Assembly (NCBI GenBank): GCA_903871765.1
Contig: CAIQIC010000214.1
Location: 1 to 39,165, forward strand
DNA: 39,165 nucleotides
Source of the DNA: an uncultured Lentisphaerota bacterium
Lineage (GTDB): Bacteria > Verrucomicrobiota > Kiritimatiellia > CAIQIC01
Reading direction: 5' to 3'
A model generated the notes under the pieces. The model had not been told where the DNA came from. It did not search any database and worked only from the letters and a program-made list of their open reading frames with translations. Both the position numbers and the translations under genes were made by a program. Positions 1 through 39,165 of the stretch are shown here, piece by piece (positions within the stretch are counted from its first letter, which is position 1; each line of letters starts with the position of its first letter).

Positions 1-76
1 GGAGCGGAATCGGTGACGATTCCGGCGCTGAGGAAAGGCCGTCAAATTTCGGAGCGGAATCGGTAACGATTCCGGT
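1..76 (+). repeat. Two GGAG-footed REP-like hairpins (1-26, 51-76), same family as those around the RAYT
   Basis: GGAG-CGGAATCG-GTGA-CGATTCCG-GC and GGAG-CGGAATCG-GTAA-CGATTCCG-GT; the second is identical to the copy at 3502-3527. Confidence 0.9.
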
Positions 77-137
77 GCTTTTGGAAAGATCTCGGAATAA
101 TAGATGATTCGTACTCGTACACGCAGATTTATTCCCT

Positions 138-1712
138 TCACCCCGCGTTGACCTGCTGCAGCCACTTGGCGCGGTAGGTCTGGAGCTTGCCGGCGACGTC
201 GGCCGGGAGCGCTGCGATCTGCCGGTAGGTCACGCCGAGGGTTGCCGTGTCCACTTGGTAGGGATGCACGCCGAGCACGGCCGCCTTGCCGGCGATGGCC
301 GCGCCGAGGGTGGTGGTCTCCGTGACCGCCTGCCCGTGCCGGTCCACCATCGCGTACACCGGCCGGGCCGTCAGCGTCGCCAGCAGCGCGGCGAAGAGCG
401 GATCCTTCGAGCCGCCGGCGGTCAGCACGACCGGCACGCCGGCATCCCTGGAGATGGCGGCGACTTGATGCGCGGTGGCCATGGACGTCAGCAGGTTGCT
501 GGCGATGTAGGCGGTGACGCCGTCGGCGAGAAACGCCGGCTCGTTGACGATCCGGCCCTTGACCGTGGGGAAGGGGCCGGTGCCGGCGTTGGTCGGGGCG
601 ATGTTGGGCAGCACGAAGCAGTGCGCGGCGCCCAGGAACTGGGCGAGCCGCGGGAGATCCCAGCCGCTGTCAAAGCCGTGGCCCTTTTCCTTGGCCAGTT
701 TTTTCAACTGCGCAAAATCCGACCCGCCGCCGTAACGAGCGGTGACGACCGATTCGCCGTCCACGGTGCCCTGGATGATGATGTCGCGCGTGAAGCCGTC
801 GCCCGGCACGTGGGCTGCGCCGCCCATCTGGGCGATCATGGTCCACGTGCCGGCCTCCACCTGCACCACCGGCTTGCCCGCCGCGGCGGGATAGGCCTGG
901 TAGAACGTCGAGAGGATCGGCAGATGCGAGAGGCAGGTGTCGTGTCCGCCCGGAATCACCAGCGGCTGGGTGGACAGTTTCAGGTGCGCGGCTTGCGCGG
1001 CCGGCATGGCGCCCAGTGCTTTGTAGCAGACGGACGGCGTCGCGGGCACCAGCTTGCGGAAGGACGCCACCAAGCCGGCGGCGCGGCTGGGCATGCCGGG
1101 CCGGGCGCGCACGTCGCGGGCGCCGGTGTGGCACATCCAATAGCTGTGCTCGTTGCCGGCCTGGCGGATGGCGGCGAGGTAGTCGTCACCGAGGTAATGT
1201 CCGCCCATCAGCGCGCCATACTGGCCGAAGCCCGCCGCCCGGGCCAGCAGTTGCGGCCGGACCATTTCCTCGAACACCAGCCGCTTGAGAAGCGTCAGGG
1301 ATCCGGGGAAATCGCGGATGGAGCCCGTCTCTTTGAAAAAGTCTTCCTTGGTGCCGGCCAGTTCCTGGAAGCGCGCGTTCACGGCCTCGGGATAGCCCTG
1401 GGTGTAGGTCAGCGTCAGCCGCCGGCCGGGGACTTCGCACAGCGTGTTGTCCGCGCCCACCAGGCCGCCCGAGGCGCCGCGCGCCACCGGGGCCACCACC
1501 GCCGCCGCGCGGGCGGCCGCCGGCAGGGCCTGGATGGAGCGGTCGAACCAGTCGAATTCATCGCCCGTCGCGTTGCAGGCCAGTCCGTCGTGCTGGGCGG
1601 ACGGGCTCTCGGTGACGGCGGAATGCACCGTCGCCAGCGTGTCGAAGTCCAGCGCCTCCAGTTTGATGTTCGAGGCGCCGTCCACGGGAACCAGGATCGT
1701 CTTGCCGCTCAT
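138..1712 (-). CDS. FGGY-family carbohydrate kinase (rhamnulokinase/fuculokinase-like)
   Basis: 524-aa ORF; ASKHA/FGGY motifs VDGASNIK, GGHDT, EAGTW, TAGGSK, ETTTLGAA; RBS AAAGGA upstream. Confidence 0.75.
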   Translation of the reverse strand: MSGKTILVPVDGASNIKLEALDFDTLATVHSAVTESPSAQHDGLACNATGDEFDWFDRSIQALPAAARAAAVVAPVARGASGGLVGADNTLCEVPGRRLTLTYTQGYPEAVNARFQELAGTKEDFFKETGSIRDFPGSLTLLKRLVFEEMVRPQLLARAAGFGQYGALMGGHYLGDDYLAAIRQAGNEHSYWMCHTGARDVRARPGMPSRAAGLVASFRKLVPATPSVCYKALGAMPAAQAAHLKLSTQPLVIPGGHDTCLSHLPILSTFYQAYPAAAGKPVVQVEAGTWTMIAQMGGAAHVPGDGFTRDIIIQGTVDGESVVTARYGGGSDFAQLKKLAKEKGHGFDSGWDLPRLAQFLGAAHCFVLPNIAPTNAGTGPFPTVKGRIVNEPAFLADGVTAYIASNLLTSMATAHQVAAISRDAGVPVVLTAGGSKDPLFAALLATLTARPVYAMVDRHGQAVTETTTLGAAIAGKAAVLGVHPYQVDTATLGVTYRQIAALPADVAGKLQTYRAKWLQQVNAG

Positions 1713-1899
1713 GGTGTCATCCTTTGCTGATGGGGCCGCCCGCCCGCCACGCGCCGGGCGCAGCCGCTGGCGGCGATGCTGCCAAACGTATCAAACCTCT
1801 AGCCTGCCCCGGCGGAGAACTCAACTCTTTTCCTGCCCTTTCTCTTCTTCGGTTGCGGCTATGCCGCGTGAGGACTTTGCGTTTACCTCTTCATCCGGA

Positions 1900-1929
1900 A
1901 ATCTGTACAATCTGCGTAATCTGTGGATA
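1900..1929 (-). repeat. 9-bp-period CAGATT repeat (3 units); near-identical copy at 38867-38896
   Basis: Reverse complement TATCCA-CAGATT-ACG-CAGATT-GTA-CAGATT; 28/30 identical to 38867-38896. Confidence 0.85.
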
Positions 1930-2092
1930 CACCTTCTGCCTCTTGAATGCCGCCCCGTTATCTTCTTCCGTGGCCTTCGTGGCCTTGATCCATACGGCCG
2001 CAGGAAACAGGGAAAATCCGGGTTGAAGCGGGTATTTGACCGCCGCGGCGATTTTCGTTACAAGCTTCTGAAAAACGGCCAGGAGAACAACC

Positions 2093-3262
2093 ATGTCCAG
2101 GAAAGAAACCATGACCTCCCGCGAGCGCGTGTTGAAGGCGCTCAACCACGAGATCCCGGACCGCGTGCCGCTGGACCTCGGCGGCAACCAGACGGGCATC
2201 CACAAGAACGCCTACCGCAGCCTGATCAAGCACCTCGGCTTGGCGGAGGAGGTGCAGATCATGGACGCCGTCCAACAACTGGCCCAGCCCTCCGAGAAGG
2301 TGCTGGAGCGCTTCCACGTGGACACGCGTTATATCGCCGCCGGTGCGGCCGGGGACTGGAAGGGCGGCATCGTCCAGGCCGTGCGGAACGGCCGTAAGTG
2401 GCACGATCTGACCGACGAGTTTGGCATCCGCTGGTCCATGCCTGACGACCAGATGCTCTACATGGACATCACCCTGCACCCGCTGGCCAACGCCACGCTC
2501 AAGGACCTCAAGGATTATCCCTGGCCCAAGGGCGACGATCCCGGCCGCTTCGCCGGCCTGCGCGCGCGCGCGCTGCAGCTCCGGAAGGAAACGCCCTATG
2601 CCGTCATCAGCGGCATCTCGGGCGTGGTCTACGAAATCTGCTGGTACCTGCGCGGCCTGGAGCAGTGGTTCTGCGACCTGATGACCGAGCCGCAGTTCTG
2701 TGAGGCGATGCTGGACCAGACCCTCAAGTTCTGGATGGACTGGTTCCGCGCCTTCCTCGACGAGGTGGGCGACGTGGTGGACGTGATCATGATCGGTGAC
2801 GACCTCGCCGGCCAGGATGGCCCGCTGTTCAATCCGACGCTGTACCGGAGCATCGTCAAACCGCGGCACAAGCAACTGGTCCAGTACATCCGCTCGCGGA
2901 CCAAGGCGAAAATCTGGTATCACACCTGCGGCGGCTGCCTGGAATACATCCCCGACCTGCTCGACAACGGCATTGACATCCTCAACCCGGTCCAGGTCAG
3001 CGCCCGCCACATGGAACCGGCCATGCTGAAGCAGCGCTTCGGCAAGCAGTTGGTCTTCTGGGGCGGCGGCTGCGACGCGCAGCACATCCTGCCGCGCGGG
3101 ACGCCGGCGCAGGTTGCCGCAAACGTCCGGCAGAACATGGCCGCGCTCAAGCCCGGCGGCGGCTACGTCTTCAACAACGTCCACAACATCCAGGGCGAGG
3201 TCCCGGCGGAGAACGTGCTCGCCCTCTACGACACCGCCTACGAGTTCGGCTGGTATTCCTGA
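2093..3262 (+). CDS. Uroporphyrinogen decarboxylase / MtaA-CmuA-like family protein
   Basis: 389 aa; N-terminal SRERVLKALNHEIPDRVP, GDDLAGQ, YHTCG, NPVQ, FWGGGCD, GGGYVFNNVHNIQ are typical of the URO-D-like family; RBS AGGAG. Confidence 0.85.
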   Translation: MSRKETMTSRERVLKALNHEIPDRVPLDLGGNQTGIHKNAYRSLIKHLGLAEEVQIMDAVQQLAQPSEKVLERFHVDTRYIAAGAAGDWKGGIVQAVRNGRKWHDLTDEFGIRWSMPDDQMLYMDITLHPLANATLKDLKDYPWPKGDDPGRFAGLRARALQLRKETPYAVISGISGVVYEICWYLRGLEQWFCDLMTEPQFCEAMLDQTLKFWMDWFRAFLDEVGDVVDVIMIGDDLAGQDGPLFNPTLYRSIVKPRHKQLVQYIRSRTKAKIWYHTCGGCLEYIPDLLDNGIDILNPVQVSARHMEPAMLKQRFGKQLVFWGGGCDAQHILPRGTPAQVAANVRQNMAALKPGGGYVFNNVHNIQGEVPAENVLALYDTAYEFGWYS

Positions 3263-3267
3263 CGGGC

Positions 3268-3527
3268 GGAGCGGAACGTGTAAACATTCCGGTTGGAGCG
3301 GAATCGGCTTGCCCTGCGAAGCTGTAGCGAAGCAGGGTGACGATTCCGGTGGATTGTGGGCAAATCGTAGGTGAGCTTCGGAGCGGCGTCGGTAACGACT
3401 CCGGTTGGAGGAAAACACCAGAATGCTTACGCATTCCGCTCCGAGGAATGTTCGGAGCGGAGATGCCGGAATGTTTACACATTCCGCTCCGGGGCTGAGG
3501 CGGAGCGGAATCGGTAACGATTCCGGT
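3268..3527. repeat. Left REP cluster of the RAYT: six hairpins at 3268-3293(+), 3295-3350(+, interrupted), 3380-3405(+), 3417-3442(-), 3465-3490(-), 3502-3527(+)
   Basis: Consensus GGAG-CGGAAT-NN-GTRA-N'N'-ATTCCG-GY read directly in both orientations. Confidence 0.92.
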
Positions 3528-3547
3528 GCCCATCGAAAGACGACGGC

Positions 3548-4225
3548 ATGGAACATGATCGGGAAGAGCTCCCCCGCGGTCGCATGAAGCGGCGACCGCC
3601 CGAGTTCTACCGCGGCCAGTCCTTCGTGCATTGGAGCATGACCATTGCTGGCCGGCGCAGCGGCTGGCTGACCGACGCCTTTCATGCCAGTTTCCGGGAG
3701 ATCCATCTCCACGCGCTGAGCCGTCACGACCTGTTCTGCCCGGTGTACTGCCTCATGCCGGATCATCTGCACCTGTTGTGGCTGGGGCTGGGGCCCGCCA
3801 GCGATCAGGATAAGGCGGCGGCATTTTTCCGGCGGCATGTGAATGCGGCCCTCAAGTCGGTCGGGGGCGAGTTCCAGAAGCAGCCGTGGGACGTCGTGTT
3901 GGGCGAGAAGGATCGCGAGCGCGGCGCGGTGCTGAAGACCGTATTCTATATTGCGGAGAATCCCGTCCGCGCCGGGCTGGTGCGCGAGGCGCGGGCCTGG
4001 CCGTTTTCCGGGTCGCAGGCGGCGGGCTATCCGCAGTTCGATTGGCGGGAGCCGGATTATGGCGAGAAAGTTTGGAAGATTTACGAGGCGGAGGTTTGTC
4101 GCCGGTCGCCGCACGAGCACGCAGTGGAATTTGTGAAGATTCCCGGTAGGATCGGAGCGGAATCGGTCCCGCCGAAGGCGGATCCGCCTCTGGCGGAGAC
4201 GATTCCGGCGCCCGCGGGCGGGTGA
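3548..4225 (+). mobile_element. REP-associated tyrosine transposase (RAYT; IS200/Y1 HUH superfamily)
   Basis: HUH motif YCLMPDHLHLL, catalytic-Tyr motif YIAENPVRAGLV followed by WPFS; flanked on both sides by REP hairpins; alternative start at 3584. Confidence 0.9.
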
Positions 4226-4426
4226 TGTCACGGGGAAGCACCGGAACGCTGACGCGTTCCGCTCCAAAGCGATCATGGAGCGGAACCGGTGATGGTTCCG
4301 GCGGATTGCGGGCAAAGCGTGATCGAATTTCGGAGCGGAATCGGTTACGATGCCGATGTTGTTGAGTAGAGGATGGCCTGCGGAACGGTTCAGTAGAGGC
4401 GCCGGAATGTTTACACATTCCGCTCC
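4154..4426. repeat. Right REP cluster: 4154-4209(+, interrupted), 4240-4265(-), 4277-4302(+), 4332-4357(+, degenerate), 4401-4426(-)
   Basis: Same consensus as the left cluster; 4401-4426 is identical to 3465-3490. Confidence 0.9.
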
Positions 4427-4463
4427 GGGGTGGTGGTGGAATGGAATCGGCACTGCAAAAGTA

Positions 4464-5906
4464 ATGTTCATGAAGACGTTGCTGAAAGTGCTGCTGTGGC
4501 TGGTGGGCGGGTTGGTTGCGCTGGTGGTGCTGTTCTACGCCGAGGAATACGTCCGCGGCCGCTATCTGTGGGAACGGCACCTGCGCGAACTCGCTGCTAA
4601 AGGTGACACCCTGGACATCCGGAAGATTGTCCCGCCGCCAGTTTCCGACGACCAGAATATGGCCGCCGCGCCGATCTTCGCGGAACTGTTCACCACCAAT
4701 CGCTCCGATAAAACCCGACTGGGGCAAGTCAAGCTGCCCGACGTAAAAGCGCAGGCTGGTGGAGGCTGGCTGGGCGGTCAAAAGCTGGATCTGAGTCCGT
4801 GGCGGGCGGCCTTCTCGAACGACAACCTCCTGGCCGCCCTGGCGATCTACGCGCCCGTCCTTCAGGAGATGGAAGCCGCCGCGCAGCGGCCGCAAGCCCG
4901 CTTCAATGTCCGCTATGAAGATGGTCCGGGTGCCTTTTTCCCGCATATCGGTTCCCTGCTCAAGCTGGCCAAAGTGTATCGCATCAAGGCGCTGGCCGAA
5001 CTGGCGGCGGGACACGCCGATGCAGCGCTGGGAGACGTCCGCCTGACGCTCCGGCTGGCCAAAGCCATGGAAGATGAACCCTCGCTGATATCCATCCTGG
5101 TGCGTGCCTCCATGATGCAACTGGTCATCCAACCGGTTTGGGAAGGACTGGCCGACCATCGCTGGAAGGTGGAGCAACTTGAGTCGCTCCAACAGGACTT
5201 TACCGCCATCAATCTTGTGAAACACATGGAACTGGCGCTGCATGGCGAGCGGTGCGGAGTCACGTGGATTTTGGAGCAGTTGCTGAATAATCCTGGCCTC
5301 GCGCTGGGTGAAATATCACGCTTGGATGGTGAACAAAGTGAACCGTCGCTGGCTGCTTATATAATCCCAAAAGGCTTGTTCTATATCAACTGCCTCAACA
5401 CTGACGTTAGCTACCAGAAATACATCATGCCGAGTTTGGACAGCCGGGTGATGCGCATATACCCTGAACGCTTTGATGCCTATGAAGCTGTGCTGGAGGA
5501 TTACAAAAGTCATCCGCTGACCGTACTCTACCATGTCATGGAGGCGATGCTTCTTCCGGCCATCAATAATGCTGAAATGAAAATCGGCATGGCGCAAAGC
5601 ACCGCACAATGCGCCGCGACGGCGTGCGCCCTGGAGCGTTACCGACTGGCGCGCGGCCGCTATCCGGACACGCTCGCGGCGCTGGTGCCGCAGTATCTCG
5701 CGGCGGTGCCCGGCGATGTGATGGACGGCCAGCCGTTGCGCTATCGCCTAGAGGGGGATGGCTTCGTCCTGTATTCCATCGGCTGGAATATGAAGGACGA
5801 CGGCGGGCAGGTGGCGTGGACCAAGCCGTCGTCCGAGGGCGACAAGCCGCGGCTGGACGACAAAGCCGGCGACTGGGTCTGGCGCTCGCAGCCGGCGGCG
5901 CTGTGA
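4464..5906 (+). CDS. Membrane-anchored hypothetical protein with a C-terminal pseudopilin/GspG-like motif
   Basis: N-terminal TM (LLKVLLWLVGGLVALVVLFY); C-terminal ALERYRLARGRYPDTLAALVP..DVMDGQPLRY..LYSIGWNMKDDGG. The ORF-track start 4350 lies inside REPs, so the ATG at 4464 or 4470 is preferred. Confidence 0.75.
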   Translation: MFMKTLLKVLLWLVGGLVALVVLFYAEEYVRGRYLWERHLRELAAKGDTLDIRKIVPPPVSDDQNMAAAPIFAELFTTNRSDKTRLGQVKLPDVKAQAGGGWLGGQKLDLSPWRAAFSNDNLLAALAIYAPVLQEMEAAAQRPQARFNVRYEDGPGAFFPHIGSLLKLAKVYRIKALAELAAGHADAALGDVRLTLRLAKAMEDEPSLISILVRASMMQLVIQPVWEGLADHRWKVEQLESLQQDFTAINLVKHMELALHGERCGVTWILEQLLNNPGLALGEISRLDGEQSEPSLAAYIIPKGLFYINCLNTDVSYQKYIMPSLDSRVMRIYPERFDAYEAVLEDYKSHPLTVLYHVMEAMLLPAINNAEMKIGMAQSTAQCAATACALERYRLARGRYPDTLAALVPQYLAAVPGDVMDGQPLRYRLEGDGFVLYSIGWNMKDDGGQVAWTKPSSEGDKPRLDDKAGDWVWRSQPAAL

Positions 5907-5926
5907 TGACGGGTAGCGATCCGGTT

Positions 5927-5949
5927 GTAGGCCGGGTCTCCGACCCGGC
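5927..5949 (+). repeat. GTAG-footed REP hairpin
   Basis: GTAG-GCCGGGTC-TCC-GACCCGGC, about 20 bp after a stop codon. Confidence 0.75.
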
Positions 5950-6037
5950 GTTCCGGTGCGCCGTTTTCTATTGAGATGGCGGGCGGGATGGGCTAAAAGA
6001 ATCCTGATTTTGCGGGAAGACGTGAGGAGTACGGGGT

Positions 6038-6958
6038 ATGAAACGAAAATGGCTGATGCTGTGGGCGGCGGGTTTGGTGTTGTCGGCCGTTGCCCAGGAG
6101 CCCGCGCCGGGGACGACTCCGGTGCGAGTCCGCGGCTCACGGGTCAATCTCCGCGCCAAGCCCGCTAAGGATGCCGAGCCGTTGGGGCAGGTGACGGACG
6201 GCACGGTGCTGACGGCCAAATCCTTCCGCGACGACTGGGTGGAAATCGTGCCGCCGGATCAAGTGTCGCTGTGGGTGCACAAGGATTTCATCAAAGACCA
6301 GGCGGTTTCGGCGGAGAAGTTGTACGTCCGCACAGGCCCCAACATCAATCATGCCATGGTCGGCACAATGCTGCGCGGCGAACGCCTGATCGTGCGCGGG
6401 CAAGCGCAGGACTGGGTCCGCATCGCACCGCCGCCCTCGGCGTCACTCTGGGTCAGCCGCGCGCTGGTGGAGGTTTTGCCGGGGGAGAAACAGCCGCCGC
6501 TGGCCGCCGACAAGGCTCCGCCGTCCCCGGCGATCGCCGCGCCTGCGCCCGTGCCAACGCCTGTACCAGCACCAGTGCCTGTGCCCGTGGCGCCGGCTGT
6601 TACGGCCCTGACGGCAGCGGTCGGCACGCCGGTGGTGACGACCGTGGAAACAACGGCGACCAACGAAGTCGTGCCGCGCGATTTGAACCTGGTGCCGCTG
6701 GCGGGGCAGGGCCGGGTCACCCAGCGCGAGGGTGTCCTGCGGCTGGTGGGCTTCGGTTTTCATCATCCCAGCCGGTACCGGCTGGTTAAGCTGGATGGCC
6801 GGCACATCGAGACCCTTTGCTATGTGCGGGGCAATTCCAGCCAATTGAGCGCGTTGCTGGACCAGTCGCTGCTGATTCGCGGGCGCGAGTACTGGGTGAG
6901 CGGGTCGGAATACTCCTTGTTGATTCCGGATCGCATCACGCCGCGCGCCGGCCCCTGA
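6038..6958 (+). CDS. Secreted tandem SH3b-domain protein
   Basis: Signal peptide; two SH3b-like repeats (VNLRAKP..DWVEI..LWVH; LYVRTGP..DWVRI..LWVS); Pro/Ala/Val-rich linker. Confidence 0.8.
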   Translation: MKRKWLMLWAAGLVLSAVAQEPAPGTTPVRVRGSRVNLRAKPAKDAEPLGQVTDGTVLTAKSFRDDWVEIVPPDQVSLWVHKDFIKDQAVSAEKLYVRTGPNINHAMVGTMLRGERLIVRGQAQDWVRIAPPPSASLWVSRALVEVLPGEKQPPLAADKAPPSPAIAAPAPVPTPVPAPVPVPVAPAVTALTAAVGTPVVTTVETTATNEVVPRDLNLVPLAGQGRVTQREGVLRLVGFGFHHPSRYRLVKLDGRHIETLCYVRGNSSQLSALLDQSLLIRGREYWVSGSEYSLLIPDRITPRAGP

Positions 6959-6971
6959 GGCGCTGCGCGTC

Positions 6972-8588
6972 ATGATCCCGGCCTTTCTCCACCAGCGCCT
7001 GCTGCAGTTGGTGCGCTGGGTGATTCCACTGGTGCTGTTCTTTGTCGCCCTCGCGGTCACCGTGGTGTGGGACAAGCGGAATGGGACGCCCGTGAGCGGC
7101 CGGAGCGACGAAGCGTGCAGCCATCTGGCGCTCGCCCGGCAGGTGGCCGAAGGCCAGGCCCTGGCGACAGGCGCCGGCGGGCGGGTTCTGCTGATGCGCG
7201 ATGGCCTCTGGCGGCTGGCCTTGGCGGGCGCCACGGTCATCAGCCGCAATCCCGTCACGGCCAGCTACCTGATCGGCGCCCTGTGCGGCATGATTACCCT
7301 GCTGGCCGGGATGCGATTGGCCGCGCGCCTCCTGCCAGTGGCGGCCTCCCGCTGGCTGCTGGCCGGTGGTCTGCTGCTGTCCCCCGGCTGGCTGATGGGT
7401 TTGATTGAAGGCACGGCCCTGCCGCTCGCCTCAGCCCTCGTCATGCTGGCGTGCCTGCAACAGGTCGAGGATGTCGAAAATGAGCGGGAGGTCTTCTCCC
7501 CCTGGCTGTTGCTGCTGGGCGGCCTGGCGCTGTATGTGCGGATCGAGCTGGGTTGGCTGTGGGTTATTTTCGCCGTCCATCATCTGATATTGTCGCTGCT
7601 GGATTCCGAACGCCCGGCCAGCCTGACCTTGATCCTGGTCCGCTTGTTAACCACGTTGTTGATCTTTGCGCTGCTGTTGTTGCCCATGGCCGCGTGGCAC
7701 TGGACCCTGGTGGGGGTGCCTTTCCCCCTGGCGTCCGAGGCCGTGCCCTTGGCGGATCGCAACCTGGCCAGCCAGTTGCCGGTGCTCTATGCCCTCATCG
7801 CAGCCTATGCGGCGTGGTTACACACGCCCTTCTGGAGTGTCTGGCCGCTACGGATTTGCGCGTTGATTGGCGCGGCGGGCCTGGTGACACAAGCGGTGCG
7901 TCGGCGGGAGATGCGCGCCTCCGCCCTGCCGCCCCTGCTGTGCCTGCTGCTGCCGGCGTTGTGCGCGCTGGGCATGCCCTACACGGGGGCCAGCACGGCC
8001 CGGCTGCTGTTCCGGGCAGTCGATCCGCTAGCGGTGTTGTTGGCCGTCGCGGCGGTGTGCCAGTTGCCCGACTGGCTGAATGCCGTGCTTCGCTATCGCT
8101 ATCTCGTTCTGCCGCAGAAATGGTTTATGCGGGTGCGCGTCGCGGCGGGCCTGGTGCTGGCAGCATCGGCCGTGTACGGCAGCCGGCAATGGAATCGCGG
8201 CTGGTTGGCCCAGGTGCGCGAACGCCAGGCGATCCACGGGACCCTGCAGCGCCTCTTCCAGACGGGCCGTCCCGCCACGCCGCCGCCGGTGGTGCTCACC
8301 GATCAGCCGGGATGGATTCTGTGGGAAACGGGCGTCCGGGCGCTGGATTTGAACGGCGATCTGACGCCCCGCTTCCTGCACTGCCGCGACCGGCAGGGGC
8401 GCCTGGATGCCGGCCGGCTGCAGGCCCTGCTGCGCGAAAGTCCGGCTCAGTATCTCCTGCTCTGGCACCTGAATTTCGAAGGCAAGGGGCAGAATTCCCT
8501 GCCGCTGCGGCGGCTGCACTTCCCCGGCGACTACGTTTCGATCCTTCCGCCGCGCCTTTATGCGTTCAGGGATTCCGCCGGCGAGTAG
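6972..8588 (+). CDS. Polytopic membrane protein, possibly GT-C-fold glycosyltransferase-like
   Basis: More than 10 hydrophobic segments; SDE..LARQVAEG after TM1 and TDQPGW..LDLNGDLTP resemble GT-C (ArnT/AftD-like) motifs. Confidence 0.55.
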   Translation: MIPAFLHQRLLQLVRWVIPLVLFFVALAVTVVWDKRNGTPVSGRSDEACSHLALARQVAEGQALATGAGGRVLLMRDGLWRLALAGATVISRNPVTASYLIGALCGMITLLAGMRLAARLLPVAASRWLLAGGLLLSPGWLMGLIEGTALPLASALVMLACLQQVEDVENEREVFSPWLLLLGGLALYVRIELGWLWVIFAVHHLILSLLDSERPASLTLILVRLLTTLLIFALLLLPMAAWHWTLVGVPFPLASEAVPLADRNLASQLPVLYALIAAYAAWLHTPFWSVWPLRICALIGAAGLVTQAVRRREMRASALPPLLCLLLPALCALGMPYTGASTARLLFRAVDPLAVLLAVAAVCQLPDWLNAVLRYRYLVLPQKWFMRVRVAAGLVLAASAVYGSRQWNRGWLAQVRERQAIHGTLQRLFQTGRPATPPPVVLTDQPGWILWETGVRALDLNGDLTPRFLHCRDRQGRLDAGRLQALLRESPAQYLLLWHLNFEGKGQNSLPLRRLHFPGDYVSILPPRLYAFRDSAGE

Positions 8589-9036
8589 TGAAGAACTGCT
8601 GCACGAGGGCCGCGCATTCCTCCGCCAGGACGTCGGCGATGAATTCCGTCCGGTGGTTCAGCGCGTCGCTCTGCAGGATCTGAAAGCGCGAGACCGCCCC
8701 GCCGCGCAGCGGATCGGTCAGGCCCCAGATCACCAGCGGCAGGCGGGCCAGTACGATGGCGCCGGCGCACATCGGGCAGGGCTCCTTGGTCACGTACAAC
8801 ACCGCGTCCGTCAGGCGCCAATCGCCCACGGCGGCCGCCGCCTGGGTGAGGGCGATCATTTCGGCGTGCGCGGTGGCGTCCTTGAGCTGCTCGACCTGGT
8901 TGTGCGCCTGGGCGATCAGATGGCCGTCCCGGTAGATGGCCGCCCCGACGGGCACCTCGTCCTCGTCGGCGGCCAGCCGGGCCTGACGCAACGCCGCACG
9001 CATGTGCGCGCGGTGCAAGGCCATATCTTCCATCAT
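8566..9036 (-). CDS. tadA: tRNA-specific adenosine deaminase
   Basis: EVPVGA, DATAHAE, EPCPMCAGA zinc-deaminase motifs, FF..RR tail; RBS GGGGAG before ATG 9036. Confidence 0.9.
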   Translation of the reverse strand: MMEDMALHRAHMRAALRQARLAADEDEVPVGAAIYRDGHLIAQAHNQVEQLKDATAHAEMIALTQAAAAVGDWRLTDAVLYVTKEPCPMCAGAIVLARLPLVIWGLTDPLRGGAVSRFQILQSDALNHRTEFIADVLAEECAALVQQFFTTRRRNP

Positions 9037-9049
9037 CGCCTCCCCACGC

Positions 9050-11011
9050 TCAGGCGGGCAACTGAATGTGCCGGCGGATGGCCTCGACCAGGACCACGGG
9101 ATCGGAGCGGTCCAGGCGCTCCAGCACGCGTCCCCAGCGGAAGGCAAAGGCGCCGGGCTCGTTGCGTGAATGCAGTTTGAACAGCGTGTCGAAAGCGCGC
9201 CGGCGCTTGCGGTATTCCTGCTGGATTTGCGTGAAGCGCTCCAGCAGGGCGTCGAGATAGAGCCGGGCAAACTCCACGGGATCAGGCAGCAGCGCCAGGC
9301 GCCGGTTGACCGGCTTGGCGTAATCCGCGGCGAACTGGACGAGGTCGGTCTTGAAGTCCGTGAACGTGCCCGTGTGGTCGGAAACGATAATGTCCACGGG
9401 CAGTCCGGCGTGATCCTCGATGACCACCTCGTCGCCGTCGTCAAACAGCACCTGCTGCGTGTCCGTGGTCATGCGGCCGACCATGCTGTTGCTGGCCGCG
9501 GCACGGCCCAGCAGGCACGCCAGCCGCCGGTTGAACTCCGGCTGGGCATAGCGCGACGGGGGGATCTTGTCCGAGGCGATGCCGCGGACGTACTCCCGCT
9601 CAAAGTAGGTGGCCCAGATCAGGCGGCCGGCATATGTCCGGTTGGTGCCGCCGTAGCGCTCCATGACCTTCCGGGTGCTCACCTGCGTAGGCAGATTCAT
9701 GCCCAGTTGCCGGCAGCCGAGGCGCCGGTCGAGGATGTATTCCGTGTAGTCCTCCGACTCCATCACCGCCCAGCACAAGTCCTTGTTCTCGTCCAGATGT
9801 TCCCAGATGCCCCATTTCTGCACGCGGAGAATGCGGACGACGGCCTGCGGCTCGTTCTGGCGTTTCATCTCCGCGATATACACGCCGCGCCGTCCAATAA
9901 ACGCGCCGGCGCGCTTGGCCAGGGAAGTCACCACGCGGCCGATGTTGATGTACTCGACGTCGTTGAATTCCCGGAACATGTTGAACATGATGCCCTGGGC
10001 TCGATCGTCGCAGAGCAAACCCAGTTCGGCGTCTCCGGGATGTTTTTCATATTCGTCGAACAGCGGATCGAAAATCAGCTCGCCGTTGACGATGTAGCCG
10101 CCCGGCAGCCATTCGATCTGCATGAAGAATTCCGGGCTCAGGCCTAACAGGATTTCCTCGGGCGGCGCCTGGTCCCGCTGGCCCAGCAGGGTGGTGACCA
10201 TCGTGTTGCGCCAATCCAGGTCGTCCGGATGATCTTCCTGCAGCGCAGGTTTCACGGCCTGCCGGAACTGCTCCCGCATGGTCTGATAGGCCTGCTGCAG
10301 TTGTTCCGGCAGCAGGCCCGGCGGGTTGATGGTCAGCCAGTCGTGCAGGCGCAGGTCGGGCGCGGCGAAAAAGTCCACCTCCGGATTGTACATGCGATTG
10401 TGCCGGCTCGAGAGGTCGTGGATTTCCTGGAGCGCGGCGGCCAGCGCCGCCGGGGGCCGGTGCCCCAACTGGCAGAATTCATGATACGTCAGAAACTTGG
10501 TGCCGGTGATGTTGTTGTAGTAATACACCACGGGGGTGCTGACGCGGATGCGCGCGTCGCGAATCATCTGCTCCATTTCCACGGGGGTTTGCGGCAGCGG
10601 GTTGATGCGCCAGCATTCGCCGCGCTGCTTGATGGCCTGGCGCACCGGCGCCGTGGTAAGCATCAGAAAGCGGATGTGTTGCTTGGGGACCAACTCCTGG
10701 AGCAGTTCGTCCGCCTCGAACGCCAGCGCCATGTTGGCCGGGTCGGGGCGGATCAGGACGCGGTTGCCCTCCATGACCAGATCCACCGACTGCTGCCACT
10801 CGGCCACTTCCTCGTCGGAGGAGAGCGGCGGCCGCCCCTCGGCCCGCCGGCGTTCGTTAAGGTCCTGGATATACGCCATGCGTTGCGTCGCATGGATGCC
10901 GGGCAGCGTTACCAGCATGCCGGCTTTCGGGAAAATTGTGCCGATGCGGGACTTCAACTGGCTCTGTTCGTTGACGGCCAGGGGATGATCACCAAGAATA
11001 TGGAGTGTCAT
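9050..11011 (-). CDS. Conserved hypothetical protein; C-terminal half possibly protein-kinase-like fold
   Basis: 653-aa ORF from ATG 11011 with host-like codon usage; see findings for the motif alignment. Confidence 0.75.
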   Translation of the reverse strand: MTLHILGDHPLAVNEQSQLKSRIGTIFPKAGMLVTLPGIHATQRMAYIQDLNERRRAEGRPPLSSDEEVAEWQQSVDLVMEGNRVLIRPDPANMALAFEADELLQELVPKQHIRFLMLTTAPVRQAIKQRGECWRINPLPQTPVEMEQMIRDARIRVSTPVVYYYNNITGTKFLTYHEFCQLGHRPPAALAAALQEIHDLSSRHNRMYNPEVDFFAAPDLRLHDWLTINPPGLLPEQLQQAYQTMREQFRQAVKPALQEDHPDDLDWRNTMVTTLLGQRDQAPPEEILLGLSPEFFMQIEWLPGGYIVNGELIFDPLFDEYEKHPGDAELGLLCDDRAQGIMFNMFREFNDVEYINIGRVVTSLAKRAGAFIGRRGVYIAEMKRQNEPQAVVRILRVQKWGIWEHLDENKDLCWAVMESEDYTEYILDRRLGCRQLGMNLPTQVSTRKVMERYGGTNRTYAGRLIWATYFEREYVRGIASDKIPPSRYAQPEFNRRLACLLGRAAASNSMVGRMTTDTQQVLFDDGDEVVIEDHAGLPVDIIVSDHTGTFTDFKTDLVQFAADYAKPVNRRLALLPDPVEFARLYLDALLERFTQIQQEYRKRRRAFDTLFKLHSRNEPGAFAFRWGRVLERLDRSDPVVLVEAIRRHIQLPA

Positions 11012-11030
11012 GGCGCTGGTCTGAGGCAAC

Positions 11031-11180
11031 TCAGAACTTCTCCCAATACGGTTGCACATTGCGCGCGGTGGGCGCCAGACGGCCCGCCTCGACCAGCGCC
11101 TCCCGTTGCGCCCGGGTCACCGGCTCGGGACTGAATTTACGGACGCGGCACCGCGTCTTAAGCACCGTCATCGCATCCAT
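11031..11180 (-). pseudogene. Internally deleted nitroreductase remnant (49 aa)
   Basis: MDAMTVLKTRCRVRKFSPEPVTRAQREALVEAGRLAPTARNVQP-YWEKF*: nitroreductase N-terminal motif (RRSxRxF..APxAxNxQPW) joined to a WEKF* C-terminus; strong RBS AAAGGAGA; below the ORF-track length cut-off. Confidence 0.8.
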
Positions 11181-11216
11181 GCCCGCTCTCTCCTTTCGCG
11201 CACCAGAGCGAGCGCT

Positions 11217-11245
11217 ACTATAACCTGAATTCCAGTCCTGTCCAA
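11217..11245 (-). promoter_or_regulatory. Sigma70-like promoter for the nitroreductase remnant / hypothetical / tadA unit
   Basis: Minus strand TTGGAC-N17-TATAGT. Confidence 0.5.
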
Positions 11246-11261
11246 GCCGGATTGCCGGCGT

Positions 11262-12050
11262 TCACCGCAGCCCATACACGAGCAGCACGCCTCCGCCCAG
11301 CAGCAGGCGGTACAGCGCGAAGAGGCCGAATCCGCGGTGGTTTAGAAAGGCGAGCAGAAACCGGATGCTGAGCAGGCCGGCCACCGCGGAACAGGCCATG
11401 CCCACGGCCACAGGCGTCAGGGCCTGCTGCATCGCGAACAGGCTTTTGATCTTTACCAGGGCGGCGCCGGCAATGATCGGCGCGGACAACAGGAAGGAAA
11501 ACCGCGCCGCGGCTTCGCGGGTCAGTCCCAGACCTAAACCGGTGGTCATGGTGATGCCCGAGCGGGAAACGCCGGGGATGACGGCCAGGGTTTGCGAGAG
11601 GCCGATCAGCAAGCCGCGCCGCCAGCCGGTTTGACCGATGAGCAGGGCCTTGCGCCCCCGCCAGTCGGCCCAGAAGAGGATCACGCCCATCGCCATCAAC
11701 ATCACGGCGATCAACGCGGGCTGGCGGAACGTCGTTTCGACTTTGTGTTCCAGCAGCAGACCGATGACCGCGCCGGGGATGCAGGCCATGATGAGAATCC
11801 AGAAAAGCTGGCCGTCGGTGGTGCGGGGCGCCCGCACGCCGGCCAGCGCGAGACGCAGCCAGTCGCGCCAGAAGTACAGCGCGATGGCGATCAGCGTGCC
11901 CACGTGCAGGGCGACATCGAAGGCCAGGGAATGTTCCGGCCAGCGCAACAGCCAGGGGACGAGAATCAGGTGCGCGGAGCTGGAAATCGGCAAAAACTCG
12001 CCCAACCCCTGCACCACGCCGAGCACCGCCGCCTGCAGTATGGTCATCAT
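11262..12050 (-). CDS. uppP: Undecaprenyl-diphosphate phosphatase (BacA/UppP)
   Basis: GVVQGLGEFLPISSSAH and PGVSRSGIT..AARFSFLL signature motifs. Confidence 0.95.
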   Translation of the reverse strand: MMTILQAAVLGVVQGLGEFLPISSSAHLILVPWLLRWPEHSLAFDVALHVGTLIAIALYFWRDWLRLALAGVRAPRTTDGQLFWILIMACIPGAVIGLLLEHKVETTFRQPALIAVMLMAMGVILFWADWRGRKALLIGQTGWRRGLLIGLSQTLAVIPGVSRSGITMTTGLGLGLTREAAARFSFLLSAPIIAGAALVKIKSLFAMQQALTPVAVGMACSAVAGLLSIRFLLAFLNHRGFGLFALYRLLLGGGVLLVYGLR

Positions 12051-12255
12051 GTCAAATCCCCATGGTTCGCCCGCCGCCCGCCGGCGTGGACCGGCCCCGG
12101 CGGAAAGGCGAAAACACTAGGTTAAAATCCTGCCGCATTCAACTCCAACCTTGGCCGCAGTCACGTTCATCATAGCCAGCCGGCTGGGATGGGACCCCGG
12201 TTTTTTGAACAGATGCCGCAGATTGTCGGAATGAGGAAGGGCGCGGCGGTGCTTT

Positions 12256-12298
12256 CCAAGCTTTGGATAAATTGTTATTCTCTCATGCCAAGCTTTGG
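12256..12298. repeat. Pair of CCAAGCTTTGG quasi-palindromes 32 bp apart
   Basis: 12256-12266 and 12288-12298, just upstream of the RM gene. Confidence 0.7.
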
Positions 12299-12321
12299 AA
12301 CACCCACGGGAGCGCAGGCGC

Positions 12322-15309
12322 ATGGCGGAAGAAAAGGCGACGTTGTCCAGTTTTCAGGCCGAGGTGGGCCGACTGGTGGAATTGTTCGAGCGCAATCGCG
12401 CGCACTTTTCCGAAAAGGGCTATGACGAGGCCAGCCTCCGCAACGAGTTCCTCAATCCTTTTTTCCGCGCGCTCGGCTGGGACGTGGAGAACCAGGCCGG
12501 CCACATTCCCTCGCAACGCGAGGTCGAGCTCGAAAGTCGCACGGAAATCAGCGGCCGCCAGAAGCGCGCGGATTTTCTGTTTCGCGTAGGGGGCCGGGAA
12601 CGCTTTGTGTGCGAAGCGAAGAAACCCGGCGGGGTCCCGACGCCGTCGGCGGCCTTCCAGGCCAAACGCTATGCGTGGAACAAGAATTTACCCCTCGCTC
12701 TACTGACCGACTTCGTTTCGTGGCGGCTCTACCTCGTCGGCAGCAAGCCGCATCCGGACGAACCCGATCTCGGCCTCTGGAAGAGCTGGCAATTCCGCGA
12801 ACTGCCCCTCGCGGCGGACGAAATCTGGAAGCTGTTGAGCCGCGACAGCGTGGCCGGGGGCGTGATCGAACGCGAGATTGAGGCGCTGCCCATGAGACCC
12901 AGCGGTAAGGGCCGCGCCCAACAGCAATGGCTCATCAAGCCCGACCGCACGCGCGCGCTGGACACGGACTTCCTCAACTTCCTCGACGATGCCCGCCGCG
13001 AACTTGCGTCCGATTTGCTCAAGCATAACGACCGTGCCGACCTGCTCGAAGGCACCAAGCTCAACGAAGCTGTCCAGCACATCATTGACCGGGTGCTGTT
13101 CCTGCGCATCTGCGAAGATCGCGAGATTGACACCGGCAAGCGTCTGACCAGCTTCCTGCGCGGCGGGCGGGAGGGCGGCGCGTGGCGCAAACCGCGCCAG
13201 CCCGCGTTACTCGCCAGCGAGGCGCAGGCCACCTATGGCACGGACGCGCAGCCCAAGGCCCCGGCGCCCGAAGGCGCCATCTGGCGCAGCCTGGCGCGGC
13301 ACTTTGGCGAACTCGACCGCCGCCCGCCCACGCAGGTTCCGTTCTTCAACGGCAATCTCTTCAAGGAACATTTCTGCGAGGAATTGATCGTCGGCGACGA
13401 ATGGCTCGGTCGCTTCATCGCGGAATTGAGCGACGAAGAATCGCCCTACCTCTTCATCTATATCCCCGTTGAAATCCTTGGCACGATCTACGAGCGCTTC
13501 CTCGGCAAGGTCGTCCGGCCCCAGGGCCGCGGCGCGACCATCGAGGAGAAGCCGGACGTCCGCAAGGCCGGCGGCGTCTATTACACCCCGCGCTATATCG
13601 TGGACTACATTGTCGAGCAGACCGTGGGCAAACTGCTGGAAGGCCGGACGCCGGAAGCGAGCTTGAAGCTAAAGATTCTCGACCCCGCCTGCGGTTCCGG
13701 CAGCTTCCTCATCCGCGCCTTCGAGCGGGTTTGCGAGCACTGGCAGGAATGGCTGACGCGGAATCCGCAGAAACGCCGCCGCGCGTGGTGCTGGACCGAC
13801 CCCGCGACCAACGACGTGCACCTGACCAGTGCCCTCAAGCGCCGGATCCTGACCAGCACCATCCATGGCGTGGACCTCGACGCCGCCGCCGTCGAAGTCA
13901 CACAGCTTTCGCTCTACCTCAAGATGCTGGAAGACGAGAACCGCACCACCCTCCAGCGCGAACGCGAACTCTTCGGCGGCGACGAACCCATCCTGCCGCC
14001 GCTGGAAAACAATATCAAAAACGGCAACTCCTTGATCGCCTCCGATTTCTCCATGATCCCCGAAGACCTCGTCCGCGTCCATGCGTTCGACTGGCCCGTC
14101 CAGTTCAAGGAAATCATGCAAAATGGTGGTTTCGATGCGATCATCGGCAATCCGCCGTACATTCTCCTTCAAACGATGGAGGAGCGTACAGTTTTTTCGT
14201 ACATTAGCGGAAAATACAGGGCCGCGAAGTACAAGATCGATACGTATCAAGTCTTTATGGAACGAGCGCTCTCGTTGATCAAAGAACAAGGTTTGTTCGG
14301 ATTTATTACACCCAATAGTTTCCTGAGGAACAAGCATGCAATTGAATTACGCTCACTAATCCTTAAAACAACTGAGGTCGCCGCTTTGCGAACATTCTAC
14401 TACCCAGTTTTCAAAGGAGCCAGTGTCGATACTTGCATCCTGATAGCTAGGAAGGTAGGGCATCCAAATCCAGTCACTAGAATAACTGTTATGTCATCGG
14501 AAACCCCCAGTCAGGCCAGCACCCTGACAGTACAACAACAAAGGTGGCAATCGCACCCCCAGAAGAATTTCTTTATGCCAGGCCCGGGAGCGACAGATGA
14601 ATTGGTGGAAAAAATACGAAATAGATCGGATTCTCTTGGAGAGGTTGCAACTGCATACTTCGGCATTCAAACCTTTGATCGTGATAAATATGTTACAGAA
14701 AGAAAGCGCCTCAAGGTACACAAGCCGATAATAGACGGCGGCAATATTCAGCGTTATGACCTGCTTCCAGGGAGCGAATTTGTAGACTTTCGACCTTCGG
14801 CAATTAAGAGCGGTGGCAATGCGCAGGTCTACGAGAACGAACGAATCGGTGTACGCCAAATCGGTAAAACACCGATCGGAACGATCATTCCGGCGGGAAT
14901 ATATTCGCTCAATACGATCTACAATATTTATTTTATAAAACCCACGAGGTTGAGCCTGCGTTTTGTCCTAGCTTTGATCTCATCGTCGACAGGACGCTGG
15001 TATTGGGAACATTGTTTCTTCGATCAGAAGGAGACCTTTCCAAAGGTCAAAAAAGATTCGCTTCTTTCCTTTCCTATTCCTCGACTTGACTCGGGGAAGG
15101 CGGAAGATTATGAGCACCATGATCGGATTGTCAGCTTGGTGGACAAGATGCGGTGTTTGATGCCGGGGCTTCGTATGGCGAAGTCGGAGAGCGAAAAGCA
15201 GACGTTGCAGAACGCGGTGGATGCGACCGACCGGGAGATTGATCAACTGGTGTATGAACTCTATGGACTCACCAAGGAAGAAATCGCGCTTGTCGAAGGC
15301 GGGCGGTAA
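12322..15309 (+). CDS. Type IIG-like (Eco57I/TaqI-type) fused restriction endonuclease, N6-adenine methyltransferase and TRD
   Basis: N-terminal nuclease motif RADF..CEAKK; GVYYTP; motif I ILDPACGSGSFL; motif IV IIGNPPY; C-terminal TaqI_C-like TRD and DREIDQLVYELYGLT tail. Confidence 0.9.
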   Translation: MAEEKATLSSFQAEVGRLVELFERNRAHFSEKGYDEASLRNEFLNPFFRALGWDVENQAGHIPSQREVELESRTEISGRQKRADFLFRVGGRERFVCEAKKPGGVPTPSAAFQAKRYAWNKNLPLALLTDFVSWRLYLVGSKPHPDEPDLGLWKSWQFRELPLAADEIWKLLSRDSVAGGVIEREIEALPMRPSGKGRAQQQWLIKPDRTRALDTDFLNFLDDARRELASDLLKHNDRADLLEGTKLNEAVQHIIDRVLFLRICEDREIDTGKRLTSFLRGGREGGAWRKPRQPALLASEAQATYGTDAQPKAPAPEGAIWRSLARHFGELDRRPPTQVPFFNGNLFKEHFCEELIVGDEWLGRFIAELSDEESPYLFIYIPVEILGTIYERFLGKVVRPQGRGATIEEKPDVRKAGGVYYTPRYIVDYIVEQTVGKLLEGRTPEASLKLKILDPACGSGSFLIRAFERVCEHWQEWLTRNPQKRRRAWCWTDPATNDVHLTSALKRRILTSTIHGVDLDAAAVEVTQLSLYLKMLEDENRTTLQRERELFGGDEPILPPLENNIKNGNSLIASDFSMIPEDLVRVHAFDWPVQFKEIMQNGGFDAIIGNPPYILLQTMEERTVFSYISGKYRAAKYKIDTYQVFMERALSLIKEQGLFGFITPNSFLRNKHAIELRSLILKTTEVAALRTFYYPVFKGASVDTCILIARKVGHPNPVTRITVMSSETPSQASTLTVQQQRWQSHPQKNFFMPGPGATDELVEKIRNRSDSLGEVATAYFGIQTFDRDKYVTERKRLKVHKPIIDGGNIQRYDLLPGSEFVDFRPSAIKSGGNAQVYENERIGVRQIGKTPIGTIIPAGIYSLNTIYNIYFIKPTRLSLRFVLALISSSTGRWYWEHCFFDQKETFPKVKKDSLLSFPIPRLDSGKAEDYEHHDRIVSLVDKMRCLMPGLRMAKSESEKQTLQNAVDATDREIDQLVYELYGLTKEEIALVEGGR

Positions 15310-15330
15310 GATCGCCGTTGTAGAAAGAAC

Positions 15331-15353
15331 GCCGCGTAGGATACGCGGCCTAC
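15331..15353 (-). repeat. GTAG-footed REP hairpin
   Basis: Reverse complement GTAG-GCCGCGTA-TCC-TACGCGGC, about 20 bp after the RM stop; same architecture as 5927-5949. Confidence 0.7.
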
Positions 15354-15823
15354 AGCACGGGGATTTTAGCCCCACGGTCATCTGCCATGCTTTCGCCTGG
15401 CCGGAGGTGCTGCTGCCCTGGGTGATTGCGGAATGCGTCTGCCAGGAAGTTTCGGTTTTCCTGGGGATCCAGATGCCACGGCGCTATGCGCGGTGGCTGA
15501 CGGCCAAGGCCGAGGTTTGTTTCCAGAAGCACCGCTATTTCCGTCGCCGGATGCGGGCGAGCGGCAATGTGCCGCGTGATCAACTGCGGGTGTATATGCG
15601 GCACTGGCTTTCGGCTTTGCTTGGCACCGAGCGGCGCGACCTCTGGTTTTGCCTGCCACAAAGCTTTGACCTTGGCCATCCGCTGCCGCCCGGACAGCAG
15701 CCGCGCCAGAACCGCCGCACCTCCGGCTCGTTGCCGCATCCCCGTCGCTGGCGGCCGGAATTGGTCCTGAAAAACCGCCGCTGGCAATGGCTGGCAGGCT
15801 GCTCCGCAGCTTCCGCGGCCTGA
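15350..15823 (+). CDS. Basic hypothetical protein, start uncertain (ATG 15472, or 5' end lost)
   Basis: Open frame with protein-like composition (YARWLTAKAEVCF..LRVYMRHWLSALL); no clear start or RBS after the RM stop. Confidence 0.4.
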   Translation, partial: LQHGDFSPTVICHAFAWPEVLLPWVIAECVCQEVSVFLGIQMPRRYARWLTAKAEVCFQKHRYFRRRMRASGNVPRDQLRVYMRHWLSALLGTERRDLWFCLPQSFDLGHPLPPGQQPRQNRRTSGSLPHPRRWRPELVLKNRRWQWLAGCSAASAA

Positions 15824-15854
15824 AAAGAAATAATAGTCCGCCCAACCTGGCGGC

Positions 15855-16691
15855 TCACGGGTTGGGCGCTACCGGGGGCGCCTGGAGCAGGTAGCCCAAC
15901 TGGCGCAGCCGGTTGGGATGCAGGAACAGGATCAGCAGGCCGCCGATCAGGTTGCCCAGCGTGACGGCCAGGAGGCTCTTCAGCATGATGGTCTGGCCCG
16001 CGAACGGCACGCCCTTGGCCAGCAGCCCCGCGGAGACCAGGAACATGTTGGCCACGCAGTGCTCGAAGCCGCAGGCGACGAACAGCATGATCGGCAAGAC
16101 GCAGCAGACGATCTTGGAAATGATGTCTTTCGCCATCGTGGCCATGATGATGGCCAGAATCACCAGGATGTTGCACAGGATGCCCCGGAGCACGCCGGCG
16201 CCGAAGCTCAGCGCCAGCTTGTTCTCGGCCACCTTCACCGCCAGTTGGCCGAGCGCGTTGAGGCCCCCGGCGGTTTCGTACAGACCGCTGCCCCAGATCG
16301 CCAGGGCGAGGGCGTAGGCGCCGATGAAATTGCCCGCATAGACCGTCAGCCAGTTGCGCAGCACCCGCGTGAACGGGAACTGCCGCGTCACGGCGCCGAC
16401 CGCCATGATGATGTTGCCCGTGAAGAGCTCCGCGCCGGCCACCACCACCAGCACCAGGCCGACGCTGAAAGCGGCGCCGGCGGCGATCCGGCCCAAGCCC
16501 TGCTCCAGGGCCACCAGGCTGACTTGACCGCCCAGGCCGATATAGAGGCCGGCCAGGATACCCAGCATCAGCAACTGCCAGAGCCGGTCGTTGGCCTTCT
16601 TGATGCCGAGCACGGAGATTTTCCGCGAAAACTCCCGGCCGGAAAGGGTGGGGCTGTAAGCGCGGGCCGGATCGCTGGAGTTTGGTTGCAT
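15855..16691 (-). CDS. Formate/nitrite transporter (FNT family)
   Basis: GILAGLYIGLG, GAELFTGN, GILCNILV, FEHCVANM motifs; 6 TM segments. Confidence 0.92.
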   Translation of the reverse strand: MQPNSSDPARAYSPTLSGREFSRKISVLGIKKANDRLWQLLMLGILAGLYIGLGGQVSLVALEQGLGRIAAGAAFSVGLVLVVVAGAELFTGNIIMAVGAVTRQFPFTRVLRNWLTVYAGNFIGAYALALAIWGSGLYETAGGLNALGQLAVKVAENKLALSFGAGVLRGILCNILVILAIIMATMAKDIISKIVCCVLPIMLFVACGFEHCVANMFLVSAGLLAKGVPFAGQTIMLKSLLAVTLGNLIGGLLILFLHPNRLRQLGYLLQAPPVAPNP

Positions 16692-16772
16692 CCGATACCT
16701 CTACCGTGGCATCAACCCTGACGGAACCTGCCCGCCGGAAGCCCGGTGCGCGCAGGAATCAGGCCAGGGGGA

Positions 16773-17750
16773 CTATGGTTGCGCCGCCGGATTATTCGTT
16801 GTCCATTTGCCGTCATCCGCCGGCTTCATCTGCTTCCACACGTCGGCGGGGTCCCGGCTCATGCCCGGCACCAGCGCCTTGTGCAGCAGCAGGTCCGGCG
16901 CCGACAGCGGGACACAGGCCTTGAAATAGGCGACGCACCGGGCGACGTTGCTCATCAGCTCGGGGTTGTTGTTCTCGTACTCGATGGAGACCACGCCCGA
17001 GAATTTCTGGCGCTTCAGCTCGGCCAGCATGGCCGGCATGTGCGACACGCCGGTGCCCCAGGGCACGTCATGGGCGTTGGGGCCTTTCCAGCTCAGATCC
17101 TTGAGGTGCAGGCTGACGATCCGGCCCTCGAGCTGCTTCAGGCAGGCGAGCGGATCCAACCCCGAGCGCAGCCAGTGGCCCGTGTCGGCGCAGGCACCGA
17201 GGCGCCGGCTGCGGTCCTTGACCGCGGCGAGGACGATCTCGGGATTCCAGTAGGGGGATTCCTTGGGATGGTTGTGGATGGCGATGTTGATCTTGTACTC
17301 GGCGCAGAGCTTGTCCACCAGTTCCATCTGCGCGGCGTTCGGTTCGGAGACGATGGTTGCGATGCCCATCGCCTTGGCGAAGTCGAACAGCTTGCGCCAC
17401 TCCGCTTCGTCGCCGGCGTTGGCCACGCCAAAGTTGACCAGCGTCACGCCGGCGGCCTTGAGCTTTGCGAGCACCTGTGCGCGCTGGGCGGCGTCCAGGT
17501 CGGGGGTCATGCTCCCCTCGATGTCGCCGCCGATTTTCTGGCCGGGGAACGCCTCGATGAGCTTCACGCCGAGCGCGGCGGTGCGCTCGACCGCTTCGAG
17601 GAACGTCAGGTTGTTGAAGGTCCACGCCTGCATGGCGAGCTGCAGGCCCGGCTTGGGCGGCGGCGTGGCGACCGGCGTCGGTTGCGGTCCCGGGCCGGTG
17701 CAGCCGGCCAGCGTGATGACAGCGAGCAGCGCGAGTGATGTCCGTTTCAT
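16773..17750 (-). CDS. Sugar phosphate isomerase/epimerase (xylose-isomerase-like TIM barrel), lipoprotein
   Basis: Lipobox LAGC; IAIHNH, CADTGHW, LHLKD, SIEYE motifs; start at ATG 17750 (MKRTSL). Confidence 0.85.
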   Translation of the reverse strand: MKRTSLALLAVITLAGCTGPGPQPTPVATPPPKPGLQLAMQAWTFNNLTFLEAVERTAALGVKLIEAFPGQKIGGDIEGSMTPDLDAAQRAQVLAKLKAAGVTLVNFGVANAGDEAEWRKLFDFAKAMGIATIVSEPNAAQMELVDKLCAEYKINIAIHNHPKESPYWNPEIVLAAVKDRSRRLGACADTGHWLRSGLDPLACLKQLEGRIVSLHLKDLSWKGPNAHDVPWGTGVSHMPAMLAELKRQKFSGVVSIEYENNNPELMSNVARCVAYFKACVPLSAPDLLLHKALVPGMSRDPADVWKQMKPADDGKWTTNNPAAQP

Positions 17751-17791
17751 AAGCCATTCCTTGGGGTTGTCGGATGCGGTGGCACGCAGGG

Positions 17792-19147
17792 TTAAAAGAT
17801 CCGGTAGGTTTTGCGCAGCAGTGGCTCCGCTGCGGGCAGGTTGGTGCAGCGCATGTTGGGCCCGTCCCATTCCACTTTCTTGCCGAGCCGGACGGCGAGG
17901 TTGCCCATGACCACCATTTCCGTCAGCGGACCGGCGTGATCGAAATTCGAGCCGGGCAGCGGCCCCTGGCCCTTGCAGGCTTTGATCCATTCCTGGCAGT
18001 GGCCGCCGGCTCCGCCCGGCACGCGCGGCAGGGTTTCGGGCGGCGGCGTGAAGGCCTTCATCTTTTCCTCGGGGACGATCCGCGGCGACTCGCAGTAATC
18101 GCTGCCGTCGAAGATCGAGCCGTTCTCGCCGACCAGCAACTGGCCGCCGGCGGGCATGTCGCCCATGGCCGCCATGTCCTTGGGCTTTTCGGGTTTCCGG
18201 CCGCCGTCCGACCAGGTCACTTTGACCGGCGGCATCGCGCCGCGCGCGGGGAACTGGTAGGTGATGATAGACCACTTCGGGGCGGTCTCATCCGTGCCGC
18301 CGCCGGACTCCGCCTCCACGCTGACCGGGTACTTGAGATCCAGCGCCCAGAAGGCCGCGTCCATGATGTGGCAGCCCATGTCGCCCAGCGCGCCCGTGCC
18401 GAAGTCCCACCAGCCGCGCCAGTTGAAAGGCTGGTAGCACTTGTTGTAGGGCCGTTCCGGGGCGACGCCCAGCCAGCGGTTCCAATCCAGGTGCGGCGGC
18501 ACCGGCATCTCGTCGGCGGGCCGCTCGATGCCCTGCGGCCAGATGGGGCGGTTCGTCCAGAAGTACACTTCGTGGATCGGGCCCACGGCGCCGGCCATGA
18601 CCCATTCCTTCAGCCGCCGCGTGCCGTCGCCCGCGTGGCCCTGGTTGCCCATGATCGTCACCAGGCCCTTCTGGCGCGCCAGATCGGTGAGCGTACGCGC
18701 CTCCCAGACCGTATGCGTCAGCGGCTTCTGCACGAACACGTGCTTGCCCATGTTCATGGCCATGAAGGCCACGGGGAAGTGCATGTGGTCTGGCGTGGAG
18801 ACCGTCACGGCGTCAATCTGATCGCCCAGCTCCGTCAGCATCTGACGATAATCCTTGTACTGTTTCGCGTCCGGGAAGCGCCGGGCCTTGGAGGCCAGCG
18901 GGTTGTGGCTCACGTCGCACAGCGCCACGATTTCCTCGCTGGCGACGCCGTCGATGTCCGAATCGCCCTTGCCGCCGCAGCCGACGCAGGCGAGGCGCAA
19001 TTTCCGGCCGGGATCGCAGAAACGCTTGGGGCTGGCCGCCGCCGGTTTGGCCGCCCACGTGCGCGGGCCGGGCAGGGCCACCGCCGCGGCCGCCGCCAGA
19101 CCCGCCGCCTTCAGAAATTCTCTTCGGTCCATGGTGCTCTTGATCAT
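17792..19147 (-). CDS. Gfo/Idh/MocA-family oxidoreductase, Tat-exported
   Basis: DRREFLK Tat motif; VGCGGKG, VSTPDHMH, VQKPL, GDMGCH. Confidence 0.9.
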   Translation of the reverse strand: MIKSTMDRREFLKAAGLAAAAAVALPGPRTWAAKPAAASPKRFCDPGRKLRLACVGCGGKGDSDIDGVASEEIVALCDVSHNPLASKARRFPDAKQYKDYRQMLTELGDQIDAVTVSTPDHMHFPVAFMAMNMGKHVFVQKPLTHTVWEARTLTDLARQKGLVTIMGNQGHAGDGTRRLKEWVMAGAVGPIHEVYFWTNRPIWPQGIERPADEMPVPPHLDWNRWLGVAPERPYNKCYQPFNWRGWWDFGTGALGDMGCHIMDAAFWALDLKYPVSVEAESGGGTDETAPKWSIITYQFPARGAMPPVKVTWSDGGRKPEKPKDMAAMGDMPAGGQLLVGENGSIFDGSDYCESPRIVPEEKMKAFTPPPETLPRVPGGAGGHCQEWIKACKGQGPLPGSNFDHAGPLTEMVVMGNLAVRLGKKVEWDGPNMRCTNLPAAEPLLRKTYRIF

Positions 19148-19349
19148 TCGCGATTCCTCCGCGGAGTTTTATACTTCAATGTCCGCCGGCAGGGAAGCAC
19201 AAACCACGCAGCTTGTGCCGGACCCGCCGCCGGACGCCCTTTTGTGTTGGATCGTCGTCAGGATACTTGGCATGTGAATTTCTAAAACGTAAGACGGCAC
19301 GCTTTATGACACACAAACCTCAGCGGCCACGACGCGGCGCGCGGGGCTT

Positions 19350-21362
19350 TCAGGCCATCGGCGCCGGCGGGCGGGGCTGCAGGAGGCGCTGAATTTCATC
19401 GTTGAGATGCCGTTCTTCGTCGGCGGTAGGTGGGCGGGGCTGCATCTTGATGTTGAGCAGGCGGATCAATTCCTTCGTCAGCGTCTGGAGGTTGTGCGGC
19501 TTGGCGATGATGCCGCGGATGTCCTTGCCGCCAAGCTGCGCGGCGGCGGCGGTTTCGCTGGCGGGCACGGTGAGAACCAGGGAGGTCTTTTCCGGCACGA
19601 TCAGCTCGCGCACGCGGCGGAGCAGGTCGGCGCCGTTCAGGTCGGGCAGGCGCGGATCCAGCAGGATGCCATCCACCGCCTCCCGCTGCAGCCGACCCAA
19701 CCCCTCCAGCCCGCTGCGCGCGAACAGCACGCGGAAGCCGCCTTTCTTGTGGAGCGTTGTGCCCGCGGTGATGAGCGCGGCGACGTCCGAATCCATGAGC
19801 AGCAGCGTGTGGGGCCGCTGGGTGGAACCCATGCTGCGGGTGAGGAGGTAACGCATGCGGATGATGAAGGCGAAAGGGCTGAACGGTTTCAACATGTAAT
19901 CGTTGGCGCCGAGGTCGAGCGCGCGCGCCGCGTGTTCCTCGCTGGAGGCCAGCATGACGACGGGGATGCGGTTGAAGCGCGGGTTTTCGCGGATGCGGCG
20001 GAGCAGGTCAAAGCTGGCGAGACCCCAGCTTCCCTCCTCGATGAGCATCAGCCGGCAAGGGTTGTGCCCCAGCGTCGCCAGCGCCGCGTTCTCGTCCTGT
20101 TCGGCCAGCATGACGTCGAAACCGTTGTTTTCCAGCAGTTGCTTGAACATGTTGGAGCTGTCCCCGCGGGCAAAGACCATGACGCTTTCCCGGCGGCGCT
20201 TCGCGCTTGCTTCGCGGGGGATCACCCGGTTGCCGCCACTGGATTTGGCGGCGTAGAGGCATCGGCCGGCCTCCTCCATGGCCTGTTCGATCGTAACGCG
20301 GCTGGCGAGCACCATGAGACCGGCAGACAGGGTCACGTACAGGATTTTTCCGTCCGCCATGGTCGGATGCTGCTGGCGCAGGTTCTGCAGGGCTTTTTCC
20401 GTGGCGCACATCCCGCCGAATTGGTCCTCGCCCGGGAACAGGATGGCAAATTGGGCGGGACTCCAGCGCGCCACGATGTCGGTGGCGCGGAAGGAACCGG
20501 AGAGCACCTGGCCGACGCACTGCAGCGCCCGTTCGCAAGCGGACGTTCCCTGCTCCCGTTCCAGCGCTTGGAAGCCGTCCATCTCCAGCAGCACCAGCGC
20601 CACCGGCTCCTTGGTGGTCTCGCTGAAGCGCATGACGTGCTCGAAGGACTCGCAGAAGGCGGCGCGATTGAGCAGGCCGGTCAGCACGTCGCGCCGCGCC
20701 GAGCGCGTGATCTCTTGGGCGCCCTGCAGGCGGGCATGGATGAATTCCGCCACTTTGCGCGGGTCGGCGGGCTTTTCGAAGCAGCCATCCACATCGGATA
20801 CCAGATGCCGACCGATAATTTCCACGCTGGCCCGGGCGGCGATGGCGACGATGGGGGTGACGGCGGTCAGCGGTGTGGAACGCAGGATTTCCAACAGATT
20901 AAGGCCGTCCTGGTCCGGTAAAAAAAGGTCCAGCACGATGAAGACAATATCGCGCTCCAGCAGGAGTTGCTGCGCCTGCGTAGCGGTCGCGGCCCGGACG
21001 ATCTCCTTGCCCAGCGCTTCCAGTTCACGGCTCAGCGCAACCATGAACGAGCTCTGCTCGCCGACCAGGAGGATGGTGGCAGGCAGGCTGGGATCTTCGG
21101 CGAGTTCGTGCCGCAAGACCGCGATCAGTTCGCCGGTTCGATCCGGCAGTTCGGCGGGCAGCGCCTCCCCGATGCTGCTCGCGCGCTTGCACACCTCGTC
21201 GAAGCCATACGAGTGGCTGGAGGCGCGCAGGGATTCGGCGATCATCCGGATGTTTTTTCCCGCAGCCGCCTCCCCGGCCCGGAGAGCCTTCAGCGCCACG
21301 TCGAGCGCGTCTATGCGCGGCCCCAAACCCTGTTTATACCAGCGTTTACGGTGTTCTTCCAT
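19350..21362 (-). CDS. Hpt-like-REC-GGDEF(degenerate)-REC-REC signalling protein
   Basis: REC motifs LDLFLPDQDG and LLDPRLPDLNG; GGDEF domain DVLTGLLNR..RATDIVARWSPAQF..LYAAKSSGGNRV; alternative GTG start at 21398. Confidence 0.85.
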   Translation of the reverse strand: MEEHRKRWYKQGLGPRIDALDVALKALRAGEAAAGKNIRMIAESLRASSHSYGFDEVCKRASSIGEALPAELPDRTGELIAVLRHELAEDPSLPATILLVGEQSSFMVALSRELEALGKEIVRAATATQAQQLLLERDIVFIVLDLFLPDQDGLNLLEILRSTPLTAVTPIVAIAARASVEIIGRHLVSDVDGCFEKPADPRKVAEFIHARLQGAQEITRSARRDVLTGLLNRAAFCESFEHVMRFSETTKEPVALVLLEMDGFQALEREQGTSACERALQCVGQVLSGSFRATDIVARWSPAQFAILFPGEDQFGGMCATEKALQNLRQQHPTMADGKILYVTLSAGLMVLASRVTIEQAMEEAGRCLYAAKSSGGNRVIPREASAKRRRESVMVFARGDSSNMFKQLLENNGFDVMLAEQDENAALATLGHNPCRLMLIEEGSWGLASFDLLRRIRENPRFNRIPVVMLASSEEHAARALDLGANDYMLKPFSPFAFIIRMRYLLTRSMGSTQRPHTLLLMDSDVAALITAGTTLHKKGGFRVLFARSGLEGLGRLQREAVDGILLDPRLPDLNGADLLRRVRELIVPEKTSLVLTVPASETAAAAQLGGKDIRGIIAKPHNLQTLTKELIRLLNIKMQPRPPTADEERHLNDEIQRLLQPRPPAPMA

Positions 21363-21435
21363 GGCGATCGCCCACAACCCGGCGATCTTATATACCACCG
21401 CGGGGCTGAAATAAAGACCTTTTCTGCCCGCAACA

Positions 21436-21444
21436 TGTTATACT
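21436..21444 (+). promoter_or_regulatory. Extended -10 element for the GH109-sulfatase unit
   Basis: TGtTATACT in an AT-rich intergenic stretch, followed by RBS AAGGAG-like AAGAGGAG. Confidence 0.4.
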
Positions 21445-21480
21445 AAAAACCTATCGGATGGAATTTCAAGAGGAGCGAAC

Positions 21481-22860
21481 ATGTGGCTGAATGAATCTTC
21501 AACGGTATCGCGGCGGCATTTTCTGCGTGCGACCACACTGGCTGCGGCGGGGCTGGCGGTGGGGGATGGCGCCGCCACCCGGACCGCGGCGGCTGTAACG
21601 CCGGCGGGCGCGGACTTGTTCCGTGTGCCGAAGCTGGCGCGGGTGCGCGCGGCGTTCATTGGCGTCGGCGCGCGCGGCAGCGGGCATCTGGAACAGATGA
21701 TGACGCTCGAAGGCGTGGACGTGACCGCCATCGCGGATAATCATCCGCCGGCGTTGAACGCCGCGGTGGCATGCGTCGTGCAGAGCGGCCGCCCGCGGCC
21801 GGCCGCCTACGGCGACGGCGATTATGCCTACCGCAAGATGCTGGAGCGCGACGACGTGGATCTGGTCATCATCGCCACGCCCTGGGAATGGCACACGCGG
21901 ATGTGCGTGGATGCGCTGCAGGCGGGCAAGCATGCGTTCACCGAGGTGCCCGCGGCGATCACGCTGGAGGAGTGCTGGGACCTGGTGAAGACGCAGGCCA
22001 AGACGCAGCGGCATTGCATGATGCTGGAAAACTGCAACTACGGCCGCGAAGAGTTGTTCTGTCTGAACCTCGTCCGGCTCGGCCTGCTCGGCGAGCTGCT
22101 CCATGGCGAGGCGGCCTATATCCATGACTTGCGCAGCCAGATGCACGAGGTCAACCACGGCACCGGCTCGTGGCGCACGTGGCACTACGCCAAACGCAAC
22201 GGCAACCTGTACCCGACGCACGGGCTCGGTCCGGTGGCGCAGTACATGGACATCAACCGCGGCGACCGGTTCGATCACCTTTCCTCCATCGGTTCGCCGG
22301 CGCTGGGCCGGGAACTGTTCGCTAAGAAGAACTTTCCGCCCGAGCACAAGTGGAACCAGATCAAGCTATGGAACTGCGGCGACATGAACACCACGATCAT
22401 CAAGACCGCCCGCGGCCGGACGATCATGGTGCAGTGGGACGAGACCTCGCCGCGGCCGTATTCGCGCCATAACTTGATCCAGGGCACGCAGGGCACGTTT
22501 GCCGGTTTCCCGAACCGCCTGGCCTGCGAGGGCCTGACGGCCGCTACGCATGAGTGGACCGAAGGCGCCCGGCTGGAAGAGATCATGAAGAAGTACGAGC
22601 ACCCGCTCTTCGTCAAGATGGGCGAACTCGCCCAGCAAGGCGGCGGCCACGGCGGGATGGACTGGCTGATGTTGTGGCGCCTCGTCTACTGCCTGCGCAA
22701 CGGCGAACCGCTCGACCAGGACGTGTACGATGCCGCCGCCTGGTCCGCCGTCGGCCCGCTCAGCGCGCAATCCGTCGCCCGCCGCGGCGCGGCGGTGGAC
22801 GTGCCCGACTTCACCCGCGGCCGGTGGCAGGTCCGTCCGCCGCTGCGGATCGTGAGTTGA
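21481..22860 (+). CDS. GH109 NAD-dependent alpha-N-acetylgalactosaminidase-like glycosidase, Tat-exported
   Basis: SRRHFL Tat motif; IGVGARG, ATPWEWH, MMLENCNY, YPTHGLGP, GGGHGGMD (GH109 GGHGG motif). Confidence 0.88.
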   Translation: MWLNESSTVSRRHFLRATTLAAAGLAVGDGAATRTAAAVTPAGADLFRVPKLARVRAAFIGVGARGSGHLEQMMTLEGVDVTAIADNHPPALNAAVACVVQSGRPRPAAYGDGDYAYRKMLERDDVDLVIIATPWEWHTRMCVDALQAGKHAFTEVPAAITLEECWDLVKTQAKTQRHCMMLENCNYGREELFCLNLVRLGLLGELLHGEAAYIHDLRSQMHEVNHGTGSWRTWHYAKRNGNLYPTHGLGPVAQYMDINRGDRFDHLSSIGSPALGRELFAKKNFPPEHKWNQIKLWNCGDMNTTIIKTARGRTIMVQWDETSPRPYSRHNLIQGTQGTFAGFPNRLACEGLTAATHEWTEGARLEEIMKKYEHPLFVKMGELAQQGGGHGGMDWLMLWRLVYCLRNGEPLDQDVYDAAAWSAVGPLSAQSVARRGAAVDVPDFTRGRWQVRPPLRIVS

Positions 22861-22898
22861 GGCAGATCGGCGCGACCGCAAAGAAAAGTTGCGTGACC

Positions 22899-24401
22899 AT
22901 GAAGTTCCGCTGGCTGCTGCTCGGTCTGGCCTGGGCCGGTTCGGCCATGGCCCGGCCCGGCGACCGGCCCAACATCGTCTACATCCTCTGCGACGATCTG
23001 GGCTACGGCGATGTGCACGGCCTGAACCCGCAACGCGGCAAAATCGCGACGCCCAATATTGATCGGCTCGCGGCACAAGGCGTCGCGTTCACCGACGCGC
23101 ATTCGAGCTCGGCCGTCTGCACCCCGACGCGCTACGGCATCCTCACGGGCCGGTACAACTGGCGATCGCGGCTGCAGTCGGGCGTATTGCCTGGTTTCAG
23201 CCCGCCGTTGATCGACCAGGCGCGGTTGACGGTGCCGGCATTGTTGCAACAGCACGGCTACCACACTGCCGGCATCGGCAAATGGCATCTCGGCATGGGC
23301 CTTCCCAAGGCCCCGGCCGTCGGACCCATCCGGGACGGGCCGACGACGCGCGGGTTCGATTACTACTTCGGCATCAGCGCGTCGCTGGATATGCCGCCGT
23401 TTGCGTTCATCGAAAACGACCGATTCACCGAGGCGCCGACCGCCACCAAGAAATGGGTCCGCTCCGGGCCTGCCGCGCCGGGCTTCGAGGCGGTGGACGT
23501 GCTGCCGACGCTGACGCGCAAGGCGGTGGAGTACATTGGTCAGCGCGCGGTGGCCAAGAAACCGTTCTTCCTTTACTTGCCGTTGAACTCGCCGCACACG
23601 CCGATCGTGCCGACCAAGGAATGGCAGGGCCAGAGCGGTCTCAACGCGTACGGCGATTTCGTGATGGAAACCGACTGGGCCCTCGGCGAGGTCCTGTCCG
23701 CGCTCAACCAAGCCGGTATTGCTGACAACACGTTGGTTATCTTCACCAGCGACAACGGCTGTTCGCCTGCGGCCGGCACGGCGGAGCTGGAGCGGAAGGG
23801 CCATTTCGCCAGCGAGAACCGGCGCGGGTACAAAGCCGACATCTTCGACGGCGGCCACCGCATCCCGTTCATCGCCCGGTGGCCCGGCAAGATCAAAGCC
23901 GGCACCAGCAGCGATCAGTTGACCTGTCTCACTGACTTGATGGCAACGTGTGCCGACATCCTCGGCGCAAAACTGCCCGACAACGCCGGAGAAGACAGCG
24001 TCAGCATTCTGCCGGCGTTGCTGGGCACCGCGACCAGGCCGCTCCGCGAAGCCGTGGTCCATCATTCCATCAACGGTTCTTTCGCCGTCCGGCAGGGCCG
24101 GTGGAAGCTTGAATTCTGCCCCGATTCCGGCGGCTGGAGTGTCCCGGTACCGGGCAGCCCCGCGGCCTGTAACCTGCCGCCGCTGCAGCTCTACGACATG
24201 GCGGAGGATCTCGGCGAGCGCGGCAACGTCTATCGGGCGCATCCGGACATCGTCGCGCGACTGGCAAAGATCATGCGCACCTATATCGCCGCCGGCCGCA
24301 GCACGCCGGGTGCGCCCCAGACGAACGACGCGCCGGTCAACCTATGGAAATCGAAACCACCCGCACTAGACGACGACGGCCGGATCATCGAACACGATTA
24401 G
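22899..24401 (+). CDS. Arylsulfatase (formylglycine-dependent, family S1)
   Basis: Signal peptide; PNIVYILCDDLGYGD, CTPTRYGILTG (CxPxR), GKWHLG, FTSDNG; start ATG 22899. Confidence 0.93.
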   Translation: MKFRWLLLGLAWAGSAMARPGDRPNIVYILCDDLGYGDVHGLNPQRGKIATPNIDRLAAQGVAFTDAHSSSAVCTPTRYGILTGRYNWRSRLQSGVLPGFSPPLIDQARLTVPALLQQHGYHTAGIGKWHLGMGLPKAPAVGPIRDGPTTRGFDYYFGISASLDMPPFAFIENDRFTEAPTATKKWVRSGPAAPGFEAVDVLPTLTRKAVEYIGQRAVAKKPFFLYLPLNSPHTPIVPTKEWQGQSGLNAYGDFVMETDWALGEVLSALNQAGIADNTLVIFTSDNGCSPAAGTAELERKGHFASENRRGYKADIFDGGHRIPFIARWPGKIKAGTSSDQLTCLTDLMATCADILGAKLPDNAGEDSVSILPALLGTATRPLREAVVHHSINGSFAVRQGRWKLEFCPDSGGWSVPVPGSPAACNLPPLQLYDMAEDLGERGNVYRAHPDIVARLAKIMRTYIAAGRSTPGAPQTNDAPVNLWKSKPPALDDDGRIIEHD

Positions 24402-24421
24402 CCGGTGTGGGGGGCAAGGTT

Positions 24422-24600
24422 ATGAAGCGACATCCTGAGGCCGTGCGGCGCGGACCCTGGAAGCCACGCGTGGCGCGGGATGGTCCAAAGCAAGGCAGCA
24501 CCCCTGCCGGTCGCCGGAGCTGTACCACCTCGACGACGATGTCGGCGAGACCGCCGACGTGGCCGCCCGCCATCCCGAAATCGTCGTTTTCTGGGTTTAA
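24422..24600 (+). pseudogene. Sulfatase remnant (start codons plus frameshifted C-terminal segment)
   Basis: MKRH-PEAVRRGPWK, then in another frame from 24514 PELYHLDDDVGETADVAARHPEIV, matching the sulfatase C-terminal pattern (neighbour has AVRQGRWK..QLYDMAEDLGERGNVYRAHPDIV). Confidence 0.75.
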
Positions 24601-24703
24601 TGGGCGGCGTGAGCTGAAGTGGTTTTATTATTGTCGCATTGGTTCCACTGACCCCGTCAGAGGTCCCGCGCCACTACCAGGCCCCTGTCGACCTTGTGCA
24701 AGG

Positions 24704-24892
24704 TGGCCCCGGCTGGCCGTCAGGCAGAGCGCCAGCGTGTTCCGGTTGAGGGGGGCAGCAGGGATTGGGCGCATAACAAAAATCTATCCGGCCGGATAGA
24801 TTTTTGTTATAGGCGCCGAAGGGTGCGGCGGGCCTCGCCGGCGGTTCCACCAGGCCTGATGTGGCGCTCTGCCGGACGGCAGTCCGGGGCCA
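24704..24892. repeat. Fold-back element: 31-bp inverted arms around a perfect 38-bp palindrome
   Basis: Arms 24704-24734 and 24862-24892 match at 27/31; core 24773-24810 ATAACAAAAATCTATCCGG|CCGGATAGATTTTTGTTAT. Confidence 0.85.
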
Positions 24893-25028
24893 TGTGATCC
24901 AAGAAGGCCGCAGTATGAAAGGATTCCTTGGCCTTCGCGGTTGTACCTGCCCAGAGTCGTCGCGGCGGGATTTGCTTGTTTCGCGGCGATTTTCATCTAT
25001 CGTGGGCACGTTTTGGAGTTGCACGGGT

Positions 25029-26327
25029 ATGAAGACCATAGGCATTGGACTGCTCGGTTTCGGCACGGTGGGCGCCGGGGTGGTGGAGGGCTTGCAGCGC
25101 CAGGACGCGACGCTGGCGGCGCGGCTGGGCCTCGGGTTCGCGCTGCGCCGGATCGCCGATCTCGACCTGGAGCGCGACCGCGGGGTGGCCGTGGACCGGT
25201 CCCTGCTGACGCGCGACGCGGCGGCCGTGGTCAACGATCCGGCGGTGGACGTGGTCGTGGAACTGATCGGCGGCTGCGGCGCCGCACAGCAGTTGATTCT
25301 CCAGGCGCTGGCGCTGGGCAAGCCGGTGGTGACGGCCAACAAGGCGCTGCTGGCGGCACACGGCGCGGAAATCTTCCAGGCCGCCGAGGCGCGGCAGACG
25401 CCGGTCTATTTCGAGGCCAGCGTCGGTGGCGGCATCCCCATCATCAAGGCGCTGCGCGAAGGGCTGGTCGCCAATAACATCCGCAGCATCTACGGCATCC
25501 TTAACGGCACCTGCAACTACATCCTGACCCGCATGGAACAGGAGCAGGCGCCGTTTGACGCCGCGCTGCGGGCGGCGCAGGCGGCCGGCTATGCCGAGGC
25601 GGAACCCAGCCTGGATATTGACGGGCACGACACGGCGCACAAGGCGGTCATCCTCGCCGCGCTGGCTTACGGTTGTCCCGTGCCGCTGAGCGCGGCATCC
25701 GTCGAAGGTATCCGCGGGCTGGCGATGGAGGACCTCGGCAACGCGCTGGAAATGGGCTACCGGATCAAGTTGCTGGGCATCGTCAAACTGGGCCCCGCCG
25801 GAGTCGGCGTGCGCGTGCAGCCGACGCTGGTGCCGCGGGCGCACTTGCTGGCCGCGGTCAGCGGCGTCTTCAACGCGATCCAGGTGGACGGCGACCTGGC
25901 CGGGCAGACGCTGTATTACGGCCGCGGCGCGGGCCGGACGGCGACGGCCAGCGCGGTGCTGAGCGACCTGGCCGACGTGGCGCGCGATCTGGCCGCCGGC
26001 CAGCGGCGCATGGCCCCGGTCCACGCGGCGGCGGGCCGGACCTTGCAACTGCAGCCTGCCGACGACATCGCGGTGCGCTGCTACCTCCGGCTGACCTTGC
26101 TGGACAAGCCCGGCATGCTGGCGCGTGTGGCCCAGGTGCTGGGCAAGCACGGTATCAGCATCGCATCGGTGATGCAAAAGGAAGCCCGGGCCGGCCAGCA
26201 TGTACCGGTGGTGATTGTCACCCACCAGGCTGCGGAGCATCAGTTTCGCAGCGCCCTGGCTCTGATTGACCGAATGGAGATTATTGGCGCGCCGACGGTG
26301 CGGCTGCGGATTGAGGACTTTGAGTGA
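25029..26327 (+). CDS. hom: Homoserine dehydrogenase with C-terminal ACT domain
   Basis: GLLGFGTVG, VVTANK, FEASVGGGIP, GILNGTCNYIL, GYAEAEP..DG.DTAHK, GRGAG..TASAV; ACT domain DKPGMLA. Confidence 0.95.
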   Translation: MKTIGIGLLGFGTVGAGVVEGLQRQDATLAARLGLGFALRRIADLDLERDRGVAVDRSLLTRDAAAVVNDPAVDVVVELIGGCGAAQQLILQALALGKPVVTANKALLAAHGAEIFQAAEARQTPVYFEASVGGGIPIIKALREGLVANNIRSIYGILNGTCNYILTRMEQEQAPFDAALRAAQAAGYAEAEPSLDIDGHDTAHKAVILAALAYGCPVPLSAASVEGIRGLAMEDLGNALEMGYRIKLLGIVKLGPAGVGVRVQPTLVPRAHLLAAVSGVFNAIQVDGDLAGQTLYYGRGAGRTATASAVLSDLADVARDLAAGQRRMAPVHAAAGRTLQLQPADDIAVRCYLRLTLLDKPGMLARVAQVLGKHGISIASVMQKEARAGQHVPVVIVTHQAAEHQFRSALALIDRMEIIGAPTVRLRIEDFE

Positions 26328-26393
26328 GAGCCGGGAAGGCCGCCGGCTGGCGGTTGGGCGCGCGTAAGCGCAGAAGCGACACGCGGGTATGGT

Positions 26394-27772
26394 ATGGGCT
26401 TGAAAGTGGTAAAATTCGGCGGGACCTCGCTGGCGGATGCCGGCCAGATCCTGAAAGTTTTCGAGATCGTCAAGGCCGATCCCGACCGGCGGATCATTGT
26501 GGTCTCGGCGCCCGGCAAGCGCCACAAGACCGATACGAAGGTGACGGATCTGCTGATCGCCTGCGCCGAAGCCATGCTCAAGCACGGCGCGGCGGAGCAG
26601 GAACTGGCCGTCGTGGTCCAGCGCTTTGCGGAGATCCAGCAGGCCCTCGGCTTGCCGGACAGCATCACGCGCGCGATCGAAACCGATCTGCGTCAGCGGT
26701 TGGCGGGCGACCGCCAGCACCACGGCAGATTTTTGGACGGCCTGAAGGCTGCGGGCGAGGACCATTGCGCCCAGCTCGTGGCCGCGGCGTTCCGACAGAA
26801 GGGTCTGGATGCGCACTATGTCAGCCCGCGCGAGGCCGGCCTGTTGCTCAGCGCCCAGTTCGGCAACGCACAGGTGCTGGAAAAATCCTATGCCCGGCTC
26901 GCCGAACTGCGGCACCATTCCGGCGTAACCATCTTCCCCGGCTTTTTCGGCTATACCGAGGCCGGCGAAGTCGCCACCTTCCCGCGCGGCGGCTCGGATA
27001 TCACCGGCGCGATTTTGGCGGCCGCGGTCCAGGCCGACGTCTACGAGAATTTCACCGACGTGGATTCCGTTTATGCCTGCGATCCGCACATCGTGCCGGA
27101 GGCGCCGCCGATCACGCTGCTGACCTACCGCGAGATGCGCGAGCTGGCCTACGCGGGGTTCGGCGTCTTCCACGACGAGGCGATCGTACCGGCCGTGCAG
27201 GCCGGCGTGACGATCGGCATCAAGAACACCAACCGGCCGTCCGCGCCGGGCACGCAGATCGTGCCGGAGCGGCCGTATTCGGCCGGCGGCGTGGTGGGCG
27301 TGGCGAGCGCGAACGGGTTCAGCACGATCTACGTGAGCAAATACCTGATGAACCGCGAAGTCGGCTTCAGCCGGCGACTGCTGCAGATCCTGGAGGACGA
27401 AAACATCTCCTATGAGCATGCGCCCTCCGGCATCGACAACACGAGCATGATCGTGCGCAGCCGGGAGCTGACGCCGGCCCGGGAGGCGCGCGTCGTCGGG
27501 CGCATCCAGGCGGAACTGGCGCCGGACGACGTCGAGGTCGAGCACGGCCTGGCCCTGCTGATGATCGTGGGTGAGGGTATGCGCTACACGGTCGGCCTCG
27601 CGGCCCGGGCGACGCGCGCCCTGGCCGACGCCGGCGTGAACATCGAGATGCTGAACCAGGGCGCGTCGGAAATCAGCATCATGTTCGGCGTGCAGGAAGC
27701 CGACCGCAAGAAGGCGGTGCGCGCGTTGTACCACGCCTTCTTTGCGCCGGCCCACGGCGGGGAGCAGACGGT

Positions 27773-27776
<4 letters not shown>
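26394..27776 (+). CDS. lysC: Aspartate kinase
   Basis: VVKFGGTS, VVSAPGKR, TFPRGGSDITG, FTDVD, two ACT domains. Confidence 0.93.
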
Positions 27777-29359
<1,583 letters not shown>

Positions 29360-29415
29360 CGGCCGTGTGGCCGCCGCGCGACACGCGGCTAACGCCGTGG
29401 CCGGGAGGATGAGGC

Positions 29416-30750
<1,335 letters not shown>

Positions 30751-30762
30751 TCCCCGCCGGGC

Positions 30763-31860
30763 CTACGCATCGCCGAAGCAAGTGCCGACGGAGCGCGCGG
30801 CGGCGATCATCGGGTTGTCCAAGGGCACCTGTTTCAACTGCGCGATGGCGTCTTGCAACGGCACCGGCACGATCTGCGTGCCGCGCAACGCCGTCATCAT
30901 GCCAAACTGCCCTTCCGCCGCCAGCCGGGCGGCCAACGCGCCGAATTGGGTGGCCAGGATGCGATCGAACGGGGTCGGCGCGCCGCCGCGCTGGAGATGC
31001 CCAAGCACCGTCACGCGCGTCTCGAGCTCGGTGGCCTCGGTGATCTTCCGGGCGACGTAATCCGCCACGCCGCCGAGCTGCCGGGCGTCGGTCCGCTTCA
31101 CGTCGAAGCTCTTGACGATCTCGCCGACGTCCGGGCAGCGGGCGCCCTCGGCCACGCAGACGATGCTGAACCGCTTGCCGTGCCGGCTGCGCTCGCGCAC
31201 CTTGCGGTAGACGGCCTCCCACTGGAAGGGGATTTCCGGGATCAGGATGATGTCCGCGCCGCCGGCGAGGCCGGCGGACAGCGCGATCCAACCGGCGTAA
31301 CGGCCCATGACCTCGATCACCATCACACGATGGTGCGCGGAAGCCGTGGTGTGCAGGCGGTCAATGGCCTCGGTGGCGACCGCCACCGCCGTGTCATGGC
31401 CGAAGGTCCGGTCCGTGGCCATGAGGTCGTTGTCAATCGTCTTGGGTACGCCTACGATGTTCAAACCGCGCGCCCCGAGTTTGGCGGCGATGTTCAACGT
31501 GCCGTCGCCGCCGATGGCCACGAGCGCGTCGAGCTGCCAGTGCCGGTAATGGTCCACCACGCGGTCGGAAAAGTCCCGGATCTCCACCTGGCCGCCGGCG
31601 CCGGTGACCGGAAAGTGCCAGGGATCGCCCTTGTTGGAGGTACCGAGCAGGGTGCCGCCCAGGTTGATGATCCCGGAGACATCGGTGTTCTGGAGCTCGC
31701 GCATCCGGCCCAGCACCAATCCCTCGTAACCGTCCTCGATGCCGATTACCGTGGCGCCGTAGTCGTTCATCGCCGACTTGGCGACGGCCCGGATGACGGC
31801 GTTGAGGCCGGGGCAGTCGCCCCCGCCGGTCAGCAGGCCCAGTCGCGTCAGTTTGCTCAT
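30763..31860 (-). CDS. pfkA: 6-phosphofructokinase (GGDG + PKTIDND type; ATP or PPi donor not resolved)
   Basis: TGGGDCPGLN, IGGDGT, PKTIDND, EVMGR, LGHLQRGG; start ATG 31860 with RBS AAGGAG. Confidence 0.92.
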   Translation of the reverse strand: MSKLTRLGLLTGGGDCPGLNAVIRAVAKSAMNDYGATVIGIEDGYEGLVLGRMRELQNTDVSGIINLGGTLLGTSNKGDPWHFPVTGAGGQVEIRDFSDRVVDHYRHWQLDALVAIGGDGTLNIAAKLGARGLNIVGVPKTIDNDLMATDRTFGHDTAVAVATEAIDRLHTTASAHHRVMVIEVMGRYAGWIALSAGLAGGADIILIPEIPFQWEAVYRKVRERSRHGKRFSIVCVAEGARCPDVGEIVKSFDVKRTDARQLGGVADYVARKITEATELETRVTVLGHLQRGGAPTPFDRILATQFGALAARLAAEGQFGMMTALRGTQIVPVPLQDAIAQLKQVPLDNPMIAAARSVGTCFGDA

Positions 31861-32093
31861 GCTACGCTCCTTTGTCGGGCAGACAGAATACTGGATGGAC
31901 CGGCGCGCGGCAAGGCGCGCCCGGCAGGGCCGGCGCACCCAATTTCTTCAAACACGTTTGCCTTTCCGACCCTGTCATGGCATCGTCCCCACCATGCAAT
32001 CTTTTCTGCAACATCAGATAAGGGCAGGAAAATGTCTAGGAACTGGTCTTTGAGGGCGCTGGGCTTGATTGATGGAGAAATAGGAGTAGGAGC

Positions 32094-32440
32094 GTGAAGA
32101 ACGCAGGTTTGGCAGGGCTGGTCGTGCTCATGAGCCTGGCCGCCGTTCCGGTCCGGGCGGTGGATACCAACACGCTGGCGCGGATCGTCCCGTGGCGACG
32201 GCGTTTCGCTCGAGGAGTACGACAACGCGAGCACCCGCCAGAGCCAGCTCGTTTATCTGCAGATCCTGCGCTGGCCCGGCGACGCCATCACGCTGCACAG
32301 CCGCTCCAGGAAAGTCATCGGCAGTTCGCTGCTCACCGGCGGCCAGGTTGAGGTGCGGTAAACCGCGGCCAGGCTGGTCATCACGGTGCCGGCGTCGGAC
32401 CAGCGGGCGCTTGATACCCTGGCGAAACTTGGTTTCGACT
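32094..32440 (+). pseudogene. Remnant of a secreted glycosidase, probably alpha-L-fucosidase (GH29): signal peptide plus C-terminal beta-sandwich
   Basis: RBS AGGAG, GTG start, signal-like MKNAGLAGLVVLMSLAAVPVRA; other frame STRQSQLVYLQILRWPGDAITL..KVIGSSLLTGGQVEVR*TAARLVITVP..DTLAKL with in-frame TAA at 32359-32361. Confidence 0.55.
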
Positions 32441-32497
32441 TCGACTTGAAACGACGACCCGCGCTGCCCTATGATGCCGCCGCAACGAAAATCCATC

Positions 32498-32587
32498 GGA
32501 AGGGTGGCTGAGTGGCTTAAAGCGCCGGTCTTGAAAACCGGAGTGGGTTTATGCTCACCGGGGGTTCGAATCCCTCCCCTTCCGCCA
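32498..32587 (+). tRNA. tRNA-Ser (anticodon TGA)
   Basis: Acceptor stem GGAAGGG/CCCTTCC, G discriminator plus CCA; anticodon arm CCGGT-CTTGAAA-ACCGG; long variable arm; GGTTCGAATCC T-loop. Confidence 0.97.
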
Positions 32588-32821
32588 TCCTACGCTCTGC
32601 ACCCGCAGACGGGCTTGAGCTACGGATGGCAAGCCATCGGGCGCAGAGTTTAGGATGCCCTGCGAAGCACAAGGCCAAAGGCCGCGGGGCGTAGCAGGGC
32701 AAAGTCTGATTCTTCGTTCTGCGCCCGCCAAGCGGGTTTGCGCTACGGATGGCCAGCCATTCAAGTTGCCGCGCGGAGGATGCCCTCCATAGCGTCAGCG
32801 TAGCGCCGCGCGACGGAGGGC
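32584..32821. repeat. Two tandem ~120-bp units, each an inverted pair of bulged hairpins
   Basis: Unit 1 32584-32700, unit 2 32709-32821; shared GCTACGGATGGC-A/C-AGCCAT and AGGATGCCCT..AGGGC. Confidence 0.8.
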
Positions 32822-32847
32822 GAAGTTCCATTGAATCCGGAAAGAAG

Positions 32848-32881
32848 TTGACACCGGCCCGGAATTATGTAAAACGTAGTA
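32848..32881 (+). promoter_or_regulatory. Promoter (TTGACA) with an overlapping imperfect palindrome, candidate PadR operator
   Basis: TTGACA at 32848-32853; AATTATGT-AAA-ACGTAGTA at 32863-32881 overlaps the -10 region. Confidence 0.55.
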
Positions 32882-32900
32882 CGTCTTACGGAGTACCAGG

Positions 32901-33260
32901 ATGATCGCCGGCTGGGTGACGCAATTGCGCAAGGGGCTGCTGGAGTACTGCGTGCTGAACGTGCTCCGCCGCGGCGCGAGCTACGGCTACGAGATCGTCC
33001 AAGCGCTCCAGCAAATCGAAGCGCTGGCCGTCTCCGAGAGCACGATCTATCCCATCCTCAACCGGCTGCGCGCGGAAAAATATCTGACAACGCGCGACGT
33101 GCCGTCGGCGTCCGGCCCGCCGCGCCGCTACTTCACGCTCACGCCCGCCGGCCGCCTGCGCCTCGCGGAAATGCGCGCCCACCTGGATTTACTCAACGAT
33201 GCATTGAACCAGTTGCAACAACCCCTGCATGAGAAGGACCAACATGAACCTGCCGGATGA
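32901..33260 (+). CDS. PadR-family transcriptional regulator (short subfamily 2)
   Basis: QLRKGLLEYCVL, SYGYEI, SESTIYPILNRL, GPPRRYFTLTPAG. Confidence 0.95.
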   Translation: MIAGWVTQLRKGLLEYCVLNVLRRGASYGYEIVQALQQIEALAVSESTIYPILNRLRAEKYLTTRDVPSASGPPRRYFTLTPAGRLRLAEMRAHLDLLNDALNQLQQPLHEKDQHEPAG

Positions 33261-36200
33261 ACTCCAACGGAAGATCGAGGACTATTTGCGCGCGGTGGAC
33301 AGCCACCTCGGATCCCGCAGCGCCGCCGTGCGCCGGGAACTGCTGAACGAACTCCGCGAACATATCGCCGAAGCCCTGCGCCGCCGCTGCAGCGCGGCAG
33401 CCCCCACCGCGGCCGATCTGGAGGCCGTGCTCGGCGAGTTGGATGCGCCGGAAAGCTATGCGGAGGAGGCCGGCGCTTTGGCCGCAACGCCGGCGCCGTG
33501 CGATCCGCACCGGCGCTCCACGGTTTGGTTGTTGCTGGCGCTGGCCGCCCTGGCGCTGAACGGCTGGGCCGTGTGGCGGCTGACGCATCAGCCGCCGGCC
33601 GGCGGCGTTGCGTCGCCCGGCGGACAGAAAACGGCGGCCGTGGCGCCGGCATCCTTGCGACTGGACAGCGTGGAGCAAATCAATCTCTCGCCAGACCGCG
33701 AGGCGACGCTGCGCCTTTCGTTCACCGCCAGGCCCAGCCGGACGGATCTGAAGAAATATCTCCGGCTCATGACGCCCGATAAAAAAGAGCAGGATTATGT
33801 CCTGGTCGGCGCCGCCGGCGTGAATGTCGTGCTGATCCGGACGGGGCCGTTGAGCTTTGATCAACTCTGTCTGGAACTGGCCAAAGGATTGCCGGCGGTC
33901 GGTGGACCGCCGGCTACGGACAGCGCGTGGAGCATCGATCTGGAAATAACCTCCAAGCTGCAATTGACCCGGATCGAGCCGCAGGCGCCGGCCTTCGGCG
34001 ACATCCACCTGGAGTGTCAATTCACCGAGCAGCTAGATCCCAGCGCGGCGTCCCCGTTCATCGAAGTATCGCCCGTGGTCAAATTCACGGCCGAGCAGCA
34101 TTGGCGCGGTTGTGCGCTGAGCGGCCCGTTCCAACCGGGCGCGATCTACACGCTGACGTTCCGCGCCGGCCTGCGCTCAGTCAACGGGCGCCCGCTGTTC
34201 AAGGACGTCGTGCGCACGGTCCAGATCCCCAATCGGCGGACGGCGGTGGCCATTGCCACGGACGGCCGTTATCTTTCACCGCGCGGCCAACTGACCGTGC
34301 CGGTCAGCGCGATGAACCTGCGCGCCTGCGAGATCAGCCTCGCGCCTGTCCTGCCCCAGAACCTGGTGTTCCTGGCCCAGCGGGATGGCGGGCGCAATGC
34401 GAATAATGCCCAGGAAGCGGCCGACCGGCTGACGGACGCGGCGGCGACCGTGACGAACCGGCTGGCCGCGCCGCTGAACACCGAGGCAAAATTTTCCGTC
34501 CACTTGCGCGATCTGGCCGGTCCCGAGCCGCGCGGGCTCTACCTGTTGAGCGTGCGCAAGCTGGCGGACTCAGCGGCGGAGCGTCCCTATTATTCCGGTC
34601 GCGGGCGCCGGCACTATTATTATGACGACGACAGCCGCGTGCAGGATCACAAGCTGATTGCCGTGACGGATCTCGGCCTCGCCGCGCGCCTGAGCAGCGG
34701 CGAATTGCTGGTGTGGGTCAATTCCCTCGGCACGGCCAAACCCGTCGCCGGGGCGGAACTGGTGCTCTATGCGGAGAACAACACCGAGCTGGCTCGCGGC
34801 GCGACGGACGCCCGCGGGCTGGTGACGCTCCGGTTCAAGCAGGATGACAAGGCCGCCGCGCCGTTCCTGGTGGTGGCCCGCGCGGGCGCGGATTTTTCGT
34901 TCCTGCCGCTCGAAGGCACACAGGTGAACGCCGCGGGCGAGACAGACGGTCGCCCCTATCTGGCCGACGGCTATGAGGCCTATCTCTTCAGCGATCGCGG
35001 CGTATACCGGCCCGGCGAAACGGTGCATCTCCAGGCGCTGGTGCGCGACCGTCATCTGGAAGCACCGCCGGCGTTCCCGGCCCTGTTCCGCGTGGTGAAG
35101 CCCAATGGCCGCGTCTTCCGGGACGTGCCCATCCAACTCGATGCCCAAGGCGCGGCGGAAACGGCGGTGACGCTGCCGGAGTTCCTGCCGACGGGCCGTT
35201 ACGAGTGCCGGCTGGTGTTGCCGGGCACGTTCAAGGAACTCGGCGCCACACCGGTCGCGCTGGAGGAATTTGTCCCGCCGCAGATTCGCGTACGCGTGGA
35301 GACACCCGCGGCCCGCGTCGCGGCCGGCCGGCCCGTGCCGTTTGCTGTCCGCGCCGAGCATCTCTTCGGCCGCCTGGCGGCGGGACTCAAGGCGCGGGGC
35401 TACGTCACGCTACGGCCGGCGCCGTTTGCGCCCAAGGCCTGGCCGGAGTGGCGGTTTGGCGACGAGGAACGGAAATTCGCGGAAACCTTCAAGGTGGACA
35501 GCGAGCGGGTGCTGGATGCGCAGGGCAGCGCCGCGTTTGCCATTCCGACCAGCGACGCCTGGCGGCCGCCGGCCGCCATCCGGGTCGGATTCCAGGCGAC
35601 GGTGACCGAGTCCAGCGGTCGTCCGGTCACCGCGCACGCCCAGACCCTGGTGGACGTCTATCCCTTCTACATTGGCTTGAAAACCGGCGACCGGGACGTG
35701 GTACGCGTCGGCGAGACACAGCAGGTCGCGGTGGTCGAAGTCGCCGGTGACGGCGCGGCGTGGACCAACGCCAAGCCGTTGGCGGTACGCCTGGACCGCG
35801 TCGCGTGGAACACGGTGCTGCGGCGGGACGACCGCGGTCGTTATCAATGGCAGTCCGAGGAGCAGAAGACCAAGGTGCTCGAAGACACCTGCGCTGCCGG
35901 CGGGCAGCCGTCCGACTATGCCTTCAGCGTCTCCGCGCCGGGCCAGTACCTGCTGACCTTCAGCCATCCGGCCAGCGGCGCTGCGTCGAGCTTCCGCTTC
36001 TATGCCGGCACGGCGGACCAGCAGTGGTTGTCGTGGAGCCGCGAAAAACCCGACGTGGTGGAGTTGACGCTGGACAAGCCGTCCTACCGGCCGGGCGACA
36101 TGGCGCGGTTGCTGATCAAGGCGCCGTTTGCCGGCCAGGCGCTGCTGACGATCGAGTCCAACCATGTGCTGGAAAGCCGCGTGATCGAGCTGGCGAAGAA

Positions 36201-38700
36201 CACCGCCGAAGCGGAACTCGCGGTGCGGCCGGACTACGCGCCGAATGTCTATTGCTCCCTGACGCTGATCCGGCCGGCCGTGGCGGAGAGTGTCTGGACC
36301 GCGCACCGCGCCACGGGCGCGACGCCGCTCAAGGTCGTGCCGCCCGGCCGGCGCTTGGTGGTGACACTCGATGCGCCGGCGACCAACCGGCCGCAGGCGC
36401 GACTGACCGCGAAGGTGCGTGTCACCGATGAATCCGGCGCGCCCGCCGCCGCGGACCTCGCCGTGATGGCTGTGGACGAGGCCATCTGCATGTTGACGGC
36501 GTACCCGATGCCCGATCCCTTGAAATGGTTCCTCGGCCAGCGCGCGCTGGGCGTCAACCTGTTCGATGTGTACGGCGAACTGATGCCGGTGGTGGACGAC
36601 GCCGCGCTGGGCACGGCGGCGCATCCGGCGGGCGGCGCCGCCGCCGACCTCGGCCGGCGGTTGAATCCCATCAAGGCCAACCGCTTCAAACCGGTCGCGT
36701 TGTGGGTGTCGCAACTGCACACCGGCACGAATGGCGAGGCGGAGGCCGGCTTCGACGTGCCCGAGTTCACCGGCGAGCTGCGGCTGACGGCCGTCGCGTG
36801 GAACCGGGCGCAGTTCGGCGCGCAGCAGCAGAACGTCAAGATCAAGCGCGCGCTCGTGGCGCAGCCGAGTCTGCCGCGTTTTCTGGCGCCGGGCGATCGC
36901 TGCTTCGCGTCCGTGGCACTGTTCAATGAAAGTGGCGCGCCGGTTCAAGCGCGCCTGCGCGTCACTTGCGGCGGGCCGCTGAACGTGGAACAAGCCGAGC
37001 AGGACATCCCGCTCCCGCCGGGCGAGGCGCGCAACGTGGTGGTGCCGCTGGCCGCCGGCACGGTGCCGGGCAAGGCGCTGTGCACCATCGAGGCGGAAGC
37101 CGGTACGGAACGGTATCGCGAAACCATCGAACTGGCCGTGCGGCCCGCGGCCGGGCTGGCGGTGGACGCGGGCTTTGGCGCGCTGAAGGCCGGCGAGCAG
37201 CGGACGATGCTGCCGCCGGCCAACTGGATTCCCGCCACGCTGCGGCAGGAGGTCTGGTGTTCCGGCCAGCCGGCGCTCAAGCTCGGCCGCGGACTCGATT
37301 ACCTGCTGCATTATCCCTACGGCTGCCTGGAGCAGACCACCTCGGCCGCGTTCCCGTTGCTCTACCTGGCCGACCTCGCCAACCGCGTCCTGCCGCGGAG
37401 CATGGGTCGCGATGAGACCGAGCAGTTTGTTCAGGCGGGCGTGCTACGTGTGCTCTCCATGCAGCAGGGCCATGGCGGTTTCAATCTCTGGCCCGACAGC
37501 ACCATGTGCGACGAGGGGGCGGCGATCTATGCGGCGCATTTCCTGGTTGAAGCCCGGCGCGCCGCCTACGATGTGCCGACCGACCGCCTGGACGCCGCCC
37601 TGAGCTGGCTGCGCAGCCGCCTGGACAGCCCGGTACCCGACGACGTTGGCAGTTCTGCGTGGCAGGCCGACATGACTGTGCGCGCCTACGCCTGCCAGGT
37701 GCTGGCGTTGGCCGGGAAACCGGAACACGGCTGGACGGCCCGGTTGCGCGAGGAAGCCCGGCGCTTGCCGTTCGACGCGCAGGTCCACACGGCCGCGGCG
37801 TTACTCGCCGCCGGCGAACCGCGTCAGGCCACGGAGTTGATGACGGCCTTAGGTTTGCCCGATGCCGGTCGTCCTCGCGCCGGCGGGTGCATCGCCGCCG
37901 GCGGCGTGCGCGAGGCCGCATTGCTGCTCAGCGCGTGGCTGGATATTGCGCCGCAGCACGAAAACGTCGCCCGGCTGGCGCAAGCGCTCGATCGTCAACA
38001 AAAAGATGGACACTGGGGCACGACGCAGGACAACGCGCTGGTGCTCCTGGCGCTGGGCAAATATGCCCGGCTCGTGCCCGCCGCCCAGCCCTTCGCCGCC
38101 ACCCTCGCGTTGCCCGGCGGCCTGACGCGGGTCGTGAACGAGAAGCAGGCTGTGCACTGGAGCAACGGCACCAACCAGACCGGCGCCGTGACGCTTCGCA
38201 ACGATGGACCGGGCCTGCTGTTCTACGCCTCCCGCGCCGAGGGCGTACCGCTGGACGGCGCGCAGCCGGAGGAAGATGCGGGTTTGAAGGTCCGGCGCGA
38301 ATGGCTCGACCTCAACGGCGCGACCTGGGGCGCACGGGCCGTCGCGCAGGGCGATCTGATCGTCGTCCGAATCACGGTGGACACCCTGGGACGCGAACTT
38401 GACAATCTGGTGATCGAGGAGCTGCTGCCCGCCGGCCTGGAGATCGAGAATCCAAATCTGGCGACGGCGGCCCTGGTGCCATGGCTCAAGGAGAAATCCG
38501 ACTGGTGCATCCATCGCGACCTCCGCGACGATCGGTTGGTGCTCTTCACCGGTCCGGTGGTGGGGCAACGCGCCTTCTATTACGCCGCCCGCGCGGTCAC
38601 GTCCGGCCGCTTTGTGCTGCCCGCCGTGTCCGGCAGTTGCATGTACGACCCGGAGATCCGCAGCGTTCACGGCCGCGGCACGCTGGAAATCAAACCGTGA
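33244..38700 (+). CDS. Bacterial alpha-2-macroglobulin with N-terminal HAAS-like domain and TM anchor
   Basis: TDLGL, SDRGVYRPGETV, EEFVPP, LDKPSYRPGD, AVDEAI, FTGELRL, PRFLAPGD, thioester YPYGCLEQ (CLEQ at 37324-37335), WGTTQDNA, LLPAGLEIEN, RDDR, MYDP; N-terminus IEDYLRAVDSHL..RRELLNELREHIAE..VLGELDAPESYA; RBS AAGGA before ATG 33244. Confidence 0.92.
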   Translation: MNLPDELQRKIEDYLRAVDSHLGSRSAAVRRELLNELREHIAEALRRRCSAAAPTAADLEAVLGELDAPESYAEEAGALAATPAPCDPHRRSTVWLLLALAALALNGWAVWRLTHQPPAGGVASPGGQKTAAVAPASLRLDSVEQINLSPDREATLRLSFTARPSRTDLKKYLRLMTPDKKEQDYVLVGAAGVNVVLIRTGPLSFDQLCLELAKGLPAVGGPPATDSAWSIDLEITSKLQLTRIEPQAPAFGDIHLECQFTEQLDPSAASPFIEVSPVVKFTAEQHWRGCALSGPFQPGAIYTLTFRAGLRSVNGRPLFKDVVRTVQIPNRRTAVAIATDGRYLSPRGQLTVPVSAMNLRACEISLAPVLPQNLVFLAQRDGGRNANNAQEAADRLTDAAATVTNRLAAPLNTEAKFSVHLRDLAGPEPRGLYLLSVRKLADSAAERPYYSGRGRRHYYYDDDSRVQDHKLIAVTDLGLAARLSSGELLVWVNSLGTAKPVAGAELVLYAENNTELARGATDARGLVTLRFKQDDKAAAPFLVVARAGADFSFLPLEGTQVNAAGETDGRPYLADGYEAYLFSDRGVYRPGETVHLQALVRDRHLEAPPAFPALFRVVKPNGRVFRDVPIQLDAQGAAETAVTLPEFLPTGRYECRLVLPGTFKELGATPVALEEFVPPQIRVRVETPAARVAAGRPVPFAVRAEHLFGRLAAGLKARGYVTLRPAPFAPKAWPEWRFGDEERKFAETFKVDSERVLDAQGSAAFAIPTSDAWRPPAAIRVGFQATVTESSGRPVTAHAQTLVDVYPFYIGLKTGDRDVVRVGETQQVAVVEVAGDGAAWTNAKPLAVRLDRVAWNTVLRRDDRGRYQWQSEEQKTKVLEDTCAAGGQPSDYAFSVSAPGQYLLTFSHPASGAASSFRFYAGTADQQWLSWSREKPDVVELTLDKPSYRPGDMARLLIKAPFAGQALLTIESNHVLESRVIELAKNTAEAELAVRPDYAPNVYCSLTLIRPAVAESVWTAHRATGATPLKVVPPGRRLVVTLDAPATNRPQARLTAKVRVTDESGAPAAADLAVMAVDEAICMLTAYPMPDPLKWFLGQRALGVNLFDVYGELMPVVDDAALGTAAHPAGGAAADLGRRLNPIKANRFKPVALWVSQLHTGTNGEAEAGFDVPEFTGELRLTAVAWNRAQFGAQQQNVKIKRALVAQPSLPRFLAPGDRCFASVALFNESGAPVQARLRVTCGGPLNVEQAEQDIPLPPGEARNVVVPLAAGTVPGKALCTIEAEAGTERYRETIELAVRPAAGLAVDAGFGALKAGEQRTMLPPANWIPATLRQEVWCSGQPALKLGRGLDYLLHYPYGCLEQTTSAAFPLLYLADLANRVLPRSMGRDETEQFVQAGVLRVLSMQQGHGGFNLWPDSTMCDEGAAIYAAHFLVEARRAAYDVPTDRLDAALSWLRSRLDSPVPDDVGSSAWQADMTVRAYACQVLALAGKPEHGWTARLREEARRLPFDAQVHTAAALLAAGEPRQATELMTALGLPDAGRPRAGGCIAAGGVREAALLLSAWLDIAPQHENVARLAQALDRQQKDGHWGTTQDNALVLLALGKYARLVPAAQPFAATLALPGGLTRVVNEKQAVHWSNGTNQTGAVTLRNDGPGLLFYASRAEGVPLDGAQPEEDAGLKVRREWLDLNGATWGARAVAQGDLIVVRITVDTLGRELDNLVIEELLPAGLEIENPNLATAALVPWLKEKSDWCIHRDLRDDRLVLFTGPVVGQRAFYYAARAVTSGRFVLPAVSGSCMYDPEIRSVHGRGTLEIKP

Positions 38701-38828
38701 GCGGGGCAGAAACCGAAAAGAATTCGCCACGGCTGAAGACGGATTACAGAGAGATAGGAAGAAGCAAAGGATTAACCACCGAGGCCGAAGGTCCTTCCCT
38801 TGGAAGGAAAAGTCCTGCGCCCGGCAGG

Positions 38829-38896
38829 AACACGGAGGTCGGAGGAGGTTGCAGAGGTCGGAAGTTTATCCACAGATTACGCAGATTTCACAGATT
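38829..38896 (+). repeat. Short 9-10-bp-period repeats (CACGGAGG-type and CAGATT-type)
   Basis: AACACGGAGGTCGGAGGAGGTTGCAGAGG and TATCCACAGATTACGCAGATTTCACAGATT; an inverted relative CTCCGTGAAC-CTCCGCGCAC-CTCTGCGTTC lies at 39131-39160. Confidence 0.65.
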
Positions 38897-38955
38897 AAGA
38901 TGGGGATAAGAGTGTCTTGGAAGAGGAGCAAGGTCGGGTTTTGGCGTGCGGCCGG

Positions 38956-39074
38956 GGAGCGCGGGCTTCTAGCCCGCACTTGCCGGCATCTTGCCGGCAA
39001 GCATATCTCGCTCCCGGCGATGCAGCAGGCAACGCGGCCGGAGGCCTCGTTGGGCGGGCTGGAAGCCCGCGCTC
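38956..39074. repeat. REPIN-like inverted doublet of a second GGAG-footed REP
   Basis: GGAGC-GCGGGCT-TCT-AGCCCGC at 38956-38977 and inverted GCGGGCT-GGA-AGCCCGC-GCTC at 39054-39074; extra hairpin CTTGCCGGCA-TCT-TGCCGGCAAG between them. Confidence 0.8.
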
Positions 39075-39165
39075 ACCGATGTAATGAAGATCATCCGATT
39101 GAAACCCCCTGTGCAGAGATCAAAGGGCCGCTCCGTGAACCTCCGCGCACCTCTGCGTTCCTGCC

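Follow-up and report, generated by a model that had tools for sequence, protein, structure and literature searches.

The window, i.e. the whole 39,165-nt stretch of DNA that was analysed, contains a dense cluster of REPs at positions 3268-4426 that surrounds a 225-aa RAYT-like HUH/Y1 ORF (3548-4225, + strand), the sole close copy in the assembly that we searched (3.92 Mb in 573 contigs, 82% complete); the organism is present in freshwater sediment communities. The REP unit consists of a GGAG tag and an 8-bp stem, CGGAAnnn/nnnTTCCG, closed by a GTNA loop, and the middle three stem pairs covary between the subtypes ATCG, ACCG, ACGT, ATGT and ACGC. The ORF has 12 REPs around it. Empty or degenerate REPs form a cluster 5' of it at 3268-3525 (3268-3291 +, 3380-3403 +, 3419-3442 -, 3467-3490 - and 3502-3525 +) and another 3' of it at 4242-4426 (4242-4265 -, 4277-4300 +, 4332-4355 + and 4403-4426 -), and empty REPs are also found on the + strand at 1-74, one at 1-24 with the loop GTGA and one at 51-74 with the loop GTAA. 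In two REP hairpins, at 3295-3350 and 4154-4209 on the + strand, the loop is occupied by an insert of exactly 30 nt. The former has the GGAG tag, the stem CGGAATCG/CGATTCCG and the loop GTGA, and is filled by insert A (3308-3337, + strand); the latter is of the same type, lies at the 3' end of the RAYT-like ORF and is filled by insert B (4168-4197), to which no strand is assigned. The first-pass annotation had placed both 30-mers at these positions and had claimed that deletion of either leaves a canonical REP, and we found this to be so; with its 30-mer removed, the B-filled REP is identical to window positions 1-26. The two insertion points were also correctly reported to be one base apart, A at G^TGA (with a GG ambiguity) and B at GT^GA, with duplication absent.

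Insert A consists of a CTTG tag and a 26-nt hairpin, CCCTGC-GAA-GC-TGTA-GC-GAA-GCAGGG, and is the CCCTGC/GCAGGG variant of a family that can be written CYTG-N-CCTSC-GNA-GC-YNNR-GC-GNA-GSAGG-N. It had been described as a bulged hairpin, but folding and covariation point instead to a symmetric 3x3 internal loop, GAA/GAA. Among the matches listed, pairing in the A copies was Watson-Crick at the first pattern-free position in 114 of 126 (T-A 61, C-G 52), at the second pattern-free position in 123 of 126 (C-G 107, G-C 16) and at the tip in 113 of 126 (C-G 77, T-A 36), where the two middle letters are unpaired. The GNA/GNA internal loop is kept and its middle letter is free. As far as can be judged from the aligned copies, this covariation and the kept GNA/GNA loop support a single long hairpin for A; an arrangement as two GCGAAGC mini-hairpins was excluded, as the covarying pair favours one long hairpin. 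Insert B is made of two tandem 15-nt hairpins (TCCGCCnnnGGCGGA), i.e. CCCGCC-GAA-GGCGGA and TCCGCC-TCT-GGCGGA joined at GGATCC, and its form is alike on both strands; sequence and fold both agree with its earlier description as a double hairpin around GGATCC. When the filled REPs were folded as single-stranded DNA, both composites formed nested hairpins (-17.1 and -20.4 kcal/mol, with z of -4.3 and -4.0), and 0 of 200 shuffles folded as well as either composite. A search of window positions 3000-4700 against Rfam 15 (E <= 1) returned a chance match to Magnesium-II at 20 bits and left A and B unmatched. Stable DNA hairpins typically have Y-NN-R tips and sheared G-A motifs, and the CUUG loop is a known RNA tetraloop; the fold does not say whether the functional form is DNA or RNA.

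It is hardly credible that the inserts are artefacts, i.e. chimeric assembly or binning joins made at repeats. The assembly is fragmented into its 573 contigs and the contigs of individual runs break within repeats, both of which speak for such an origin. However, Logan contigs from four runs in two studies extend across the A-filled REP and the two junctions of B: the A-filled REP is spanned by X5 record 27 (3172-3446), and the B junctions are reached by X2 record 16 (up to 4198) and by X1 record 8 and X5 record 29 (from 4169/4170). Misassembly had been named beforehand as a finding that would overturn the claim, and these independent contigs support both junctions. The same composite is also present in the genus-mate G001, and the unique flanks differ among the 16 filled REPs of the genome. 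The empty allele was absent from the Logan contigs of the four runs, although contigs cannot show absence. An orthologous empty-site comparison was impossible at this locus, because the entire REP/RAYT cluster is absent from the URO-D neighbourhoods of G001, G002 and G004.

The RAYT-like ORF matches the NCBIfam family REP_Tyr_transpos with an E of 1.8e-11 and 44 bits, which is under the 80-bit cut-off, and Pfam Y1_Tnp with an E of 0.17 only; HLH and YxxxNP motifs were recognised by eye. Its conserved part stops near residue 197 (about position 4138), and its tail passes through a degenerate REP (4121-4144) and then through the B-filled REP. B had been reported to sit in frame within the tail of this ORF. 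The frame (3548-4225) was confirmed, but the standing of the tail as conserved coding sequence was not: the RAYT homologues align only to residue 181-197 of 225, so conserved coding probably does not extend into the stretch that runs through the REP. The host REPs show the features by which REPs are recognised: they are short and imperfectly palindromic, have a conserved tetranucleotide on the 5' side and are numerous (104 with 4-nt loops). They also show those of REPINs, i.e. an inverted partner and common flanks, in an alignment of 29 sequences composed of 17 candidate composites (9 of them A-filled REPs) and 12 of the 16 empty doublets.

A tolerant scan of the genome divided the 104 REPs with 4-nt loops into GTAA (64), GTGA (20), GTCA (17), ATAA (2) and GTGT (1), and found 16 filled REPs with a loop insert of 28-58 nt, of which 11 contain A, 2 contain B and 3 contain a third family that starts CTTGCC, as A does; degenerate filled cases at C511, C280 and C399 are additional to the 16. 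The tabulation of empty versus filled sites proposed in the first-pass annotation therefore yields many empty REPs of the same types (104 vs 16 filled). Within the tetraloop the insertion point is always G^TNA for A and GT^NA for B. Six further A copies occupy the precise dyad centre between two inverted REPs, TTCCGG^CCGGAA, a junction that is present in its empty form at C295, and in the doublet at C398 the left REP contains A and the right one B. Pattern searches of this genome gave 14 strand-specific A matches and 4 places for B, which is beyond chance since the reversed-pattern controls gave 0. REP context was found for 13 of the 14 strict-pattern A matches, and 8 of the 15 matches to a loose A pattern were more divergent A-like hairpins outside REPs.

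The stems occupied differ between the families: those of the ATCG and ACCG subtypes hold A, which is also found at doublet centres, those of the ATCG and ACAT/ACGT subtypes hold B, and those of the ACGT and ATGT subtypes hold the third family. There seem to have been several independent entries into REPs. The ACCG-type doublets, filled and empty, have a left flank (...GCATTATGGTTTC...) and a right flank common to both, and therefore constitute a single repeat family whose members may or may not contain A. The same derived variants of A are found again at separate loci (C462/C511/C398, C435/C523 and, with a CCTG prefix, the six copies at doublet centres), and this recurrence means that filled units were copied as wholes. 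Together, the shared doublet flanks and the derived variants at different loci show that a few insertions were multiplied along with their host REPs, and the near-exclusive REP location of A in this genome is largely confounded by this co-copying of filled REPs in doublets. Two A copies (C127 and C208) are inverted relative to the REP and have changed letters in the loop, a pattern that suggests an exchange between palindromic stems more than a new insertion. The genus-mate G001 has a REP with 95% identity to the B-filled ATCG REP, and its URO-D gene is only 79% identical.

Neither 30-mer is unique to these sites. Both behave as the dispersed families that had been postulated, recurring in the genome, in its relatives and in metagenome and phage contigs. 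Among 41 related genomes A was found in 10 and B in 6, compared with zero or one match for the reversed-pattern controls. A 29-letter pattern for A matched at least 122 stretches in species-representative genomes of many phyla, with record titles that name Saccharibacteria, other Patescibacteria, Gammaproteobacteria, Bacteroidota, Verrucomicrobiota, Opitutaceae, Kiritimatiellia, Planctomycetota, Acidobacteriota, a cyanobacterium, Omnitrophota, Bacillota and others; two isolates, a Mesorhizobium and a Rhodospirillales strain, carry A, and 42 viral contig stretches contain it. B was found in at least 123 metagenome stretches, whose flanks are often AT-rich, in 4 viral stretches and, within the phylum, in 26 of 401 genomes; the relative G376 has 103 B copies. 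In a plasmid collection from cultured bacteria A and B were essentially missing, with partial matches at chance level only. Most copies lie in heptamer-repeat tracts, right after stop codons, between phage structural genes or in coding loops, and the phage copies between structural genes stand immediately before ribosome-binding sites. A full-text literature search (preprint supplements excluded) found no description of either 30-mer or of guests in REP loops; as far as these searches went, the population of 30-nt hairpin repeats is large and, within the literature searched, undescribed. With dispersed families and with both filled and empty REPs in the genome, the earlier view that the inserts are tiny elements, non-autonomous and housed within a REP system, is upheld.

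The PolX gene of G023 contains an exact 30-nt in-frame insert, TCCGCC...GGCGGA (encoding SARGGSAAGG), after NEYGVF. At this site the orthologue of G027 has a decayed 30-mer and those of G025 and G007 have a 15-nt remnant, and the insert is absent from 7 orthologues; the PolX of G001 differs throughout. As judged by sequence comparison, these orthologues with empty sites show that B is a true insertion of exactly 30 nt (10 codons) without target duplication. Target duplication was absent at the PolX, tRNA-Leu and REP-loop inserts. The tRNA-Leu case is found in G007, where B interrupts the anticodons of two partial tRNA-Leu(UAA) copies at CTT^AAAA, and these copies flank an intact tRNA-Leu and a 105-aa GIY-YIG gene. 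The B copies at the C-terminus of RuvB (L022 and L026) were rejected as an insertion test, being unclean and located in the tail. For A the support for insertion is paralogous only, i.e. it comes from empty vs filled REPs and doublets, an orthologous empty/filled pair being absent.

In 123 metagenome copies of B among the matches listed, position -2 is T in 97 cases and position +2 is A in 96, which suggests either a preference for TT^AA or a slightly longer element. We also determined how often copies lie at the tip of a host stem, again among the matches listed. With a perfect stem of at least 6 bp, this was the case for 10 of 123 A copies (1.7% and 1.3% in two controls) and for 12 of 123 B copies (2.6% and 2.7%), and with stems of at least 8 bp for 8 of 123 B copies (0.4% in controls). 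Palindrome tips are favoured roughly four- to sixteen-fold, a preference that is real but partial. The claim that hairpin loops are targeted was therefore borne out as an enrichment at tips (8-10% vs 1-3% in controls), but it does not extend to the ∼90% of copies that lie elsewhere, and the REP location in this genome is confounded.

Another suggestion of the first-pass annotation was that a nuclease or transposase gene might be consistently linked to each family. We searched 401 genomes of the phylum with two GIY-YIG queries and examined the best 30 loci per query; the clade 1 query was the GIY-YIG protein of G007, the gene of which is flanked by B, and the clade 2 query was this genome's own 82-aa GIY-YIG protein (C360). 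B was found at 11 and A-like hairpins at 0 of the best 30 clade-1 loci, and A-like hairpins at 11 and B at 0 of the best 30 clade-2 loci (Fisher p = 3e-4 each way, a significance that is inflated by the relatedness of the genomes). Each hairpin family therefore adjoins its own clade of GIY-YIG genes, reciprocally, as the suggestion implied. In clade 1, B is at most about 150 nt away from the gene, in many cases on either side of it and next to genes for tRNA-Leu, Tyr, Ser or Arg, and all 11 B-positive loci are among the 16 closest homologues. In clade 2, 12 of the 13 A-like hairpins are upstream of the gene and co-oriented with it, at distances of 8-323 nt, and the total of 13 compares with about 0.5 expected in these loci from the genome-wide rate of 6.4 per Mb. 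The hairpin-positive loci span at least 6 families per clade, and the pattern is missing at 19 of the 30 loci in either clade. A clade-1 homologue was present in 6 of 7 genomes with at least 8 B copies, compared with 36 of 394 others. In a first, smaller sample of ten GIY-YIG homologues in 5 relatives B was found at the query locus only; the nuclease association is visible only with the closest homologues across the phylum.

This genome contains two clade-2 GIY-YIG genes, at C360:3579-3824 and C266:5611-5844; a clade-1 protein is encoded on G007:C19. No canonical A or B was found beside the two clade-2 genes in the assembled flanks, and a search for clade-1 (B-linked) genes at E <= 1e-8 found none in this assembly, which is 82% complete. 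The Pfam GIY-YIG domain spans residues 5-74 of 82, 1-68 of 80 and 24-86 of 105 in the proteins that we analysed, which are therefore single-domain proteins of 80-105 aa. Their nearest solved structure is the UPF0213 protein 1ZG2, and a search of NCBIfam assigned them to no family.

We consider it fairly probable that A and B are widespread 30-nt GC-rich hairpin repeats that have been inserted in REPs and that have an Ssn-like GIY-YIG nuclease as their putative partner. The candidate partner, rather than the HUH RAYT, would be a single-strand DNA nuclease of the Ssn kind that binds the hairpin in single-stranded DNA and cuts beside it. REP loops and palindrome centres may be hit because they expose single-stranded DNA and, in the case of B, they may also supply T^A-like sites, which are rare at 64% G+C. 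The RAYT would then copy the filled REPs, passengers included, unwittingly. No GIY-YIG enzyme is known to join strands. A bolder reading, which we offer only tentatively, is that A and B are the smallest true mobile DNA, i.e. that they are mobilised in trans by Ssn-like nucleases into exposed single-stranded DNA, are carried across phyla by phages and parasitise REP doublets copied by the RAYT; the exposed targets would be hairpin loops, palindrome centres, tRNA anticodon loops and the surface loops of genes. We counted several observations against the fairly probable reading: the lack of canonical A and B at this genome's own GIY-YIG genes, the negative search for a clade-1 gene here, the 19 of 30 loci per clade where the pattern is missing, the relatedness of the genomes compared, the purely paralogous support for insertion of A, the misfit of both to the SRM consensus of the Ssn repeats, the inverted copies at C127 and C208, and the ∼90% of copies across phyla that are off hairpin tips.

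Two further explanations were weighed against a partnership with GIY-YIG nucleases. HUH-type strand transfer, which the first-pass annotation had proposed, would have the RAYT or an IS200/IS605-type enzyme cut and rejoin single-stranded DNA in hairpin loops, thereby moving the 30-mers. The absence of target duplication, the position of the filled REPs around the only RAYT-like gene and the enrichment of hairpin tips as hosts would all fit this mechanism, and the abutting hairpins of B may resemble a minimal pair of left end and right end. However, our search, with this RAYT as the query, found no link to an HUH enzyme. G007, which is 97% complete and holds 8 B copies, has no homologue that could be found with this RAYT as the query, so the RAYT is not needed for B. 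Moreover, both families are found outside REPs, in phage contigs and, for A, in many phyla, and the genes with which the families are reciprocally associated are those for GIY-YIG nucleases. We also counted against this mechanism that Ton-Hoang and Messing, both in 2012, are said to have placed RAYT cleavage beside the hairpin foot and not in the loop. In the parts used here, PMC3479197 does not settle where the RAYT cleaves relative to the hairpin. Taken together, movement by an HUH enzyme appears distinctly improbable.

A rather unlikely explanation, although a better one than HUH transfer, is that A and B are not in themselves mobile elements but functional modules, e.g. operator or leader hairpins of GIY-YIG genes, or intercistronic hairpins that stabilise mRNA, which entered REPs once or twice and were spread only by REP copying, recombination or gene conversion between palindromes. 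This would account for A variants that follow the host REP subtype, for the common doublet flanks and for the two copies, C127 and C208, that are inverted and changed in the loop. It would also suit the A-like hairpins that lie upstream of GIY-YIG starts (8-110 nt), the 3' arm of which reads GAAGGAGG, the phage copies between structural genes and before ribosome-binding sites, and the stop codon that directly precedes many copies. Against it stand the exact 30-nt in-frame insertion in PolX with its empty orthologues, the insertions within tRNA anticodon loops, the same 30-mer in unrelated contexts across phyla and with AT-rich flanks, and the filling of at least three REP stem subtypes at both loop positions. 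Two attempts to recognise a larger element failed: a half-site scan for one bounded by A arms was too noisy to show it, and an inverted A pair 1.1 kb apart (G023:C7) encloses an ordinary operon gene.

If the partnership of A and B with Ssn-like nucleases is real, then undescribed 30-nt hairpin repeats of many, mostly uncultured, phyla are tied to Ssn-type nucleases; the repeats would gain a partner enzyme that can be tested, and the nucleases a possible selfish rationale. Two unrelated repeat systems would be stacked in this genome, i.e. GIY-YIG-linked hairpins within HUH-linked REPs, providing a tractable case of single-stranded hairpins as landing sites, and the new hairpin/nuclease pairs would widen the range of site-specific single-strand DNA cutters. 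The 30-nt hairpin repeats also add ten residues to proteins such as PolX.

A and B can be compared with the Rickettsia palindromic elements (RPEs), which Ogata and co-workers reportedly described in 2000 as being 100-150 bp long, and with the small dispersed repeats (SDRs) of cyanobacteria, reportedly described by Elhai and co-workers in 2008. These too are said to be tiny palindromic repeats, in frame in genes and nested in repeats; they are unlike A and B in sequence, A also spans many phyla, and we know of no nuclease partner described for them. RPEs are mentioned in the parts of Di Nocera et al. 2013 (PMC3733652) used here, as are REPs, some of the CGTC- and GTAG-tagged kinds, that are regularly found inside other palindromes and in frame in genes; the REP-encoded peptides of O. 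terrae in supplement file 3 of that paper, as far as used, are unlike the translations of A or B. The host REPs resemble REP/REPIN elements with RAYT (TnpA_REP) transposases, as set out in the parts used of Bertels and Rainey 2011 (PMC3116915), in having a tag, an 8-bp stem and a tetraloop, more than 100 copies, inverted doublets and a cluster at a single RAYT-like gene. They differ in that the tag is GGAG and not GTAG and the RAYT-like protein is below the NCBIfam cut-off, and in that the REP is here the host and not the guest, with guests tied to another enzyme family. Duplication-free insertion at a short target, as in elements of the IS200/IS605 or RAYT type, was found here and is not exclusive to HUH elements. 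REPs are also preferred landing sites for insertion sequences, e.g. IS1397, ISKpn1, IS621 and ISPpu9/10 in the portions used of Tobes and Pareja 2006 (PMC1525189), but those elements are 1-2 kb long and have their own transposase, whereas the guest here is 30 nt long and geneless.

The comparison with Ssn nucleases (Chenal et al. 2025, PMC11893778, in the parts used here) bears directly on the partner proposed for A and B. Ssn nucleases are GIY-YIG proteins of 94 aa that bind a hairpin repeat of ∼30 nt in its single-stranded DNA form and cleave upstream of it, at a distance of a few bases, and the repeat flanks ssn genes in 71% of cases. That work, as far as those parts go, covers cleavage and an effect on transformation and does not demonstrate mobility, nor does it describe inserts in genes or in the loops of tRNAs or REPs. 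A and B also differ from the Ssn repeats in failing the SRM consensus, HGTCWY...RNCYNB, which had 25 matches in the genome, none of them on A, B or the REPs of window positions 3200-4500. A GIY-YIG gene flanked by its cognate hairpin, as for ssn, was found in both clades, but not for this genome's two genes, which are without canonical A or B beside them. In other respects the systems are alike, as far as the parts of PMC11893778 used allow them to be compared: each combines a small GIY-YIG protein (of about 80-105 aa) with a ∼30-nt hairpin repeat that is found both at the gene and dispersed in the genome, the repeat of SsnA (NTS/SRM), like A, has a short 5' tag (CGTC in the Ssn repeats, CYTG in A), and in both systems separate clades of the protein pair with separate hairpins.

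Inserts in the REP hairpins of the window's genome extend beyond the two 30-nt families, A (a short tag followed by an internally looped hairpin) and B (two tandem 15-nt hairpins). On contigs C168, C379 and C479 of this genome the REP loops contain a third family of 33-35 nt, with the form G^YTTGCCAYGGC...CCGGG^TAA, which has the start CTTGCC in common with A; there are also shorter versions, with only one GAA triloop (C460 and C193). In an inverted REP pair on contig C398 (4750-4900), one REP carries A, with its left arm partly duplicated internally, and the other carries B. Within the window, a degenerate REP-like palindrome lies at 4121-4144, in the 3' portion of the RAYT-like ORF and immediately ahead of the B-filled REP.

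The A-like hairpin TGCCCTGCGAAGC ... GCGTAGCAGGGCA at window positions 32656-32701 is itself occupied, its YNNR tip being replaced by a 20-nt GGCC-AAA-GGCC hairpin. A second copy of this composite is present on contig C75 of the same genome (~1983-2028). The GGCC-AAA-GGCC hairpin is a third level of nesting, represented by two copies.

Many copies of A are housed in tracts of tandem 7-8-nt repeats (e.g. CCCATTC, ACCTCCG and TCAACGCT), as at loci L034, L044, L056, L084, L141 and others. On two viral contigs (L321 and L344, 3000-3525), A lies between prohead-protease, decoration-like and major-capsid-like genes, immediately 5' of ribosome-binding sites, and one copy is followed by a second, related hairpin; in several further viral copies, the element comes immediately after the stop codon of a gene on the opposite strand.

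B is also found within protein-coding genes. In a PolX-family DNA polymerase gene (L018/L359, G023:C57) it forms an in-frame insert of 10 codons, which among the orthologues L360-L370 is absent in seven and decayed or half-deleted in three relatives. The C-terminal tail of RuvB in two genera includes the residues SARGGSASGG, encoded by B-like 30-mers (L022, G015:C105; L026, G023:C31).

In both clades of small GIY-YIG nucleases, the genes occur in tandem, as arrays of two or three spaced a few hundred bases apart (G094:C26:22844-23811; G230:C1:5890515-5891633; G221:C1:89055-89655), and in the G221 array a B element stands at the start of every copy. In a related genome (L028, G007:C19:14104-17131), two partial tRNA-Leu copies at ~1447-2010 of the locus bracket an intact tRNA-Leu(UAA) together with a GIY-YIG gene for a 105-aa protein, and both partial copies are interrupted by B in the anticodon (CTT^AAAA). 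This arrangement looks like that of a small element disrupting a tRNA gene and supplying a spare copy of it.

Follow-up and report, generated by a model that had tools for sequence, protein, structure and literature searches.

Bacterial alpha-2-macroglobulins (A2Ms) are thought to protect the periplasm jointly with PBP1C. The A2Ms of the E. coli YfhM/ECAM and Salmonella Sa-A2M type share an MG/BRD/TED/CTMG domain set, a CxEQ thioester motif, a bait at a homologous position and an RDDR motif (PMC4498604, PMC5764988; these and the papers below are cited from excerpts), and they are anchored in the inner membrane. The bait of YfhM/ECAM is the disordered stretch Arg923-Leu942, and we take the role of the RDDR motif from the same work (PMC4498604). 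The excerpts examined name neither a regulator nor a signal for these A2Ms, ECAM included. A second line of work concerns the HAAS domain, which consists of three helices with a kink in the last one at a conserved GxP motif, and which has been proposed to form, with PadR-type repressors, a dyad that is an alternative to two-component systems (PMC11237479). LltR and LstR, PadR repressors of Listeria, repress their own operons, in which DUF1700/HAAS membrane proteins are encoded (PMC6624303). The reported fusion partners of such dyads are multi-TM proteins (FtsX-like, FtsW/RodA, PspC, LiaF, VanZ), Toastrack and pentapeptide repeats (PMC11237479).

We found a gene that combines the two in the window, i.e., the whole stretch of 39,165 nucleotides that was analyzed, with the following features at its end:

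32848-32875, + strand: promoter-like stretch recognized by eye, with TTGACA at 32848-32853, a 16-nt spacer and TAAAAC at 32870-32875
32869-32889, no strand: candidate operator for PadR, 21 nt long and nearly palindromic (GTAAAACGTA-G-TACGTCTTAC; core, CGTAGTACG at 32875-32883)
32901-33260, + strand: padR, 119 aa, a single-domain PadR-type winged-helix repressor (Pfam PadR, 78.1 bits; cut-off 27)
33244-38700, + strand: HAAS-TM-A2M gene, 1818 aa (open reading frame, Pfam and structure matches)
33280-33468, + strand: HAAS domain, residues 13-75, predicted to be cytoplasmic (Pfam PF22564)
33517-33576, + strand: single transmembrane helix, residues 92-111 (hydropathy; motif W-x2-L-A-x3-L-x2-N-x-W-x-V-W)
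36601-36660, + strand: bait-like segment, residues 1120-1139 (alignment with the YfhM bait stretch and family alignment)
37324-37335, + strand: thioester motif CLEQ, residues 1361-1364 (sequence)
38281-38655, + strand: C-terminal MG10 domain (bMG10, 94-97 bits) with RDDR in its sequence
38718-39165, no strand: repeat-rich tail to the contig end without a gene (inverted repeats; 47 short matches in the same genome), its sole open reading frame being low-complexity junk

The pair of padR and HAAS-TM-A2M was present at 16 loci from Kiritimatiellota, Lentisphaerota and Verrucomicrobiota metagenome-assembled genomes (MAGs). The large open reading frame spans 33229-38700 of the + strand if counted from its first ATG, and 1818 codons from the ATG at 33244 (MNLP), which is the start of the homologs and of the database cluster representative P0003. 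Counted from there, it shares 17 bp with padR, whose TGA stop codon lies at 33258-33260, just as the preliminary description of this DNA had it.

The same description had taken the N terminus for a HAAS domain, followed by one membrane helix without an N-terminal lipobox, and both assignments held. PF22564 matched the whole protein with 31.5 bits and residues 1-90 alone with 37.6 bits (cut-off 27), the coordinates were unchanged in a genome-wide domain scan, and the profile matched all 16 related N termini at an E value of ≤0.01. An AF2 model of the domain (pLDDT 80.6) has helices at residues 5-21, 27-48, 56-65 and 69-78, and its break at 66-68 falls at L-D-A-P, in the manner of the GxP kink of the third helix; in the family alignment, the Gly of that motif is replaced by an invariant Asp67, with Pro at +1 or +2. 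A Foldseek search of the PDB with this model gave no match at an E value of ≤0.001 (best, 0.85) and was uninformative on the fold, and a scan with NCBIfam assigned no family to the large protein and left all PadR matches of the repressor under the cut-off. The helix is the only clear hydropathy peak of the protein (Kyte-Doolittle 19-residue value 1.74, with no further peak above 1.6), the sequence before it contains neither a signal peptide nor a lipobox, and eight of its residues (W95, L98, A99, L103, N106, W108, V110, and W111) are invariant in alignment A1.

The remainder of the protein matched eight Pfam families above cut-off (bMG3, MG2, bMG5, bMG6, A2M_BRD, A2M, TED_complement, and bMG10), and residues 296-1809 matched Salmonella Sa-A2M (4u48) and E. 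coli YfhM (5a42) with E values of about 1e-114. Residues 1120-1139 align with the stretch of YfhM/ECAM that contains the Arg923-Leu942 bait, and CxEQ is present in all 19 full-length TM-anchored relatives. The complete macroglobulin, the CLEQ and the bait-position segment of the preliminary description were thus all recovered. Judged by its domain set and CxEQ, the large protein is a complete type I A2M predicted to trap proteases, and by the same reading of the sequence it is anchored in the membrane by the helix in place of a lipoprotein signal. It differs from YfhM/ECAM in this signal-anchor helix, which stands where the lipoprotein has its lipid, and in having a HAAS domain on the cytoplasmic side and a repressor gene of its own. 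Compared with the described dyads, such as LltR-Lmo0600 of Listeria or LstR with its HAAS-bearing FtsW/RodA homolog, it has in common an N-terminal HAAS domain on a membrane protein and a stand-alone padR directly 5′ of it (PMC11237479, PMC6624303). However, its HAAS partner is a single helix with a 1,700-residue periplasmic thioester protease trap, and the Gly of GxP has become Asp.

The padR of the window is 54 to 74% identical to those found 5′ of 15 related A2M genes. Upstream of it, the candidate operator sits between the −10-like hexamer and the GGAG ribosome site. The core of the palindrome (CGTASTACG) recurs about 25 nt 5′ of padR in 15 of the 16 loci: 10 of them have an exact copy at −24 to −27 relative to the padR ATG, and five have a copy with one mismatch, four at −25/−26 and one (L016) at −11, as counted from the start codon used; among the 16 loci scanned, it was not found in L004. 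By eye, a TTGAC-like hexamer at an equal distance was also recognized upstream of padR in most of the 16 loci; a scan for the sigma-70 consensus passed over the padR site because its second hexamer lacks the final T. The 39-kb window has a single copy of the core, where shuffled sequences would give 0.04. In the window's own genome (3.9 Mb), there are 10 exact cores against about 27 expected by a composition estimate; the padR site is the only one of them to have the extended palindrome in a promoter position, and the other nine, being no more frequent than chance, gave no sign of a wider PadR regulon in this genome-wide search. Taken as a sequence pattern, this suggests that PadR most likely binds a conserved palindrome at its own promoter, thereby repressing the unit, so that the operon autorepression known in the Listeria dyads (PMC6624303) is predicted here as well.

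HAAS and padR come and go together. Both are present in 16/16 HAAS loci and both absent in 5/5 sister loci with a HAAS-less TM-anchored A2M (L014, L015, L030, L031, and L032), in whose available flanks padR was not found and all of which have pbpC. The HAAS/padR state has changed three times or more on the A2M tree; L014 and L015 are nested within a HAAS clade (SH-aLRT support, 100%), and HAAS and padR have been lost together at least twice, with TM-A2M-pbpC persisting. The trap therefore needs neither of them. This joint pattern agrees with the view of the preliminary description that the HAAS domain pairs with the adjacent PadR, as a HAAS-PadR dyad requires (PMC11237479).

The gene that most often follows A2M encodes a PBP1C-type protein. 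It was found 3′ of A2M in 9 of the 12 HAAS loci that extend beyond the A2M end, as the next gene (Transgly plus Transpeptidase) in 11 of the 17 loci found by profile, and after A2M in all three further TM-only loci, so that a pbpC gene 3′ of A2M in most relatives is another likeness to the YfhM/ECAM type. The two closest relatives, L002 and L005, have a gene other than pbpC at this place, and L008, L011, and L013 have a DUF3298/PdaC-like gene, which we take to have an RsiV-type fold. The window contig ends 465 nt past A2M, and the adjacency in its own genome is therefore not visible; a pbpC homolog of that genome, 63 to 68% identical to the one of L017, is truncated at the end of contig C114, and a comparison of this contig with the window end gave only short chance matches and no meaningful join. 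PliI-like and DUF3298-like neighbor homologs were not found in the same genome (82% complete) by tblastn. The pbpC gene 3′ of A2M in most relatives, the conserved candidate operator and the HAAS-less sister forms lay outside the preliminary description.

Regarding the contact between the two proteins, a complex prediction for PadR with HAAS residues 1-90 lent weak support to the interaction that had been presumed: the score was 0.42 against 0.00 for the best control. Of 80 solved complexes, 58 reach the mark for this score, as do 2 of 110 mismatched pairs, but passes at ≤0.60 comprise only 7 of the 80 solved complexes yet both of the 2 mismatches and are oftener wrong than right unless the pairing is likely beforehand. 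The runs had at least 76% of contacts in common, with a partner pLDDT of at least 78.

We see an even chance that this is an autorepressed envelope-defense operon in which the trap is wired to its own repressor via HAAS and the sprung trap is the input. The unit of these PVC-group bacteria would consist of padR, the HAAS-TM-type I A2M and then, in most relatives, the PBP1C-type cell-wall synthase. The signal-anchor helix would hold the macroglobulin in the inner membrane, with the trap in the periplasm and the HAAS domain of about 75 residues in the cytoplasm, where it would bind PadR and thereby set the amount of free repressor. A foreign protease would cut the bait, the single-use trap would be consumed, and this consumption would lead to new trap and repair enzyme being made. 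Of this model, the order of the genes, the domains, the intact thioester and bait, the conservation, the joint gain and loss of HAAS and padR and the conserved palindrome are observed, and we infer the binding of PadR to the operator, that of HAAS to PadR, the direction of control and a protease as the signal. Among relatives, HAAS and the helix are separated by a Pro/Ala/Gly-rich cytoplasmic linker of about 15 to 60 residues, in which the model pLDDT drops to 50, and the periplasmic linker after the helix is of low complexity in the window's protein. Because the linkers on both sides of the helix are flexible or of low complexity, a rigid conformational relay is unlikely, and the direct relay across the membrane that the preliminary description proposed is disfavored accordingly; the reacted molecule would more probably signal by being clustered, turned over or cleaved than by pushing rigidly through one helix. 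In any of these ways, the arrangement may let the cell notice a sprung trap.

A different origin of the signal is conceivable, although we hold it to be unlikely: the HAAS-TM module could be a Lia/Psp-type dyad that senses membrane or cell-wall perturbation, with A2M and PbpC as PadR-controlled products and A2M fused through the shared anchor. HAAS-PadR dyads have been reported in envelope-stress neighborhoods with PspC, LiaF, and Toastrack (PMC11237479), and the helix, with its invariant Asn and three Trp, outscores HAAS in mean column conservation (0.58 for residues 101-125 versus 0.41 to 0.47 for residues 1-75). Its motif is also present in the HAAS-less relatives, which indicates a separate function for the helix. 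However, HAAS lies on the A2M polypeptide in 16/16 loci, and none of these loci has it in pbpC or in a membrane protein of its own; an independent family of sigma-TM-A2M fusions (see below) suggests that the A2M ectodomain itself is used as an input module.

Somewhat less probable still is a dosage feedback alone, in which HAAS titrates PadR by the amount of A2M made or inserted and so keeps a steady trap level without an outside signal. The tight spacing of padR and A2M in 10/16 loci (an overlap of 4 or 17 nt or a gap of 9 nt) permits near-stoichiometric synthesis, and the flexible linkers are consistent with a simple tether. On the other hand, the genes are 88 to 607 nt apart in the other 6/16 loci, so this coupling is not universal, and an autorepressor that is constitutively sequestered would let expression run away unless a change of state gated the process.

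The fragmentation of the source MAG (573 contigs, 82% complete) might suggest an error of assembly or annotation, or a single deletion event that joined two genes, but this was rejected, the frame being continuous in 16 loci of different MAGs, in 19/401 genomes and in bridging contigs of other public runs. A search with an N-terminal profile retrieved 17 loci, 15 of which combine a codirectional padR immediately 5′ (56 to 75% identity) with the HAAS N terminus and the A2M body, full length except in L001 and L012, where the contig end cuts it. The long fused frame was found in 19 of the 401 sampled genomes of the phylum, and in two further ones the fused frame looks split or cut. In a representative library, 17 of the best 150 of 1,061 matches were at least 1,780 aa long, the A2M domains having been checked for P0005 and P0007 only. 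Contigs from public runs bridge the junctions (X1 record 2, 33156-35373; X3 record 17, 33344-33675; X2 record 8, 32783-33288); they come from two studies, and one sample may be the window's own source. Domain scans gave one A2M and one HAAS in the window's own genome. It is supported by these sequence comparisons that the fusion of HAAS to a complete thioester A2M is conserved and not accidental, and the architecture search across genomes that had been proposed for the fusion has shown it not to be a one-off.

Our literature searches turned up HAAS-PadR dyads as well as A2M-PbpC pairs, whereas the HAAS-TM-A2M fusion was not found, in line with the preliminary description, which knew of no account of this architecture. 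The word "macroglobulin" occurs 0 times in the main text of PMC11237479, whose supplementary tables or web app may list the fusion.

The reading of the trap as a sensor has a counterpart in ECF sigma-TM-A2M fusions of about 2,250 aa, found in G026/L034 and 13 further database clusters; none of the literature matches listed had both ECF sigma and macroglobulin. These proteins, from the same bacterial family as the window, likewise have an A2M-family ectodomain, one helix and a cytoplasmic transcription factor module, but here the sigma factor (sigma70 r2 and r4) is itself fused, without PadR or HAAS. They lie on another branch of the tree with the signal-peptide forms L035 and L037 and have a long helical N-terminal region and CSEQ. 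That membrane-anchored A2Ms are single-use receptors for foreign proteases, with bait cleavage and thioester firing read out in the cytoplasm, via HAAS-PadR or, in this second independent family, via ECF sigma, is a tentative proposal that we rate below the operon model. If it holds, bacteria would have a "guard"-type innate-immune sensor, and the long-missing regulator of the bacterial A2M-PBP1C defense would be identified.

Another comparison is with RsiV-sigmaV, in which the anti-sigma factor is itself the lysozyme receptor, and with other anti-sigma systems that work by regulated proteolysis. The likeness to the proposed model is that of a single-pass protein with an outer domain that binds a lytic enzyme of the host and an inner domain that holds a transcription factor. 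However, the domains are unrelated, a sigma factor is released where the window has a PadR repressor, and a proteolytic cascade is not part of the evidence from the window.

In animals, only the reacted ("transformed") trap of A2M-protease complexes is read by LRP1, and a cellular response follows (PMC12939704). LRP1 is a separate receptor protein whose engagement results in endocytosis and kinase signaling (PMC12939704), whereas the trap and signaling module of the window would be one polypeptide.

The operon model gives a concrete picture of how a bacterium could sense attack by a foreign protease and replace its suicide inhibitor. It would also take the HAAS-PadR dyad beyond membrane-stress modules, to a large domain in the periplasm that consumes its ligand. 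bMG10 was found in 205 of the 401 sampled genomes of the phylum. The hosts are uncultured PVC bacteria of freshwater and sediment.

Near one end of its contig, the window encodes a PadR-type repressor and, overlapping it, a single protein that joins a HAAS domain (a small cytoplasmic domain, PF22564, that pairs with PadR-type repressors), an anchor helix (TM), and an alpha-2-macroglobulin (A2M):

32869-32889, upstream of padR: near-palindrome GTAAAACGTA-G-TACGTCTTAC, candidate operator
32901-33260, + strand: padR, 119 aa, with a full PadR domain (Pfam 78.1 bits, cut-off 27)
33244-38700, + strand: HAAS-TM-A2M open reading frame, 1818 aa, start at ATG 33244

The earliest ATG of the long frame is at 33229; we took 33244 as the start because the homologues and the database cluster representative (P0003) begin at MNLP there, and with this start the 17-bp overlap with padR claimed in the preliminary description was borne out. 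The domain order proposed in that description also held. The HAAS N-terminus was recognized by PF22564 at residues 13-75 (31.5 bits in the whole protein and 37.6 bits with the N-terminus scanned alone, cut-off 27), the single TM helix corresponded to a hydrophobic segment at residues 92-111, with no second segment in the protein exceeding a Kyte-Doolittle mean of 1.6, and neither a signal peptide nor a lipobox was present in the sequence. The macroglobulin was complete, with Pfam bMG3, MG2, bMG5, bMG6, A2M_BRD, A2M, TED, and bMG10 each above cut-off, and its body (residues 296-1809, E ~1e-114) resembled the Salmonella A2M (4u48) and the Escherichia coli A2M, YfhM/ECAM (5a42, 4ziq, 4rtd). It retained the CLEQ thioester motif at residues 1361-1364 and, in the C-terminal domain, the RDDR motif that PMC4498604 names, and its bait-position segment (residues 1120-1139) aligned with the YfhM stretch RLAALRFGGDGDELKR, which contains the disordered bait, Arg923-Leu942, of cleaved ECAM (PMC4498604).

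A search with residues 1-140 against proteins of similar length found four further clusters (P0004 to P0007), with 38-50% identity at the N-terminus and full A2Ms by precomputed Pfam. A profile built from these N-termini and scanned over one-genome-per-species contigs, using the helix motif as the pattern, which fusions built on another helix would escape, gave 17 loci, all from MAGs labeled Kiritimatiellaeota, Lentisphaerae/Victivallales, or Verrucomicrobiota or unlabeled. In 15 of the 17, padR lay directly upstream, on the same strand, of a HAAS N-terminus and an A2M body (tblastn; padR identity 56-75%), the A2M genes of two loci, L001 and L012, ending at contig ends; Pfam HAAS matched all 16 N-termini, the window's among them. 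Among 401 genomes drawn evenly from the window's phylum, the profile matched 28 (E ≤ 1e-5). In 19 of these, the match opened a reading frame 1803-2013 aa long; the frames of G179 and G185 seem split or cut, one match was confined to the helix, and the rest were short HAAS proteins. Since bMG10 was present in 205 of the 401 genomes, approximately one-tenth of the A2M-bearing genomes have the HAAS-TM-A2M form. In the window's own order (families f1 to f3), the profile was found in 12 of 14 genomes, mostly with one bMG10 match each, and HAAS-TM-A2M is usually their sole A2M; the fused gene accounts for the single bMG10 and the single HAAS of the window's own genome (573 contigs, 82% complete). 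A library of 1.84 billion representatives yielded 1061 profile matches at E ≤ 0.001, and 17 of the best 150 were 1780-2303 aa long, A2M domains having been checked, among these, in P0005 and P0007. Contigs from public freshwater and freshwater-sediment runs (two studies) spanned both the passage from padR to the start of the long frame and that from HAAS through the helix to the ectodomain; one of these bridging samples may be the window's own source. The fusion is thus not a one-off deletion joining two genes, an outcome the preliminary description had named as fatal to it, given the same arrangement across loci and genomes of relatives and the bridged junctions. An artefact is excluded.

The strongest evidence in this analysis that padR and HAAS work together is their repeated joint gain or loss. 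In two of the 17 loci, L014 and L015, the match begins at the helix, and the protein has 10-18 residues ahead of that same motif; the phylum sample provided three more such helix-only A2Ms (L030, from a genome of the window's order, L031, and L032). Neither padR nor HAAS was found in any of these five loci, with flanks of 1.1 to 7 kb upstream, and pbpC, a PBP1C-type cell-wall synthase gene, lay downstream in all five. In a maximum-likelihood tree of A2M ectodomains (23 rows; L001, L012, and L033 omitted as truncated), the helix-anchored A2Ms formed one clade (SH-aLRT 100%) apart from the signal-peptide, lipoprotein-like, and sigma-fused A2Ms, and L014 and L015 were nested within a HAAS-bearing clade with L010, L003, and L006 (SH-aLRT 100%). 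At least three changes of the HAAS/padR state are required on this tree, indicating that the two were gained or lost together repeatedly; a constraint keeping all HAAS forms together was rejected (AU p = 1.2e-73, for a group chosen post hoc on a tree with long branches). The anchor helix is conserved better than the HAAS domain, and its motif (window 33517-33576), which includes an invariant Asn and three Trp, is retained in all five HAAS-less proteins; the helix probably has a partner of its own or self-associates, and such a partner may be a second membrane protein, e.g., the PBP1C anchor. Other signaling genes adjoin HAAS-less A2Ms and may substitute for PadR/HAAS there: CreD (437 bits) and a HAMP histidine kinase, both encoded upstream in the same orientation (L032:7650-9992, -), a divergent PAS histidine kinase gene (L015:5238-6833, -), and a divergent gene for an ArsR-type HTH protein (L030:724-1788, -).

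The candidate operator follows a promoter-like stretch (TTGACA/16 nt/TAAAAC) and precedes a GGAG ribosome site, and a consensus promoter scan did not call a padR promoter. There is one copy of its core, CGTASTACG, in the 39-kb window vs 0.04 expected. Ten of 16 loci carry the exact core at -24 to -27 relative to the padR start, as the only exact copy of the locus, and five others have it with one mismatch; L004 lacks it, as do the helix-only L014 and L015. The 3.9-Mb own genome has nine other copies, not above the composition estimate of ~27, so no wider regulon is visible.

We propose that the unit is an operon under autorepression, with the trap protein setting the activity of its own repressor, PadR. 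This reading draws on the Listeria PadR repressors LltR and LstR, which autorepress operons encoding DUF1700/HAAS membrane proteins (PMC6624303), and on the proposal that the HAAS-PadR dyad substitutes for a kinase-regulator pair, the signal passing from the fused domain to PadR via a groove at the kinked third helix (PMC11237479). It also draws on an AF2 model of residues 1-90 (pLDDT 80.6), which shows the HAAS fold described in PMC11237479 with a break at L-D-A-P, and on a PadR-HAAS complex prediction that gives weak support (score 0.42, the best control scoring 0.00; 58 of 80 solved complexes reached the mark, as did 2 of 110 mismatches, but passes at or below 0.60 comprised just 7 of the 80 solved complexes and both mismatches). 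The natural input would be the state of the trap, because a single-use inhibitor needs replacing once consumed. Alternatively, envelope stress may be what the HAAS-TM module senses, the A2M being output only, or HAAS may provide dosage feedback alone, without an outside signal.

A fusion of another kind bears on the choice among these readings. The second A2M of one genome in the window's family (L034; G026:C120, - strand, 1856-8566; a 2319-codon open frame, 2237 aa from the likely start) consists of ECF sigma-70 regions 2 and 4 (42 and 43 bits), one hydrophobic segment, and an A2M portion with MG2, A2M, bMG10, and a CSEQ thioester motif. A search with its residues 1-290 returned 14 clusters of 2248-2303 aa having both sigma and A2M Pfam domains and two shorter ones (1522 and 1652 aa) in which the sigma domains are accompanied by MG2 alone; such a fusion was not found in the own genome, whose sole bMG10 is that of the window gene. 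On at least two independent occasions, then, an A2M ectodomain has become linked to a cytoplasmic transcription factor, which raises the odds that the A2M acts as a sensor. As to how the trap would signal to PadR, the relay of bait cleavage across the membrane put forward in the preliminary description is unlikely as a rigid push: the cytoplasmic linker between HAAS and the helix varies from ~15 to 60 residues across relatives, is Pro/Ala/Gly-rich, and falls to a model pLDDT of 50, and the periplasmic linker of the window protein (~30 residues) is of similar makeup. It would be more plausible that the reacted molecule clusters, is turned over, or is cleaved.

In the window, the unit stands alone, a phosphofructokinase gene on the opposite strand ending at 31938, ~960 nt upstream of padR, and the contig ending 465 nt past the A2M gene within dispersed repeats. 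The stretch 38718-39165 has 47 matches to short dispersed repeats on other contigs of the own genome (≤90% identity, 50-120 nt) and two imperfect inverted repeats, which are the likely cause of the assembly break. Among relatives, 11 of 17 loci have a PBP1C-type gene (Transgly 174 bits, Transpeptidase 75.7 bits) downstream of the A2M, including 9 of the 12 HAAS loci that extend beyond the A2M gene end. The own genome's pbpC homologue is truncated at its 5' end where contig C114 stops, which would fit a pbpC location past the end of the window. Other neighbors were a gene for a PliI lysozyme inhibitor (106 bits), located between A2M and pbpC (L015:11838-12581), a DUF3298/PdaC-like gene after A2M in L008, L011, and L013 (L013:6844-7728), and a TPR-tailed gene in L002 and L005 (L005:8288-9493), which BLAST places with the PliI gene. 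Combined with A2M and PBP1C, these genes look like an anti-lytic-enzyme island; no homologues of the three neighbor genes were found in the own genome (82% complete).

HAAS-PadR dyads are known, as are A2M-PBP1C pairs, already published as a periplasmic defense-and-repair pair (PMC5764988, PMC4498604). Our literature search found no paper joining the two, and "macroglobulin" does not occur in the main text of PMC11237479, its supplementary tables and web app lying outside that search. Because public precomputed Pfam already assigns HAAS as well as A2M domains to P0003 and P0004, the architecture can be seen in databases, though unnamed.

Elsewhere in the window, a 1004-aa Eco57I/MmeI-type restriction-modification fusion (12295-15309, +; Eco57I 124 bits, TaqI_C 62 bits) sits in the sole low-GC stretch (0.53 at 14001-16000 vs ~0.66 elsewhere) and was probably horizontally acquired. 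A gene at 29416-30750 (+) encodes a fusion of a DUF2092 periplasmic domain (119 bits) with a thioredoxin/AhpC-TSA redoxin domain (80 bits).
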